Of a DNA stretch of 58,071 nt, positions 1 to 58,071 are shown in pieces (position 1 is the stretch's first letter; each line of letters opens with the position of its first letter). A program made the translations under genes and the position numbers. Origin of the DNA: an uncultured Oscillospiraceae bacterium (lineage in GTDB: Bacteria > Bacillota > Clostridia > Oscillospirales > Oscillospiraceae); assembly GCA_964485125.1 (NCBI GenBank), contig CAZAIF010000001.1:1-58071 (forward strand), given 5' to 3'. Under the pieces are notes generated by a model that saw nothing but the letters and a program-made list of their open reading frames with translations, had not been told where the DNA came from and searched no databases.

Positions 1-238
1 ATGGCCGGGGGTCATAAGAAAGCAGTATGCCGGAATCGCCAGCAGCTGTGCGTTGCTAGGCTTAGACAACAACTCCCGGCTTGCCAGCTTCTTCAGAAAT
101 GGAAACCATTGCAAGGTACACCCCCATGCGGTTAGAGCAAATAGGAGGAGTTGTTTTGTGATAACTGGAGAATTAAGCGGATCAGACAGAGGAACTTTCT
201 CTCTTTCTGTCAAAGCTTGATTTGCAAGAAATAAATCA

Positions 239-267
239 TTGACATTGCAAAAATAAAGGAGTAATAT
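239..267 (+). promoter_or_regulatory. sigma-A-type promoter for the amino-acid ABC transporter operon
   Basis: TTGACA 239-244, 17-nt spacer, TAATAT 262-267, read directly. Confidence 0.55.
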
Positions 268-327
268 GTGCCCAGAAGGAAAAAGAGCAATAAAAATGAA
301 TTTTTAGAATTGTATAAATTGCATTTT

Positions 328-376
328 TGACAAAGGCGTTGGGATGTTTTCAATCCGACGCCTTTGTCATTTTATG
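328..376 (+). terminator. terminator-like hairpin in the 5' leader (possible attenuator)
   Basis: 12-bp stem TGACAAAGGCGT (328-339) / ACGCCTTTGTCA (358-369) followed by TTTTAT; lies about 35 nt before the start codon at 404. Confidence 0.45.
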
Positions 377-403
377 AAACAAGCGTGAAAGAGGGAATGC
401 CAG

Positions 404-1174
404 ATGCAGTCGCCAAGCAATTTTTTTGAATGGATTATTTTCCTGATCCAGCAATACCACAACTCCTATCTCCAGGGACTGATTACCACACTGGAGACCT
501 CCCTCACGGGTACCCTGTTGGGGTGCTGTCTGGGATTCCTGACAGGGATCGTTCAGTCGGTGAACGTGCGGAAGGAGACTAAACTCATAAAAAGAGTTCT
601 GCTGATGATTCCTCGAGGCATTGTCAAAATCTATGTCACGGTGTTCCGCGGGACCCCCATGATTGTTCAGGCTATGCTGGTTTACTACGGCTTTGCCCAG
701 TATTGCGGCATCAATATCGGCTCTTTTCAGGCGGCCATCCTGATCATTACGCTGAATACCGGTGCCTATATGGCGGAGACCGTGCGGGGCGGAATCAACT
801 CCATCGATCCTGGACAGGTGGAGGGAGCCCAGGCACTTGGTATGAATTACTGCACCATGATGCTGCATATTATCCTGCCTCAAACCATTCGAATCATCGC
901 GCCTCAGTTAGGCAATACCTTTGTGTCCAATATCAAGGATACCTCGGTGCTGAACGTCATCGCCGTTACCGAGCTGTTCTATGTTACCAATGCGGTGGCG
1001 GGCACTTATTTCCGTATGTTTGAAGCGTTTACGATCACTGCGCTGATCTATCTAACGCTGACCATTGTATTCAACTTCCTGTTGAGGCTTCTGGAGTCCT
1101 ATTTGGCAGGCAGAAGCGATTATGAAATTATTTCCATCGAACAACTGACGGCGGCTCAGGAAAAGAAGGAGTGA
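404..1174 (+). CDS. amino-acid ABC transporter permease (His/Glu/Gln/Arg family)
   Basis: 256 aa, multi-TM; EAA-like loop '...NTGAYMAETVRGGINSIDPGQVEGAQALGM'; followed by ATPase and binding protein. Confidence 0.9.
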   Translation: MQSPSNFFEWIIFLIQQYHNSYLQGLITTLETSLTGTLLGCCLGFLTGIVQSVNVRKETKLIKRVLLMIPRGIVKIYVTVFRGTPMIVQAMLVYYGFAQYCGINIGSFQAAILIITLNTGAYMAETVRGGINSIDPGQVEGAQALGMNYCTMMLHIILPQTIRIIAPQLGNTFVSNIKDTSVLNVIAVTELFYVTNAVAGTYFRMFEAFTITALIYLTLTIVFNFLLRLLESYLAGRSDYEIISIEQLTAAQEKKE

Positions 1175-1180
1175 TCTGAC

Positions 1181-1957
1181 ATGGAAAAGGAGACAAGAAC
1201 ACGGGCTGAGATCCCTTATGATGGCCCAGTGATCGGGCTTCGGAACCTGAAGAAACGCTTTGGCGACCACCTGGTGCTAGAGGATGTCTCTTTTGACTTG
1301 AACCAGGGGGATGTAGTTTCGGTGATCGGATCGTCCGGATCGGGAAAATCCACCCTTCTGAGGTGCATTAACCGGCTGGAGGTTCCGACCTCAGGTCAGG
1401 TTCTCTATCACGGAGAAGAGATTCCATCCGGCACGGCAGCATTAAATCGATTTCGTGCTAAGGTGGGAATGGTGTTCCAAAACTTTAACCTGTTCAATAA
1501 TATGACGGTGATGGAGAACTGCATGGCGGGGGTTCGGCTGGTCAAGCATGTGGACAAGGATGAGGCCGCTGAGATCTGCATGCGGTATCTGACCAAGGTG
1601 GGGATGGCGCCATACAGAAAGGCGAAGCCGCATCAGCTTTCCGGAGGAATGAAGCAGCGGGTAGCCATTGCCCGGGCTCTGGCCATGGAGCCGGAAGTGA
1701 TCCTCTTTGACGAGCCCACCTCTGCTTTGGATCCGGAGATGGTTGGGGAAGTGCTTCAGGTCATGAATACTTTGGTCGCAGAGGGGCTGACGATGATTAT
1801 TGTTACCCACGAGATGGCCTTTGCCCGAGATGTCTCCACCCGAACCATTTTTATGGATAATGGGTATATTGTGGAGGAGGGTTCGCCAGAGCAGCTGTTC
1901 AACGATCCGATCCAGGAGAGAACCCGTATGTTTTTGTCCCGGTTCATCTCAGGCTGA
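1181..1957 (+). CDS. amino-acid ABC transporter ATP-binding protein (GlnQ-like)
   Basis: Walker [10 protein letters not shown], signature LSGGMKQR, Walker [13 protein letters not shown]-loop VTHEM. Confidence 0.93.
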
Positions 1958-1999
1958 GAGCGCACATTCCGCGCCGGACGATAAGAAAAGGAGGACATT

Positions 2000-2842
2000 A
2001 TGAAGAAGATCATTGCCTTAATGCTGAGTTTCGCTTTTGTGCTTACCCTGACCGCCTGTTCCAGCACATCCGGCCAAGAATCGGACGAAGAGAAGCGGGA
2101 AGTGCTTCGGGTTGCCATGTCCGCCGATTACGCACCCTTTGACTGGATTCAGGAGGACGACTCCAATGGGGCGGTGCTCACCACCAACGGATCGTACATG
2201 AACGGCTATGATGTGCTCATCGCCCAACTGATTGCAGATGAGCTGGACATGGATCTGGAGATTACGCAGATTGACTGGGACGGCCTGATTATGTCCGTCA
2301 CCTCGGATCGGGTAGACTGTGCCATCGCAGGAATGAGCATCACCAGTGAGCGAGCTCAGTCAGTGGATTTCACAGATCCCTATTACAATGCGGATATCGT
2401 GGCCGTGGTCAGCGGGGACAGTGTCTACGCTTCGGCCACGAACCTGACGGATCTTGAGGGCGGAGTGTTTACCTCTGCGTTGAATACGGTTTGGTACGAT
2501 GTGCTGGATCAGATCACAGAATTTGCCACCAAGGGCACGGCCCTGGATACCTTTGCTGCCATGGTTTCCGCCGTGAATGCGGGCATCATCGACGGATTCA
2601 CCTGTGACTATCCCTCCGCACTCTCTCTGCAAATCACGAACCCCGATTTGGTGATTCTGGACTTTGCCGATGGAGACGGTTTTGAGGTCAGCTCCGAGGA
2701 AACTGATTTGGGCATCGCCTGTCAGCAGGGCAGCGATCTGGTGGAGAAAATCAACGCGATTTTGGCAGAACTAAGTCAGGAGGAGCGGGATGCGCTGATG
2801 GATCAGGCAGTGGAAGCCCAGCCTGCCTCGGTGCTCTCCTGA
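2000..2842 (+). CDS. ABC transporter substrate-binding lipoprotein (family 3, amino acid)
   Basis: Signal peptide plus lipobox LTLTAC; operon context with permease and ATPase. Confidence 0.85.
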   Translation: MKKIIALMLSFAFVLTLTACSSTSGQESDEEKREVLRVAMSADYAPFDWIQEDDSNGAVLTTNGSYMNGYDVLIAQLIADELDMDLEITQIDWDGLIMSVTSDRVDCAIAGMSITSERAQSVDFTDPYYNADIVAVVSGDSVYASATNLTDLEGGVFTSALNTVWYDVLDQITEFATKGTALDTFAAMVSAVNAGIIDGFTCDYPSALSLQITNPDLVILDFADGDGFEVSSEETDLGIACQQGSDLVEKINAILAELSQEERDALMDQAVEAQPASVLS

Positions 2843-2942
2843 GCGGAATCCAAACACTGAAGCAGAGCGGTGCGCAGAGGGCGGAAAGCCGGTGCATTGC
2901 CCTGGTCGGAACTCTCAGCGCGAGCCGCGAGCAAAGAGGGGA

Positions 2943-4316
2943 ATGATCCATATCAAGTCCGTGGAAAGAAATTTTGGGAAATATGTCTTATCTTCCATGG
3001 TCACCATGTTTTTGCAGAGTGCCTATTCTATTGTAGACGGCCTGTTTGTCAGCAATTTGATCGGCGATACTGCATTGTCTGCCATCAATGTGGCCTGGCC
3101 CATCATTGCCGTTATCACTGCTATTGGAACGGGAATCGGATGCGGCGGTGCAGTTATCATGTCCACCCAGCAAGGGGCCGGCCATCAGGAGGAATCCAAC
3201 CTGGTTCGAGGCAATGTCATTGTGGCCCTGCTGGCCTCGGGCGTGTTTTGCTCCGGGGTGGCGCTGATTGTGCTGAAGCCGGTGCTGCGGCTAATGGGGG
3301 CGCAGGATGAGCTGCTGCGTTACGCCATTGCCTATGGCCGGATCATGCTGGTCGGCGGAACGGTGCAGGTGCTCTCCTGTGGACTGACTCCTTTGCTGCG
3401 CAACAACAACCGGGCTGTCACGGCCATGATGATTATGATCGGCGGTCTGTTGTGCAACCTGGGGCTGGATTTTATCTTTATGGCGATCTTTCAGTGGGGA
3501 ATCGAAGGAGCCGCCGCCGCATCCCTGTGCGCACAGTTCTTTACCGTAATTGCCTGCCTGACCATTTTGGCGGGCAAACGGGAGGATCCGCTCCGGCCTG
3601 GACAGCTGCGGCCGCGCCGCAGATTTTGGCTGCGTATTTTTTTCAATGCAATCTCTCCCTTTGGAATTTCCCTGACCCCGTCCCTTCTCATTCTCTATCA
3701 CAATGTGGCGTGTATGAGCTCCGGCAGCGATTTGGCGGTAAACGCATATGCCCTGATCACCTCCACCGTAGGCTCCTATCGGATTTTGCTCATCGGAGTA
3801 GCGGACGGCATCCAGCCTCTGGCCAGCTATGCCAACGGCGCCCAGGACTACGACGGGCTACGACGGATTCGCAACAAATCCATCCTATGCGCTGTGACCG
3901 TCAGCGTGCTGCTCTTCCTGTTTACCGTATGCACAGCCCGGTTTTATCCCAGCCTGTACGGTTATGTGGGTGAGTCTGCGGAGTTGGGACTCCATGCGGT
4001 GCTGCTTACCTCGGCTCAGCTCATTTTCACCGGCCTGGTTCGGGTAACAAATTCCTTTTTCTATGCTGTGGGAAAGATCAACTACTCCCTGTTCATGATC
4101 TACTTTGACCCACTGGTGTCAACGCCTCTTATGCTGGTGATTCTACCCCGGCTATGGGGTCTGGACGGAATCTGGCTGACTGCCGTGGTGACTCAGCTGA
4201 TGCTCAACATCGTGGCGGTCTGGATGTTCTTTCGGTATAGCCGGCAGTTGCGCAGGACAGAACAAATACAGCGGCAGAAAATTCAGTATCAGAAAAGGAG
4301 TGTAGCGCACAAATGA
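2943..4316 (+). CDS. MATE family efflux transporter
   Basis: Start moved to ATG 2943 (MIHIKS...); N-terminus 'FGKYVLSSMVTMFLQSAYSIVDGLFVSNLIGDTALSAINVAWP' is typical of MATE; about 12 TM segments. Confidence 0.85.
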   Translation: MIHIKSVERNFGKYVLSSMVTMFLQSAYSIVDGLFVSNLIGDTALSAINVAWPIIAVITAIGTGIGCGGAVIMSTQQGAGHQEESNLVRGNVIVALLASGVFCSGVALIVLKPVLRLMGAQDELLRYAIAYGRIMLVGGTVQVLSCGLTPLLRNNNRAVTAMMIMIGGLLCNLGLDFIFMAIFQWGIEGAAAASLCAQFFTVIACLTILAGKREDPLRPGQLRPRRRFWLRIFFNAISPFGISLTPSLLILYHNVACMSSGSDLAVNAYALITSTVGSYRILLIGVADGIQPLASYANGAQDYDGLRRIRNKSILCAVTVSVLLFLFTVCTARFYPSLYGYVGESAELGLHAVLLTSAQLIFTGLVRVTNSFFYAVGKINYSLFMIYFDPLVSTPLMLVILPRLWGLDGIWLTAVVTQLMLNIVAVWMFFRYSRQLRRTEQIQRQKIQYQKRSVAHK

Positions 4317-5323
4317 ACATTGTCGTGATAGAGGAGAATATTGCCCAGCCGGACATCACCACCGGGGAGCTGACCCGGAGATGGGAGCGGCTCAAGAGCC
4401 TTCCGGGTGTCGGCGAGGTGCGGATCGTGGCTCCGGAGCGCTATCCATCTGTGGCAGAGTTGAGCAATCTGTCTGCCGGCGCCGATGCCCTGTTTGGGGT
4501 TTGGATCGGGTCGGATCTGATGAACGCTAAATTCCTGTCGGATCATCCAAAGCTGCGGTATATCGCGACCCTGGGACACGGCTGGGAACCCTTTGACGTA
4601 GAGCTGACCCGGCGGCACGGATTGACTATCTCCAACACCATCTATGGCGGGCAGACCATCGCGGAATATGCTTTTGCCCTTTTGATGGAGGTGTGCCACC
4701 ATGTGTCTGTCCATGACCGCCGGGTGAAGACGCTGGATTGGAGCCGGCCGGAGAACCGGGAGGAATTTTGCCTGGCGGTCACCCCGCAGATTGAGTTGTT
4801 CGGCAAGACTATGGGGATTGTTGGGCTGGGGGAGATCGGATACGCCATGGCCCGGATGGCATATGGTTTCGGAATGCACGTGGTGGCGCACAGTGTTCAT
4901 AGGAAGCAGGGAGAGAAATATCGGTTTGTAGAGCAGACCGACAGCCTGGATGAGCTGCTGGAGCGCAGCGACGTTATCTCTCTGCATATGCCCCATACGC
5001 CTGCCACTGAGCGCATAATCGATGGTCGGGCCATCGAAAAAATGAAGGACGGAGTCATCCTCATCAATACCGCACGGGGGGCGCTGCTGGACGAGCAGGC
5101 GCTGGCCGAAGCTCTGTACACTGGTAAGGTTCGGGCTGCCGGACTGGACGTGCTGACGGAGGAGCCGCCCCGGCACGGGTCGCCTCTTCTGTCCGCGCCC
5201 AATATAATGATCACGGGACATATCGCCTGGCTAACCCGTGAAGCCCGCCTTCGGGCCATCGACATGTCCATTGACAACTTTGCGGCTTACTTGGAGGGCA
5301 AGCCCTGCTCCAGGATCAATTGA
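4313..5323 (+). CDS. D-isomer-specific 2-hydroxyacid dehydrogenase family protein
   Basis: NAD-binding 'GIVGLGEIGYAMARMA', catalytic region 'LINTARGALLDEQAL...AGLDV...EP', 'ITGHIAW'. Confidence 0.85.
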   Translation: MNIVVIEENIAQPDITTGELTRRWERLKSLPGVGEVRIVAPERYPSVAELSNLSAGADALFGVWIGSDLMNAKFLSDHPKLRYIATLGHGWEPFDVELTRRHGLTISNTIYGGQTIAEYAFALLMEVCHHVSVHDRRVKTLDWSRPENREEFCLAVTPQIELFGKTMGIVGLGEIGYAMARMAYGFGMHVVAHSVHRKQGEKYRFVEQTDSLDELLERSDVISLHMPHTPATERIIDGRAIEKMKDGVILINTARGALLDEQALAEALYTGKVRAAGLDVLTEEPPRHGSPLLSAPNIMITGHIAWLTREARLRAIDMSIDNFAAYLEGKPCSRIN

Positions 5324-5372
5324 TGCAGAATGGCACACGTTCTAAAATACTGTAGAGAAAGAGGAAATTCCA

Positions 5373-6467
5373 GTGAAAATCAAAGAATTATTACGTAGGA
5401 GCATTCAGGAGAAGCCTACCAGCAAACGGGGGGCGCGGCAAAAGACCTCAACGCCCAAAGGGGTTACCCGGATGAACCTAAATGAGAACGCCTATGGTAT
5501 GTCCGACCGAGTCAAGCAGGTTCTGTTGGAAAATCTGGCGGACAATTATATGTATCAGGATTTTTATGCGGTGGAGATTCGAAAGAAGCTGGCCTCCCGT
5601 TACGGGCTCACACCGGATCATATCCTCGTCGGTTCCGGTTCCAGCGCGGTGATCGATATGCTGGGCGAGGTGTTCATCAACTACGGCGATGAGATCGTTT
5701 ACTGCGCTCCCTCTTATGAGGCGTTTCCCGACATGATCAGCGACAATGGAGGGGTACGGGTGGAAGTTCCGCTGACCAAGGACTATAAATTTGATCTGGA
5801 CAAGATGCTGGACGCCATTACGGATCGAACCAAGATGGTCATTGTAGTCAATCCAAACAATCCCACCGGGTCGTATGTCCCCTCCGCGCGAGTGGAGGAG
5901 TTTGTGCGCAAGCTTCCCGCCCATGTCCTGGCCGTAGTGGACGAGGCATACTTTGAATATGTGGACGCTCCCGGGCATTATAGCCTGATTGACATGGTGC
6001 GGTCGGGCTACGACAAACCGCTGATTGTCCTGCGCACCTTTTCAAAAATCTATGGCTTAGCAGGGTTGCGTATCGGCTACGCGGCGGCGGATCCGGTTAT
6101 CATCGACGAGATGATGAAGGCGTGCCAGGCCTGGAACGTCAGCCGCATCGCCACCCTTGCCGCCGAAATCGCCCTGGATGATGAGGACTACGTCCAGACG
6201 ATTAAGCAGCTCAACATCAAAAACCGCACCATAGTCAGTCAGGGTTTGAGAGAGCTGGGCTGCTTTGTGGTCGAACCTGCGGGCAACTTCATCTATTTTG
6301 ATTCGCACAGGGATGCTAAAGCTGTGGCACAAAAGCTAGCGGAGCGGAAAATCCTGATCGGAGCGCCGGATACCTTTAACCGTGTGACCGTTGGCAGAGA
6401 GGAGCAGAACGAGGCGTTTCTCATCGCAATGAAGGAAGTGTTAATGGAGCTTCCACTCAGGTCGTAA
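5373..6467 (+). CDS. histidinol-phosphate aminotransferase family (class II PLP) protein
   Basis: 'MNLNENAYG', 'NPNNPTG', 'VVDEAYFEY', 'RTFSKIYGLAGLRIGY' (PLP lysine motif); GTG start. Confidence 0.82.
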   Translation: MKIKELLRRSIQEKPTSKRGARQKTSTPKGVTRMNLNENAYGMSDRVKQVLLENLADNYMYQDFYAVEIRKKLASRYGLTPDHILVGSGSSAVIDMLGEVFINYGDEIVYCAPSYEAFPDMISDNGGVRVEVPLTKDYKFDLDKMLDAITDRTKMVIVVNPNNPTGSYVPSARVEEFVRKLPAHVLAVVDEAYFEYVDAPGHYSLIDMVRSGYDKPLIVLRTFSKIYGLAGLRIGYAAADPVIIDEMMKACQAWNVSRIATLAAEIALDDEDYVQTIKQLNIKNRTIVSQGLRELGCFVVEPAGNFIYFDSHRDAKAVAQKLAERKILIGAPDTFNRVTVGREEQNEAFLIAMKEVLMELPLRS

Positions 6468-6503
6468 GGCAGCAAAAAATTACTAAAAAAAGGAGTGCCC
6501 TGT

Positions 6504-7106
6504 ATGGAACATTGCTATATCAACATCAACCGGCAGTTTGGAAGCCTGGGTCGCCCCATCGCCATCAAACTGGCGGAAATACTCCAGATCGAGTATTATG
6601 ACCGGGACATCGTGGAAGAAACGGCCAAGAAGATGAACATTCCCCTCTCTCAGGCCAGTGACCAGGATGAGAGCGTGGCGTCCAAGTTCGGCCACATGCT
6701 TTTTCCCCTGGGCAGTGGCAGCAGTGAAAGTCAAGAGAAAATGTTTGACGTCCAGACTCAAATTATCCAAAACCTGGCGGCCAAAGGATCCGCAATTTTT
6801 GTGGGTCGCTGCGCAGATTATATTCTTCAGAACTATAATTGCCTCAATGTGTTTATCTATGCGCCCAAGGCCAAGCGCTATCTGAACTGTGTCAACTCCC
6901 TGGGGATGAGTCCCACGGAGGCGAAACAGATGATTGAAAAGGTGGACAAGTCGCGAAATCGCTACTGGATGAAATATGCCAAGCATCTACCGTCTGATCC
7001 GGAGCACGCCCATGTGATGCTGGACAGCAGCCTGTTCGGTGTGTCAGGAACCGCAGAGTTGCTGGCCACCATTGTAAGGGAACACTTTTTCAACGAGAAT
7101 CTGTAG
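6504..7106 (+). CDS. cytidylate kinase-like family protein
   Basis: 'ININRQFGSLGRPIAIKLAEILQIEYYDRDIVEE'; start set at ATG 6504, 8 nt after AAAGGAG. Confidence 0.7.
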   Translation: MEHCYININRQFGSLGRPIAIKLAEILQIEYYDRDIVEETAKKMNIPLSQASDQDESVASKFGHMLFPLGSGSSESQEKMFDVQTQIIQNLAAKGSAIFVGRCADYILQNYNCLNVFIYAPKAKRYLNCVNSLGMSPTEAKQMIEKVDKSRNRYWMKYAKHLPSDPEHAHVMLDSSLFGVSGTAELLATIVREHFFNENL

Positions 7107-7144
7107 AACAGATACACGGCGGAGCGCCGCTGGAAACTGGGACA

Positions 7145-7419
7145 GTGGGGCGACACAGCGGAGGAGGCGACACCGTGAAGGCGAAGAAGATTTTCCTGCG
7201 CTGGCTGCTTCCGGCGGCCCTGGCGGCGGGGGTGCCGTTGATCTGCGCCATGGGCCCCGGGGACTTCACCGGCAACGGTCATTTCATCGTGGTCACCGGC
7301 TATGACGGGGAGGGCTTCTCCATCCGTGATCCCAACAGCCCCAGCGCAGCGCCAGGACCTGGAGCTTCGAGGAGCTCAGCGGCCGGATCATGAACCTCTG
7401 GGCTTTCTCGGCGATGTAA
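7145..7419 (+). pseudogene. truncated, frameshifted remnant of a C39-like cysteine peptidase domain protein
   Basis: Only a C-terminal-like piece is present: 'PLICAMGPGDFTGNGHFIVVTGYDGEGFSIRDPNS'. The reading then switches frame to '...SARTWSFEELSGRIMNLWAFSAM*' (stop 7417-7419). There is no N-terminal part and no RBS. Confidence 0.55.
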
Positions 7420-7749
7420 TTAAATGGAAACCATGTAAACGGCGTGCAGCGCACGGGGAACTTTTCCCTGTGCGCCGCGCCGTCTATCTGCACAAAAGAT
7501 TCCGGATGAAGGGGACAAAACTATGAAAAAGATCTGATTTTGTTCAAAAAAGACTGAACTGAGTTGTATCAATAATTATATTCTACTATACAGTAAAAGT
7601 ATGTTATTTTTGACGATTAATGTTTTAAATTTCTGTGAATAGAATGCGTTAAACCGGTTTTTTTTCGAAAAAGTTAGAAATTTTTCTTCACATCATGTAA
7701 CATTGTACAAAACGGCCTGACTAATAGGTATAAAAACTGTACATTTTTC

Positions 7750-7778
7750 TTGCAATTACCACCGGGAGGGGTTATAAT
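7750..7778 (+). promoter_or_regulatory. promoter of the sugar ABC transporter operon
   Basis: TTGCAA 7750-7755, 17-nt spacer, TATAAT 7773-7778. Confidence 0.6.
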
Positions 7779-7835
7779 AAACCCATTCCACAAACTGCTT
7801 TTAGCAAGAAGCATTGAAAGGGAAAAAGGGGGTGC

Positions 7836-9395
7836 TTGAGCTTGAGTAAAGGCGATACGTTTATCGAGCTCAAAGACATTGTCAAGCTGTTCCCCGGCGT
7901 GCGGGCGCTGGACGGTGTCTCTTTCGACATTCGAGAGGGCGAGGTTCATTCTCTGTGCGGCGAGAACGGCGCTGGCAAATCGACACTGATCAAGGTGATG
8001 ACCGGCGTCCACCAGCGGGACGGGGGCGATTACCTGATCGACGGAATGTCCGTCAACTTCAGCTCCACCACGGAGGGCATCGCCGCCGGCGTGTCCTGCG
8101 TGTATCAGGAGTTGTCCATCGCGCCGCAGCTGGACGTGGCCCAGAACCTGTTCATCGGCAACCTGCCCATGAAGGGCGGCCTGGTGGATCACAAGACCCT
8201 GTATGCCAAGACGGCGGAGATTCTGAAAGAGCTGGACATGAACATCTCGCCCCGGACCATCGCCGGCGACCTGTCCGTGGGCCAGCAGCAGATGATCGAG
8301 ATCGGCCGGGCCCTGACCCGGAACGCCCGGGTCATCATCATGGACGAACCCACCTCGTCCCTGTCCGAGGCGGAGACCGAGACCCTGTTCAACGTGATCC
8401 GCAAGCTGGTGGACCGGAACATCTCCATCATCTACATCAGCCACAAGCTGGACGAGGTCATGTTCCTCTCCGACCGGATCACTGTCATCCGGGACGGCAA
8501 GAACATCATCAGCAAGTCCAAGAGTGAGTTTACCCAGGATGAGCTGATCGCCAACATGATCGGCCGCCCCCTGGAGAACCTCTACCTGAAGGAGCCCGCC
8601 GAGATCACTACCCCCATGCTGGAGGTCAAGCACCTGACCCGCAAGGGCGTCTTCCAGGACGTCTCCTTCACCGTCCGCAAGGGCGAGGTCGTGGGCTTCT
8701 TCGGCCTGGTGGGCGCCGGCCGCAGCGAGATCATGCGGGCGGTCTTCGGCGTCGATAAGTATGACTCCGGCGAGGTGCTGGTGGACGGCAGGAAGCTCCG
8801 GGGCGGCAATCCCGCCTCCGCCATCTCCGCCGGCATCGGCTTCTGCACCGAGGACCGGAAGAAGGAGGGGTTGGCCCTGCGGCTGACCATCCTGCTGAAC
8901 ATGACTCTGGTGCGGATGCCCCTGCTCAGCAAGCTGGGCGTCATCCAGCGCAAGGCCCAGCGCTCCGCTGCCGACGAGTACATGAAATCCATCTCCATCA
9001 AGGCCCCCTCGGTCAACCAGCTGGTGGGCAACCTCTCCGGCGGCAACCAGCAGAAGGTGGTTGTGGCCAAATGGCTGATGATGAACCCCAAGGTGCTCAT
9101 CGTGGATGAGCCCACCCGGGGCATTGACGTGGGCTCCAAGGCGGAGATCTACGGCCTGCTCAGTGATCTGGCCAAGCAGGGGATGGCCATCGTCGTGGTC
9201 TCCTCCGAGATCGAGGAAATTATGGGCATCTGCGACAGCGTGGTCACCATTTTCGAGGGCAAAAAGACCGCCCAGCTGGACATCACCCCGGCCCTGACCC
9301 GGGAGGAAGTGCTGGCCAACGCCCTGGGCGGCAATTTCCACGCGGACTTCCACGAGGAATTGGGAGCGAGAAAGGAGGCGGAGGAGCATGTCTGA
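7836..9395 (+). CDS. sugar ABC transporter ATP-binding protein (duplicated ABC domains, RbsA/MglA type)
   Basis: Two cassettes: GENGAGKST ... LSVGQQQM ... IIMDEPTS, and GLVGAGRSE ... LSGGNQQK ... LIVDEPTRGID. Confidence 0.92.
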   Translation: MSLSKGDTFIELKDIVKLFPGVRALDGVSFDIREGEVHSLCGENGAGKSTLIKVMTGVHQRDGGDYLIDGMSVNFSSTTEGIAAGVSCVYQELSIAPQLDVAQNLFIGNLPMKGGLVDHKTLYAKTAEILKELDMNISPRTIAGDLSVGQQQMIEIGRALTRNARVIIMDEPTSSLSEAETETLFNVIRKLVDRNISIIYISHKLDEVMFLSDRITVIRDGKNIISKSKSEFTQDELIANMIGRPLENLYLKEPAEITTPMLEVKHLTRKGVFQDVSFTVRKGEVVGFFGLVGAGRSEIMRAVFGVDKYDSGEVLVDGRKLRGGNPASAISAGIGFCTEDRKKEGLALRLTILLNMTLVRMPLLSKLGVIQRKAQRSAADEYMKSISIKAPSVNQLVGNLSGGNQQKVVVAKWLMMNPKVLIVDEPTRGIDVGSKAEIYGLLSDLAKQGMAIVVVSSEIEEIMGICDSVVTIFEGKKTAQLDITPALTREEVLANALGGNFHADFHEELGARKEAEEHV

Positions 9396-10422
9396 GCAAA
9401 AGACAGCTGCGGAGCGCAAGGGCTTCAAGTATTACTGGTCCAAATTCCAGGCCCTGAACGGCAGCTCTCTCTTCCTGGCTATGATCGCCGCCATGATTAT
9501 CTTTGAGGTGATCCTCCAAATCTCCCGGGGCGGCACCGGCGGACTGGTGTTTATCACCCCAAGCAACCTGATGATGATTTTCCGCCAGATGGTCTACATC
9601 GGCATCATCGCCTTCGGCATGACCCTGGTCATGATGACCGGCAACATCGACCTGTCCGTGGGCAATATGCTCACCTTCTGCTCGTGTATTGCGGCGGCCG
9701 TCATGATGAACACCGACAATACGGCGCTGGCGGTGCTGGCTACCCTGGGCATGGGGCTTGTCTGCGGCCTGTTCAACGGTGTGCTGGTCAGCTATGTAAA
9801 GCTGAACAGCTTTATCACTACTCTGGGCGCCAGTTCCATCTACAGCGCCCTGGCTATCTTCGTCTCCGCCGGCACCGTGCTGGTCATTCCCAACGACTGC
9901 GCCATTGGATTCCGGGCCATCGGCCAGCTCCGCTTCGGTCCGGTCAGCATCTTGGTGCTCTGGTTTGTGGCGGTGGCCCTGATTCTGGGCTTCCTGCTCA
10001 GCCGCACCGTCTACGGCCAGCAGCTCTACGCCATCGGATCCAATCCCGTCGCGGCCCGCTTCTCCGGCATCCGATATCAGCGCAATATCACCATCGCCTA
10101 TGCGATTACCGGAATGTGCGTCGGCCTGGCGGCCCTGATCAGGATGTCCAACGTCCTGAGCTCCAATCCCCAGTCCTCCTCCGGCGCGGAGATGGAGGTC
10201 ATCCTGTGCGTGGTGCTGGGCGGCTGTGCGGTCCAGGGCGGCAAGGGCTCCGTCTGGGGCACCGTCATCGGCGTGCTCTTCTACGGCATCCTGTCCGCCG
10301 GCTTCACCAGCCTGCATATGTCCCAGTATCTGCAGTGGGTGGTCATGGGCGCCATCATGCTGTTCGCCCTGTCGCTTGACGTGCTGAAAGGAAAGGGGGT
10401 CAAACTGTGGAAGAGAAAGTGA
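9388..10422 (+). CDS. sugar ABC transporter permease (RbsC/AraH family)
   Basis: 344 aa polytopic; 'GNIDLSVG' motif; 8-nt overlap with the ATPase gene. Confidence 0.9.
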   Translation: MSEQKTAAERKGFKYYWSKFQALNGSSLFLAMIAAMIIFEVILQISRGGTGGLVFITPSNLMMIFRQMVYIGIIAFGMTLVMMTGNIDLSVGNMLTFCSCIAAAVMMNTDNTALAVLATLGMGLVCGLFNGVLVSYVKLNSFITTLGASSIYSALAIFVSAGTVLVIPNDCAIGFRAIGQLRFGPVSILVLWFVAVALILGFLLSRTVYGQQLYAIGSNPVAARFSGIRYQRNITIAYAITGMCVGLAALIRMSNVLSSNPQSSSGAEMEVILCVVLGGCAVQGGKGSVWGTVIGVLFYGILSAGFTSLHMSQYLQWVVMGAIMLFALSLDVLKGKGVKLWKRK

Positions 10423-11411
10423 TGGTCAGCCAGGCCGAGCGCAAAAAGCGCCTGGTGCGGCGCTTCAAAGACAACAACTCCGTGCTGATCCTGGCGATCA
10501 TGCTGTTTGTGGCCTTCGTCTTTGTGGACAGCTATGGCAACGGCTTCTACAACGTGATCCGCTACACCGCCATGTACGGCCCCGTCTGCCTGGGTTTGGC
10601 CCTGGTGATGATCGCCGGCAACATCGACCTGTCCGCCGGCTTCCAGGCCGGCCTGGCCGGCGTCACCTCGGTGATCTGCTTCAACGCGGTCTATAACGCC
10701 TCGGGCAGCCCGGTGCTCTCCCTGGTGGTAAGCATTATCGGCTGCCTGCTGACCGGCATTGTCACCGGTATCATCAACGGCTTCTTCGTGGCGAAGGTCG
10801 GAGTCCCCTCTCTGATTGCCACCATCGCCGCCAACTACGCCTATCAGGGCTTTGTGTTCTACTTTGCCCAGAGCTCCTTCGCCCCGGAGGATGCGGACAT
10901 TGTCAAGCTGTTTGCCAACACCCGGCTCTTCGGCTTCCGGTGGTTTACCCCGTCCGCCATCGCCTTTGTTCTCATCGTCGCGGCGGTCTTCTTCTGGATG
11001 TACAAGACCCGCTTCGGCAACCGGCTCCACGTGGTGGGCGACAATCCGGAGGCCGCCGCCTATGCCGGCATCAGCGTCCGGAATACCGTGTGGGTCTCTT
11101 ATGTCCTCTGCGGCCTGCTCAGCGCCGTCTGCGGCTTTGTCATGGTGTCCAACGCGGGCTACGCCATCTACACCCAGGGCAACAGCCTGTCTACCCTGAC
11201 CATCTCCTGCTGCGTCATCGGCGGCATCAAGATGTCCGGCGGCAAGGGCACCGCCATCCACGTCCTGCTGGGCGTGCTGATCATGCGGGTCATCTCTCAG
11301 ATGATGACCGCCCTGTACCTGGCCCAGTCCTGGGTCAACATGATTACCGGCGCCCTGCTTATTGTGGTGCTGATCATAGACCGGTTCACCTCCAACAAGG
11401 AGGTTGACTGA
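10407..11411 (+). CDS. sugar ABC transporter permease (second RbsC-type subunit)
   Basis: 334 aa polytopic; 'GNIDLSAG', 'GGIKMSGGKGT'; overlaps the upstream permease. Confidence 0.88.
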   Translation: MEEKVMVSQAERKKRLVRRFKDNNSVLILAIMLFVAFVFVDSYGNGFYNVIRYTAMYGPVCLGLALVMIAGNIDLSAGFQAGLAGVTSVICFNAVYNASGSPVLSLVVSIIGCLLTGIVTGIINGFFVAKVGVPSLIATIAANYAYQGFVFYFAQSSFAPEDADIVKLFANTRLFGFRWFTPSAIAFVLIVAAVFFWMYKTRFGNRLHVVGDNPEAAAYAGISVRNTVWVSYVLCGLLSAVCGFVMVSNAGYAIYTQGNSLSTLTISCCVIGGIKMSGGKGTAIHVLLGVLIMRVISQMMTALYLAQSWVNMITGALLIVVLIIDRFTSNKEVD

Positions 11412-11487
11412 CCTATCCCTGTTGACAGTCCGCTCTGGCGGCTTGTCATAGAACATCCCTCGATGCGTATCGAAAGGAAGGAAGAAA

Positions 11488-12606
11488 ATGAAAAAAATCA
11501 GCAAGCTTTTGGCCCTGGTCCTGGCTCTGGCCATGGCCCTGGCCCTGGTTTCCTGCGGAAGCGTCACTGTAGGAACCGGCAGCGACACCTCTGACGATTC
11601 ATCCGTAAACGCTGGAGTCAGCACAGACGACGGTTCGGACGCCAACTCGGAAGACACTTCGGATGACACCGAGGCTGACGATTCCACCGGCGCCCAGGAG
11701 GGCTGCAACATCGACGTGTCCGGCGTGGACCTGACCGGCTACACCATTGGCTATGTCACCATCAACTCCTCCGCTCCCTGGGGCGGCCGCGTGGGCACCG
11801 AGCTGGAGCGTATGGCCACTGAGGCCGGCGCCACCGTCCTCAGCCTGGATGCCGCCACCGTTGCTGACGATGTGACCAACTACTGCCGCCAGATGATCGA
11901 CAACGCGGTGGACGCCCTGTGCGTCTTCGGCGGCGACCCCACCGCCATGGTGGACATCGCAAAGGAGTGCTCCGAGGCGGGCATCCCCCTGTTCCTGTGC
12001 GCCCTTGACGTGGCCGAGGAGGGCCAGGAGTATACCACAGCCTGCATCGGCCCCGACCAGGAGGAAATGTGCTACCAGATCGGGCAGTACATCATTGAGG
12101 AGTTCGGCGCGGATGCCGGCATCAACATAGTCCAGATCTCCGGCGTGCCCTTCCTGATGGACTATCAGCTCCGGGAGGCCGGCTTCGCCCGGGCCATGGA
12201 GGCGACCAACTACAACCTGTATGAGCCCGACTACGCCTACTCCGACCGCGCCGAAGCCAAGACCTTTATGGAGCAGCACATCCAGGCGGATGGCGACGCC
12301 ATCGACGTCGTCATGGGCTTTGACGATGACCTGACCATGGGCGCTGTGACCGCCATTGAGGAGGCCGGCCTGACCGGCCAGATCAAGGTCTACTCCCTGA
12401 CCGGCCAGAACGACGCCATCCAGGCGGTTGCCAACGGCCAGATGGAGCTCACCGTTATGAACCGGGCCGACGACATCGCCGCCGAGACCTGCGTGGCCAT
12501 GTACGAGTACTTCACCACCGGTGAGACCGAGTACTATCACTACACTCCTCTGGTCTACATCACCGCTGATAATGTGGATGAGTACATCGGCAAGGGCGAG
12601 TTCTGA
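11488..12606 (+). CDS. sugar ABC transporter substrate-binding lipoprotein (periplasmic-binding-protein type I)
   Basis: Lipobox LVSCGS, Asp/Ser-rich linker, then a PBP fold-like body; last gene of the operon. Confidence 0.85.
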   Translation: MKKISKLLALVLALAMALALVSCGSVTVGTGSDTSDDSSVNAGVSTDDGSDANSEDTSDDTEADDSTGAQEGCNIDVSGVDLTGYTIGYVTINSSAPWGGRVGTELERMATEAGATVLSLDAATVADDVTNYCRQMIDNAVDALCVFGGDPTAMVDIAKECSEAGIPLFLCALDVAEEGQEYTTACIGPDQEEMCYQIGQYIIEEFGADAGINIVQISGVPFLMDYQLREAGFARAMEATNYNLYEPDYAYSDRAEAKTFMEQHIQADGDAIDVVMGFDDDLTMGAVTAIEEAGLTGQIKVYSLTGQNDAIQAVANGQMELTVMNRADDIAAETCVAMYEYFTTGETEYYHYTPLVYITADNVDEYIGKGEF

Positions 12607-12632
12607 TTCCCCTTCATTGCCAACTGCCAACC

Positions 12633-12667
12633 AAAACGGGAGACGCGCCGCGTCTCCCGTTTTTTTG
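12633..12667 (+). terminator. rho-independent terminator
   Basis: ACGGGAGACGCG / CGCGTCTCCCGT stem followed by TTTTTTT. Confidence 0.85.
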
Positions 12668-12778
12668 TGCCCGCTTTTCCGCCCGGAAGTTTTTCCGCCC
12701 CCGGACCTGAGACCCTATGACCGGGTCCGGGCAAATTCTCACATCGACGCATAAAAGCGAAAAAGTACCCGTCCCCGC

Positions 12779-12807
12779 TTGACATTCCCCCGGCGGGGAC
12801 TTATCAT
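12779..12807 (+). promoter_or_regulatory. promoter of proC-proB-proA
   Basis: TTGACA 12779-12784, 17-nt spacer, TATCAT 12802-12807. Confidence 0.55.
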
Positions 12808-12882
12808 GGTGATATATCTGATTTGCGCCCCGCCGGGGGGCTCCCGGGGAGCGGGGGCAGAGGGCAGAAGGGGGATTTTCGC

Positions 12883-13689
12883 GTGGAATATTGTCAAATC
12901 GGCTTTTTGGGCTGTGGGAATATGGGCTCTGCTTTGGCCCGGGCGGCGGCGAAGGGGGCGGCGGCGCCGCTGCTGCTCTCGGACCACACCGCCGCCAAGG
13001 CCCAGGCCCTGGCCCGGGAGCTGGGGGCCTCGGCGGTGGACAACGGGCAGGTGGCCGCCGCCTGCGATTTGATCTTCCTGGCCGTCAAGCCCCAGGCCAT
13101 GGCCGGCCTGCTCTCGGAGCTGGAGCCGGTCCTCAAGGGGCGGAGCGGACGCTTTGTGCTGGTCACCATGGCGGCGGGCCTGAGCATCGCCGCCATCCGG
13201 CAGATGGCCGGGGCGGACTGGCCGGTCATCCGCATCATGCCCAACACCCCCGCCTCCATCGGGGAGGGGATGATCCTGTACTGTGCCGAGGGGACGACCG
13301 AGGAGGAGGTGACCGCCTTCACCGGCCTGATGCGGGAGGCGGGCAGCCTGGACCCGCTCCCGGAGGGGCTGATCGACGCGGGCAGCGCCGTCTCCGGCTG
13401 CGGCCCCGCCTTCGTCTATCCCTTCCTCGAGGCCCTGGCCGACGGGGCGGTGGCCTGCGGCCTGCCCCGGGACAAGGCCCAGCGCTACGCCGCCCAGACC
13501 CTGGTGGGGGCGGCCAAATTGGTGCTGGAGAGCGGCAGCCATCCCGGCGCGCTGAAGGATGCGGTCTGCTCCCCCGGCGGCTCCACCATCCAGGGGGTGC
13601 GGGCCCTGGAGCGGAACGGCTTCCGCTCCGCCGTCCTGGAGGCGGTCATCGCCGCCTATCAGAAGACGGTGGATCTGGGCCGTCAGTGA
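12883..13689 (+). CDS. proC: pyrroline-5-carboxylate reductase
   Basis: 'IGFLGCGNMGSAL' Rossmann N-terminus, 'MPNTPA', 'SPGGSTI'; GTG start 12883 chosen to give the canonical N-terminus. Confidence 0.88.
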   Translation: MEYCQIGFLGCGNMGSALARAAAKGAAAPLLLSDHTAAKAQALARELGASAVDNGQVAAACDLIFLAVKPQAMAGLLSELEPVLKGRSGRFVLVTMAAGLSIAAIRQMAGADWPVIRIMPNTPASIGEGMILYCAEGTTEEEVTAFTGLMREAGSLDPLPEGLIDAGSAVSGCGPAFVYPFLEALADGAVACGLPRDKAQRYAAQTLVGAAKLVLESGSHPGALKDAVCSPGGSTIQGVRALERNGFRSAVLEAVIAAYQKTVDLGRQ

Positions 13690-13740
13690 GCGAGAGAAAC
13701 CGCGCCCTGTGGGGCGCGGAGGAGAGGAACGCATACAGCC

Positions 13741-14505
13741 ATGAGAATTGTCGTCAAAGTGGGCACCTCCACCCTGGCCTATGCCACCGGCCGGCTGAAC
13801 ATCCGCCAGGTGGAAAAGCTGTGCAAGGTGCTCAGTGACCTGAAAAACGCCGGCCATGAGATCATCCTGGTCTCCTCCGGGGCCATCGGCATGGGGGTGG
13901 GCAAGCTGTCTTTGCCCGGACGGCCCAGCGATATGCCCGGCAAGCAGGCCGCCGCCGCGGTGGGCCAGTGTGAGCTGATGTACACCTATGACAGGCTCTT
14001 CGCCGAGTACAGCCATGTGGTGGCCCAGATCCTGCTCACCGGCGAGGACCTGGAGCACCAGGACCGGAAGGAGAACTTCCAGAACACCCTCTACCGGCTG
14101 CTGGAGCTGGGGGCGCTGCCCATCGTCAACGAGAACGACACCATCGCCACAAAGGAGATCGCCGTGGGGGACAACGACTCCCTGGGGGCCATTGTGGCCG
14201 CCTGCTGCAAGGCGGATCTGCTGGTGGTGCTCAGCGACATCGACGGGCTGTACACCGCCAATCCCAAGGAGCATCCCGATGCCGCGATCATCCCGGAGGT
14301 GGCCGCCCTGACCCCAGAGCTCTACGCCTTGGCCGGGGGCAAGGGCTCGGAGCTGGCGGTGGGGGGCATGGTGACCAAGCTCCAGGCCGCCGAGATCGCC
14401 ACTACCCAGGGCGTGACCATGATCATTACCAACGGCGCCGCACCGGAGCGCCTCTACGACATCGTGGAGGGCAGGCCGGTGGGCACAAAATTTTGGGGGA
14501 GGTAA
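13741..14505 (+). CDS. proB: glutamate 5-kinase (short form without PUA domain)
   Basis: '[11 protein letters not shown]', '[11 protein letters not shown]', 'NENDTIA..E...GDNDSL', '[10 protein letters not shown]'. Confidence 0.92.
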
Positions 14506-14510
14506 GCACT

Positions 14511-15767
14511 ATGACTACACAGGAACTGCTGCGGGGGGCCAAGGCGGCCAAGGCTGAGCTGGCCGCCCTGTCATCTGAGGACAAAAACCGGGCGCTGCTG
14601 GCCATGGCCCAGGCCCTGGTGGATCAGGCCGGGGAGATTTTAGCGGCCAACGCCCAGGATCTGGCCGCCGCCCAGGGCACCGTGTCCCAGGTGATGCTGG
14701 ACCGGCTGGCCCTGGACGAAGACCGGATCCAGGGCATGGCCGAAGGCATCCGCCAGGTGGCGGAGCTGCCCGACCCGGTGGGGAAGATCCTCCGCACCGT
14801 GGAGCGGCCCAACGGGCTGGTCATCCAGAAGCGGGCGGTGCCCATGGGGGTGGTGGCCATCATCTACGAGAGCCGCCCCAACGTCACCTCCGACGCGGCG
14901 GCCCTGGCCCTGAAGAGCGGCAACGTCTGCGTGCTCCGGGGGGGCAAGGAGGCCTACCGCTCCGCCCGGGCCATTGTGGCCGCCCTGAAGGCGGGCCTGA
15001 CCGGCCTGGGGCTGCCGGACACCTTTGTCAACCTGGTGGAGGACACCACCCGCCGGAGCGCCACCGAGCTGATGCACGCGGTGGGCTATGTGGACCTGCT
15101 GATCCCCCGGGGCGGCCCGGGGCTGATCCGCTCCTGCGTGGAAAACGCCACGGTGCCCTGCATCCAGACCGGCACCGGCATCTGCCACATCTATGTGGAC
15201 GCGGCAGCGGACGTGGATATGGCGGTGAACATCATCGAGAACGCCAAGGCCAGCCGCCCCTCGGTATGCAACGCCGAGGAGGTCTGCCTGGTCCACCGCG
15301 CCATCGCCCCGGCCTTCCTGCCCGGGCTCCAGGCCCGGCTGACCTCGGAGCGGGTCTCCCAGGGCAAGACCCCGGTGGAGCTGCGGCTGGACCCGGAGGC
15401 GGCCCGGATCATCCCGGGCACCCCGGCGGGGGAGCGGGACTTCGATACGGAATTCCTGGACTACATCCTGGCTGTCAAGGTGGTGGACAGCCTGGAGGAG
15501 GCCATGGAGCACATTTCCCTCCACTCCACCGGTCACAGCGAGGCCATCGTCACCTCTGACCAGGCGGCGGCGGAGCGGTTTCTGACCGGGGTGGACTCGG
15601 CGGCGGTCTACCACAACGCCTCCACCCGGTTCACCGACGGGGGCGAGTTCGGCCTGGGCTGCGAGATGGGCATCTCCACCCAGAAGCTCCACGCCCGGGG
15701 CCCCATGGGGCTGGAGGAGCTGTGCAGCTACAAGTACGTCATCCGGGGCACTGGCCAGATCCGATAA
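14511..15767 (+). CDS. proA: glutamate-5-semialdehyde dehydrogenase
   Basis: 'IYESRPNVT', 'LRGGKEA', 'VCNAEE' catalytic Cys region, '[11 protein letters not shown]', 'NASTRFTDG'; ATG 14511 follows GGGGGAGG. Confidence 0.92.
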
Positions 15768-15782
15768 GCGAAAAGACGGCAA

Positions 15783-15817
15783 GGGCCGCGATTTCTCTGA
15801 AATCGCGGCCCTTTTTT
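15783..15817 (+). terminator. rho-independent terminator (possibly bidirectional)
   Basis: GGGCCGCGATTTC / GAAATCGCGGCCC stem then TTTTTT; sits between convergent proA and the Mo-enzyme gene. Confidence 0.85.
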
Positions 15818-15841
15818 CAATGAAAAAACCGTAAAGGGTAA

Positions 15842-17998
15842 TTACTGTTCACCATTCATCCAGCGCTCGTAGCGCTCCTCGATGGTACAGCCGGGGTTGG
15901 GGTAGATCTTGCACAGCAGGGCCCGGAGCTGGTAGGAGCCCATATAGTGGTCGTGGGGCGGGGCGGCGCTGGTGAGGATGTTGGCGTTGGACTCCTCCCA
16001 GCCGTAGCCCGGGGCTCCGGCCTCCGGGTACCACCAGCCGAAGTCGCAGCTCACCACCCAGGGGTCCATCTCCGGTTCAAATTTGGCTTTCTGGGTGATG
16101 CGGCCCCGCTGGTTTTCGATCCAGACCCAGTCCCCCTCGGCGATGCCGAAGCGCCGGCCGGTGTCCGGGTGCATCCGCACCAGGGGGAAGGGCTCCCGGC
16201 GGCGCAGGGACTTGATCTGCCGGTTGTTGGAGACGAAGTAGGGCTGCTGCCGTCCTCCGGTGGTCAGAATCAGCGGATACTGCTGGGCCAGGGCCGGGTT
16301 GCTGACCGGGGTCTCCGGGGGCTCCTGCCAGGAGGGCAGGGGGTCCACTCCGGTGCGGGCCATCTCGGTGGACCAGAGCTCGAATTTGCCGGTGGGGGTG
16401 TGGAAGCCCGCCCGCCTGTAGTTGTAGTAGGTGCGCCGGGGGGCCAGATACCCCTGTTCCCGCAGGTCGTCCAGAGTAAAATCCCGGTACTCGGGGCGGC
16501 GGAGGGCCAGCTCTGCCATCTGCCCCTCCATCATGGAGCGCTGGTCGGTGAAGCCGTAGTTCCACCCGGCCCGTCTGCACAGCTCGATGATGAACTCCTC
16601 GTCGGTCTTGCACTCCTCCACCTGGACGCACTTCTGCTGGGAGAGTAGCACCTGGTCCCCGAACTCCGGCATGGCGAACACGCAGTCCACCTCGGGCCAC
16701 AGAGCCGCCGGCAGCACCACGTCGGCCAGCTCTGCGGTGGGGTTCATGAAGAGGTCCATGTAGACCAGGAAGTCCAGCTGACGCAGGCACTCATAGCTGT
16801 GCCGGGCGTCGGCCATGGAGAGCAGGGTGTTGTTGGCCTGGATGAACATGCCCCGGATCTTGTAGGGCTTGCCGGTGCGGATGGCCTCCAGCACCAGGTA
16901 GGGGTGGGCCATGGTGTCCCGCTTCAGGAAGGGCAGGCCGCCGGTCAGCGCCCGGTCCAGCCGCTCCTGGGGGATCTGGTTGCAGGGAGGAAGCCCGGCG
17001 GGGGCGATCTCCATGCTCTCCACAAAGCCCCCGGGCACGTCGTAGTTGCCGGTGAGGGCGGGGATCATGAAGATGGCCCGGCAGGTGTCTATCGCGTTCA
17101 CGCTCTGCTCAAAGGCGCAGCCCTGCTCCAGCCCCAGGGGCTTTGTGGTGCCGATCCACCGGGCGGCGGCTAAAATCTGTTCCGTCGGGATGCCGGTGAT
17201 GACAGATACCTTGTCAAGGGGATATTCCTTACACCGCTCCCGGAGCTGGTCAAAGCCGTAGGTGTACTGTTCCACAAAGTCGTGGTCGTAGAGATCCTCG
17301 GAAAACAGCAGATTCAGGATGCCCAGGGCCAGAGCGCCGTCGGTGCCCGGCCGGACCCGCAGCCAGAGCTTGGCCTGTTTGGCCAGCTCGGTGGGTTTGG
17401 GGTCGATGACCACAATGGGGATGCCCTCCCGGACCGCGTCCTTGATGAACCATTGCAGCTCCCCGTCGGCGCCGCTGATGGCCGGATTGGCCCCCCACAC
17501 CAGAATGCCCCCGGGCCGGGTGGCGCCGAAGTAGTCCACCCCGGCGAAGAGCCCGGCGGTCAGCACAGCGGCGGTGCGCCGGGGGCCCAGGCAGATCAGC
17601 GCCCCGGCGGAGCTGAAGTTGGGTGTGCCGATGGCGTTGCCCAGCCGGAAGAAGTAGGGCAGGTGGTGCCGCCCAGTGCCGGTCAGGGAGGAGATGCACT
17701 CGGGGCCGTACTGCCGGATCAGCCCGTTCATCTTGTCCGCGATCAGGTCATAGGCCTCATCCCAGGAGATGCGCTCCCACTGTCCGCTGCCCCGGGGCCC
17801 GATCCGTCGCCGGGGGTAGGTCAGCCGGTCCGGGTGGTACATCTGCTCGATGATGGACATCCCCTTGACGCAGCCCCGCCCCCGGTTCAGCGGCCCGTCC
17901 TTGGCGGGCCTGGCCTGGACGACCTTTCCGCCCTCCACCGTGATGTCAAACAGGCAGCCCCCGTGGCAGCCCCGGCAGGCGGTCTTGTAAACCTTCAT
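15842..17998 (-). CDS. molybdopterin (bis-MGD) oxidoreductase, DMSO-reductase superfamily, cytoplasmic
   Basis: N-terminal 4Fe-4S motif C-x2-C-x3-C...C ('ACRGCHGGCLF...GRGCVKG'); 718 aa; no twin-arginine signal; no adjacent FeS, membrane or chaperone subunit. Confidence 0.85.
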   Translation of the reverse strand: MKVYKTACRGCHGGCLFDITVEGGKVVQARPAKDGPLNRGRGCVKGMSIIEQMYHPDRLTYPRRRIGPRGSGQWERISWDEAYDLIADKMNGLIRQYGPECISSLTGTGRHHLPYFFRLGNAIGTPNFSSAGALICLGPRRTAAVLTAGLFAGVDYFGATRPGGILVWGANPAISGADGELQWFIKDAVREGIPIVVIDPKPTELAKQAKLWLRVRPGTDGALALGILNLLFSEDLYDHDFVEQYTYGFDQLRERCKEYPLDKVSVITGIPTEQILAAARWIGTTKPLGLEQGCAFEQSVNAIDTCRAIFMIPALTGNYDVPGGFVESMEIAPAGLPPCNQIPQERLDRALTGGLPFLKRDTMAHPYLVLEAIRTGKPYKIRGMFIQANNTLLSMADARHSYECLRQLDFLVYMDLFMNPTAELADVVLPAALWPEVDCVFAMPEFGDQVLLSQQKCVQVEECKTDEEFIIELCRRAGWNYGFTDQRSMMEGQMAELALRRPEYRDFTLDDLREQGYLAPRRTYYNYRRAGFHTPTGKFELWSTEMARTGVDPLPSWQEPPETPVSNPALAQQYPLILTTGGRQQPYFVSNNRQIKSLRRREPFPLVRMHPDTGRRFGIAEGDWVWIENQRGRITQKAKFEPEMDPWVVSCDFGWWYPEAGAPGYGWEESNANILTSAAPPHDHYMGSYQLRALLCKIYPNPGCTIEERYERWMNGEQ

Positions 17999-18062
17999 TC
18001 CTTGTCACCTTCTTTGAAAGGAAAACGGCTGCGCCCCCCGGGGAAGGCGGCTGTTTCATGGC

Positions 18063-18509
18063 TCAGAGCTGCATCAGGGCGCCGCCCATGGCGATGCCCA
18101 GGGCGGCGCCGCAGACCACCTGCAGCGGGGTGTGGCCCACCAGCTCTTTGAACTTCTTCTCCGGGGAGATGGGCTTGCCCATGTCCTCAAAGATGCGCAG
18201 GATGTCGTTGATGACCTTGCCCTGGTCTCCCGTCTCCCGCCGCACCCCCATGGCGTCGTACATGACCACAAAGGCCACGATGCAGCACACCCCGAAGAGG
18301 GGGCTGGTCACGCCGCAGTCAAAGGCCACCGCCGCCGCCAGGGCGCAGACGGTGGCGGAGTGGGAAGAGGGCATGCCGCCGCTGCTGAAGACCACATTTA
18401 GGGGCAGAGAGCGGTTCATGACCAGGCAGATGATGCACTTGATGAGCTGCGCGGCCAGCCAGGCCGAGGCGGCGCAGATGAGTTCCTTGTTGAGCGAGTC
18501 CCAAAGCAC
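18063..18509 (-). CDS. divergent PAP2 family (DUF212-like) membrane protein
   Basis: 'GGMPSSHSATV...MYDAMGVRRETG...GHTPLQV'; GTG start 18509, 6 nt after GGAGGA. Confidence 0.8.
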   Translation of the reverse strand: MLWDSLNKELICAASAWLAAQLIKCIICLVMNRSLPLNVVFSSGGMPSSHSATVCALAAAVAFDCGVTSPLFGVCCIVAFVVMYDAMGVRRETGDQGKVINDILRIFEDMGKPISPEKKFKELVGHTPLQVVCGAALGIAMGGALMQL

Positions 18510-18721
18510 GATGGTTCCTCCGGTTTCAGGTGGGTTTTCGGTGTCTTGCCCCTCCATTATACCGGATCGATGGGGAAAATCAAATAAAATTGTGGTTAAG
18601 AATATCGGGCGAACCCGGAACGGCCAAACCCTTGTCCTCTCTCCGAAACCGTGGTATGATAGCCGGGACAGGGCCCGCCGCCCAACGGGGGTGGGCATGC
18701 ATTGAGAGAGGGGCGGAGACC

Positions 18722-19306
18722 ATGTGCGCGTACTATTCCCGGGGGATAGACAAGTCCGGCGCCGGCTTCCACCGGAAGAGCTACCGGCTGCTGTCGGAGT
18801 TTATGGACCGGAGCCGGTACGGGTCCATGCTGCTGCTGCTGCGGCAGAAGGACATCGCCGACGCCTCCGCCCGGCGCAGGGCGGGGCTGGACGTGGTGGA
18901 CATCTTCAGTGCCGGCACCGCCCCCGCCGACCCCCAGATCCTCCACATCCACAGCCTGCATGGCGGGGATGAGACGGTGACGCTGGAGCACACCTATATG
19001 TACTGGGCCCAGCTGGTCACCCTGCGGGATGTGCTGGAGCGGCGCTACGGGCTGCGCATCGGGGGACTCAACCTGCCCCAGAAGGAGAACGGCCTGCTGG
19101 CCTGTGTGGAGCTGGCCGGGGCCCACATGGCCAAGCTGCCCGACCGCTATGTGACCTGGACCTTCCGGCTGAAGGCCCGGGGCAAACACCGCTGCCCCGA
19201 GGAGACCGGCGGCGCCCCGGCGGAGTGCGTGGTCAGCCTGGGGGAGCTGGGGGGTGTGGGGTGTCCCTACTGCCTGGCGGAGGAGCTGAATCTGAATCTG
19301 GAGTGA
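18722..19306 (+). CDS. hypothetical protein with C-terminal 4-Cys (zinc-ribbon-like) cluster
   Basis: 194 aa; strong G/C third-position bias; RBS GAGAGAGGGG; C-x10-C ... C-x2-C at the C-terminus; I recognise no family. Confidence 0.65.
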   Translation: MCAYYSRGIDKSGAGFHRKSYRLLSEFMDRSRYGSMLLLLRQKDIADASARRRAGLDVVDIFSAGTAPADPQILHIHSLHGGDETVTLEHTYMYWAQLVTLRDVLERRYGLRIGGLNLPQKENGLLACVELAGAHMAKLPDRYVTWTFRLKARGKHRCPEETGGAPAECVVSLGELGGVGCPYCLAEELNLNLE

Positions 19307-19331
19307 AGCCTCCCCCTGTACAACAAGAAAT

Positions 19332-19380
19332 GCCGGGGCCGCCCTTTTCCCTCTGGGCGGCCCCGGCTGTTTTGGTTTTT
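19332..19380. terminator. bidirectional rho-independent terminator
   Basis: GCCGGGGCCGCCC / GGGCGGCCCCGGC stem, TGTTTTGGTTTTT tail; between convergent genes. Confidence 0.8.
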
Positions 19381-19383
19381 GAT

Positions 19384-20265
19384 TTATTCGAAGGTGGTGC
19401 GGAAGGTGAGGGTCCTGGTCTCCCCTGGGGCCAGGAGCACGATCCCCGGCTTGTCCTCCAGCCGCCGGCCCATAAAGTGGCCGTCGGGGAGGGTGGACCA
19501 GGGCTCAATGCAGATGTAGTTGGTGGGCGCCCCCTTCTGGGCGGTCCAGATGCCCAGATAGGGGAAGTCGTCAAACTCCACCGTCACCCGGCGGGGGATC
19601 TTCCGGCTGACCAGAGAGACCCGCCGGACGGGCAGCCCCTCCAGCACGATGGTGTCCAGCCCCACCTGCTGGGGCAGCTTGTCGAGCAGCCCATTCTCCA
19701 GGGGGATATTCCCCTTGGGCAGATCCAGTATCCCGTTTTCATCCATGGCGAAGGGCTCCAGGTGGTCCAGCCCCTCGAAAGCGATGGCGTAATCGGCCAT
19801 GGTCTCCCCGGGGATCAGGGTGGTGCGGTAGGCGTCGTGGCCGCCCAGCTCGAAGGGCATGACCCGCTGGGAGCGGTTGGTCACCCGGTGGCGCTTGATG
19901 AGGGTGTTCTCCTCCAATTCGAACTCCACTTCTAATGTAAAGTGAAAAGGATAGACAGCATAGGTCTCCCCGTCGTCCTGGGTGGAGTAGCACACCCGGG
20001 TGGGGGTGAACTCCGTGCGCTGGAACACCCGGTCCCGGCAGAAGCCGTGCATGGGGGCGGAGATGACCTGGCCGTCCAGCTCGTATTGCTGCTGTCTCAG
20101 CCTGCCAATGAAGGGAAAGAGCAGCGGGGCGTGGCGGCCCCAGATGGCGGGATCGCCGCCCCAGATGCGCTCCAGCCCGTCCAGCTGCAAGCTGTAAAGC
20201 TCGGCCCCTTTCGGACTGATCGCCGCGGATAAAATGCCGTTTTTCAAATGATCCATCTCAATCAC
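19384..20265 (-). CDS. aldose 1-epimerase (galactose mutarotase-like) family protein
   Basis: 'GAELYSL...WGRHAPLLFPFIGRL...HGF.R', 'HDAY', 'IEPW' motifs; ATGA overlap with the upstream gene. Confidence 0.8.
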   Translation of the reverse strand: MIEMDHLKNGILSAAISPKGAELYSLQLDGLERIWGGDPAIWGRHAPLLFPFIGRLRQQQYELDGQVISAPMHGFCRDRVFQRTEFTPTRVCYSTQDDGETYAVYPFHFTLEVEFELEENTLIKRHRVTNRSQRVMPFELGGHDAYRTTLIPGETMADYAIAFEGLDHLEPFAMDENGILDLPKGNIPLENGLLDKLPQQVGLDTIVLEGLPVRRVSLVSRKIPRRVTVEFDDFPYLGIWTAQKGAPTNYICIEPWSTLPDGHFMGRRLEDKPGIVLLAPGETRTLTFRTTFE

Positions 20266-22835
20266 CTCTCGTTGTTGGCCCGGATGCGCTCCTCCAGCTC
20301 CCGCTGGGCCAGTTTGACCTCCTCTTCAAAGGCCCGGGCGCTGATCCGCTGGGAGGAGTGGCCCAGAATGATGGTCTGTTCCATGGCGTCGGAGGTGGCC
20401 ACCCGCACCCGGTAGTGCCGGCTCAGCTGGTAGCTGGTACGCTCGATGTAGGTATCCGCCGTCTCCGCCTGCTTGGTGTAGACCACAAAGATGTTGTTGA
20501 CCCGCTCCACGCTGCCGGTACCCCCCTTGACCCGGTAGGCGTCAAAGATCAGGATGACCTTGCACCGGCGCACCCCCTGGTAATTGCTGAGGATGTGGAT
20601 GAGCTGGGTCCGGGCGGCGTCCAGATCCTCCCGGGCCAGCTTGCTCAGCTCGTCCCAGGCGAAGATGATATTGTAGCCGTCCACCAACAGGAAGGTATCC
20701 CCGATCTCCGTCTGGGCGGTAAAGAGCTGCTCATTCCTCCGCCGCAGCTCCGCTTGGGGTAGAAAGGCTCTGGGCTTTACATCCCCGTAGGTGCGCCGGA
20801 AGATGGCCTCCAGGGCCTTCTCCTCCGCCCGGGAGCCCGAGTAGGTGGCCCCGCCCCGGCGGATGGGGGGCGCGGCGGCTCCGGCCTCCTCTTTCGGGGG
20901 CTGCCAGCTCCAGGGCAGGTGCATGTGCTCGGGCACCTGGTCCCATTTGACCACGAATCCGCCCCCGTGTGCGCAGAACACCGAGTCCGGGCTGTTGTCC
21001 AGGTCGGCCTCGGGTTGGTAGCCGATTTGAGCGACCACCTCCTCTTGGTTGTGACAAGGGTAGTAGCCTGCCAGCTGGAGGGTGATCCGGCCCCGGCCCC
21101 GGGTGTAGGCGGCCACCTCCTCCGGGTAGTCCGCCAGCTGGGCCACCGGGGCCTGACCGGTGAGTACGCTGCCCGCCGGGCCGGCCTCCGGGGAGTCCAT
21201 CTCCCCGCCGAAGCGCTGCAGGTCGGCCATGGCCCGGCCCACCGACTCGGCGGGCACCTCCAGCCGGAAACGGTACCAGGGCTCCAGCAGCACCGACTGG
21301 GCCCGCATCAGCCCCATCCGCACCGCCCGGTAGGTGGCCTCCCGGAAATCGCCCCCTTCTGTGTGCTTGACGTGGGCGCGGCCGGAGAGCAGGGTGATCC
21401 GCAGGTCGGCGACCGGCGAACCGGTCAGCACCCCCAGGTGCTCCTTTTCCGTCAGATGGGTCAGGATGAGCCGCTGCCAGTTCCGGTCCAGGGTGTCCTC
21501 GCTGCAGGCGGTGGTAAAGCTGAGGCCGCTGCCCCGGGGGGCGGGCTCCAGCAGCAGGTGGACCTCGGCGTAGTGGCGCAGGGGCTCGAAGTGCCCCACC
21601 CCCTCCACCGGGGCGGCGATGGTCTCCTTGTAGACGATGCTGCCCGGGCCGAACTCCACCGCCAGGCCGAACCGGTCGGCGATGCGCCGCTGGAGCACCT
21701 CCAGCTGCACTTTTCCCATGAGCTGCACCCGGATCTCCCGGAGCGGGCTGTTCCACACCAGGCGGAGCATGGGGTCCTCCTCCTCCAGCTCCCGGAGCTT
21801 CTGGAAGGTGACCTGGGAATCCGCCCCCTGGGGCAGCAGCACCTGATAGGTGAGCACCGGCTCCAGGGCGGGCAGGGGGGAGTCTGGCTCCGACCCCAGT
21901 CCCTGGCCCGGGTAGGTGTGGGTCAGGCCGGTGACGGCGCAGATCTCCCCGGCCGCCGCCCGGTCGGGCTGGGTGAATTTCGCCCCGGAGTAGCGCCGCA
22001 GCTGGTCCGCCTTCTCCTCCCAGGGCTCGCCCTTGGGATCCCGGCCGGCGAGTAAGGTCTTGGGCCGCAGCTCGCCTCCGGTGACCTTGAGCCAGGTCAG
22101 CCGGTTGCCCTGGCCGTCCCGGGAAATCTTGTAGACCTTGGCGCCGAACTGGTCCGGGTAGCGGGGGAGCAGGGTATAGCGCTCCAGCGCCTCCAGAAAG
22201 GCGTCCACCCCCTCCAGCTTCAGGGCGGAGCCGTAGCAGCAGGGGAACAGCTTCCGCTCCCGGATGGCCCGGGCCAGGGCTTCGTCGGAGAAGCCGCCCC
22301 CCTCCAGGAATTCCCCCATCAGCTCCTCGGAACACAGGGCGATCTCCTCCCGGAGGGCGTCGTCCCCCTCCAGGGGGAGACAGCCCTCCCCCAGCCTGGA
22401 GCGCAGTTCTCCCTCCAGGGCGGGGCGGTCAAAGCCGGCCAGGTCCGTCTTGTTGACGAAGAGGAAGGTGGGGATCTGATACCGCTCCAGCAGCCGCCAG
22501 AGGGTCTCGGTGTGGGCCTGGACCCCGTCGGTGCCGCTGATGACCAGGATGGCGTAGTCCAGCACCTGGAGGGTGCGCTCCATCTCGGCGGAGAAGTCCA
22601 CGTGGCCCGGGGTGTCCAGCAGGGTGATGGTGCGCCCCTCCAGGGGGATCACCGCCTGTTTGGAGAAGATGGTGATGCCCCGCTCCCGCTCCAGGCTGTC
22701 GGTGTCCAGAAAGGCGTCCCGGTGGTCCACCCGGCCCAGTTTTTTGATGGCGCCGCTGCGGTAGAGCATCGCCTCCGAGAGGGTGGTCTTTCCCGCGTCC
22801 ACGTGGGCCAGTATGCCCACCACCAGATTGTCCAT
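20262..22835 (-). CDS. translational GTPase (TetM/EF-G-like, domains I-V) fused to a C-terminal YacP/Rae1-type NYN ribonuclease domain
   Basis: G1 AHVDAGKTT, G3 DTPGH, G4 NKTD and a TetM-like body to about aa 650. The C-terminal 144 aa ('LLVDGYNIIFAW...VILIFDAY.VKG...VVYTKQAETADTYIE...VATSD') match the YacP/Rae1 pattern. Start set at ATG 22835 (MDNLVVGILAHVDAGKTT) after GGGAG. Confidence 0.85.
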   Translation of the reverse strand: MDNLVVGILAHVDAGKTTLSEAMLYRSGAIKKLGRVDHRDAFLDTDSLERERGITIFSKQAVIPLEGRTITLLDTPGHVDFSAEMERTLQVLDYAILVISGTDGVQAHTETLWRLLERYQIPTFLFVNKTDLAGFDRPALEGELRSRLGEGCLPLEGDDALREEIALCSEELMGEFLEGGGFSDEALARAIRERKLFPCCYGSALKLEGVDAFLEALERYTLLPRYPDQFGAKVYKISRDGQGNRLTWLKVTGGELRPKTLLAGRDPKGEPWEEKADQLRRYSGAKFTQPDRAAAGEICAVTGLTHTYPGQGLGSEPDSPLPALEPVLTYQVLLPQGADSQVTFQKLRELEEEDPMLRLVWNSPLREIRVQLMGKVQLEVLQRRIADRFGLAVEFGPGSIVYKETIAAPVEGVGHFEPLRHYAEVHLLLEPAPRGSGLSFTTACSEDTLDRNWQRLILTHLTEKEHLGVLTGSPVADLRITLLSGRAHVKHTEGGDFREATYRAVRMGLMRAQSVLLEPWYRFRLEVPAESVGRAMADLQRFGGEMDSPEAGPAGSVLTGQAPVAQLADYPEEVAAYTRGRGRITLQLAGYYPCHNQEEVVAQIGYQPEADLDNSPDSVFCAHGGGFVVKWDQVPEHMHLPWSWQPPKEEAGAAAPPIRRGGATYSGSRAEEKALEAIFRRTYGDVKPRAFLPQAELRRRNEQLFTAQTEIGDTFLLVDGYNIIFAWDELSKLAREDLDAARTQLIHILSNYQGVRRCKVILIFDAYRVKGGTGSVERVNNIFVVYTKQAETADTYIERTSYQLSRHYRVRVATSDAMEQTIILGHSSQRISARAFEEEVKLAQRELEERIRANNER

Positions 22836-23008
22836 GTCGATTGCTCCCGTCTCGCAGATTTCTTTCCCCCATAGTGTACCATACCCGGCGGCGTTTTTCA
22901 GCCCCCAAATCCGTTCCCATGAAAATCGGCCGGCGCAGAGGCGCCGCGGCGGGGTGTTCTCCGGGAGCGGGCCGGGCATGGCCGGGCGGGGCGGGCCCAA
23001 ACAGGCGC

Positions 23009-23031
23009 AAAAAAACCGCCGGGACCGGCGG
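23009..23031 (-). terminator. rho-independent terminator in the leader upstream of the GTPase-NYN gene
   Basis: Minus strand CCGCCGGTCCCGGCGG followed by TTTTTTT. Confidence 0.65.
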
Positions 23032-23064
23032 CGAGATCCTTGTTTTAGCGCTTTAGAAACCACA

Positions 23065-23095
23065 GACCCCCATCCGTCCAACGCGGATGGGGGTC
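23065..23095 (-). promoter_or_regulatory. 12-bp GC-rich hairpin overlapping the mini-ORF stop codon (attenuator element)
   Basis: Minus strand GACCCCCATCCG-CGTTGGA-CGGATGGGGGTC, followed by TGTGGTTTCT. Confidence 0.5.
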
Positions 23096-23123
23096 ACTTC
23101 TGATGGTTCTTAGTATCTAACAT
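23094..23123 (-). CDS. candidate leader peptide MLDTKNHQK (9 aa; an in-frame 30-aa version starts at 23186)
   Basis: AGAGAGG RBS 10 nt before the ATG; the stop TGA lies within the foot of the hairpin. Confidence 0.3.
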   Translation of the reverse strand: MLDTKNHQK

Positions 23124-23348
23124 CAATTGTTTACCTCTCTTTCTACAGATTTGCAACCTGCTTGGAACCTGTCGCCAAATTTCCATATTTCGGTTCAAAT
23201 TCCTGATTCCCTAGGGGCGCTCTCAGCGCGAATTCTGTACTCACAGTTGGGCTAGCTTTTTTCTACCGATTTGGATTTGACTTGGCTCCTGTTGCATCTT
23301 TTAGGGGTGAGTTCTCAGATCATTGGACTCATTCCTTTCTGCAACTAT

Positions 23349-23377
23349 AAGATAGCACACCCCGGTGGATTCGTCAA
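23349..23377 (-). promoter_or_regulatory. minus-strand promoter (TTGACG-17-TATCTT, with TG extended -10)
   Basis: Reverse complement of 23372-23377 is TTGACG and of 23349-23354 is TATCTT; TGc lies immediately upstream of the -10. Confidence 0.45.
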
Positions 23378-23630
23378 TCACTTTTATGAATATTATTTAT
23401 AAAAGACTTGGTAGTCACTTTTTGTTCTATTTCCCGCACCGGGGTGTGTGCTGAGACAGGCGCGGCGGCTCCGATGGCAGAGGCGGGGCGGCGATTGCGC
23501 CCAGCTCTTCCCTGTGGTATCATAGACGGCAAAGGGGCGCGCCTGGCGGCTCGTGCCGGAGCGCCCAGGCGCTGCCGGGGGGCGGGGGACCGGCCCCGGG
23601 TATCCTTGGGACAGAGAGGGGAGTGGGCCT

Positions 23631-24110
23631 GTGTTCCGTTCCAGATTTCGCCTGCCGCCCGTCCGGCCGTGGAACGGGGTGGCGCCGGCCTTTGCCCTGC
23701 TGGGGATAGCCTTCGCCCTGGCGGGGACGGTGAGCATAGACGGCCCCCTGGTTATCCGCTGGTGCGGCGGAGGAGAGCCCGTGGGGCTGGCGGGGAAGTG
23801 GATCTTGTGTGCCTTTGCCCTGATGAGCGCCCTGTCTGTGTTTGCCTGGCGCGATCTGCAAAAGGGCGGAGCGGAAAACGTCCCGGTCAGCGAGGAGACG
23901 GCCTGCGCCCTGTCGGCGGCTCTGGCGGCCTTCTTCGCCCTGACCAATGGGATCCTGGTGGCCTACCGGCTGCGCCCGGGGGCGCTGGTGCCCGCAGTGA
24001 GGGCGGCGGTCCAGCTGGACCTGCTGATCCTGTTCCCCCTGCTGGCCTATCTGAGAAATCGGAGACGGTCCGGGAAGGGCCGCCGCCGGGGGCATAAGGA
24101 GGAGACCTGA
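23631..24110 (+). CDS. hypothetical membrane protein (DUF1648-like N-terminus)
   Basis: About 4 TM helices, basic C-tail; GTG 23631 after GAGAGGGGAG; abuts trmO. Confidence 0.5.
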   Translation: MFRSRFRLPPVRPWNGVAPAFALLGIAFALAGTVSIDGPLVIRWCGGGEPVGLAGKWILCAFALMSALSVFAWRDLQKGGAENVPVSEETACALSAALAAFFALTNGILVAYRLRPGALVPAVRAAVQLDLLILFPLLAYLRNRRRSGKGRRRGHKEET

Positions 24111-24111
24111 G

Positions 24112-24816
24112 ATGGATGAGATGGATGAGAAGCTGGAACTGCGCGTCATCGCCCGCATCCGCACCGACTTCCCCACGAAGTTCGGCATCCCACGCCAGAG
24201 CGGGGTGGTGGAATCGCTGCGGGGGCGGATCGTCTTTGCGCCGGACTATCGGAACCCGGACGCTCTGCGGGGGCTGGAGGGCTTTTCCCACCTCTGGCTG
24301 ATCTGGCAGTTCTCCCAGGCGGTGCGGGAGCGCTGGTCCCCCACGGTGCGGCCTCCCCGGCTGGGGGGCAACACCCGGATGGGGGTGTTCGCAACCCGGT
24401 CCCCCTTCCGGCCCAACGCCATCGGCCTGTCCTCGGTGCGGCTGGAGGAGATCCGCCTCCACACCCCGGAGGGGCCGGTGCTGGAGGTGTCCGGGGCCGA
24501 CCTGATGGACGGCACCCCGATCCTGGACATCAAGCCCTATATCCCCTATACCGACAGCCATCCCGACGCCCGGGAGGGCTTCACCAGTGCCGGCTGGGAG
24601 CGGACGCTGGAGGTGGCGTTCCCCCCGGAGCTGCTGGAGCGGGTGCCGGAGGACAAGCGGAACTCCCTCATCGGGGTGCTTGCCAACGACCCCAGGCCCC
24701 CCTATCAGAGGGACCCGGAGCGGGTCTACGGCCTGCCCTTCGCCGGCCTGGAGGTGCGCTTCACGGTGGACGGCTGTACCCTGACCGTCTGCTCGGTGGA
24801 GGCATCCAAAGAATAA
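24112..24816 (+). CDS. trmO: tRNA (N6-threonylcarbamoyladenosine(37)-N6)-methyltransferase TrmO (YaeB family)
   Basis: 'FGIPRQSG', 'LEGFSHLWLIW.F', 'RPPRLGGN...GVFATRSPFRPN.IGLS', 'GTPILDIKPYIPY'. Confidence 0.88.
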   Translation: MDEMDEKLELRVIARIRTDFPTKFGIPRQSGVVESLRGRIVFAPDYRNPDALRGLEGFSHLWLIWQFSQAVRERWSPTVRPPRLGGNTRMGVFATRSPFRPNAIGLSSVRLEEIRLHTPEGPVLEVSGADLMDGTPILDIKPYIPYTDSHPDAREGFTSAGWERTLEVAFPPELLERVPEDKRNSLIGVLANDPRPPYQRDPERVYGLPFAGLEVRFTVDGCTLTVCSVEASKE

Positions 24817-24823
24817 AGAAAAA

Positions 24824-24862
24824 GCTGCCCTGCCGCAGCGCGGCAGGGCAGTTGGTGTATTT
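24824..24862. terminator. bidirectional terminator hairpin
   Basis: GCTGCCCTGCCGC / GCGGCAGGGCAG stem flanked by an A-run and a T-rich tail, between convergent genes. Confidence 0.7.
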
Positions 24863-24870
24863 ACGACAGA

Positions 24871-26190
24871 TTATTCCGCCTCGGCGGGCTCGGTGGGCAG
24901 CAGGGAGACCCGGGTCTCCTCAATGCGCCGGTCCACCACCCGGAGTACCTGGATGCGCAGGCCGTCCACCTTCACCTCGAACTGGTCCCCCTCCTTGGGG
25001 ATCTCCTCGGTCTCGTTGAGGATCAGGCCGCTGAGGGTGTTGAACTCCTCCCGCTCGGGCAGCTCGATGTCCAGGGCTTTCTCCACATCCTTCAGCTCCG
25101 CCCGGCCGCTGATGGTCCAGCTGCCGTCGGGGTTGGGGATGATGTAGTCCTCTTTCTCGTCGTACTCGTCGTAGATGTTGCCCACGATCTCCTCCAGCAG
25201 GTCCTCCATGGTGATGATGCCCAGGAAGGAGCCGTACTCGTCGGTGACGATGGCGAAGTGGGTGTGCTCCTGCTGCATCTTGCGGAACAGGTCGTCGCAG
25301 ATCATGGAGTCGGGGACGAAGAGGGGCTCCTTGAGCAGCTCCCGCAGGGGCTTATCCTGGTTCAGGAAGAAGTCCTTCACGTAGAGGATGCCGATGATGT
25401 TGTCCTGGTCGTCCTCATAGACGGGGAAGCGGGAGTAGCCGGTGGAGCGGATCAGCTCGGTGATCTTGTCCCGGTTGTCCTCCACGTTGATGGACTCCAC
25501 ATCCACCCGGTGGGTCATCACGTCGTAGATCTGGATGTTGTTGAACTCGAAGATGTTGTCGATCATCTCCCCCTCAGAGGACTCGATCAGACCCTCCTCC
25601 TCGCTCTCATCCAGCATCATGCGGATGTCCTCCTCGGTGACCAGCTCGGCCTTGGCCTGGTTCTTCATGCCCAGCAGCCGGAGCACGCCGGTGACGGAGA
25701 CGGACAGGAACCAGATAACCGGCCGCATGATCACCGCCAGGCCGGAGATGACCGAGGTGGTAATCCGGGCGATCTGCATGGGCTTCTGCATGGCGATGCG
25801 CTTGGGTACCAGCTCGCCCAGCACCAGGGTGAAGTAGCTGAGCACCAGGGTGATCAGCACCACGATGATGGTGTTCAGCGCGTCCGCGGGCAGGGCGGTG
25901 AACCCTCGGCTCTGGATGAGCCAGGTGGTCAGCCGTTCGGCGAAGTTGGTGGCGGCGAAGGCGCTGCCCAGCAGGCCGGCCAGGGTGATGGCGATCTGAA
26001 TGGTGGACAGGAAGGCGGTGGGGGACTCCACCATGCGCAGCAGGCGGGCCGCCCGCTTGTCGCCCTCCTCCGCGTCCGCCCGGAGCTTAGTCGCATTCAA
26101 CGAGACCACAGCGATCTCCGCCGAGGCGAAGAAGGCGTTGATCAGGATCAACAAAAGCTGTAGGATCAGTTGCCATATAAGGGGGTCCAT
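24871..26190 (-). CDS. hemolysin-family protein (CNNM/DUF21 TM domain, CBS pair, CorC_HlyC domain)
   Basis: 'INAFFASAEIAVVS', 'GELVPKR', CBS region 'DVMTHRVD...PVYEDDQDNIIGILYVKD', C-terminal transporter-associated domain; ATG 26190. Confidence 0.88.
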   Translation of the reverse strand: MDPLIWQLILQLLLILINAFFASAEIAVVSLNATKLRADAEEGDKRAARLLRMVESPTAFLSTIQIAITLAGLLGSAFAATNFAERLTTWLIQSRGFTALPADALNTIIVVLITLVLSYFTLVLGELVPKRIAMQKPMQIARITTSVISGLAVIMRPVIWFLSVSVTGVLRLLGMKNQAKAELVTEEDIRMMLDESEEEGLIESSEGEMIDNIFEFNNIQIYDVMTHRVDVESINVEDNRDKITELIRSTGYSRFPVYEDDQDNIIGILYVKDFFLNQDKPLRELLKEPLFVPDSMICDDLFRKMQQEHTHFAIVTDEYGSFLGIITMEDLLEEIVGNIYDEYDEKEDYIIPNPDGSWTISGRAELKDVEKALDIELPEREEFNTLSGLILNETEEIPKEGDQFEVKVDGLRIQVLRVVDRRIEETRVSLLPTEPAEAE

Positions 26191-26257
26191 GTGAAATTCA
26201 AACTCCTTTTTTCCTTTTTCAGATTTTAGATTGCGGCATTGGGTTAAATTAGGTGGA

Positions 26258-26286
26258 ATTATAGCATATCTCACGGGACAATTCAA
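26258..26286 (-). promoter_or_regulatory. promoter of the CNNM-family gene
   Basis: Minus strand TTGAAT-17 nt-TATAAT (complement of 26281-26286 and 26258-26263). Confidence 0.6.
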
Positions 26287-26364
26287 TCTGCGTCAGGGGA
26301 GAAAAACGGGCAAAAAAGTCAATGAAAGCCGGACAGCAGTCAAAACTGCCGCCCGGCGCCCTCT

Positions 26365-26742
26365 TTATGCGTTTTCTGAGTGCTGTTCCATAAATTTCTT
26401 CAGGCATTGATAGCTCTCCCGGCTCAGGTCGTGCTCGATCTTGCAGGCGTCTTCCCGGGCCACCTGGTCAGACACCCCGAGAAAGAGCAGGAAATCCGTC
26501 AGCAGGCAGTGGCGGTTGTACACGTCGGTGGCCAGCTGCAGCCCGGCCTCGGTGAAATCCAGCAGCCCGTCCTCGTCGGTGGTGATCATGCCGCCCTGGC
26601 GCAGATGGCCCATGGCCACGCTGACGCTGGGCTTGCTGACGTTCAGATGGTGGGCCACATCAATGGAGCGGCAGTACCCCTTCTCCATACGGATCATCAG
26701 GATCGCCTCCAGATAGTCCTCACCGGACTTGTGAATTGCCAT
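26365..26742 (-). CDS. DtxR/MntR-family metal-dependent transcriptional repressor (short form)
   Basis: 'GEDYLEAI...VSKPSVSVAMGHL...G', 'RH..L..FL...GV....A..DACKIEH'. Confidence 0.85.
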   Translation of the reverse strand: MAIHKSGEDYLEAILMIRMEKGYCRSIDVAHHLNVSKPSVSVAMGHLRQGGMITTDEDGLLDFTEAGLQLATDVYNRHCLLTDFLLFLGVSDQVAREDACKIEHDLSRESYQCLKKFMEQHSENA

Positions 26743-26896
26743 GCTGAACGCCTCCTCTGAGCATAGGTCCGCGTTTGATACGCTTATCGATAATTATAAC
26801 ACGGCCGGGGGCGGGATACAAGCGAAAAATCCCGCCCTTGCCTTGTCCCCCGGGGGATGCTACAATGCATCAGAGAGGGAAGAGGAGGGAGCGGAC

Positions 26897-27457
26897 GTGA
26901 AAAAACTCGCCATTTTCGACCTGGACGGCACCCTGTTTGACACCGCCCGGGTCAACTTTTTGTCCTACGCCCATGTGCTGGCCCCCAGGGGGCTGCACCC
27001 GGATTGGGACTTCTTCCGCCGGGAGTGCTTCGGCCACGACTTCGGCTACTTCGGCCCCCTGCTGGCCCCCGGGGCGGACGTCCGGGAGCTGGAGGCCATC
27101 CACCGGGAGAAGATGGCCTGTTACGGCCAGTTCCTGGGCCACGCCGTCAAAAACGAGCACCTGTTCTCCCTGATCCACCTGATGCGCCCCGAGTACCACA
27201 CCGCCCTGGTGACGGCGGGCTCCCGGGCCAACAGCGGGGAGATCCTGGCCCGGTTCGGGGAGTCGGACAGCTTCGATCTGATCCTCACCGGGGAGGACGT
27301 CCCCCGGGCCAAACCCGACCCCGTGGGTTTTCAGATGGCCATGGAGCGCTTCGGCGTCACGCCGGAGCAGACCATCATTTTTGAGGACTCCCCCACCGGG
27401 GTGGCCGCCGCCCGCGCCGCCGGGGCGGGGCTGTTCATCGTGGACTGCTTTTCCTGA
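26897..27457 (+). CDS. HAD-IA family hydrolase (phosphoglycolate phosphatase/beta-PGM-like)
   Basis: 'AIFDLDGTLFDT', 'LVTAGSR', 'KPDP', 'IFEDSPTGV.AA.AAG'; GTG 26897 after GGAGGGAG. Confidence 0.82.
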   Translation: MKKLAIFDLDGTLFDTARVNFLSYAHVLAPRGLHPDWDFFRRECFGHDFGYFGPLLAPGADVRELEAIHREKMACYGQFLGHAVKNEHLFSLIHLMRPEYHTALVTAGSRANSGEILARFGESDSFDLILTGEDVPRAKPDPVGFQMAMERFGVTPEQTIIFEDSPTGVAAARAAGAGLFIVDCFS

Positions 27458-27470
27458 ATTCCAGCTTGAG

Positions 27471-27514
27471 ACCGCCCCGGAGCGCAGCGGAAAGACGCTC
27501 CGGGGCGGTTTTTT
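27471..27514 (+). terminator. rho-independent terminator
   Basis: ACCGCCCCGGAGCG / CGCTCCGGGGCGGT stem followed by TTTTTT. Confidence 0.85.
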
Positions 27515-28364
27515 ACTGTGTGTTCCCTGGAATCAGCTCCCCCAGCAGCCCCTCGAAGGCGATGCCGTCGGTGGGGGGGATGCCCAGCGCGTCGGTGCGC
27601 TCCAGGGCGTGGGAGAGGAAGGTGGCCGCCTTCTGGACGCTGCCCGGGAAGGCGCCGCCGTTGACCGCGTCGGCGATCAGGATGGCGGCGAACACGTCCC
27701 CGGTGCCGCTGCGGCAGGCGCCCACCTTGGGCACCTTGAGCAGCCGGGCGGGCCGGCCCGCCTCATAAATGAAGTTGCCCAGCTGGTCCCCGAAGTCCAG
27801 CCCGGAGATGACCACCTTCTCCGGCCCCCGGGCCGAGAGGGCGCGGCACATCTCCAGCAGCTCCTCCTCGGGGAACATGGGCCGGTACTCGGTGCCGGTG
27901 AGGACGCAGGCCTCGGTCAGGTTGGGGGTCAGGATGCCGGCGTAGGCCACCAGCCGACCCATCTCGGCGGCCAGCTCCGGGGTGTAGGTGGGGTAGAGGG
28001 CCCCGTTGTCCCCCATCACCGGGTCCACCAGCACCACCGTCTCCGGCCGGTCGAAGCGCTCCAGGAAGCGGGAGACGATGTCGATCTGGTGCACCGAGCC
28101 CAGAAAGCCGGTGGCGATGCCCTGAAAGCGCAGGTCCAGCCCGGCCCACTGGGCGGCGTAGGGCTCCATGTGGTCGGTGAAATCGGTCCAGTAGAAACTG
28201 TCGAATCCGGTGTGGTTGGAGAAGATTGCGGTGGGCAGGGGGCAGCACTGCACCCCCATGGCGGAGATGATGGGCAGCGCCACCGCGATGGAGCAGCGGC
28301 CGAAGCCGCTGAAGTCGTTGATGACGGCGATCTTGTTCTGGCGGTTGTGATCCATGACGGGCAT
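27513..28364 (-). CDS. pdxK: pyridoxamine/pyridoxal kinase
   Basis: 'IAVINDFSGFGRCSIAVALPIISAMGVQCCPLPTAIFSNHTGF', 'VDPVMGDNG', 'TPN..E', 'GTGD.FAA'. Confidence 0.85.
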   Translation of the reverse strand: MPVMDHNRQNKIAVINDFSGFGRCSIAVALPIISAMGVQCCPLPTAIFSNHTGFDSFYWTDFTDHMEPYAAQWAGLDLRFQGIATGFLGSVHQIDIVSRFLERFDRPETVVLVDPVMGDNGALYPTYTPELAAEMGRLVAYAGILTPNLTEACVLTGTEYRPMFPEEELLEMCRALSARGPEKVVISGLDFGDQLGNFIYEAGRPARLLKVPKVGACRSGTGDVFAAILIADAVNGGAFPGSVQKAATFLSHALERTDALGIPPTDGIAFEGLLGELIPGNTQ

Positions 28365-28547
28365 CCCCTCCCGGAAAAATAAACTCTGAGCCTATACTAT
28401 ACGGCAAAATGGCGGGGGAGAAAAGGGCCAATTTGCGAAAAAACCGCCGGTCCAGCCGGGAAGCGGTGCCGCTCCGCCTTGCCTGCCGGCGGGTTTTCTG
28501 GTAAAGTATAAATGAAAACAGTGATGAAATGAGAGGAGGGGAGATCC

Positions 28548-30554
28548 GTGGCGAGACGGGAGCGGACGCCCCGGTTCCTGCCGGTCAGCCGGGAGGAGAT
28601 GCTGGCGCGGGACTGGTACTGGTACGACTTTCTGTTCATCACCGCCGACGCCTATGTGGACCATCCCTCCTTCGGGGCGGCGGTGATTTCCCGGGTGCTG
28701 GAGGACGCGGGCTTCCGGGTGTGCATGCTCCCCCAGCCCGACTGGCGCGGCGTGGAGGACTTCGTCCAATTCGGCAAGCCCCGGCTGGGGGTGTTCATTT
28801 CCGGGGGCAACCTGGACTCCATGGTGGCCCACTACACCGCCGCCAGGAAGCGCCGCAGCCAGGACCTCTATTCCCCCGGGGGCAGGACCGGCCTGCGGCC
28901 CGACCGGGCCACCATTGTCTACGCCAACCGGGTCCGGGAGGCCTTCGGCCCCATCCCCCTGATCATCGGCGGGCTGGAGGCATCCCTGCGCCGCTTCGCC
29001 CACTATGACTACTGGGAGGACAAGGTGCGCCGCAGCCTCCTCTTCGACGCCCAGGCCGACCTGATCTCCTACGGCATGGGGGAGCGCTCCACCCTGGAGA
29101 TCGCCCGGGCCCTGAAGCGGGGGGTTCCGGTAGGGGAGATCCGGAATGTGCGGGGGACGGCCTTCGCGGCGAAAGATCCGTCCGAATGCGCGTTCCCCTG
29201 GGTGGAAGTGGACTCCTTCGAGGCAGTCCAGTCGGACAAGACTGCCTATGCCCGCGCCAACCGGGTGGAGTACGACGAGCACGACCCCATCCGGGGCCGG
29301 GCCATCCTCCAGCGCCACGGGAACCGGGTGCTGGTGGTCACCCCGCCGGCTATGCCCCTGACCACCCCGGAGCTGGACCACGTGGCGGAGCTGCCCTATC
29401 TGCGCCAGCCCCACCCCATGTACGACGATGCGGGGGGCGTGCCCGCCATCGAGGAGGTCCGCTTCTCGGTCACCCACAACCGGGGCTGCGCCGGGGCCTG
29501 CTCCTTCTGCGCCATCGCCTTCCACCAGGGCCGGATGATCTCCTGCCGCAGTGAGGAGAGCGTGGTCCGGGAGGTGGAGGCGCTGACCAAGCTGCCGGAT
29601 TTCAAGGGCTATATCCACGACGTGGGAGGGCCCACCGCCAACTTCCGCCACCCCACCTGCCAAAAGCAGCTGAAGCGCGGCATGTGCAAAGGCAGAAACT
29701 GCCTGGCCCCGGAGCCCTGCCCCAACCTGGACGCCGGCCACTCCAGCTATCTGCACCTGCTGCGGCGGCTGCGGGGCATCCCCGGGGTGAAGAAGGTCTT
29801 TGTCCGCTCGGGCATCCGCTTTGACTACATGCTGCTGGACAAGAGCGACGCCTTCTTCCGGGAGCTGGTGGAGTACCACGTCAGCGGCCAGCTCAAGGTG
29901 GCCCCGGAGCACTGCATCAACTCGGTGCTGGACTACATGGGCAAGCCCCACATCGAGGTCTACGAGCGCTTCCAGCGCAAGTATCAGCAGCTCAACCGGC
30001 GGATGGGCAAGGAGCAGTTCCTGGTGCCCTATCTGATGTCCTCCCACCCGGGGTCCACCCTCCAGGACGCGGTGGCCCTGGCGGAGTATCTGAACAGACT
30101 GGGCCGCCAGCCCGAGCAGGTCCAGGACTTCTACCCGGTGCCCGGCACCCTGTCCACCTGCATGTACTACACCGGCATCGACCCCCGCACTATGGAGCCG
30201 GTCTATGTGGCCCGCTCCCCCCACGAGAAGGCCCTCCAGCGCTCGCTGCTCCAGTGGAAGCGCCCGGAGATGCACGCCCTGGTGCTGGAGGCCCTGCGGA
30301 AGGCGGGGCGCACCGATCTGATCGGCTATACCCCCGGCTGCCTGATCCGGCCCAAGCCCGGCCCCGCCCCCTGGGAGCGGGAGCGGGAGGAGAAGCGCCG
30401 CGCCCAGGCCGCCGGAGGGCGGGGCGGGAAGACATCCGGCCCCAGGGGGGACCGGCGTCCCGCCCGGAGCCGGGAGGGCGGGAAAAACGGCCGCCCCGGC
30501 AGAGGAGAGAAGCCATCCACCCGCCCGCCCCGGAAGGGCGGGCACCACAGATGA
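28548..30554 (+). CDS. YgiQ-family radical SAM protein (UPF0313)
   Basis: 'DFLFITADAYVDHPSFG', radical-SAM cluster 'RGCAGACSFCAI', 668 aa with an Arg/Gly/Pro-rich basic tail. Confidence 0.9.
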   Translation: MARRERTPRFLPVSREEMLARDWYWYDFLFITADAYVDHPSFGAAVISRVLEDAGFRVCMLPQPDWRGVEDFVQFGKPRLGVFISGGNLDSMVAHYTAARKRRSQDLYSPGGRTGLRPDRATIVYANRVREAFGPIPLIIGGLEASLRRFAHYDYWEDKVRRSLLFDAQADLISYGMGERSTLEIARALKRGVPVGEIRNVRGTAFAAKDPSECAFPWVEVDSFEAVQSDKTAYARANRVEYDEHDPIRGRAILQRHGNRVLVVTPPAMPLTTPELDHVAELPYLRQPHPMYDDAGGVPAIEEVRFSVTHNRGCAGACSFCAIAFHQGRMISCRSEESVVREVEALTKLPDFKGYIHDVGGPTANFRHPTCQKQLKRGMCKGRNCLAPEPCPNLDAGHSSYLHLLRRLRGIPGVKKVFVRSGIRFDYMLLDKSDAFFRELVEYHVSGQLKVAPEHCINSVLDYMGKPHIEVYERFQRKYQQLNRRMGKEQFLVPYLMSSHPGSTLQDAVALAEYLNRLGRQPEQVQDFYPVPGTLSTCMYYTGIDPRTMEPVYVARSPHEKALQRSLLQWKRPEMHALVLEALRKAGRTDLIGYTPGCLIRPKPGPAPWEREREEKRRAQAAGGRGGKTSGPRGDRRPARSREGGKNGRPGRGEKPSTRPPRKGGHHR

Positions 30555-30566
30555 GGAGGGAACGCG

Positions 30567-30665
30567 ATGAGACACCTGATACGACTGCTGCCCCTGATCC
30601 TGATTTTGGCCTATGCGGCCAAATTCGCCTACCACTGGATGGAGGCCACCCGGGAGGAGAAGTGA
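30567..30665 (+). CDS. small hydrophobic ORF (32 aa, MRHLIRLLPLILILAYAAKFAYHWMEATREEK), possibly the N-terminal half of a frameshifted gene
   Basis: GAGGAGGGAA RBS 7 nt upstream; G/C-rich third positions; one TM helix; not in the ORF track (<60 aa). Confidence 0.35.
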   Translation: MRHLIRLLPLILILAYAAKFAYHWMEATREEK

Positions 30666-30919
30666 GTCCCGGGGGGCCGGAGACAAAATCAAAGGAGGTC
30701 TTTCCCAGGAGCCCCACCTCTCCCAGCGCAAAGCCCTCTACACCGCCGAGGGCCGGGCCTTCTGCACCGGCAACCTGCACGTGCCCGACGACCTGGAGGT
30801 CATACCGCTGGTGTGAGGGCGGAGGGGGCAAACCCGCCGCGCCCATCCCCGCAGCCCTTGGAATCAGACAGACTGCGGAGATGAGGGCGCATAAAAAAGT
30901 AAATTTTTTTAAATTTTCC

Positions 30920-30949
30920 TTGGACTTTATTTCCCAAAGATGGTATAAT
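30920..30949 (+). promoter_or_regulatory. strong promoter-like element (TTGGAC-18-TGgTATAAT)
   Basis: Read directly; lies about 245 nt upstream of the CarD-like start. Confidence 0.5.
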
Positions 30950-31193
30950 TAAATATATTGAAAGACCTGTCAACCGCCTGTGGCCGCCCCCTGTCCGCAG
31001 GTGATTTTATGCCCCATGTGTTAACATAAAACATATTTGGCGGGACGGCATATCCTTTCATCGTCGGTAAAAATTAAAATAAACTCCGGTCTATCGTATT
31101 GTGCCGGGCAAAACAGGAAAAAATAGAGTTGGTTTTATATGAAATGGATTACATAATGTGGACACGCGCTGAACAGAAAGGAGAGCGGTCAGA

Positions 31194-31727
31194 ATGTTCC
31201 AGATCGGGGAGTCCGTCGTCTACGGCACCACGGGGGTGTGCAAGATCTCTGCCCTGGGTCCCCTCAGCATGCACGGCGTGGACCGGAAGCGCCGGTATTA
31301 CACCCTGCAGCCCCTGTACCAGGAGGGGGCCGTCTATGTCCCGGCGGACGGGGAGAAGTGTGCCCGGATGCGCTATCCGCTCTCCAGTCAGGAGGCGGAG
31401 CGGCTGTTGGAGCGCATCCCGGAGATTGCCCCCTGTGAGATCCAGAACTTCAACTACAAGCAGCGCACCGACGCCTTCAGCGCCGCCCTGCACCGCAACA
31501 GCTGCGACAGTCTGGTGGGCATCATCAAGGCGGTGGAGCAGAAGAAGCGGAACTTCCGGGAGAAGCAGCAGTACAACGTGGACAATAATTTCTGGAAGCA
31601 GGCCATGCGGCTGCTCTGCGGTGAGCTGTCCTATGCCCTGGGCCTCCCGCTGGAGGAGACCCGCAGCCGGGTGGAGGCGGCCATCCGCACCCAGGCCCCG
31701 GTCCAAGGGGAGGACGCGGCCGTCTGA
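31194..31727 (+). CDS. CarD/CdnL-family transcriptional regulator
   Basis: 'MFQIGESVVYGTTGVCKI' Tudor-like N-terminus, 'YYTLQPLY...VYVP', helical C-terminal domain. Confidence 0.82.
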   Translation: MFQIGESVVYGTTGVCKISALGPLSMHGVDRKRRYYTLQPLYQEGAVYVPADGEKCARMRYPLSSQEAERLLERIPEIAPCEIQNFNYKQRTDAFSAALHRNSCDSLVGIIKAVEQKKRNFREKQQYNVDNNFWKQAMRLLCGELSYALGLPLEETRSRVEAAIRTQAPVQGEDAAV

Positions 31728-31965
31728 GCGGCGGGACGCCCGGCGGCAGCTGGGCTGTACAGAAAAATGACGGACAAAAATGGACGGCCTGGCCGCCCAT
31801 TTTTTGCGTTTTCCAGCCGGCATATGTAAAATTTAAATGCCGTCTTTTCAAGCCGGTGGGGATGTATTATAATATTGTCGTATCTCCGCCGCCTCTCGCG
31901 GCGCAAAAAAACGCGAAATGTGGAAAAACAGGCACAAATAGCGTGATATGATCGATTTGATATAG

Positions 31966-31998
31966 ATTTAACATATGCTTGGTTTTGTATTTTACATG
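31966..31998 (+). promoter_or_regulatory. Pho box upstream of the PhoP-like regulator
   Basis: ATTTAACAtatgcttGGTTTtgtATTTTACA; shares ATATAGATTTAACA with the Na/Pi cotransporter site. Confidence 0.55.
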
Positions 31999-32046
31999 TT
32001 GCGGCTATTGTAAGGGTAAAACGAAAATTACAAGGAGCTGAATGAC

Positions 32047-32733
32047 ATGATCTATCTGTTGGAGGATGACGACAGCATTCGCAAGCTGGTCATCTACGGT
32101 CTGGAGAGCCAGGGCTACGAGGCCCAGGGCTTTGAAGCTCCTTCTGCATTCTGGAAGGCCATGAACAACCACCTGCCCGAGCTGATCCTGCTGGACATCA
32201 TGCTGCCGGAGGAGGACGGCCTGTCTATCCTGCAGAAGCTGCGCAGCGCCAGCGCCACCAAAAAGCTGCCTATCATCATGCTGACGGCCAAGAATACCGA
32301 ATACGACCGGGTGATCGGCCTGGACAAGGGGGCGGACGATTTTATCTCCAAGCCCTTCGGCATGATGGAGCTGGTGGCCCGGGTGCGGGCGGTGCTGCGC
32401 CGGACGGAGCCGGCCGCCGCCAGCACCGAGTACCAGATCGGCCCCCTGTACGTCTCCCCGGAGCGGCACATCGTCCGGGTCAACGGCAAGGACGTCACCC
32501 TCACCTACAAGGAGTTTGAGATCCTGTGCCTGATGCTGGAGAACGAGGGGGTGGTGCTCACCCGCAGTGTGCTGATGGACCGGATCTGGGGCTGTGAGTT
32601 CGAGCGGGAGAACCGCACCCTGGACGTGCACATCCGCACCCTCCGGGCCAAGCTGGGGGAGGCGGGCAGCTGCATCGAGACCGTCCGGGGCGTGGGCTAT
32701 AAGATCGAGGGCAGCGCGGAAGCGATGAAATGA
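32047..32733 (+). CDS. OmpR-family response regulator (PhoP/PhoB-like)
   Basis: Receiver 'LLEDD...LLDIMLP..DG', winged-helix 'LT.KEFEIL..L......VLTR..L...IWG...........VHIR.LR.K'. Confidence 0.9.
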   Translation: MIYLLEDDDSIRKLVIYGLESQGYEAQGFEAPSAFWKAMNNHLPELILLDIMLPEEDGLSILQKLRSASATKKLPIIMLTAKNTEYDRVIGLDKGADDFISKPFGMMELVARVRAVLRRTEPAAASTEYQIGPLYVSPERHIVRVNGKDVTLTYKEFEILCLMLENEGVVLTRSVLMDRIWGCEFERENRTLDVHIRTLRAKLGEAGSCIETVRGVGYKIEGSAEAMK

Positions 32734-32740
32734 AGGAATT

Positions 32741-34390
32741 ATGAGAAAAAAGATCTTTCAAAATTATCTGTTGGTCAGCGTTCTGGTCATGGTGCTCTGC
32801 TGCGGCCTGTTCCTTGGCGTGCTGTTCCGGCACTACGAGGAGCAGGCCTTCGAGCAGCTTACGTCGGAGGCGGGCTATATCGCCCACGGCATGGAGCTGT
32901 CCGGCGCCGACTATCTGGACACCCTGGAGAGCGGCACCGCCCGGGTGACCTGGGTGGACGGCAGCGGCAACGTGCTCTATGACAGCCAGGCCGACCCGGC
33001 GGAGATGGAGAACCACCTGGACCGTGCGGAGATCGCCGGCGCCCTGGCCGACGGCGCGGGCCGGGACGTGCGCTTTTCCGAGACCATGCTCCAGCGCAAC
33101 CTCTATTACGCGGTGCGGCTGGGGGACGGTACCGTGCTCCGGGTCTCCTGCGCCCAGGGGACGGCCATCTCCATGATGCTGATGATTTTCTGGCCCATTC
33201 TGGCCATCGCCCTGGCGGTGCTGCTGGTGTGCGTGCTGCTGGCCTTCCGGCTGGCCCGGCACATCGTGGACCCCATCAACCAGATCGACCTGGACCACCC
33301 GCTGGTGGATGAGACCTACGCCGAGCTGGCCCCCCTGGTCTCCCGGATCCAGGAGCAGAACCGGACCATCCGGCACCAGATGGACGAGCTGGGCCAGCGC
33401 CAGCGGGAGTTCGCCGCCCTGACCGACAACATGAGCGAGGGCTTCCTGCTGGTGGATTACCGCACCAACATTTTGGCCTGCAACCACAGCGCCTTCCGGC
33501 TGCTGACCCAGGGGAAGGGGGGGCAGGTGACCAACCTGCGCCGGGACGGCTGCATGCCCCAGATCCTCACCACGGTGGAGGCCGCCCTGGCCGGGGTGCG
33601 CACCGACACGGTGCAGGAGGTGGAGGGCGTCTCCTGGCAGATCATCGCCAACCCAGTGGTCTCCAGCGGCCAGGTGGCCGGCGTGGCGGTGCTGGTCATG
33701 GACGTCACCGAGCGGGAGCAGCGGGAGCGGCTGCGCCAGGAGTTTTCCGCCAACGTCTCCCACGAGCTGAAGACCCCCCTCACCTCCATCTCCGGCTTTG
33801 CCGAGCTGATGAAGGAGGGGATGGTGCCGGAGGACAAGGTAAAGGAGTTCGCCGGGGACATCTACCGGGAGTCCCAGCGGCTCATCGCCCTGGTGGACGA
33901 CATCATCCGGCTGAGCAAGCTGGACGAGAACACCAAGCCCTTTGAGCCGGAGAGCGTGGACCTCTACGAGCTCTCCGACGAGATCCTGGCCAACCTGAAG
34001 CCGGTGGCCGACCGGCAGCAGGTGTCGCTCCACCTGTCCGGCGCCCACATCCGCATCTCCGGGGTGTGGCAGATCCTGAACGAGATGGTCTACAACCTGT
34101 GTGACAACGCCATCAAGTACAACCGGCCCGGCGGCCGGGTGGATGTCACCGTGGCCCGGCAGGGGGATCGGGTCCGGCTCACCGTCAGCGACACCGGCAT
34201 CGGCATCCCCTACCCGGACCAGTCCCGGGTCTTTGAGCGCTTCTACCGGGTGGACAAGAGCCACAGCAAGGAGGTGGGGGGCACCGGCCTGGGCCTGTCC
34301 ATCGTCAAGCACGGCGCCCAGTACCATAACGCCCAGCTGGAGCTGAAGAGCGAGCCGGGCAAGGGCAGCGCCATCTCGATCATATTCTAA
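32741..34390 (+). CDS. sensor histidine kinase (PhoR-like)
   Basis: Two TM segments, H-box 'FSANVSHELKTPLTSI', N-box 'NLCDNAIKYN', G-boxes 'DTGIGI', 'GGTGLGLSIVK'. Confidence 0.9.
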   Translation: MRKKIFQNYLLVSVLVMVLCCGLFLGVLFRHYEEQAFEQLTSEAGYIAHGMELSGADYLDTLESGTARVTWVDGSGNVLYDSQADPAEMENHLDRAEIAGALADGAGRDVRFSETMLQRNLYYAVRLGDGTVLRVSCAQGTAISMMLMIFWPILAIALAVLLVCVLLAFRLARHIVDPINQIDLDHPLVDETYAELAPLVSRIQEQNRTIRHQMDELGQRQREFAALTDNMSEGFLLVDYRTNILACNHSAFRLLTQGKGGQVTNLRRDGCMPQILTTVEAALAGVRTDTVQEVEGVSWQIIANPVVSSGQVAGVAVLVMDVTEREQRERLRQEFSANVSHELKTPLTSISGFAELMKEGMVPEDKVKEFAGDIYRESQRLIALVDDIIRLSKLDENTKPFEPESVDLYELSDEILANLKPVADRQQVSLHLSGAHIRISGVWQILNEMVYNLCDNAIKYNRPGGRVDVTVARQGDRVRLTVSDTGIGIPYPDQSRVFERFYRVDKSHSKEVGGTGLGLSIVKHGAQYHNAQLELKSEPGKGSAISIIF

Positions 34391-34431
34391 ATTACTAATT
34401 ACAATGTAGTTCCGGGAAAGAGGTCGGTTCT

Positions 34432-35091
34432 ATGGTGACCTACGACTCCATCCGCCGCAACGAGGCGGTCAATACCTATATCCGCAAGGCGGACGAGGCC
34501 CTGGTCTGCCTGGGCTTCACCGAGCACTCCTTCGCCCACGTGGGCATGGTGGCCTCCACCTGCCGCTATATCCTGGAGACGCTGGATTTCCCCGCCCGGA
34601 CCATCGAGCTGGCCCAGATCGCCGCCTATCTCCACGACATCGGCAACCTGGTCAACCGGGTGGACCACTCCCAGAGCGGGGCGGTGATGGCCTTCCGCAT
34701 CCTGGACAAGCTGGGCATGGACCCGGAGGAGATCGCCGAGATCGTGGCCGCCATCGGCAACCACGACGAGGGCACCGGCACCCCGGTGTCCCCCATGGCC
34801 GCCGCCCTGATCCTGGCGGACAAGTCGGACGTGCGCCGCAGCCGGGTGCGCAACACCGACGAGTCCACCTTCGACATCCACGACCGGGTGAACTACTCGG
34901 TCCAGGAGTCCAACCTGACCATCGACCCTGCCCGCACCCAGATCCAGCTCCAGCTGCGCATCAACACCCGCTACGGCTCGGTGATGGACTACTTCGAGAT
35001 CTTCCTGAACCGGATGATCCTGTGCCGCAAGGCGGCGGAAAAGCTGGGCCTGCGCTTTAAACTGGCCATCAACGACCAGCAGGTGCTCTGA
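34432..35091 (+). CDS. HD-domain phosphohydrolase
   Basis: 'HSFAHV', 'AAYLHDIGN', 'GNHDE', 'ADKSD'. Confidence 0.8.
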   Translation: MVTYDSIRRNEAVNTYIRKADEALVCLGFTEHSFAHVGMVASTCRYILETLDFPARTIELAQIAAYLHDIGNLVNRVDHSQSGAVMAFRILDKLGMDPEEIAEIVAAIGNHDEGTGTPVSPMAAALILADKSDVRRSRVRNTDESTFDIHDRVNYSVQESNLTIDPARTQIQLQLRINTRYGSVMDYFEIFLNRMILCRKAAEKLGLRFKLAINDQQVL

Positions 35092-35292
35092 GGAAAAACA
35101 GCCTTTTCAGGGCAGTGGTGTTTGCTTGGGAAAAGTGAACAGCGCCTCCCGGATTTAACGGTCCTCTCTTTGTAAGCTTTGACGATTTGCCGTGTCCAAA
35201 GTGCTGAAAAGTGCTTTGGACACGGCTTTTTGTGTCTCTTTTTGCAAAGCCATTTAACAAAAGAACAGACAATGTAAAAAAGTTTTATTTTT

Positions 35293-35323
35293 ATTTAACA
35301 CACCTTTGGTTTCAGATTTAAAC
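35293..35323 (+). promoter_or_regulatory. Pho box upstream of pstS
   Basis: ATTTAACAcaccTTTGGTTTCAGATTTAAAC; TTTAA repeats 23 nt apart; a TAAATA -10-like hexamer follows at about 35334. Confidence 0.6.
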
Positions 35324-35391
35324 CGCCCGCAGTTAAATATGCATCGTACTCGGTACGACAATCTAAAATCTGAAACGAGGTAAAAGAAAAC

Positions 35392-36288
35392 ATGAAAAAG
35401 GTATTCAGCCTGATGCTGGCCCTGGTCATGGTCTTCGCCCTGGCCGCCTGCGGCAGCAGCAACAACGGCAGCGCTGCCAGCGACGGCAGCAGCACCAACA
35501 CCGACGCCAGCAATTCCGCTGACACCAGCGGCAACACCGGCTCCGAGCTGTCCGGCACCGTCTCCGCCAACGGCTCTACCTCCATGGAGAGCGTGATCGG
35601 CATCCTGTCCGAGCAGTTTATGGCCGACAACCCCAACGTGACTGTCACCTATGACCCCACCGGCTCCGGCACCGGCATTGAGTCCGTCTCCAACGGCAGC
35701 TGCGACATCGGCCTGGCCTCCCGCGCTCTGGAGGACAGCGAGGTGGAGAACGGCCTGGCGGCCACCACGGTGGCCCTGGACGGCATCGCCATCATCGTCA
35801 ACGCCGACAACCCCGTGGCCGACCTGACCGTGGAGCAGATCGCCTCCATCTTCACCGGCGAGATCACCAACTGGAGCGAGGTCGGCGGCGAGGATCTGGA
35901 GATCGCCTGCATCGGCCGTGAGTCCGGCTCCGGCACCCGGGACGGCTTCGAGTCCGTCACCGGCACCGAGGACGCCTGCGTCCTGTCCCAGGAGCTGACC
36001 TCCACCGGCGCCGTCATCTCCGCCGTGGCCAGCAGCCCCAACGCCATCGGCTATGCCTCCCTGTCCGCAGTTGAGGGCCAGGACGGCATCATCGCCCTGA
36101 CCGTGGGCGGCGTGGAGTGCTCCGAGGAGACCGTCCTGGACGGCACCTATGAGATCCAGCGTCCCTTCAACCTGGTCACCAAGGAAGGCGCCGAGTTGAG
36201 CGAGGCTGCCCAGGCCTTCTTCGACTTCGCCACCTCCGCCGATGCCGCTGACCTGATCCGCAGCGCCGGCGCGGTTCCCGTGGCCTGA
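35392..36288 (+). CDS. pstS: phosphate ABC transporter substrate-binding lipoprotein
   Basis: Lipobox LAACGS; 'GSTS', 'TGSGTGI', 'RESGSGTR', 'IGYASL'. Confidence 0.92.
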   Translation: MKKVFSLMLALVMVFALAACGSSNNGSAASDGSSTNTDASNSADTSGNTGSELSGTVSANGSTSMESVIGILSEQFMADNPNVTVTYDPTGSGTGIESVSNGSCDIGLASRALEDSEVENGLAATTVALDGIAIIVNADNPVADLTVEQIASIFTGEITNWSEVGGEDLEIACIGRESGSGTRDGFESVTGTEDACVLSQELTSTGAVISAVASSPNAIGYASLSAVEGQDGIIALTVGGVECSEETVLDGTYEIQRPFNLVTKEGAELSEAAQAFFDFATSADAADLIRSAGAVPVA

Positions 36289-36367
36289 TTCAGACAAAAC
36301 CCAAACCGAGTCCGGGGAGGCCTCTGCCCAGTGCAGGGGCCTCCCGCAAAACGGAGGAGCGATTGAA

Positions 36368-37234
36368 ATGAAGTCAAAGATCAACCCCCTGGAACGAGGG
36401 ATACACATCTTCTTTCTGATCTGCGGAATCCTCTCGGTGGGCTTTGTGCTGTTCATCAGTATCTACCTGATCGTCTCCGGCCTTCCGGCGATGTTCCAGA
36501 TCGGGCCCATCAACTTCCTGTTCGGCCAGAAGTGGGCGGCGGGCACTGAGGATTTTGGCATTCTGCCGTTCATTCTCACCAGTATTTCCGGCACTGCCGG
36601 CGCCGTGATCATCGGCGTCCCCCTGGGCATCATGACCGCGGTCTTCCTGGCCAAGGTGGCGCCCCCCAAGATCTCCCGGGTGATCCACACCGCCGTAGAG
36701 CTGCTGGCCGGCATTCCCTCGGTGGTCTACGGCCTGGTGGGCATGGTGGTGCTGGTGCCCGCCATCCAGCGGGCCTTCCATCTGGCCTCCGGCGCCTGCC
36801 TGCTGGCGGCCATCCTGGTGCTGACCGTCATGATTCTGCCCTATATCGTCAACGTCTCTGAGACCGCCCTGCGGGCCGTCCCCAGGGAGTACGAGGAGGC
36901 ATCCCTGGCCCTGGGGGCCACCAAGACTGAGACCTATTTCCGGGTTTCCCTCCACGCCGCCCGGAGCGGCGTGGCCACCGCCGTGGTCCAGGGCATCGGC
37001 CGGGCCATCGGCGAGGCCATGGCCATCATCATGGTCTCCGGAAACGTGGCCAATATGCCCGGGCTGTTCAAATCGGTCCGGTTCCTGACTACCGCCATTG
37101 CCTCCGAGATGTCCTACGCCGCCTACGGCAGCCTGCAGCGCCAGGCCCTGTTCTCCATCGGCCTGGTCCTCTTCCTGTTCATCATGCTGATCAATGCGTT
37201 TCTGAATCTCGTGATCCAAAAGGAGCGTGCTTAA
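36368..37234 (+). CDS. pstC: phosphate ABC transporter permease PstC
   Basis: 288 aa polytopic; 'EEASLALGATK.ET'; operon position. Confidence 0.92.
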   Translation: MKSKINPLERGIHIFFLICGILSVGFVLFISIYLIVSGLPAMFQIGPINFLFGQKWAAGTEDFGILPFILTSISGTAGAVIIGVPLGIMTAVFLAKVAPPKISRVIHTAVELLAGIPSVVYGLVGMVVLVPAIQRAFHLASGACLLAAILVLTVMILPYIVNVSETALRAVPREYEEASLALGATKTETYFRVSLHAARSGVATAVVQGIGRAIGEAMAIIMVSGNVANMPGLFKSVRFLTTAIASEMSYAAYGSLQRQALFSIGLVLFLFIMLINAFLNLVIQKERA

Positions 37235-37235
37235 T

Positions 37236-38093
37236 ATGAAGGAAGGACGTTCACTCGGCCGCAAGGCCAAGGATTGGGCGCTCCAGGGGATCATGTACCT
37301 CTGCGCCGGCATCACCTGCGCCCTGCTGATCTTTATGATCGGTTATATCTTCTACCGGGGCATCCCCCATCTGACCTGGCAGCTGCTCAGCACCCAGACC
37401 AGCTATCTCCAGGGCACCATCGGCATCCTGCCCAACATCCTGAATACCATTTATATTATCATCGTCTCCATGGTCATCGTGGTCCCCCTGGGGGTGTGCG
37501 CCGCCATCTATCTGACGGAGTACGCCGCCAATAAAAAGATCGTTCGGCTCATCAGCTTCGCCACCGAGACCCTGACCGGCATTCCCTCCATCATCTTCGG
37601 CCTGGTGGGCATGCTGTTCTTCATCCAGATCCTGGGCATCCGCCAGGGCATCCTGGCCGGCGGCCTGACCCTGGTGGTCATGGTGCTGCCCACCATCATC
37701 AGCAACACCACCGAGAGCCTCAAGACCGTGCCCGACTCCTACCGGGAGGGCTCCCTGGCCCTGGGCAGCGGCAAGTGGCACATGGTGCGCACCGTGGTGC
37801 TGCCCAACTCCATCGACGGCATTGTCACCGGCTGCATCCTGGCCATCGGCCGCATCGTGGGCGAGTCCGCCGCCCTGCTGTTCACCGCCGGCTTCGGTCT
37901 GGTGCTCAACGACTTCTTCGCTTCCCTGACCTCCTCCTCCGCAACGCTGACGGTGGCCCTGTACGTCTTTGCCAGCGAGCGGGGCGAGATCGGCGTGGCC
38001 TTCGCCATTGCCGCCATCCTGATGATCCTCACCTTCATCCTGAACTTCGCGGCCAACCTCGCCGCCAAGAAACTGAAACGAAAGGGTTCTTAA
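37236..38093 (+). CDS. pstA: phosphate ABC transporter permease PstA
   Basis: '[12 protein letters not shown]'; ATG 37236 lies 10 nt after AAAGGAG. Confidence 0.92.
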
Positions 38094-38095
38094 CT

Positions 38096-38851
38096 ATGCC
38101 TGGAATGATAGAGACAAAAGATCTGGACCTCTGGTATGGCGACCATCAGGCCCTGCACTCCATCAATGTGGAGATCCCGGACCATCAGGTCACCGCTCTG
38201 ATCGGTCCCTCCGGCTGCGGCAAGTCCACCTTCCTGAAGACCCTGAACCGGATGAACGATCTGGTGGAGGGCATCCGCATCGAGGGCCTGGTCAGCTACA
38301 ACGGCACCGACATCTACAGCCCCTCCACCGACGTGACCTGGCTGCGCAAGCAGATCGGCATGGTGTTCCAGAAGGCCAACCCCTTCCCCATGAGCATCTA
38401 CGACAACGTGGCCTACGGCCCCCGCACCCACGGCGTCCGGGCCAAGAGCGAACTGGACGGCATCGTGGAAAAGGCCCTGCGGGACGCCGCCATCTGGGAC
38501 GAGGTCAAGGACCGGCTGAAGACCAGCGCTCTGGGCATGTCCGGCGGCCAGCAGCAGCGGCTGTGCATCGCCCGTGCCCTGGCGGTTCAGCCTGACATCC
38601 TGCTGCTGGACGAGTCCACCAGCGCCCTGGACCCCATCTCCACCTCCAAAATCGAGGACTTGATTGGCGAGCTGAAAAAGGAATATACTGTCATTATGGT
38701 CACGCATAATATGCAGCAGGCAGTGCGTATTTCCGATATGACCGCCTTTTTCCTGCTGGGCGAGCTGATCGAGTTCGGCCAGACCGAGCAGATTTTCAGC
38801 ATGCCAAAGAACAAGAAGACGGAAGACTACATTTCCGGGAGGTTCGGATAA
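38096..38851 (+). CDS. pstB: phosphate ABC transporter ATP-binding protein
   Basis: '[11 protein letters not shown]', '[14 protein letters not shown]', '[12 protein letters not shown]', 'VTHNMQQA'. Confidence 0.95.
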
Positions 38852-38853
38852 CC

Positions 38854-39513
38854 ATGAGAAATGCATACAACGAGCAGCTCCAGACCCTGCACCGGGATCT
38901 GACCGAGATGGGCGCCATGTGCGAGACTGCGGTCAGCCTGGCGGTCCAGGCCGTCACCCTGGGGGACACCGAACTGGCCGCCCAGGTCTACGAGGTGGAC
39001 GGCAAGATCGACAAGGCGGAGCGGGACATCGAGTCCCTGTGCCTGAAGCTGCTGCTCCAGCAGCAGCCGGTGGCCACCGACCTGCGGGTGATCTCCTCCG
39101 CCCTAAAGATGATCACCGACCTGGAGCGCATCGGCGACCAGGCCTCCGACATCGCCGAGATGTCCCGGTTCACCGCCGGCGGGGATGACAAATGCGCCTC
39201 CGACCTGCGGGAGATGGCCAAGGAGGCTGTCAAGATGGTCAACGAGAGCATCGATTCCTTCGTCAAAAAGGACCTGGTCACGGCCCGCAGCGTCATCGCC
39301 TACGACGCGGTGGTGGACCGCTGGTTTGAGCGGATCAAGACCGACCTGATCGCCTCCATCTCCGAGGACAACACCCGGGGCGAGTACTACCTGGACCAGC
39401 TGATGGTAGCCAAGTACCTGGAACGCATCGGTGACCACGCCACCAACATCGCCGAGTGGGTGGAGTACTCCATCCTGGGAAAGCGTTCCAAGGACGGCGT
39501 TATCTCCGAGTGA
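38854..39513 (+). CDS. phoU: phosphate signalling complex protein PhoU
   Basis: Duplicated 'ERIGD.A.NIAE' motifs. Confidence 0.92.
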   Translation: MRNAYNEQLQTLHRDLTEMGAMCETAVSLAVQAVTLGDTELAAQVYEVDGKIDKAERDIESLCLKLLLQQQPVATDLRVISSALKMITDLERIGDQASDIAEMSRFTAGGDDKCASDLREMAKEAVKMVNESIDSFVKKDLVTARSVIAYDAVVDRWFERIKTDLIASISEDNTRGEYYLDQLMVAKYLERIGDHATNIAEWVEYSILGKRSKDGVISE

Positions 39514-39577
39514 TCCCCGGGCGGGAGAGATTCCGTCCCCGGCAGCACCCAACAACAGTTTGATCAATCGTATTTGA

Positions 39578-39612
39578 CAGCCCCGGGCCGCAGAGACCCG
39601 GGGCTGTTTTTT
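39578..39612 (+). terminator. rho-independent terminator of the pst-phoU operon
   Basis: ACAGCCCCGGG / CCCGGGGCTGT stem followed by TTTTTT. Confidence 0.85.
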
Positions 39613-39732
39613 GCCGACCTCTGTTAAGTTACTTCACACAAACCATCGATTTTTACCGGAAGACATGGCTGAAATCCCTGAAAACAGGGCGATTGCGTTG
39701 CACTAAAATGGGTAATTTTTACGTATTTTTAC

Positions 39733-39774
39733 ATTTAATATAGATTTAACAAAAACATGGTTTCAGATTTAATG
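39733..39774 (+). promoter_or_regulatory. Pho box upstream of the Na/Pi cotransporter gene
   Basis: TTTAA repeats at 39734, 39745 and 39768; core ATTTAACAaaaacaTGGTTTCAGATTTAATG is nearly identical to the pstS site. Confidence 0.6.
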
Positions 39775-39894
39775 TATTCTCCTTATGCTGTCTGCGGAGC
39801 TTATGAAATAGAGAAAAAGGGAAGGATTCAGAAAAGAATAGGTTAATTCCACGCCATTGCTTCCCAATCGGAAAGAGGAGAAGAGGACGAGTTT

Positions 39895-41643
39895 ATGGAT
39901 CTGTTTGATGTATTGACGATGATCGGCGGACTATGTCTGTTCCTGTTCGGCATGAATGTGATGGGCGCCGCCCTGGAGAAGCGGGCGGGCAGCGGCCTGA
40001 AGACTCTGCTGGGCAAGCTTACCAGCAGCAAGATGACAGGTTTTCTGACCGGACTGGGGGTCACCGGGGTGATCCAGTCCTCCTCCGCCACCACTGTGAT
40101 GGTGGTGGGTTTTGTCAACTCGGGGCTGATGACTCTAAAGCAGGCCATCAACGTGATTATGGGTGCTAATGTGGGCACTACGGTGACCGCCTGGATTCTG
40201 AGCCTGACTGGCATCCAAGGGGACAATATTTTTGTCCGGCTGCTGAATCCATCAGCCTTTACCCCCATCCTGGCCCTGATCGGCATCATTTTCTATATGG
40301 GCAGCAAATCCAGCAAGCTGAAGGATACCGGCATGATCCTGCTGGGCTTTGCCACCCTGATGTTCGGCATGGACACCATGTCCTCCGCGGTGTCCGGGCT
40401 CCAGGACGTGCCCGAGTTCCAGAACATTCTGCTGATGTTCTCCAACCCCATCCTGGGGGTGCTGGCCGGCGCCATTCTGACCGGCATCATCCAGTCCTCC
40501 TCGGCCTCGGTGGGCATTCTGCAGGCCCTGTCCTCCACCGGCCAGGTCACCTTCGGCACCGCCATCCCCATCATTATGGGCCAGAACATTGGCACCTGTG
40601 TTACCGCCCTGCTCTCCTCGGTGGGCACCAATAAGAATGCCCGCCGGGCCGCCGTGGTTCATCTGTGCTTCAATGTCATCGGCACCATTGTCTGGTTGAG
40701 CGTGTTCTGCATTCTCAACGGCATCTTCCGCTTTGCTTTTGTCTCCCAGCCCGCCGACCAGCTGGGCATCGCCATCGTCCACACTGTCTTCAACGTGCTG
40801 TGCACCTGCCTGATGCTGCCCGCCAGCGGCCTGTTGGAAAAGTTGTCCTGCAAGATCATCCCCGATGCCAAGACCGAGGAGAGCAAGATCCAGTTGGATG
40901 AGCGGCTGATGGCCACCCCCTCCATTGCCCTGGAGCGCTGCCGTGTGGTCACCGGCGAGATGGCCGCCGACGCCGCCGACGCCCTGAACACCTCGCTGCA
41001 GATGGTGGGGAGCTATGACGCCGAGCAGGCCGCCCGGGTGCGGGAGAAGGAAGAGGAGACCGACCACTGTGAGGACAGCCTGGGCACCTATCTGGTGCGG
41101 CTGAGCACCTGCTCCCTGAGCGATCAGGACAGCCATGAGGCGGCCAAGCTGCTCCATGTGATCGGAGACTTCGAGCGGATCGCCGACCACGCGGTGAACA
41201 TCCTGGAGTCCGCCGAGGAGATCCGGGAGAAGCACATCCAGTTCTCCCCCGAGGCGGAGCAGGAGCTGCGGGTCATCAGCTCCGCCGTGGAGGAGTGCCT
41301 CTCCCTGGCCCTGAAGAGCTTTATGGAGGACGACCTGAAGACCGCCGGCCAGGTGGAGCCCCTGGAGGAGGTCATCGACACCCTGCGCAGCCAGCTGCGC
41401 TCCCGGCATGTGCTCCGGCTGCAAAAAGGGAAATGCTCCATTGAGGACGGCTTTGTCTGGTCTGACCTCCTGACGAACCTGGAGCGGGTGAGCGACCACT
41501 GCTCCAACATCGCCGGCTGCGTCATCGAGATGGCCCACTCCAGCCTGGATCTGCATGAGTACCTGACCGGCATTCGCACCGAGGACCCCCAGTATATGGA
41601 GTACTATAACCAGTATGCGAAGAAGTACGCCCTGGTGAAATGA
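39895..41643 (+). CDS. Na+/phosphate cotransporter family protein with C-terminal PhoU-like domains
   Basis: 'LFLFGM..M...L', duplicated 'QSSSA(T/S)' repeats, C-terminal 'ERI(A/S)DH' motifs. Confidence 0.9.
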   Translation: MDLFDVLTMIGGLCLFLFGMNVMGAALEKRAGSGLKTLLGKLTSSKMTGFLTGLGVTGVIQSSSATTVMVVGFVNSGLMTLKQAINVIMGANVGTTVTAWILSLTGIQGDNIFVRLLNPSAFTPILALIGIIFYMGSKSSKLKDTGMILLGFATLMFGMDTMSSAVSGLQDVPEFQNILLMFSNPILGVLAGAILTGIIQSSSASVGILQALSSTGQVTFGTAIPIIMGQNIGTCVTALLSSVGTNKNARRAAVVHLCFNVIGTIVWLSVFCILNGIFRFAFVSQPADQLGIAIVHTVFNVLCTCLMLPASGLLEKLSCKIIPDAKTEESKIQLDERLMATPSIALERCRVVTGEMAADAADALNTSLQMVGSYDAEQAARVREKEEETDHCEDSLGTYLVRLSTCSLSDQDSHEAAKLLHVIGDFERIADHAVNILESAEEIREKHIQFSPEAEQELRVISSAVEECLSLALKSFMEDDLKTAGQVEPLEEVIDTLRSQLRSRHVLRLQKGKCSIEDGFVWSDLLTNLERVSDHCSNIAGCVIEMAHSSLDLHEYLTGIRTEDPQYMEYYNQYAKKYALVK

Positions 41644-41688
41644 GCTCCCGCGGCGCTGGCGGAGCGTGTCCCGGAGCGCAACTGTACG

Positions 41689-41727
41689 CGGCCCCCGGAC
41701 TGTGATTCCGGGGGCCGTAAAAATTTT
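41689..41727 (+). terminator. terminator-like hairpin
   Basis: CGGCCCCCGGA / TCCGGGGGCCG stem; weak tail TAAAAATTTT. Confidence 0.5.
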
Positions 41728-41821
41728 GTGAAAAGGGGAAAAAGAGAATTGACGTGGGCAAAATAAGGTGTATTCTATAGAGGGCAAGAATCAATCCAAC
41801 GACAGAAAGGAGCGGCAGAGG

Positions 41822-42196
41822 ATGAAATTCTATATCTGCGACCACTGCGGCAACATCGTGGCCTATGTCAAGGACAAGGGCGTGCCGGTGATGTGCTGCG
41901 GGCAGAAGATGCGGGAGCTGGTTCCCAACACCACCGACGCGGCGGTGGAGAAGCACGTGCCGGTCATCCAGGTGGAGGGCAATCATGTCACCGTTACCGT
42001 CAGCACCGCCGAGCATCCCATGGTGGAGGAGCACTTTATCGAGTGGATCGCTCTGGAGACCCGCCAGGGCAACCAACGCAAGTCCCTCGCTCCCGGACAG
42101 AAGCCCCAGGCGGAGTTTATGATCTGCGAGGGGGATGAGGTTGCGGCCGCCTATGCCTACTGCAACCTGCACGGACTTTGGAAAGGAACGGTGTGA
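41822..42196 (+). CDS. desulfoferrodoxin (class I superoxide reductase)
   Basis: N-terminal desulforedoxin Cys 'CDHCGN...CCG', neelaredoxin centre 'EKHVP', 'HPM..EH.IEWI', 'YCNLHGLW'. Confidence 0.9.
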   Translation: MKFYICDHCGNIVAYVKDKGVPVMCCGQKMRELVPNTTDAAVEKHVPVIQVEGNHVTVTVSTAEHPMVEEHFIEWIALETRQGNQRKSLAPGQKPQAEFMICEGDEVAAAYAYCNLHGLWKGTV

Positions 42197-42202
42197 ATCG
42201 AC

Positions 42203-42358
42203 ATGAAGTATATCTGCACGATCTGCGGCTATGAGTACGATGAGACCCTGGGAGATCCCGACAACGGCATCGCCCCCGGCACCAAGTGGGAGGATCTGCC
42301 TGACGATTTCGCCTGTCCCCTCTGCGGCGTGGGCAAGGACCAGTTTGAGCAGGCCTGA
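42203..42358 (+). CDS. rubredoxin
   Basis: 51 aa '[13 protein letters not shown]...[20 protein letters not shown]'; not in the ORF track (<60 aa). Confidence 0.9.
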
Positions 42359-42430
42359 CCCGGACAACCACATCTGCCCCCAAACGCGCCTCGGACCGCC
42401 GGTCCGGGGCGCGGTGCCTGTAACAGGAGA

Positions 42431-42466
42431 CAAGGCCCCGGCCGTCGGAAGACGGCCGGGGCCTTG
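42431..42466. terminator. 16-bp GC-rich hairpin between convergent units
   Basis: CAAGGCCCCGGCCGTC-GGAA-GACGGCCGGGGCCTTG; poor U-tract on either strand. Confidence 0.5.
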
Positions 42467-42507
42467 TAATGTATAGAGGGTAGGATAGGGAAACTCAGAA
42501 ATCCACC

Positions 42508-42768
42508 TCAGTGTCGTAGTAGCCGCACTTGAGCGGCTTCTCCATCTCCTCCTGAGAGGGCTGGCGGGGGGGTGGAGCCGGTCTTGTGGCCATGGAGTGG
42601 ACGATGCCCAGCAGGGCTCGGAGAAGTCCTCCGCCGGCCGCTGGACCAGGCCGTAGTGGTCCAGCATCTCCTGTTCCAGAGGGGATAGACCATCATGAAG
42701 GCGTTGGAGATGTACCCCGCCCGGGGGACGCAGAGGCTGAAGTGCTGGAGGGTGGCCTCCCTCCTCAC
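42508..42768 (-). pseudogene. small ORF downstream of dus, apparently broken by two frameshifts
   Basis: Protein-like sense is spread over three frames: '...EATLQHFSLCVPRAGYISNAFMMVYPL' / 'EQEMLDHYGLVQRPAEDFSE' / 'LLGIVHSMATRP...EEMEKPLKCGYYDTEVDF*'. Both frame switches are at C-runs. Its GTG overlaps the dus stop codon (GTGA). Confidence 0.3.
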
Positions 42769-43712
42769 TTCTCCGGCCGGTATCCGGCGCCGGGGATCAG
42801 CGCCTCGTTGTGGAACAGGGCGTTCACAGTGCTCTCATACTCGCTGAGGTGCCGGGTTTTGCGGATGACCTTCTGGTAGGGCTGGTAGTTGGTGAAGCTC
42901 TGGATCAGGTAGGCCCAGACTCCCTTCATCTTGCACAGCACCGGCCCGTCCCCGTAGAGTATGCCCCGGTAGCCCTCCAGCAGCTGGGCGTGGAAGTCCT
43001 CCAGCACCCCTTTGTCCGGTGTGCCCCCCAGCAGCCAGGGGTTGCACAGGATGCCCCGGCCCAGCATAGCCGTTTTCACCTGGGGGTATCGGGCCTGAAA
43101 GCGCTCCAGGTCGGAGCGGGTGAACAGGTCGCCGTTGTAGGTGACCGGCCAGGGGGGATCGTCCAGGGCCTGTTCAAAGGCGGCCATCCGGGGGGAGCCC
43201 TGGTAGTAGTCCTTCTGGATGCGGGGGTGGATGATGAGCTCCGTGCAGGGGTAGCGCCGGAAGAGCTCCAGCAGCCGGGGCCACTCCTCCTCGCTGGTGC
43301 GGCCCACCCGGGTCTTGATGGAGATCTTCAGGGGGCAGGCGGAGAAGATCTCGTCCAAAAACCGCTCCAGCTCCTCGGGGAGGCTGAGGAAACCGGCCCC
43401 CTTGCCCTTGGCGGCCACGGTACCCGAGGGGCAGCCCAGGTTCAGGTTGACCTCCCCGTAGCCCATGGCCGCCAGCTCCCGGCAGGTGGTCAGGAAATAG
43501 TCCGACCGGTTGGTCAAAATCTGGGGCACTAGGTCCATGCCCTGGTTGTGCTCGGGCAGCACCTCGCTGCGCTCCCGGGTGTTGAGCCCCTTGTTCATGT
43601 TGGGGGAGATGAAGGGGGAAAAATACCGGTCTGCCGGGACAAAGTGCCGGTGGTAGGCCTGCCGGTAGACCCAGGTGGTGACCCCCTCCATGGGGGCTAG
43701 TTCAAACTGCAC
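42765..43712 (-). CDS. tRNA-dihydrouridine synthase family protein
   Basis: 'LAPMEGVT', 'VNLNLGCPS......KG.GA.L', 'I..KTR.G'; GTG 43712 lies 6 nt after AAAGGAGGGAG. Confidence 0.85.
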   Translation of the reverse strand: MQFELAPMEGVTTWVYRQAYHRHFVPADRYFSPFISPNMNKGLNTRERSEVLPEHNQGMDLVPQILTNRSDYFLTTCRELAAMGYGEVNLNLGCPSGTVAAKGKGAGFLSLPEELERFLDEIFSACPLKISIKTRVGRTSEEEWPRLLELFRRYPCTELIIHPRIQKDYYQGSPRMAAFEQALDDPPWPVTYNGDLFTRSDLERFQARYPQVKTAMLGRGILCNPWLLGGTPDKGVLEDFHAQLLEGYRGILYGDGPVLCKMKGVWAYLIQSFTNYQPYQKVIRKTRHLSEYESTVNALFHNEALIPGAGYRPEK

Positions 43713-43832
43713 AGTCCGCTCCCTCCTTTTTCGTGAAAATTGTACCATGCCTCCGGGGGAAAAACAAGCCATTTGCGCCCCGCCCGGCCCGTGCCGGGGC
43801 TGAGGCGCTGCGACAGGCTCCGGCGGGCGGGG

Positions 43833-43952
43833 TCAGCTCGTCAGCTTCAGCCCCACAATGCCCGCCGGCATCCCGGCGATGGTGAGCACCGAGAATCCCA
43901 GCTTGGTGAACCCGTGGGACAGCTTCAGAAAGGTGGCCCAGAAGACCTCCAT
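43833..43952 (-). CDS. candidate 39-aa hydrophobic peptide (MEVFWATFLKLSHGFTKLGFSVLTIAGMPAGIVGLKLTS)
   Basis: Strong G/C third-position bias; one TM helix; its start abuts the stop of an 8-codon uORF that carries the AAAGGAGG RBS (TAGATG junction). Confidence 0.3.
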   Translation of the reverse strand: MEVFWATFLKLSHGFTKLGFSVLTIAGMPAGIVGLKLTS

Positions 43953-43995
43953 CTAAAAAGACCCATGGCATAGTCGCATTTACCTCCTTTTGGAC

Positions 43996-44056
43996 AAAAA
44001 AGAAAGGCGTCCCCGCCCCTCATCTGCTTCGGCCTGACGATGAGAGTGGAAACGCC
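43996..44056 (-). terminator. compound hairpin with U-tract downstream of the peptide ABC operon
   Basis: Minus strand GGCGT...CTCATC-loop-GATGAG...ACGCC followed by TTTCTTTTTT. Confidence 0.5.
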
Positions 44057-44167
44057 ACCTGTCCGCCCAGCGGTGGACAGGTTCCGCATTAAAACAGCAC
44101 AGGGGAAGGGAGATGTCAAGCCCCCGGCCGGAGGGGAACTCCGGCCGGGGGCCTTGCCGATGGCGCG

Positions 44168-45076
44168 TCAGAGGGAGGTGGGGTCCAGGGCGTCCCGGAG
44201 GGCGTCGCCGATGAAGTTGATGGCCACCACCAGCAGGATGATGACCACCCCCGGCGGCACCCAGAGCCAGGGCTTGCTGGTCAAGATGGTCAGGTTCTCC
44301 GCCCCGTTGAGCATGCTGCCCAGGGAGGCGGTGGGGGGCTGTACCCCCATGCCCAGGAAGCTCAGGGCGGCCTCGTCCAGCATGCTGATGGCCACCACGC
44401 TGGTGGCGTAGACCAGCACCGGGGCGATGGTGTTGGGCAGGATGTCGCTGAAGAGCAGGTACCGCCGGGACATGCCGGACAGCTGGCTGCTCTTGACGAA
44501 GTTGGATTCCCGGAGGGAGAGGGTGTTGCCCCGCACCAGCCGGGCCACCCCGGGCCAGTCCACCAGGCCCAGGATCAGGATGATGGACCAGAGCCCCGGG
44601 TCAAAGATGGCGGCGGCCACCAGCACCAGCAGGATGTAGGGGAAGCTCATAAAGGCGTCGGTGAGGCGCATGATGACCATGTCCACCACCCCGCCGAAGA
44701 AGCCGCTGACCAGCCCCAGCACAACCCCCACGCAGGTGGAGATGGCGGCGGCCAGGATGCCCACCAGCAGGCTGACCCGGGTGCCGCTGAGCAGCCGGCT
44801 GAGCTGGTCCCGGCCGATCTGGTCGGTGCCCAGCCAGTGGGCCGGGGAGGGGGGCTCGGAGAAGGCGCCCACCGTCTCGTTGGGGGCATAGGGGCACAGC
44901 AGCGGGCCCACCAGGGCGGCCAGCACGATGAACAGCAGCACCCCGCAGCTCACCATGGCCAGCCGGTGGCGGCGGAACCGGCGCCAGACGGTCCGGCGGT
45001 AGGTCTCGCTCTCCTGGGGGGAGAGCACCACCCGGGGCCGGGCCGCCTTCTGTTTCAGAAATTTCTTGCCGTTCAC
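44168..45076 (-). CDS. peptide ABC transporter permease (OppC/DppC type)
   Basis: 'HWLGTDQIGRD', 'MRLTDAFMSFP', EAA-like 'VKSSQLSGMS'; GTG 45076 follows GGAGGG; GTGA overlap with the upstream gene. Confidence 0.9.
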   Translation of the reverse strand: MNGKKFLKQKAARPRVVLSPQESETYRRTVWRRFRRHRLAMVSCGVLLFIVLAALVGPLLCPYAPNETVGAFSEPPSPAHWLGTDQIGRDQLSRLLSGTRVSLLVGILAAAISTCVGVVLGLVSGFFGGVVDMVIMRLTDAFMSFPYILLVLVAAAIFDPGLWSIILILGLVDWPGVARLVRGNTLSLRESNFVKSSQLSGMSRRYLLFSDILPNTIAPVLVYATSVVAISMLDEAALSFLGMGVQPPTASLGSMLNGAENLTILTSKPWLWVPPGVVIILLVVAINFIGDALRDALDPTSL

Positions 45077-46035
45077 TTCTTGCCCTCCTTCTGGAAGGAG
45101 ATGGTGGGGTCGGCCACGGCGTAGAGGATGTCGGTGACCAGGTTGCCCAGCAGCACCACCACGGCGGTGAACAGGCACACCCCCATGATGACCGGATAGT
45201 CCCGGCTGGTGATGGCGCTCATGGTCATCAGCCCCAGCCCGGGCCAGGAGAACACCTGCTCCACCACCACGGCGCCCCCGAAGAGCACCGGGATCTCCAT
45301 GCCGATGACGGTGATGACCGTCAGCATGGCGTTGCGCAGGGCGTGCTTGTAGATGACCAGCCGCCGGCCGATGCCCTTGGCCTTGGCGGTGCGGAGGTAG
45401 TCCTGCTGGAGGATCTCCAGCACGGCGGAGCGGAAGTATCGGATGTTGGTGCCCGCCATGCCGAAGGCCAGCACCACCGTGGGCAGCACCATGTGCCATA
45501 TCACGTCCAGCACGCCGCCGCCCACCCCCAGGGTGACCATGCCGCTGGAGGGCAGCAGGCCCAGCTTGACGGTGAACAGGTAGATCAGCAGCAGGGCCAG
45601 GAAGAAGCTGGGCATGCTGGAGCCCAGGAAGGACAGGGAGACCACGGTATAATCCCCCTTGGAATAGGCGTGGGTGGCGGAGAAGATGCCGCCGATCAGG
45701 CTGAAGATCAGGCTGAGCACCAGGGCGGCCCCCATCAGCAGCAGGGTGGGCCCCAGGTGGGAGCCGATCATCTGGGTCACCGGCTGGAAGGTGGTGTAGC
45801 TGGTGCCCAGGTTGCCCTGGAGCAGCCCCAGCAGCCAGACGAAGTACTGGATATAGGGGGGCTTGTCCAGCCCCCAGTTAATGGCCCGCTGGGCCAGGGC
45901 GGCCTCGCTGACCCGGGCGCCGGTCATCATCTCCAGCGGGTTGCCCGACAGGCTCATCAGGGCGAAGTCGATGACCGTGATGAGAAAGAGCACCGGAATG
46001 GCGATCAAAATGCGTTTGAGGATGTACTTTGCCAT
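45073..46035 (-). CDS. peptide ABC transporter permease (OppB/DppB type)
   Basis: 'MAKYILKRILIAIPVLF..T...F', 'DYLRTAKAKG'. Confidence 0.92.
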   Translation of the reverse strand: MAKYILKRILIAIPVLFLITVIDFALMSLSGNPLEMMTGARVSEAALAQRAINWGLDKPPYIQYFVWLLGLLQGNLGTSYTTFQPVTQMIGSHLGPTLLLMGAALVLSLIFSLIGGIFSATHAYSKGDYTVVSLSFLGSSMPSFFLALLLIYLFTVKLGLLPSSGMVTLGVGGGVLDVIWHMVLPTVVLAFGMAGTNIRYFRSAVLEILQQDYLRTAKAKGIGRRLVIYKHALRNAMLTVITVIGMEIPVLFGGAVVVEQVFSWPGLGLMTMSAITSRDYPVIMGVCLFTAVVVLLGNLVTDILYAVADPTISFQKEGKK

Positions 46036-46036
46036 A

Positions 46037-47032
46037 TCACGCCTCCTCCTTTCGGCCCCGGCGGCAGGTGGTCAGGTGGCCGCTCCCCGGGGCCACAGGA
46101 ACCAGCTCGCCGGTGTATCCGTCGCACTCCGGGCAGGCGAAGGGACAGCGGGGGCGGAACCGGCACCCCTCCCCGGGCTGGATGCGGGAGGCGGCCTCGC
46201 CGCTCAGGGTGATGCCCTCCTCCCCCCGCACGTCCGGGTCGGGCACCGGCACCGCGTCGCATAGGGCCCGGGTGTAGGGGTGCATCGGGTCGCGGAAGAG
46301 CTCCTTGGCCTCGGCGATCTCCACGATCTGGCCCAGGTACATGACCGCGATCCGGTCGCTGACGTAGTTCACCGCTCCCAGGCCGTGGCCGATGAACAGA
46401 TAGGCCAGCCCCAGCTCCCGCTGGAGCTGCCGGAACAGGTTGAGGATCTGGGCCTGGATGGACACGTCCAGGGCGGATACCGGCTCGTCGCAGACGATGA
46501 GCCGGGGCCGCAGGGAGAGGGCCTTGGCGATGGCCACCCGCTGGCGCTGGCCGCCGGAGAATTCGTGGGGATAGCGGTTCTTGGCCCGCTTGGGCATGCC
46601 GACCAGGTCCAGCAGCCGGTCCACCTCCGCCTCGGCGGTCCGGCGGGTGACCAGCCCGTGGTGGATCATGGGGTCGGCCAGGATCTGAAAGACGTGCTTC
46701 TTGGGGTTCAGGGAGGAGTAGTTGTCCTGGAACACCATCTGCAGCTGGGTGCGCACCTGGGCGAGCTGGCGGGGCTTGGCCTGGGTGAGCTCCAGGCCGT
46801 CAAAGCGGATGGAGCCCGAGGTGGGGGTTTCCAGCCGGACGATCTGGCGGCCGATGGTGCTCTTGCCGCAGCCCGACTCCCCCACCAGGCCCAGGGTGGT
46901 GCCCGCGTCGATGGAGAAGCTCACGTCGTCCACCGCGTGGACATAGCCGGTGACGTGGGTGATTACGCCCCCCTTCACCGGGTAATAGACCTTCAGGTGC
47001 TCCACCTGGAGCAGGGGTTCTGTCTGGCTCAT
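46037..47032 (-). CDS. oligopeptide/dipeptide ABC transporter ATP-binding protein (OppF type)
   Basis: 'GESGCGKST', '[12 protein letters not shown]', '[11 protein letters not shown]', C-terminal 'HPYT.AL' and Cys-rich oligopeptide tail. Confidence 0.92.
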
Positions 47033-48003
47033 TGGCTCGCCTCCCTCCACCGGCCGCAGCGCACCCGGTGCTCCGGCGACACCTCACAGGCCGTCTGGGC
47101 CCGCTCGCAGGCCGGGACGGCATAGGGACAGCGGGAGCGGAACCTGCAGCCGGTCATTTTTTCGTAGTGCTCGGGCACCGTGTCCTGGATGGACTCCAGC
47201 ACCCGTTCCCGGGTGTCCCGGATACTGGGGACGCTCTTGAGCAGGGCCCGGGTATAGGGGTGGGCCGGGGCGTGGAACAGCTCCCGCACCGGGGCCCGCT
47301 CCACGATCTGGCCGGCGTACATGACGATGACCTGGTCTGCCACCTGAGCCACCAGCCCCATGTCGTGGGTGATGAGCAGGATGCTCATGCCGTTCTCCCG
47401 CTGGAGCTGCTTCAACAGGGCCATAATCTGCTTCTGGATGGTCACATCCAGGGCGGTGGTGGGCTCGTCGGCGATGAGCAGCTTGGGGTCGCAGCCCAGG
47501 GCCATGGCAATCATTACCCGCTGGCGCTGGCCGCCGGAGAGGGTGTGGGGGTAGGAGCGGAAGACCGACTCCGGGTCGGGCAGCCCCACCTTGCCCAGCA
47601 GCCGGATGGCCCGCTCCCTGGCTTGGGGGCGGGAGAGCTTCATATGGGCGCGGATGCCCTCGGTGAGCTGGTTGCCTACGGTGAACACCGGGTTCAGGCT
47701 GCTGAGAGCGTCCTGAAAGATCATGGACAGCTTGCTGCCCCGGACCTGGTCCAGCTCCTTCTCGGTCAGGGAGGTGAGCTCCCGGCCGTCAAAGACCACC
47801 CGCCCGCCTGTGACGGAGCCGCCCCGGCTCAGCAGGCCCATGATGGACAGGCAGGTGACGCTCTTGCCGCAGCCCGACTCACCCACAATGCACAGGGTCT
47901 GGCCGGGGAGCACGTCAAAGCTCACGTCGTCCACCACCGCCCCGGAGCCGAAGTCGCCGGTGAAGGTGGTCTCCAGATGTTGAACGGAGAGGATGGGTTC
48001 CAT
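47029..48003 (-). CDS. oligopeptide/dipeptide ABC transporter ATP-binding protein (OppD type)
   Basis: 'GESGCGKSV', '[12 protein letters not shown]', '[11 protein letters not shown]', 'HPYT.ALL.S.P'. Confidence 0.92.
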
Positions 48004-48157
48004 AGTGCCTCACTTCCTCGCGTGATAGTATGCTGGCCCTCCCGGGCCGCCGGGGCGCCGGGAGGGCAAAAGGAGCGCCGTCCCAAAAACCGGGAAAGAG
48101 CGGTACGCCGCATGCGCGGCGTACCGCCCGGTCACGGCGCGGCAGGGGAACCCGGCG

Positions 48158-49792
48158 TTACTCGGCGAGGGTCCACTCCTCGATATGGTTCAGGCACCCG
48201 TACATGCTGGGGGTGGCGTTCTGGAGCCGGTTGCTCACGGCGCCAAGGGGGGCGTTGATATACAGGTTGATCACGGGCACGCTCTCCTGGACATAGCTGT
48301 CGATGGCGTACAGGGCGTCGGCGTAGGCCTCAGAGTCGTTGGTGGACCAGAGGACGTTCAGGTTCTCCTCCACCTCGGGCGTCAGGGCGTGGCACCAGGA
48401 GCCCAGCACATACTGGATGTCCCAGGAGGGGTCCACCGGGGGATAGGTGTACTGGACGGCGATCATGGCCGCGTCCTCGGTGCCGGCCAGGGTCATCAGG
48501 GTGTCCAGATCCACGCTGCGGATTTCCACATTGATGCCCACGGCCTGCCAGGCCTGCTGGGCCAGCTGGATGGCGTAGCTCAGCTGGGTCTCTCCGCTGT
48601 TGGCATAGAGGGTGTAGGTGGTGTTGGGGTCCCAGCCCTCGGCCTCGGCGGCGGCCACCAGCTCAGCGGCGCGGTCGGTGTCGGTGGCGGTGGGGGTCAG
48701 ATCCCGCCAGTAGGGCCCGTCGGGCACGGCGAAGCCGTCGGCCAGATCACCCTCCCCATCCAGCAGTCCGTCGATGATCTGCTGCCGGTCCAGGGCGTAG
48801 AGCATGGCCTGCCGGATGTTCTCGTTGTCCACGATCTCGGTGTTGATGAACACACCCTCCACCGAGTAGGCGTCGCCGTAGACGCATGTCACGTTCTCCA
48901 GGGCCTGGACGCTCTCATAGTCCTCCTGGTCGATGGTGCCCAGCAGGGGGGGGACGATGTCGATCTCCCCGGATTGGAGGGCGGCGTACAGGCTGGCGCT
49001 GTCCACCACCAGAATGTTGGCGTAGGGGATGTTGACCTCGCCCCGCCAGAAGTTGGGGTTGGCCTCATAGGTCACATAGTGATCGCTGTCGAAGCTGGTG
49101 GCCATATAGGGGCCGTCCACCACGTCCGGGTGGTTGAACCAGTCGTAGGCGGCGAACTCCTCCTCGGGCACATCGGAGAGGACGTGCTCAGGGATGACAA
49201 AGATGTACTGGGCGTAGCCGTTGAGGAAACTGGTCATGTTCATCTCGTATTTAAAGGTGAACTCCACGGTCTTCTCATCCACGATGGTGACGCCCTCGAT
49301 GCTCTCGGCGCCTTCAGCGACATAGCCGGTCTCATCGTCGGTGCCCACCAGAGCGAAGAGCATCATGGCCGGGTTGGCGATGACCGGGGAGGCCAGGCGC
49401 AGCATGGTAAAGGCCAGATCGGAGCTGGTCACCGGCTCGCCGTCGCTCCAAGCGGCGTCCTCGTTGATGTGGATGGTGTAATGGATGTTGTCCTCAGTGG
49501 TAATACTGTCGGCCAGGATGTACTCGAACTCTGCGTTCTCATCCATGGCGACCAGGGGCAGGAACGACATGGAGATGGCGTACATGCTGCTCCAGGTGGC
49601 ATCCACCAGGGTGGGGTTCAGCGAACTGATACTGGAGGTGCAGCCGATGTTGACCACGCCGTCGCCGGAGGAGGTATTGGCGCTGCCGTTTTCGCCGGAC
49701 TGGGCGGTGCCGGAAGCGCCGCAGGCGGCCAGAGAGAGGGCCAGGGACAGGGCGAGAAGCATGGCGACAATGCGGTGCAGGTGTTTTTTCAT
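48158..49792 (-). CDS. peptide ABC transporter substrate-binding lipoprotein (family 5)
   Basis: Signal plus lipobox LSLAACGAS; 544 aa; first gene of the operon; ATG 49792. Confidence 0.88.
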   Translation of the reverse strand: MKKHLHRIVAMLLALSLALSLAACGASGTAQSGENGSANTSSGDGVVNIGCTSSISSLNPTLVDATWSSMYAISMSFLPLVAMDENAEFEYILADSITTEDNIHYTIHINEDAAWSDGEPVTSSDLAFTMLRLASPVIANPAMMLFALVGTDDETGYVAEGAESIEGVTIVDEKTVEFTFKYEMNMTSFLNGYAQYIFVIPEHVLSDVPEEEFAAYDWFNHPDVVDGPYMATSFDSDHYVTYEANPNFWRGEVNIPYANILVVDSASLYAALQSGEIDIVPPLLGTIDQEDYESVQALENVTCVYGDAYSVEGVFINTEIVDNENIRQAMLYALDRQQIIDGLLDGEGDLADGFAVPDGPYWRDLTPTATDTDRAAELVAAAEAEGWDPNTTYTLYANSGETQLSYAIQLAQQAWQAVGINVEIRSVDLDTLMTLAGTEDAAMIAVQYTYPPVDPSWDIQYVLGSWCHALTPEVEENLNVLWSTNDSEAYADALYAIDSYVQESVPVINLYINAPLGAVSNRLQNATPSMYGCLNHIEEWTLAE

Positions 49793-49981
49793 CAATTCTC
49801 GATCTCCCTTCGTAGAGAAATTCACCTGTGCCCAGGGGGGACAGGCAATATGGATATTATAAAGTATAGAAAAACAAAATACCAGAGTTTTTCCTTGGAA
49901 TTTCACATCAATTTGCGGGATGGACAGGTGCATTTTGTTGTGGGAACTGTGATTTTCCGCCTGTCCGGACCGCTGGAGCGG

Positions 49982-50018
49982 AAAAACCCGCAGGGCCGGG
50001 CGTGTCCGGCCCTGCGGG
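49982..50018 (-). terminator. rho-independent terminator after the thioesterase gene
   Basis: Minus strand CCCGCAGGGCCGG-loop-CCGGCCCTGCGGG followed by TTTTT. Confidence 0.8.
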
Positions 50019-50023
50019 CAGCT

Positions 50024-50410
50024 TCAGTTTGCCTTGGCGTTTGCCTTGGACTGGAACTTATTGTTTTCCACCAGAAAGCGCTCATGGGTGCCCTGGCCCA
50101 CCAGGCCGGCCTGGTCGTAGACCCGGGCGGAGAAGACCAGCTTCCGCCGGTCCACCTCCACCAGCTCGGTCTCGGCGGTGACGGTCATCCCCACCGGGGT
50201 GGCGGACAGGTGCTGGACGTTGAGGGCGGTGCCCACGCTGCCCCAGCCCGGCTCCAGTTCCGGGGCGACGCTGGTGTAGGCGGCCTGTTCGATCAGGGCG
50301 ATCATGGCCGGGGTGGCGAACACCTCCAGGGTGCCGCTGCCCATGGCCTTTGCCGTGTTGGCCGGGGAGACGGTGACGCTCTCGCGGCCCTTGATTCCTG
50401 GTTGCAGCAT
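50024..50410 (-). CDS. hotdog-fold thioesterase family protein
   Basis: 128 aa 'V....TA.AMGSG.L.VFATP.MIAL.E.A......L......SVGT...V.HL.ATP.G..V.A...L.....R...F...'; ATG 50410. Confidence 0.8.
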   Translation of the reverse strand: MLQPGIKGRESVTVSPANTAKAMGSGTLEVFATPAMIALIEQAAYTSVAPELEPGWGSVGTALNVQHLSATPVGMTVTAETELVEVDRRKLVFSARVYDQAGLVGQGTHERFLVENNKFQSKANAKAN

Positions 50411-50465
50411 GATATTTGACCTCCGTATGATGAAAATGAAATAAAACGGGGCGCCGGGGGAGGGT

Positions 50466-51212
50466 TCAGCCTTCGCCGGCGGGGGAGACCGGCCCCAGAT
50501 CCCGCACCGCCACCGCGTACTCCCCCCTGGCGTAGCAGTCGAAGCGGATCTGGGCAAAGCCCATATCCAGGTCGATGGGGACCAGCCCGCCCTCGTCCGC
50601 CGCCAGGGCCTGACCGGCGCAGTCCAGCAGGGCCTCCAGCGCCGGGCGGGGTTCCAGGGGCCAGCGCTGGTGGGAGGGGTAGACGGCATCGTAGGCGGGG
50701 GAGAGCGCCAGCAGCCGCTCCAGGCTGGCCTGAAAGGCGGGGATGGAGGCGCCGGGGCCGAAGAGAAAGACGGGCTGGGTCATCACCGTGTCCCCGGAGA
50801 AGAGCAGCCGGTTTTGCCGGTCCAGCAGGGCCACCGAGCCGGCGGTGTGGCCGGGCACGTGGAGCGCCTCCAGCGCCCGCCCGCCCAGCTCCAGGGACAT
50901 CCCGTCCTCCAGGGGGCGCAGCTTGAGGGCATCCCCCCGGTCCCGGCGGTAGCTCTCCCACTCCGCCGGGTGGACCCAGGCCTCGGCCCATTCCCCGTCC
51001 CCGCCGGTGTGATCCCCGTGGGTGTGGGTGTGGACCAGCTCCACCGGCAGGCCGCACAGCTCCCGGCACAGCCCCCGCAGCCCCTCGAAGGCCCCGAAGC
51101 CCGTGTCCAGCAGCACCGCCCGGTCCCGCCCGGCGATGAGATACAGGTTGATTCCCTCGTCCCACAGCACCCAGAGGCCGGGTGCGGGGGTGTCGATGCG
51201 CGGTTTGCCCAT
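50466..51212 (-). CDS. MBL-fold metallo-hydrolase
   Basis: 'HTHTHGDHTGG', 'VPGHT.GS'. Confidence 0.87.
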   Translation of the reverse strand: MGKPRIDTPAPGLWVLWDEGINLYLIAGRDRAVLLDTGFGAFEGLRGLCRELCGLPVELVHTHTHGDHTGGDGEWAEAWVHPAEWESYRRDRGDALKLRPLEDGMSLELGGRALEALHVPGHTAGSVALLDRQNRLLFSGDTVMTQPVFLFGPGASIPAFQASLERLLALSPAYDAVYPSHQRWPLEPRPALEALLDCAGQALAADEGGLVPIDLDMGFAQIRFDCYARGEYAVAVRDLGPVSPAGEG

Positions 51213-51244
51213 TGTGTCTCCTCCTTTTTTCGTTTCAGATCGTC

Positions 51245-52234
51245 TCAGGCGTAGCCCTCCAGGCCCCGGACGGACACCTCGCCGGAGATCACCGTCTCCC
51301 GGCGGCCGTCCTCATAGCGCACCACCAGGCCGAAGTTGTCGTCCACGTCCTCGGCGAAGGCGTTCTCCTCCCGGCCGCCCCGGATCACCCGCACCGGGCG
51401 GCCCAGGGTGGCGCACCGGGCCCGGTAGCGCTCCACGCTCCAGCCCCCCTGCTGCCAGCGGTTGTACATCTCGTCCACGGCGTTGATGAGCTCCGCCGCC
51501 AGCCGTCCCCGATCCACCCTGTGGCCGGCGGCCATGGCCACGCTTCCGGCCATATCCCGCAGCTCCTGGGGGAAGTCCTCCAGGGCCTGGTTGACGTTGA
51601 CCCCGATGCCCAGCACAATGTACTGCAGCGCGCCGGTTTCCCCCTCCACGCTCATTTCGGTGAGGATGCCGCAGATCTTCCGCCGCTCCAGCAGCACGTC
51701 GTTGGTCCACTTGATCTGGGGGGACAGGCCGCAGGCGGCCTCCACCGCGTCGCACACGGCCACCGCCGCGCAGGCGGTCAGATTGACCGCCCGTTCCGGG
51801 GGCGCCTGGGGCCGCAGCAGGAAGGAGATGTAGATCCCGGCGCCCGGCGGGGACTGGAAGGAGCGGCCCAGCCGGCCCCGGCCGGCGGTCTGCTCGTCGG
51901 CCACCGCCACGGTGCCCTCCAAGGCCCCCTCCAGGGCCATGCGCTTGAGCAGGTTGTTGGTGGAGTCCACCTGTTCCAGGCAGATCAGCTGCCCCCCCAG
52001 CCCCTGGGCGCGCAGCCAGGGGCGGATGGTGCCCTCGCTGAGCCGGTCGGGCCCCGCCACCAGCCGGTAACCCCGGTTGGTGGCGGACTGGATGACATAG
52101 CCCTCCCGGCGCAGGGCAGCCACCGCCTTGCTCACTGCCGCCCGGGAGATGCCCAGGGCGCGGCTGATGTCCTCGCCGGAGCAGTACTGCCCGGCGTGCT
52201 GTTTCAATATGGAGAGGATGGACTCCCGGCTCAT
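51245..52234 (-). CDS. birA: bifunctional biotin operon repressor / biotin-[acetyl-CoA-carboxylase] ligase
   Basis: N-terminal HTH 'SGE.IS..LGISRAAV.K....LR..GY.I', ligase 'QTAGRGR.GR.F.SP.G.G.Y.S', 'KWTND'. Confidence 0.9.
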   Translation of the reverse strand: MSRESILSILKQHAGQYCSGEDISRALGISRAAVSKAVAALRREGYVIQSATNRGYRLVAGPDRLSEGTIRPWLRAQGLGGQLICLEQVDSTNNLLKRMALEGALEGTVAVADEQTAGRGRLGRSFQSPPGAGIYISFLLRPQAPPERAVNLTACAAVAVCDAVEAACGLSPQIKWTNDVLLERRKICGILTEMSVEGETGALQYIVLGIGVNVNQALEDFPQELRDMAGSVAMAAGHRVDRGRLAAELINAVDEMYNRWQQGGWSVERYRARCATLGRPVRVIRGGREENAFAEDVDDNFGLVVRYEDGRRETVISGEVSVRGLEGYA

Positions 52235-52384
52235 GGCCTCAGCTCCTTTTGCCTTGTCGCTTTAGTGTATCATAACCCGGCTGGATGTGCAATTGTTTTG
52301 CCATATGGTTTGCTGATCGCTTCATTTTACAGGGCAAATGGGATTGCAATTTGCCCCGTGGTATGGTAGGATACCCGCTGACCG

Positions 52385-52496
52385 GTTCTCCACACCGGTC
52401 CAACCGGCGCGGGCATGGGACATCAGAGCCCTTCCGCGCCGCTGTGCGGTCTATGTTTCGCCGTACTCTAAATATGAAAAATGGAGGTATCCCGCA
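52385..52496 (+). ncRNA. candidate preQ1-responsive riboswitch (class II/III-like) in the queT leader
   Basis: TTGCAA-17-TAGGAT promoter at 52349-52377; GACCGG/CCGGTC hairpin whose loop CTCCA is complementary to TGGAG of the queT RBS; genomic context only, the consensus was not verified. Confidence 0.3.
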
Positions 52497-53045
52497 ATGA
52501 GAAACAACCTGACCCGCCGGCTGTGCACCGGCGGCGTGATCGCGGCGCTCTACGCCGTGCTCACCCTGGCCCTGCCCATGCTGTCCTATGGACCGGTCCA
52601 GATCCGCTTTTCCGAGGCCCTGACCGTGCTGCCCTTCTTCCTGCCCGAGGCCATCCCCGGCCTGGCGGTGGGCTGCTTTGTGGCCAACCTGATCGGCTCC
52701 CCCTACGCCCTGGACTGGATGGTGGGCACCCTGGCCACCCTGCTGGCCGCCCTCTGGACGTCCAAGCTCCGGCACAGATGGCTGGCCCCCATGCCTCCGG
52801 TGATCTGCAATATGGTCATCGTCGGGGCGGAGATCGCCTGGTTTGAGGGGGGCTTCACCGCCGCCTTCTTCCCCGCCTGGGCCTATAACGCCGTTACCGT
52901 GGGGCTGGGGGAACTGCTGGCCTGCTATATCCTGGGGATGATCCTGGTCAATCTGCTGCCCCGGATCCCCTATTTCCGCCAGATGATGCCCGAGGGGCGC
53001 CTGGCCCGGCTGGACGGGGGCTGGGGCGCCGCCGCGGCCAAATAG
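52497..53045 (+). CDS. queT: queuosine-precursor transporter QueT
   Basis: 182 aa, 5-6 TM, 'LTR.L..GGVIAALY.VLT........YG.VQ.R.SEAL..L....P.AI.GL..GC...NL..S'. Confidence 0.8.
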   Translation: MRNNLTRRLCTGGVIAALYAVLTLALPMLSYGPVQIRFSEALTVLPFFLPEAIPGLAVGCFVANLIGSPYALDWMVGTLATLLAALWTSKLRHRWLAPMPPVICNMVIVGAEIAWFEGGFTAAFFPAWAYNAVTVGLGELLACYILGMILVNLLPRIPYFRQMMPEGRLARLDGGWGAAAAK

Positions 53046-53119
53046 AGAATACGATAGAACCAGTCGCTACAGCGGCCCGCGCAGTGGAGTGCGCGGGCCG
53101 CGTCTGTTGTGGAAAGAGA

Positions 53120-53148
53120 TTGTGCTTTTGTGTCCGGGGATTTATAAT
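53120..53148 (+). promoter_or_regulatory. dedicated promoter of the TIR gene
   Basis: TTGTGC 53120-53125, 17-nt spacer, TATAAT 53143-53148; a GC-rich hairpin (53075-53104) separates it from queT. Confidence 0.55.
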
Positions 53149-53192
53149 AGGAGAAGCCCGTTCCCCAGGGGAGCGGGGCGGGAAAGGAAGGG

Positions 53193-54419
53193 ATGGATTT
53201 GGAATCCTATCAGATTTTTATCAGCTACCGGCGGGACGGGGGCGAGTTCTTCGGGAAGATCCTCTACGACAAATTGAACGCCAAGGGCTACAAGGTGTTC
53301 TTTGACGTGGAGTCCATGCGCTCCGGGCCCTTCAATACCCAGCTGTACAGCGTCATCGACCAGTGCCAGGACTTCCTGCTGATCCTGTCCCCCCACGCCC
53401 TGGACCGGTGCGCCAACCCCGGGGACTGGGTGTGCAGCGAGATCAGCTATGCCATGCAAAAACAGAAAAACATCCTGCCCATCCTCATGCGGGATTTCAC
53501 CTGGCCGGCCCAGCTGCCCGCCTCCATCGCCCAGCTGCCCCAGTACGAGTGCGAGGAGTTCTCCCGCACCTCCAGCCAGGAGCACATTGACGCCTCCGTC
53601 GCCCGGATCTGCAACCGGTTTTTGAAGTCCCGGCCAGCCGGGACCTACCAGTACCGGCTGGCGGACCGGGAGTACTATCCCATCAAGACCCCCTGGAAGC
53701 AGCGCTACAAGTCCTCTTCCGACACCCCCGGGGTGTTTATGGGGGTGCTGGCCTACTTCGCCCGGGCCGGCGGCGGCCAGTCCTGGCGGCCCGAGGAGGG
53801 GTGGGACACCCTGGAGCAGCTGCTGGAATACACCCCCTTCGTCCCCCAGCCCGGCTGGTACAGGGCCAACCGGGGGCGGCTGGAGGGGATGAGGGAGAAG
53901 GCCGCCCAGCTCAGGCGCTACCAGAACCACGGCGAGGACGACGTCTGCTTTTACGCCCAGGCGGTGCAGTATGCCTACGGCTGCCTGACCACCCTCTCCG
54001 GGGAGCTGCTCCGGCGGGCCTCGCCGCTGGGGCTGCGGCATGTGCTGTGCTATTGCATCGACTGGCCCGAAGACCGGTACGGTGAAATGACCTCCGCCTG
54101 CGGCGAGGCGATGCGGGAACAGTTTACCAGCTGCATCCCCCTGGCTTTCACCGCCTGGCCCAACTACTACAGCCGGAAGGCCGGCGCAGGGGGACCCGGC
54201 GGCCGGGTGACCGCCGAAGAACGGCAGAACTTCACCTCCCACGCCATCCTGCTGTTCGACTTCATGCTGGACTGGGGGATGCTGATCAACGACTCCTTCC
54301 AGGACGTCCCCCACCGGACGGCGGTGCGGGACCAGCTGCTGTGCTACTACAAGTGGCTGAAGAAGAACAAGCTCTTTCTGCCCCGGGAGCTCCAGGAGCG
54401 GATCTACCGGGACCTGTGA
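53193..54419 (+). CDS. TIR-domain protein with uncharacterised ~260-aa C-terminal domain
   Basis: aa 6-~140: 'IFISYRRDGGEFFGKILYDKLNAKGYKVFFDVESMRSG..F...L...I..C.DFLLILSPHAL.R.....DWVCSEI..A' matches the TIR pattern, including the W-x-C-x-E glutamate (E83, nt 53439-53441). No motif is recognised in the rest; no TM or signal peptide. Confidence 0.85.
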   Translation: MDLESYQIFISYRRDGGEFFGKILYDKLNAKGYKVFFDVESMRSGPFNTQLYSVIDQCQDFLLILSPHALDRCANPGDWVCSEISYAMQKQKNILPILMRDFTWPAQLPASIAQLPQYECEEFSRTSSQEHIDASVARICNRFLKSRPAGTYQYRLADREYYPIKTPWKQRYKSSSDTPGVFMGVLAYFARAGGGQSWRPEEGWDTLEQLLEYTPFVPQPGWYRANRGRLEGMREKAAQLRRYQNHGEDDVCFYAQAVQYAYGCLTTLSGELLRRASPLGLRHVLCYCIDWPEDRYGEMTSACGEAMREQFTSCIPLAFTAWPNYYSRKAGAGGPGGRVTAEERQNFTSHAILLFDFMLDWGMLINDSFQDVPHRTAVRDQLLCYYKWLKKNKLFLPRELQERIYRDL

Positions 54420-54460
54420 GGGCGGGTTGGGCGAAACTTTTTCAGAAAGGCAGATTTTTC

Positions 54461-54488
54461 TTGACTTTCCCCCGGATTCCGGTATAAT
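54461..54488 (+). promoter_or_regulatory. promoter of rpsF-ssb-rpsR
   Basis: TTGACT 54461-54466, 16-nt spacer, TATAAT 54483-54488; about 95-nt leader. Confidence 0.6.
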
Positions 54489-54583
54489 AAAAAAGCTAGT
54501 GCGCCCATGGGGCCGCTATGCCGATTCTATCCTTGCCTCTGACTGAGTGCGGAGGCCATTTGTCCATAAGGAGGTGCAAATCA

Positions 54584-54880
54584 ATGGCTAAGGTCAATGC
54601 AAACTATGAGGCGATGCTGATCATCAACCCCGCCGTGGGTGAGGAGGCCATCGCCGCTGTGGTGGAGCGTTTCAAGTCTCTGATCGAGAAGAACGGCACC
54701 CTGGCCGAGGTTGATGAGTGGGGGACCCGCCGTCTGGCGTATGAGATCAACCACATCAACGAGGGCTACTATGTGCTGATCAGCTTCAACTCCGCCCCCG
54801 ATCTGCCCGCTGAGGTTGAGCGTATCGCCAACATCACCGACGGCGTGATCCGTTCCCTGGTCGTCTGCAAGGACGAGTAA
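54584..54880 (+). CDS. rpsF: 30S ribosomal protein S6
   Basis: 'YE.M.I..P........V.ERFK..I...G......EWG.R.LAYEI......GYY'; ATG 54584 after AAGGAGG. Confidence 0.93.
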   Translation: MAKVNANYEAMLIINPAVGEEAIAAVVERFKSLIEKNGTLAEVDEWGTRRLAYEINHINEGYYVLISFNSAPDLPAEVERIANITDGVIRSLVVCKDE

Positions 54881-54895
54881 AAAGGAGCGTTTTCC

Positions 54896-55375
54896 ATGTT
54901 AAATCGAATTATCCTGATGGGCCGTCTGACCCGTGACCCGGAGCTGCGCCACACCGGCAGCGGCACCCCGGTGGCCTCATTCTCCCTGGCCGTGGAGCGG
55001 GATTTCCGGGACAAGGCCAGCGGCCAGCGGGCCACCGACTTCATCGACATCGTCGCCTGGCGCTCCACCGGCGAGTTCGTCTCCAAGTACTTCACCAAGG
55101 GCCGCATGGCCGTGGTGGAGGGCCGGCTGCAGATCCGCGACTGGCAGGATCGGGACGGCAACAAGCGCCGCAGCGCCGAGGTGGTGGCCGACAACGTCTA
55201 TTTCGGCGACTCCCGCCGGGACGGCGACAGCCAGGACGGCGGCTATACCCCCTCCTCCTCCGGCTATTCCTCCGCTCCCTCCAGCTATGCGCCTCCGGCC
55301 AACCAGAGCTTCGGCTCCGGTCCGGTCAGCGACTTCGCTGAGCTGAGCGACGACGACGGCGAGCTGCCCTTCTGA
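54896..55375 (+). CDS. ssb: single-stranded DNA-binding protein
   Basis: 'MLNRIILMGRLTRDPELR.T.SG..VA.F.LAV.R', acidic tail 'DDDGELPF'. Confidence 0.95.
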   Translation: MLNRIILMGRLTRDPELRHTGSGTPVASFSLAVERDFRDKASGQRATDFIDIVAWRSTGEFVSKYFTKGRMAVVEGRLQIRDWQDRDGNKRRSAEVVADNVYFGDSRRDGDSQDGGYTPSSSGYSSAPSSYAPPANQSFGSGPVSDFAELSDDDGELPF

Positions 55376-55460
55376 GGGCCGCCGCCCGGACAAGACTTCT
55401 GACCGGGGGCCAGGACAGGCCCCGGTTTGCTCAAATATCTCATAGATAGGAGGTTCCGTT

Positions 55461-55694
55461 ATGGCTTTTGACCGCAATCGCTCCCGTAAGCGCAGAAAAG
55501 TCTGCGTGTTCTGCGTGGATAAGATCCAGACCATCGACTACAAGGACACCAACAAGCTGCGCCGCTATATCTCCGAGCGGGGGAAGATCCTGCCCCGCCG
55601 CACCACCGGCACCTGCGCCATGCACCAGCGCCAGCTGACCACCGCTATCAAGCGGGCCCGTCAGGTTGCCCTGCTGCCCTATGTGCTGGACTGA
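55461..55694 (+). CDS. rpsR: 30S ribosomal protein S18
   Basis: 'RRKVC.FC........IDYKD...L...[30 protein letters not shown]'. Confidence 0.95.
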
Positions 55695-55711
55695 GAAAAA
55701 CCACAGCGCGA

Positions 55712-55747
55712 AAGCCTGCCCGTTTTCCAACGGACAGGCTTTTTTTG
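55712..55747 (+). terminator. rho-independent terminator
   Basis: AGCCTGCCCGTT-TTCC-AACGGACAGGCT followed by TTTTTTT. Confidence 0.85.
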
Positions 55748-55783
55748 CGCCTATTTGGTGGCCCGTCAGAGGGATGGAGCCGT

Positions 55784-56659
55784 TCACACCCCCGTCAGGT
55801 CGAAGGGCGGGATGTACTGTTCCGAAGCGGCAGCCTGCTCCTGGGTAAACCCCTCCAGCCCCAGCAGGGCCATATACTCCTCCGCCTTCCGGGCCTCCCC
55901 CCTCCGCAGGGGGCGGTCGATCTCGGGGAAATCTGAGACCCGGCCCCAGGGAATGTACTGGCTCATCAGGGAGAAGAGCACCTCCCCCGGGGCAAAGGTG
56001 TCCCGCACCCAGTCCATGACTTGCTTGGCCGCCTCCACCTGGCCGGGCAGCACCAGGTGCCGGATGATGACCCCCCGGGTCATTATCCCGTCCCCGTCGA
56101 ACTGGCAGGGGCCGGTCTGGCGGAACATCTCCAGAATGGCCGCCTTGGCCGCCTCTGGGTAGTCGGGGGCGCCGGAGTAGCGCCCCGCCGGGGCGGCGTC
56201 CACGTATTTCAGGTCGGGCAGATAGATGTCCACCTTCCCCTCCAGCCCCCGCAGGGTGTCCACCCGTTCATAGCCCCCGGTGTTCCACACCACCGGCACC
56301 GGCAGGGGGTCCCGGAGCAGTTGATAGATCACATGGGCGTAGTGGGTGGGGTTGACCAGGTTGATGTTGTGGGCCCCCTGGGCGATCAGCTCCAGGCAGA
56401 TCTCCCGCAGCCGCTCCAGGGAGACGGCCTTCCCGTAGTTGCGGTGGCTGATCTGGTCGTTCTGGCAGAAGACGCACCGGAGGGGGCAGCCGGAGAAGAA
56501 GATGGTGCCCGAGCCCCGGATGCCGGAGATGGGGGGTTCCTCCCAGCGGTGGAGGGCGGCCCGGGCCAGCACCGGAAGGCTGGGCATCCGGCACATCCCG
56601 GCCCCGGATTTTTCGGTGCGCTCCGCTCCGCAGCGCCGGGGGCACAGATTGCAGATCAT
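55784..56659 (-). CDS. radical SAM protein (pyruvate formate-lyase activase-like, PflX type)
   Basis: 'FFSGCPLRCVFCQN' CxxxCxxC cluster; ATG 56659 forms an ATGA overlap with the mutY stop; the longer 567-aa ORF in the track is an upstream extension across mutY. Confidence 0.85.
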   Translation of the reverse strand: MICNLCPRRCGAERTEKSGAGMCRMPSLPVLARAALHRWEEPPISGIRGSGTIFFSGCPLRCVFCQNDQISHRNYGKAVSLERLREICLELIAQGAHNINLVNPTHYAHVIYQLLRDPLPVPVVWNTGGYERVDTLRGLEGKVDIYLPDLKYVDAAPAGRYSGAPDYPEAAKAAILEMFRQTGPCQFDGDGIMTRGVIIRHLVLPGQVEAAKQVMDWVRDTFAPGEVLFSLMSQYIPWGRVSDFPEIDRPLRRGEARKAEEYMALLGLEGFTQEQAAASEQYIPPFDLTGV

Positions 56660-57726
56660 GGCAGCACCTCCCATTTGTCCAGCCGCTGTTCCACGGCGGC
56701 CCGGAAGCTCTGAAAGGCGTTGGGCACGGCGTAGACCTGTTCCAGCTCCCGCTTTCCCGCCCACACCCAGCCCTCGGGCAGCTCCGCCCCGGCGGACTCC
56801 ACCGCCCGGGCCTCCATGCGCCACTCGATGTGGGTGAAGATGTGCTTGCCCCGTCCCGCCGGCGTCTGGGCGGCGGGGACAATGCCCCAGGCGGCCAGGG
56901 CATCCCCCTGTTCCGTCAGCTCGTTGGGGTACTCCCACAGCCCCGCCAGCAGCCCTTTGGTCCCGCGGCGGCGCAGGGCCACCCTGCCGCCGTGGAAGAT
57001 CAGGTAGACGGTGCGCTCCTCCACCCGCCGCCCCTTCTTGGGGGCCTTGACCGGCAGCTGGCCGGTCCTGCCCTCCAGCCGGGCGGCGCACAGTTCCCGC
57101 ACCGGGCACTGCCCGCACAGGGGCGCCCCGTTGGGCAGGCAGACCATGGCCCCCAGCTCCATCAGGGCCTGGTTGAACTGACCGGGGCAGTCCCGGGGGA
57201 TGACCTGCAGCAGCAGAGCCCGGGCGGCGTCCTTGGTGTCCTGGCGGGAGATGTCCCGCCCGTCGCCCAAGATCCGGGCCAGCACCCGCAGCACATTGCC
57301 GTCCACCGCCGGCACCGGGATGCCGAAGGCGATGGAGGCGATGGCCCCGGCGGTGTAGTCCCCGATGCCGGCCAGGGCCCGGATGGCGCCGTAGTCCGCC
57401 GGCATCTCGCCCCCGTGGCGCTCCAGGATCTGCCGGGCCGCCTTTTGCAGGTTCCTGGCCCGGTTGTAGTAGCCCAGCCCCTGCCACAGCTTCATCAGCT
57501 GGTCCTCCTCCGCCCGGGCCAGATCCCCGATGGTGGGCAGGGCGGCCATAAAGCGCTCAAAATAGCCGATGACCGCCGCCACCCGGGTCTGCTGGAGCAT
57601 GATCTCCGACACCCAGACCCGGTAGGGGGTGGGATCGCTCCGCCATGGCAGCACCCGGGCGTGCTCCTGGTACCATTGCAGCAGCGGGATCACCGCCCGC
57701 TCCAGCCGTGCCTGTTCCGTCTCCAA
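56656..57726 (-). CDS. mutY: A/G-specific adenine DNA glycosylase
   Basis: 'PWR...PY.VWVSEIMLQQT.V..V', HhH 'L.G.G.YTA.AI.SIAFG', FeS Cys cluster 'C.......C..CP....C', NUDIX-like C-terminal domain. Confidence 0.92.
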   Translation of the reverse strand: METEQARLERAVIPLLQWYQEHARVLPWRSDPTPYRVWVSEIMLQQTRVAAVIGYFERFMAALPTIGDLARAEEDQLMKLWQGLGYYNRARNLQKAARQILERHGGEMPADYGAIRALAGIGDYTAGAIASIAFGIPVPAVDGNVLRVLARILGDGRDISRQDTKDAARALLLQVIPRDCPGQFNQALMELGAMVCLPNGAPLCGQCPVRELCAARLEGRTGQLPVKAPKKGRRVEERTVYLIFHGGRVALRRRGTKGLLAGLWEYPNELTEQGDALAAWGIVPAAQTPAGRGKHIFTHIEWRMEARAVESAGAELPEGWVWAGKRELEQVYAVPNAFQSFRAAVEQRLDKWEVLP

Positions 57727-57886
57727 ACCGGTCCCCTCCCGTGCCGGGGCGGATGCCCGCCCTTCTGTCAGCTTCCCTTACCCGCCCTCCGGGGCGGGTA
57801 CAGCGGGTTCTATTATAGCGGATTTGGCCGCCGGTTGCAATCGCCGCCCCCCGGGAGCGGAGCGGCGGAGGGCCGCCGGGTGTGGA

Positions 57887-57915
57887 TTGACAAGGAAAGG
57901 GGGGTGTGATAGAAT
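57887..57915 (+). promoter_or_regulatory. promoter of tRNA-Leu
   Basis: TTGACA 57887-57892, 17-nt spacer, TAGAAT 57910-57915. Confidence 0.65.
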
Positions 57916-57925
57916 TCACACATAT

Positions 57926-58010
57926 GCGGGTATGGCGGAATTGGCAGACGCGCAGGATTTAGGTTCCTGTGGAGCGATCCGTGTGGGTTCGACCCCCACT
58001 ACCCGTACCA
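57926..58010 (+). tRNA. tRNA-Leu (anticodon UAG), CCA encoded
   Basis: Hand-folded cloverleaf: acceptor GCGGGTA/TACCCGT (G1-U72), anticodon stem CAGGA/TCCTG with loop TTTAGGT, long variable arm GGA-GCGA-TCC, T-arm GTGGG-TTCGACC-CCCAC, 3' ACCA. Confidence 0.9.
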
Positions 58011-58012
58011 CA

Positions 58013-58050
58013 AAACAGGGCATCTGCTTTGCAGATGCCCTGTTTTGTGG
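58013..58050 (+). terminator. rho-independent terminator
   Basis: AAAACAGGGCATCTGC / GCAGATGCCCTGTTTT stem followed by a T-rich tail. Confidence 0.85.
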
Positions 58051-58071
58051 GTTCCGATGCTCGAGCGAAGT

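Follow-up and report, generated by a model that had tools for sequence, protein, structure and literature searches.

Why does the gene for a TIR-domain protein stand alone between queT and the rpsF-ssb-rpsR operon in an uncultured Oscillospiraceae bacterium, and what might its product do there? The window (i.e. the whole stretch of DNA that was analysed, 58,071 nucleotides) contains a complete gene at this position, and its features are collected in Table 1. The 408-aa protein proposed in an earlier note on this DNA corresponds to an intact reading frame beginning at an ATG codon; the start at 53120 given there adds only the proposed promoter. All four of the TIR motifs it listed are present, with IFISYRRDGG at aa 8-17, GYKVFFD at 32-38, LLILSP at 62-67 and DWVCSEI at 78-84. 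The same protein, 100% alike, is found on two independent Logan contigs with matching neighbours. No membrane-spanning segment is predicted in the protein (the Kyte-Doolittle mean over 19 residues peaks at 1.33), and neither Pfam nor hydropathy reveals a signal peptide or a secretion or delivery domain. The helix comprising aa 341-368 was considered as a possible membrane inserter and rejected; it is the sole hydrophobic helix, it includes acidic residues, and in the model it is buried within a helical bundle.

Table 1. Positions of the features of the TIR gene and its surroundings, numbered from the first nucleotide of the window.
Feature	Position	Strand	Basis or remark
queT, upstream housekeeping neighbour	52497..53045	+	PF06177; orthologues 86-95% identity
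queT terminator hairpin, left insertion edge	53072..53101	+	inverted repeat I6; T-tract degraded relative to L008, L009, L010
Segment of ~1.34 kb missing from the three nearest syntenic genomes	53102..54443 (limits approximate)	+	tblastn maps, intergenic alignment
Possible own promoter, TTGTGC-17 nt-TATAAT, weak -35	53121..53149	+	sequence inspection
Complete gene, 408 aa + stop, SARM1-type TIR fused to helical C-domain	53193..54419	+	ATG-start ORF
TIR domain, aa 1-147 (core ~6-145)	53193..53633	+	Pfam TIR_2, family profile, Foldseek, BLASTP
Codon of Glu83, putative catalytic glutamate	53439..53441	+	invariant in family; pairs with SARM1 E642
C-domain, aa 148-408 (261 aa)	53634..54416	+	short N-terminal beta motif, then ~12-helix bundle (AF2 model)
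rpsF promoter, TTGACT-16 nt-TATAAT, right edge, left intact	54461..54488	+	consensus scan; conserved in L008-L010
rpsF-ssb-rpsR operon, downstream housekeeping neighbour	54584..55694	+	tblastn maps, neighbour annotation

The gene is accessory at this position, not core. In the three nearest species (L008, L009 and L010) the order MBL-birA-queT-rpsF-ssb-rpsR is kept, the TIR gene is absent and the gap between queT and rpsF is ~220-250 bp. Similarity to L008 breaks off past the queT terminator hairpin and picks up again at GCAGATTTTTCTTGACTTTCC. Because L008 is the sister lineage of the window, a single gain accounts for the distribution of the gene, and this suggests that it was acquired once in the lineage of the window; the opposite scheme, deletion in the relatives, would need at least two losses and was rejected. 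It had been argued from codon bias that the gene is native and not a recent gain. Its composition is indeed native-like (GC3 0.91, compared with 0.81-0.95 in the neighbours), but the synteny dates the gain to the time since the lineage parted from its closest sequenced relative. A search for direct or inverted repeats flanking the insertion gave only chance-sized matches, and Rfam found no match in 52200-54700, i.e. neither a preQ1 riboswitch nor a ribosomal leader. The promoter suggested for the gene is weaker than had been proposed, with a perfect -10 TATAAT at 53144-53149, but a TTGTGC that matches three of the six positions of the -35 consensus and went unreported by the promoter scan.

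The housekeeping flanks were correctly described, with queT (PF06177) upstream and rpsF-ssb-rpsR downstream; these two neighbours flank the TIR gene directly, with no small gene between, and there is no adjacent immunity or secretion-system gene. Within 10 kb lie the genes for Dus, an Opp transporter, a thioesterase, MBL, BirA, QueT, S6, SSB, S18, a radical SAM protein and MutY, and over the same distance ThsA, SIR2, SLOG, STING, SAVED, Argonaute and NLR were not found, in agreement with the earlier claim that partners are absent. A scan of the window with an HMM specific to the family detected the one TIR gene and no other. We note that the gene lies among housekeeping genes and not in a defence island, which counts against a role in defence.

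The TIR assignment itself is secure. The Pfam family TIR_2 (PF13676) matches with E = 6.2e-14 and 53 bits (cut-off 28), and TIR (PF01582) with 26.9 bits (cut-off 21.3). What had been overlooked is that the domain is of SARM1 type, i.e. nearer to the TIR of SARM1 than to other characterised TIRs, over its entire length. A profile of the family matches the human SARM1 TIR with E = 8e-40, compared with E values of at least 1e-3 for all other solved TIRs. The best 25 Foldseek matches are SARM1 or TIR-1 throughout, with a target-normalised TM-score of ~0.8 for entries that are isolated TIR domains. The TIR of the 408-aa protein is 35% identical to that of human SARM1 (BLASTP E = 3e-25); the identity is 35-42% across the family and reaches 46% in sister Clostridial TIRs, in near gap-free alignments of the whole domain. 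The protein is a member of the bacterial clade within which the TIR of SARM1 is nested, a placement credited to Zhang 2011 in PMC13142454; a survey has reported zero bacterial homologues of SARM1 (PMC7075850). The literature searched contains no functional work on bacterial TIRs of this clade.

The features held in common with SARM1 and with TIR-1 of C. elegans are the catalytic glutamate, the W-x-x-x-E motif, the ISYRR box and the Asp, Glu and Gly of the BB loop. The protein is not a SARM1 orthologue, because the architecture differs; SARM1 is ARM-SAM-SAM-TIR with its TIR at the C-terminus, whereas here the TIR is N-terminal, the ARM and SAM domains are absent and an unrelated helical domain follows.

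Conservation within the family supports the placing of the active site. There are 22 full-length members with 33-51% identity, and the closest homologue of the 408-aa protein has just 51% identity. The profile alignment pairs DWVCSEI with DWVHKEI of SARM1, so that Glu83, which had been proposed to align with the catalytic glutamate, lies opposite E642; it is present in every member (22/22). The equivalents of SARM1 Y568, R569, R570, D594, G601, F603, W638 and E642 are likewise invariant in all 22, and that of E596 is retained in 21. By contrast K597, N679 and H685 are not conserved; K597 is replaced by Ser, and H685, a position that has been probed by mutation in SARM1 TIR structures (H685A, entry 6o0u), is variable. 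Eight of the ten residues of the SARM1 active-site and BB-loop set (Y568, R569, R570, D594, E596, K597, G601, F603, W638 and H685) are thus conserved, and the 408-aa protein has kept 38 of 38 family-invariant residues. The NADase activity of SARM1 is established (PMC7075850, PMC9092222), and the conserved residues make NAD+ cleavage by the 408-aa protein probable.

The remainder of the protein, the C-domain, begins with a beta motif of the form Y-x-L-x-x-x-E-Y-Y-x-I-K-T-P...Y-K, and its helical bundle terminates in CYYKWLKKNK-x-x-LP-x-E-x-Q. It had been described as rich in Trp, Tyr and Cys; this holds for Trp (3.1%) and Tyr (7.3%), but Cys is only mildly high at 2.7%. Both this domain and the TIR are modelled confidently, the AF2 model of the C-domain having a pLDDT of 89.7. 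Their relative orientation is uncertain, the full-length model having a pTM of 0.67 compared with 0.91 for the C-domain alone, and so any autoinhibition is something that we purely infer.

The C-domain falls into no recognisable family, as had been claimed, since searches of Pfam (with 19 members), PADLOC, PHROGs and PDB sequence profiles all gave no match. Foldseek found no fold relative (best E = 0.6 in the PDB and 0.14 in BFVD). The C-domain matches 42 clusters among 1.84 billion representatives, and a metagenome scan added two further loci only. It occurs fused to SARM1-type TIRs, as a solo protein, and once in a DUF4062-STAND NTPase (P0148), where it takes the C-terminal position of the sensor and is matched with E = 2.8e-10. 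It is therefore a rare autonomous module, an independence that the earlier note had missed. The gene for P0148 adjoins genes for PP2C, a kinase-Card1 fusion and TraG, and DUF4062 is reported in a preprint (bioRxiv 10.64898/2026.05.01.722283) to act as a TIR-like NADase in defence against phages. P0148 thus resembles the effector-STAND-sensor proteins (Avs or bNACHT-like), with a TIR-like NADase domain at its start and the C-domain in the place of the sensor; in the 408-aa protein the NTPase module is missing, and the effector is joined directly to the putative sensor. The solo C-domain genes are located in ordinary metabolic neighbourhoods, so the C-domain is not tied to defence.

The homologues occupy mutually unrelated genomic contexts, where they cluster with other TIR, kinase, AAA+ and mobile-element genes; at six of seven homologue loci there are further TIR genes within 8 kb. 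Some of the neighbours match, through generic kinase and AAA+ domains, the PADLOC models for the PD-T4-6 kinase and an IetA-like AAA+ protein. Overall this context leans toward conflict systems, as indirect evidence. Homologues were not found in the viral contigs of IMG/VR or in the phages of INPHARED, and the plasmids of PLSDB gave three weak matches to the TIR only. The SARM1-type TIR module is joined to many alternative C-termini, which fits an effector that is paired with variable sensor modules. In Clostridial TIR-transmembrane-ectodomain proteins (~600 aa, e.g. P0046 and P0088) the TIR is 50-67% identical to that of the 408-aa protein, up to a conserved LKSRP linker, and in 82 of 98 such proteins the TIR precedes a hydrophobic segment and a large part that lies outside the cytoplasm, sometimes with a PDZ domain. 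By contrast, the 408-aa protein is soluble, and hhalign finds no relation between its C-domain and their C-terminal parts or the C-termini of other TIR relatives (probability below 1%).

The protein does not fit the known TIR systems against which it was compared. PADLOC and NCBIfam recognise generic TIR alone, below the family cut-offs. The best matches are to the Thoeris proteins ThsB and ThcB, and these involve the TIR part only, with 47.6 bits for NCBIfam ThcB4 (cut-off 220) and 39 bits for PADLOC ThsB; with such scores, a different C-domain and no ThsA-type effector (SIR2, SLOG, Macro or TM) nearby, Thoeris was rejected. A TIR effector of CBASS, Pycsar or type III CRISPR was rejected because the C-domain has no SAVED, STING, CARF or cNMP-binding match and there is no cyclase gene nearby. 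SPARTA would require an APAZ domain and an adjacent Ago gene. The latter is absent, and the weak Foldseek matches to TIR-APAZ (E of at least 4e-3) can be ascribed to the TIR, since a search of the PDB with the C-domain by itself gave no match. A STAND or NLR-like NTPase was also discarded, as a NACHT or NB-ARC domain is absent from the 408-aa protein and present only in the distant relative P0148.

We therefore consider the protein in its own right. The reading that we prefer, and to which we give an even chance, is that it is a soluble NAD+-cleaving switch on one polypeptide, gained as an accessory gene, in which a SARM1-type TIR effector is gated by a C-domain sensor. The N-terminal TIR would be the effector. 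Clustering of several TIRs would create composite active sites in which Glu83 is catalytic, and these could hydrolyse or cyclise NAD+, leading either to depletion of cellular NAD+ and so to growth arrest or abortive infection, or to the production of an ADPR-derived signal. The C-domain would be the regulatory or sensor module, holding the TIR inactive until a trigger arrives; the latter might be a small molecule or a protein from a phage or mobile element, and its binding would permit or drive oligomerisation.

Such a logic would be akin to that of CapRel-type fused sensors and to the autoinhibition of SARM1 by its ARM domain. CapRel(SJ46) is a fused toxin-antitoxin sensor, in which a C-terminal domain both restrains a toxic N-terminal enzyme and senses the trigger. 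The likeness lies in the proposed logic only; there is no kinship in sequence or fold, and the chemistry is that of a pyrophosphokinase in one case and an NADase in the other. The analysis shows the identity of the TIR, the conservation of its active-site residues, the accessory status of the gene, the modularity of the C-domain and the lack of a partner gene; NADase activity, gating by the C-domain and a defence role are what we infer. The protein is probably a one-gene TIR NADase gated by a novel domain, and a role in defence is plausible.

A possible, if distinctly less probable, explanation is that the protein is an NAD+-metabolising or signalling enzyme unconnected with defence, making ADPR or a cADPR isomer or lowering NAD+ for the cell's own physiology (stress, dormancy or interaction with the gut), with the C-domain as a metabolite-binding regulator. 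SARM1 is itself regulated by metabolites. The setting of the gene among housekeeping genes, its native-like composition and the metabolic neighbourhoods of the solo C-domain genes are all consistent with this, and gut commensals contain many active TIR NADases that lack an assigned defence role and release ADPR or cADPR variants (PMC9092222). Since the three nearest species lack the gene and members of the family are very rare, any such physiological role would have to be dispensable, and the grouping of the homologues with other TIR, kinase, AAA+ and mobile-element genes also speaks against it.

It is unlikely that the TIR is a non-catalytic adaptor, i.e. a scaffold for assembly with other TIR proteins, present here as an orphan copy lacking its partners. 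The further TIR genes at most homologue loci would suit such a role, as would the loss of K597 and H685, and a conserved glutamate does not always predict TIR activity (PMC7075850). However, although members of the family are just 33-51% identical, none departs from the catalytic Glu, the W-x-x-x-E Trp or the Gly of the BB loop. This argues for selection on catalysis, and the reading frame has remained intact in a window that holds no other TIR.

A secreted or delivered NADase toxin is very improbable; bacterial TIR or NADase effectors of this kind are described in PMC9092222 and the host is a member of a gut community, but the signal peptide, membrane segment and recognisable secretion or delivery domain are all absent, and there is neither a cognate immunity gene nor a secretion-system gene adjacent. 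The TIR also lies at the N-terminus, whereas in polymorphic toxins the toxin domain is typically C-terminal. We give equally little credence to a decaying remnant that is functionless today, which the orphan state, the weak promoter match and the distance to the nearest homologue might suggest, given the intact frame of 408 codons, its identity across independent contigs, the full set of family-invariant residues and two confidently modelled domains.

The one-polypeptide switch can be extended further, to a reading that we offer tentatively and regard as doubtful. The C-domain would be a new fold that senses the trigger and gates a SARM1-type NADase in one-gene abortive infection, a counterpart of ARM autoinhibition built from unrelated parts and reused in the DUF4062-STAND protein; and the Clostridial TIR clade, which shares 35-46% identity with human SARM1 and consists mainly of receptor-like TIR-TM-ectodomain proteins, would be the bacterial source of the animal SARM1 TIR.

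The TIR of SARM1 is thought to be of bacterial origin and its inhibitors are under study (inhibitor-bound TIR structures are among the profile and Foldseek matches), and in this family the regulation of a SARM1-type active site could be studied in a compact, soluble protein of two domains. If it should prove ordinary, it adds one further TIR fusion to the accessory genes of gut Clostridia. The C-domain, which has no known fold relative and which a STAND protein also carries in the place of its sensor, is a candidate for a new sensor module. For the organism, the locus indicates that the gene for a putative, potentially lethal NADase can be inserted and maintained directly upstream of an essential ribosomal operon.

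An intact TIR-domain open reading frame is present between queT and rpsF, as the earlier note had proposed, and every TIR motif quoted there was found at its assigned residues; the position of DWVCSEI sets that of the codon for E83. The gene lies downstream of birA and queT, and is followed by rpsF, ssb, rpsR, a radical-SAM gene and mutY. The same protein (100% identical) occurs with the same neighbours in two further assemblies. A promoter of its own had also been proposed. The -10 element matches perfectly, but the -35 element matches at 3 of 6 positions and was not reported by a consensus scan. No terminator-like site was seen between the gene and the rpsF promoter, so transcription could run on into the ribosomal operon.

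Locations of features, in the window unless another locus is named
Feature	Position	Strand	Remarks
Low-GC block	1-8000		49-56% GC, against 60-70% across the remaining window
Region upstream of queT	52235-52496		
queT terminator hairpin	53072-53101		conserved; L008 similarity ends just beyond
Terminator region with repeated string	53072-53140		
T-tract comparison in L008	L008:6565-6600		
TATAAT -10 element of proposed TIR-gene promoter	53144-53149	+	perfect match
TIR gene ORF	53193-54419	+	ATG start, 408 codons, uninterrupted
DWVCSEI motif	53424-53444	+	encoded in TIR gene ORF
E83 codon	53439-53441	+	putative catalytic Glu, within DWVCSEI
Conserved rpsF promoter	54461-54488		
rpsF 5' leader	54489-54583		
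TIR-gene clusters at homologue loci	L045:3925-7548; L005:1-1679 and 11362-12696; L046:6692-7762; L006:12318-14861; L007:11978-13381; L003:11901-12887		
Genes beside P0010	L003:4976-8323 and 9730-11792		
P0148	L034:8001-12092		1363 aa
Cluster with other P0148 neighbours	L034:1737-6909		

The TIR domain can be placed more precisely than before. Pfam TIR_2 (aa 8-110, E = 6.2e-14, 53 bits) and TIR (26.9 bits) both exceed their gathering scores, of 28 and 21.3 respectively. A family profile (alignment A1 of 22 full-length members) searched against all PDB sequences matched the human SARM1 TIR (E = 8e-40) and C. elegans TIR-1 (E = 5e-38) most strongly; TIR-SAVED, which came next among solved TIRs, reached only 1e-3. 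The best 25 Foldseek matches of an AlphaFold model of the protein (pLDDT 83.8) were exclusively SARM1 or TIR-1, with target-normalised TM-scores of ~0.8 for entries of the isolated TIR domain. The window protein is 35% identical to human SARM1 TIR over 142 alignment columns (E = 3e-25); pairwise values are 36-42% for the 22 members and 35-46% for the whole set of related Clostridial TIRs. The equivalents of SARM1 Y568, R569, R570, D594, G601, F603, W638 and E642 are invariant (22/22) and that of E596 is present in 21/22, while K597, N679 and H685 are unconserved. E83 aligns with E642. The SARM1-specific matches and the conserved residues thus verify its assignment to the position of the catalytic glutamate, and both sequence and fold place the protein in the TIR superfamily and, within it, in the SARM1-type clade. 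The SARM1 TIR itself falls inside a clade made up mostly of bacterial sequences and is considered a bacterial acquisition (Zhang et al. 2011, as cited in PMC13142454, which re-confirmed this); one broad survey did not find bacterial SARM1 homologues (PMC7075850).

The remainder of the protein (aa 148-408, the C-domain) contains 3.1% Trp, 7.3% Tyr and 2.7% Cys in 261 residues, and no membrane-spanning segment is predicted in it. A model of this part by itself, built from a 19-sequence alignment (A2), was confident (pLDDT 89.7, pTM 0.91) and shows a short N-terminal beta motif followed by ~12 helices, one of which is long and hydrophobic (aa 341-368) and packs against the last ones. It had been called unassigned, and this held throughout: Foldseek with the model found no relatives in the PDB (best E = 0.6) or BFVD (best E = 0.14), nor did a PDB sequence profile, Pfam (for any of the 19 members), PADLOC or PHROGs. 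When 1.84 billion representative proteins were searched exhaustively with an HMM, just 42 clusters matched at E <= 1e-3, in three architectures. These are TIR plus C-domain (~400 aa), true solo genes for the C-domain (~235-265 aa; one, P0121, is flanked by rhamnosidase and GHL10 genes in an Oscillospiraceae MAG), and P0148, in which DUF4062, a STAND NTPase (NPHP3_N/NACHT) and a helical region precede a C-domain at residues 1092-1350 (E = 2.8e-10). DUF4062 is described as a TIR-like NADase in antiphage defence (bioRxiv 10.64898/2026.05.01.722283). P0148 adjoins a PP2C phosphatase, a 1389-aa fusion of a protein kinase with a Card1 endonuclease, and a TraG-like coupling protein; a RyR-domain protein and a Clp protease lie nearby, and the whole resembles a cluster of conflict genes carried by a conjugative element. 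Solo and TIR-fused C-domains are interleaved in a rough neighbour-joining tree, a pattern that points to fusion or loss on repeated occasions. The C-domain is a rare autonomous module for which no relatives are known, used modularly and, in P0148, at the sensor position.

Other proteins with the same TIR have C-termini to which the C-domain is unrelated. Most of these (P0023-P0120, e.g. P0046, P0047, P0088 and P0031) are ~600 aa long with a SARM1-type TIR 50-67% identical, followed directly in 82/98 by a hydrophobic membrane-like segment and then by a large C-terminal part, ending in some with a PDZ-like domain. The layout resembles Toll-like-receptor topology, and such proteins are abundant in gut Clostridia (150-380 member sequences in some clusters).

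The gene is accessory. A QueT scan with one genome per GTDB species gave 26 loci. The three closest (L008, L009 and L010, with QueT 95, 90 and 86% identical) keep the order MBL-birA-queT-rpsF-ssb-rpsR with a queT-rpsF gap of ~220-250 bp that lacks the TIR gene. BirA is 83.8% identical between the window and L008 against ~79% for every other pair; these two are mutual closest relatives, so a single gain in the window lineage is more parsimonious than several losses. Similarity to L008 resumes at ~54444, just upstream of the rpsF promoter. The T-tract of the queT terminator is degraded or replaced in the window, and CTTTTGTG turns up again 27 nt farther along, which may mean a composite junction; the insertion is not marked by flanking repeats. 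GC3 is 0.91, equal to that of the neighbours, so that the native codon bias noted earlier is right as description, yet does not imply ancestry. We note that the rpsF 5' leader is near-identical between the window and L008-L010, in contrast to the diverged intergenic DNA around it. It matches no Rfam family at E <= 0.1, and may be an autoregulatory ribosomal-protein leader outside current models. Genes for QueT are often controlled by a preQ1 riboswitch; neither this nor another Rfam family was found upstream of queT at E <= 0.1.

With moderate confidence, the best-supported reading is that a single gene encodes a self-regulated NADase. For active sites to form, TIR domains must assemble, as is established for SARM1 and for bacterial TIRs. 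We infer catalytic activity, gating and a biological role as follows. The C-domain would keep the TIR inactive and sense a trigger, whereupon the TIR domains would assemble and NAD+ would be cleaved through E83, leading to growth arrest or abortive infection, or else to an ADPR-derived signal. Purely by analogy, its mode of action may resemble that of fused toxin-antitoxin sensors or SARM1 autoinhibition.

The genes within 10 kb encode Dus, an Opp transporter, a thioesterase, MBL, BirA, QueT, S6, SSB, S18, a radical-SAM protein and MutY; no defence partner is among them, in agreement with the earlier note, and there is no second TIR across 58 kb. In this setting a non-defence NAD-metabolising or signalling enzyme is conceivable, though unlikely. 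The genes of the low-GC block are ordinary (amino-acid ABC transporter, MatE, 2-hydroxyacid dehydrogenase, aminotransferase, cytidylate-kinase-like protein) and none is an rRNA gene; acquisition of the block or a chimeric assembly may explain it.

Among seven full-length homologues with long contigs no neighbour is conserved, and six have at least one further TIR-domain gene within 8 kb: three for P0011 (one a TIR-Ser/Thr-kinase fusion), two for P0020, and one each for P0010, P0016, P0017 and P0019. None of these clusters shows a ThsA-like gene. At L045 three additional TIR genes stand in a row, including the kinase fusion, which matches PADLOC PD-T4-6 at 3e-35. Beside P0010 a 1115-aa double-AAA+/FtsH-like protein (PADLOC IetA, 1.5e-38), a transglutaminase-core protein and a PrsW protease precede another TIR gene, and may form an uncharacterised multi-gene system. 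Both PADLOC matches involve generic domains and are therefore suggestive at most. That the window protein is a non-catalytic adaptor orphaned from a multi-TIR system is improbable; its glutamate position is invariant in the family. A secreted effector or toxin, or a decaying remnant, would be most surprising in each case for a protein that did not group with secreted NADase toxins and whose reading frame is whole.

The window protein was likewise not assignable to Thoeris ThsB/ThcB, to CBASS, Pycsar or CRISPR TIR effectors, to SPARTA or to STAND/NLR proteins. SARM1 has ARM and SAM domains; the window protein has neither, and is therefore not a SARM1 orthologue. Named family members, from Acutalibacteraceae, Eubacterium and Oscillospiraceae MAGs, are annotated 'TIR domain-containing protein' or 'hypothetical protein'. 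Bacteria commonly carry TIR fusions whose function is unknown, and the function of the present one is putative, but its relationship to SARM1 and its fold-orphan C-domain are noteworthy. The TIR effector class is known, and what is new is the undescribed domain joined to it in a single-gene arrangement.
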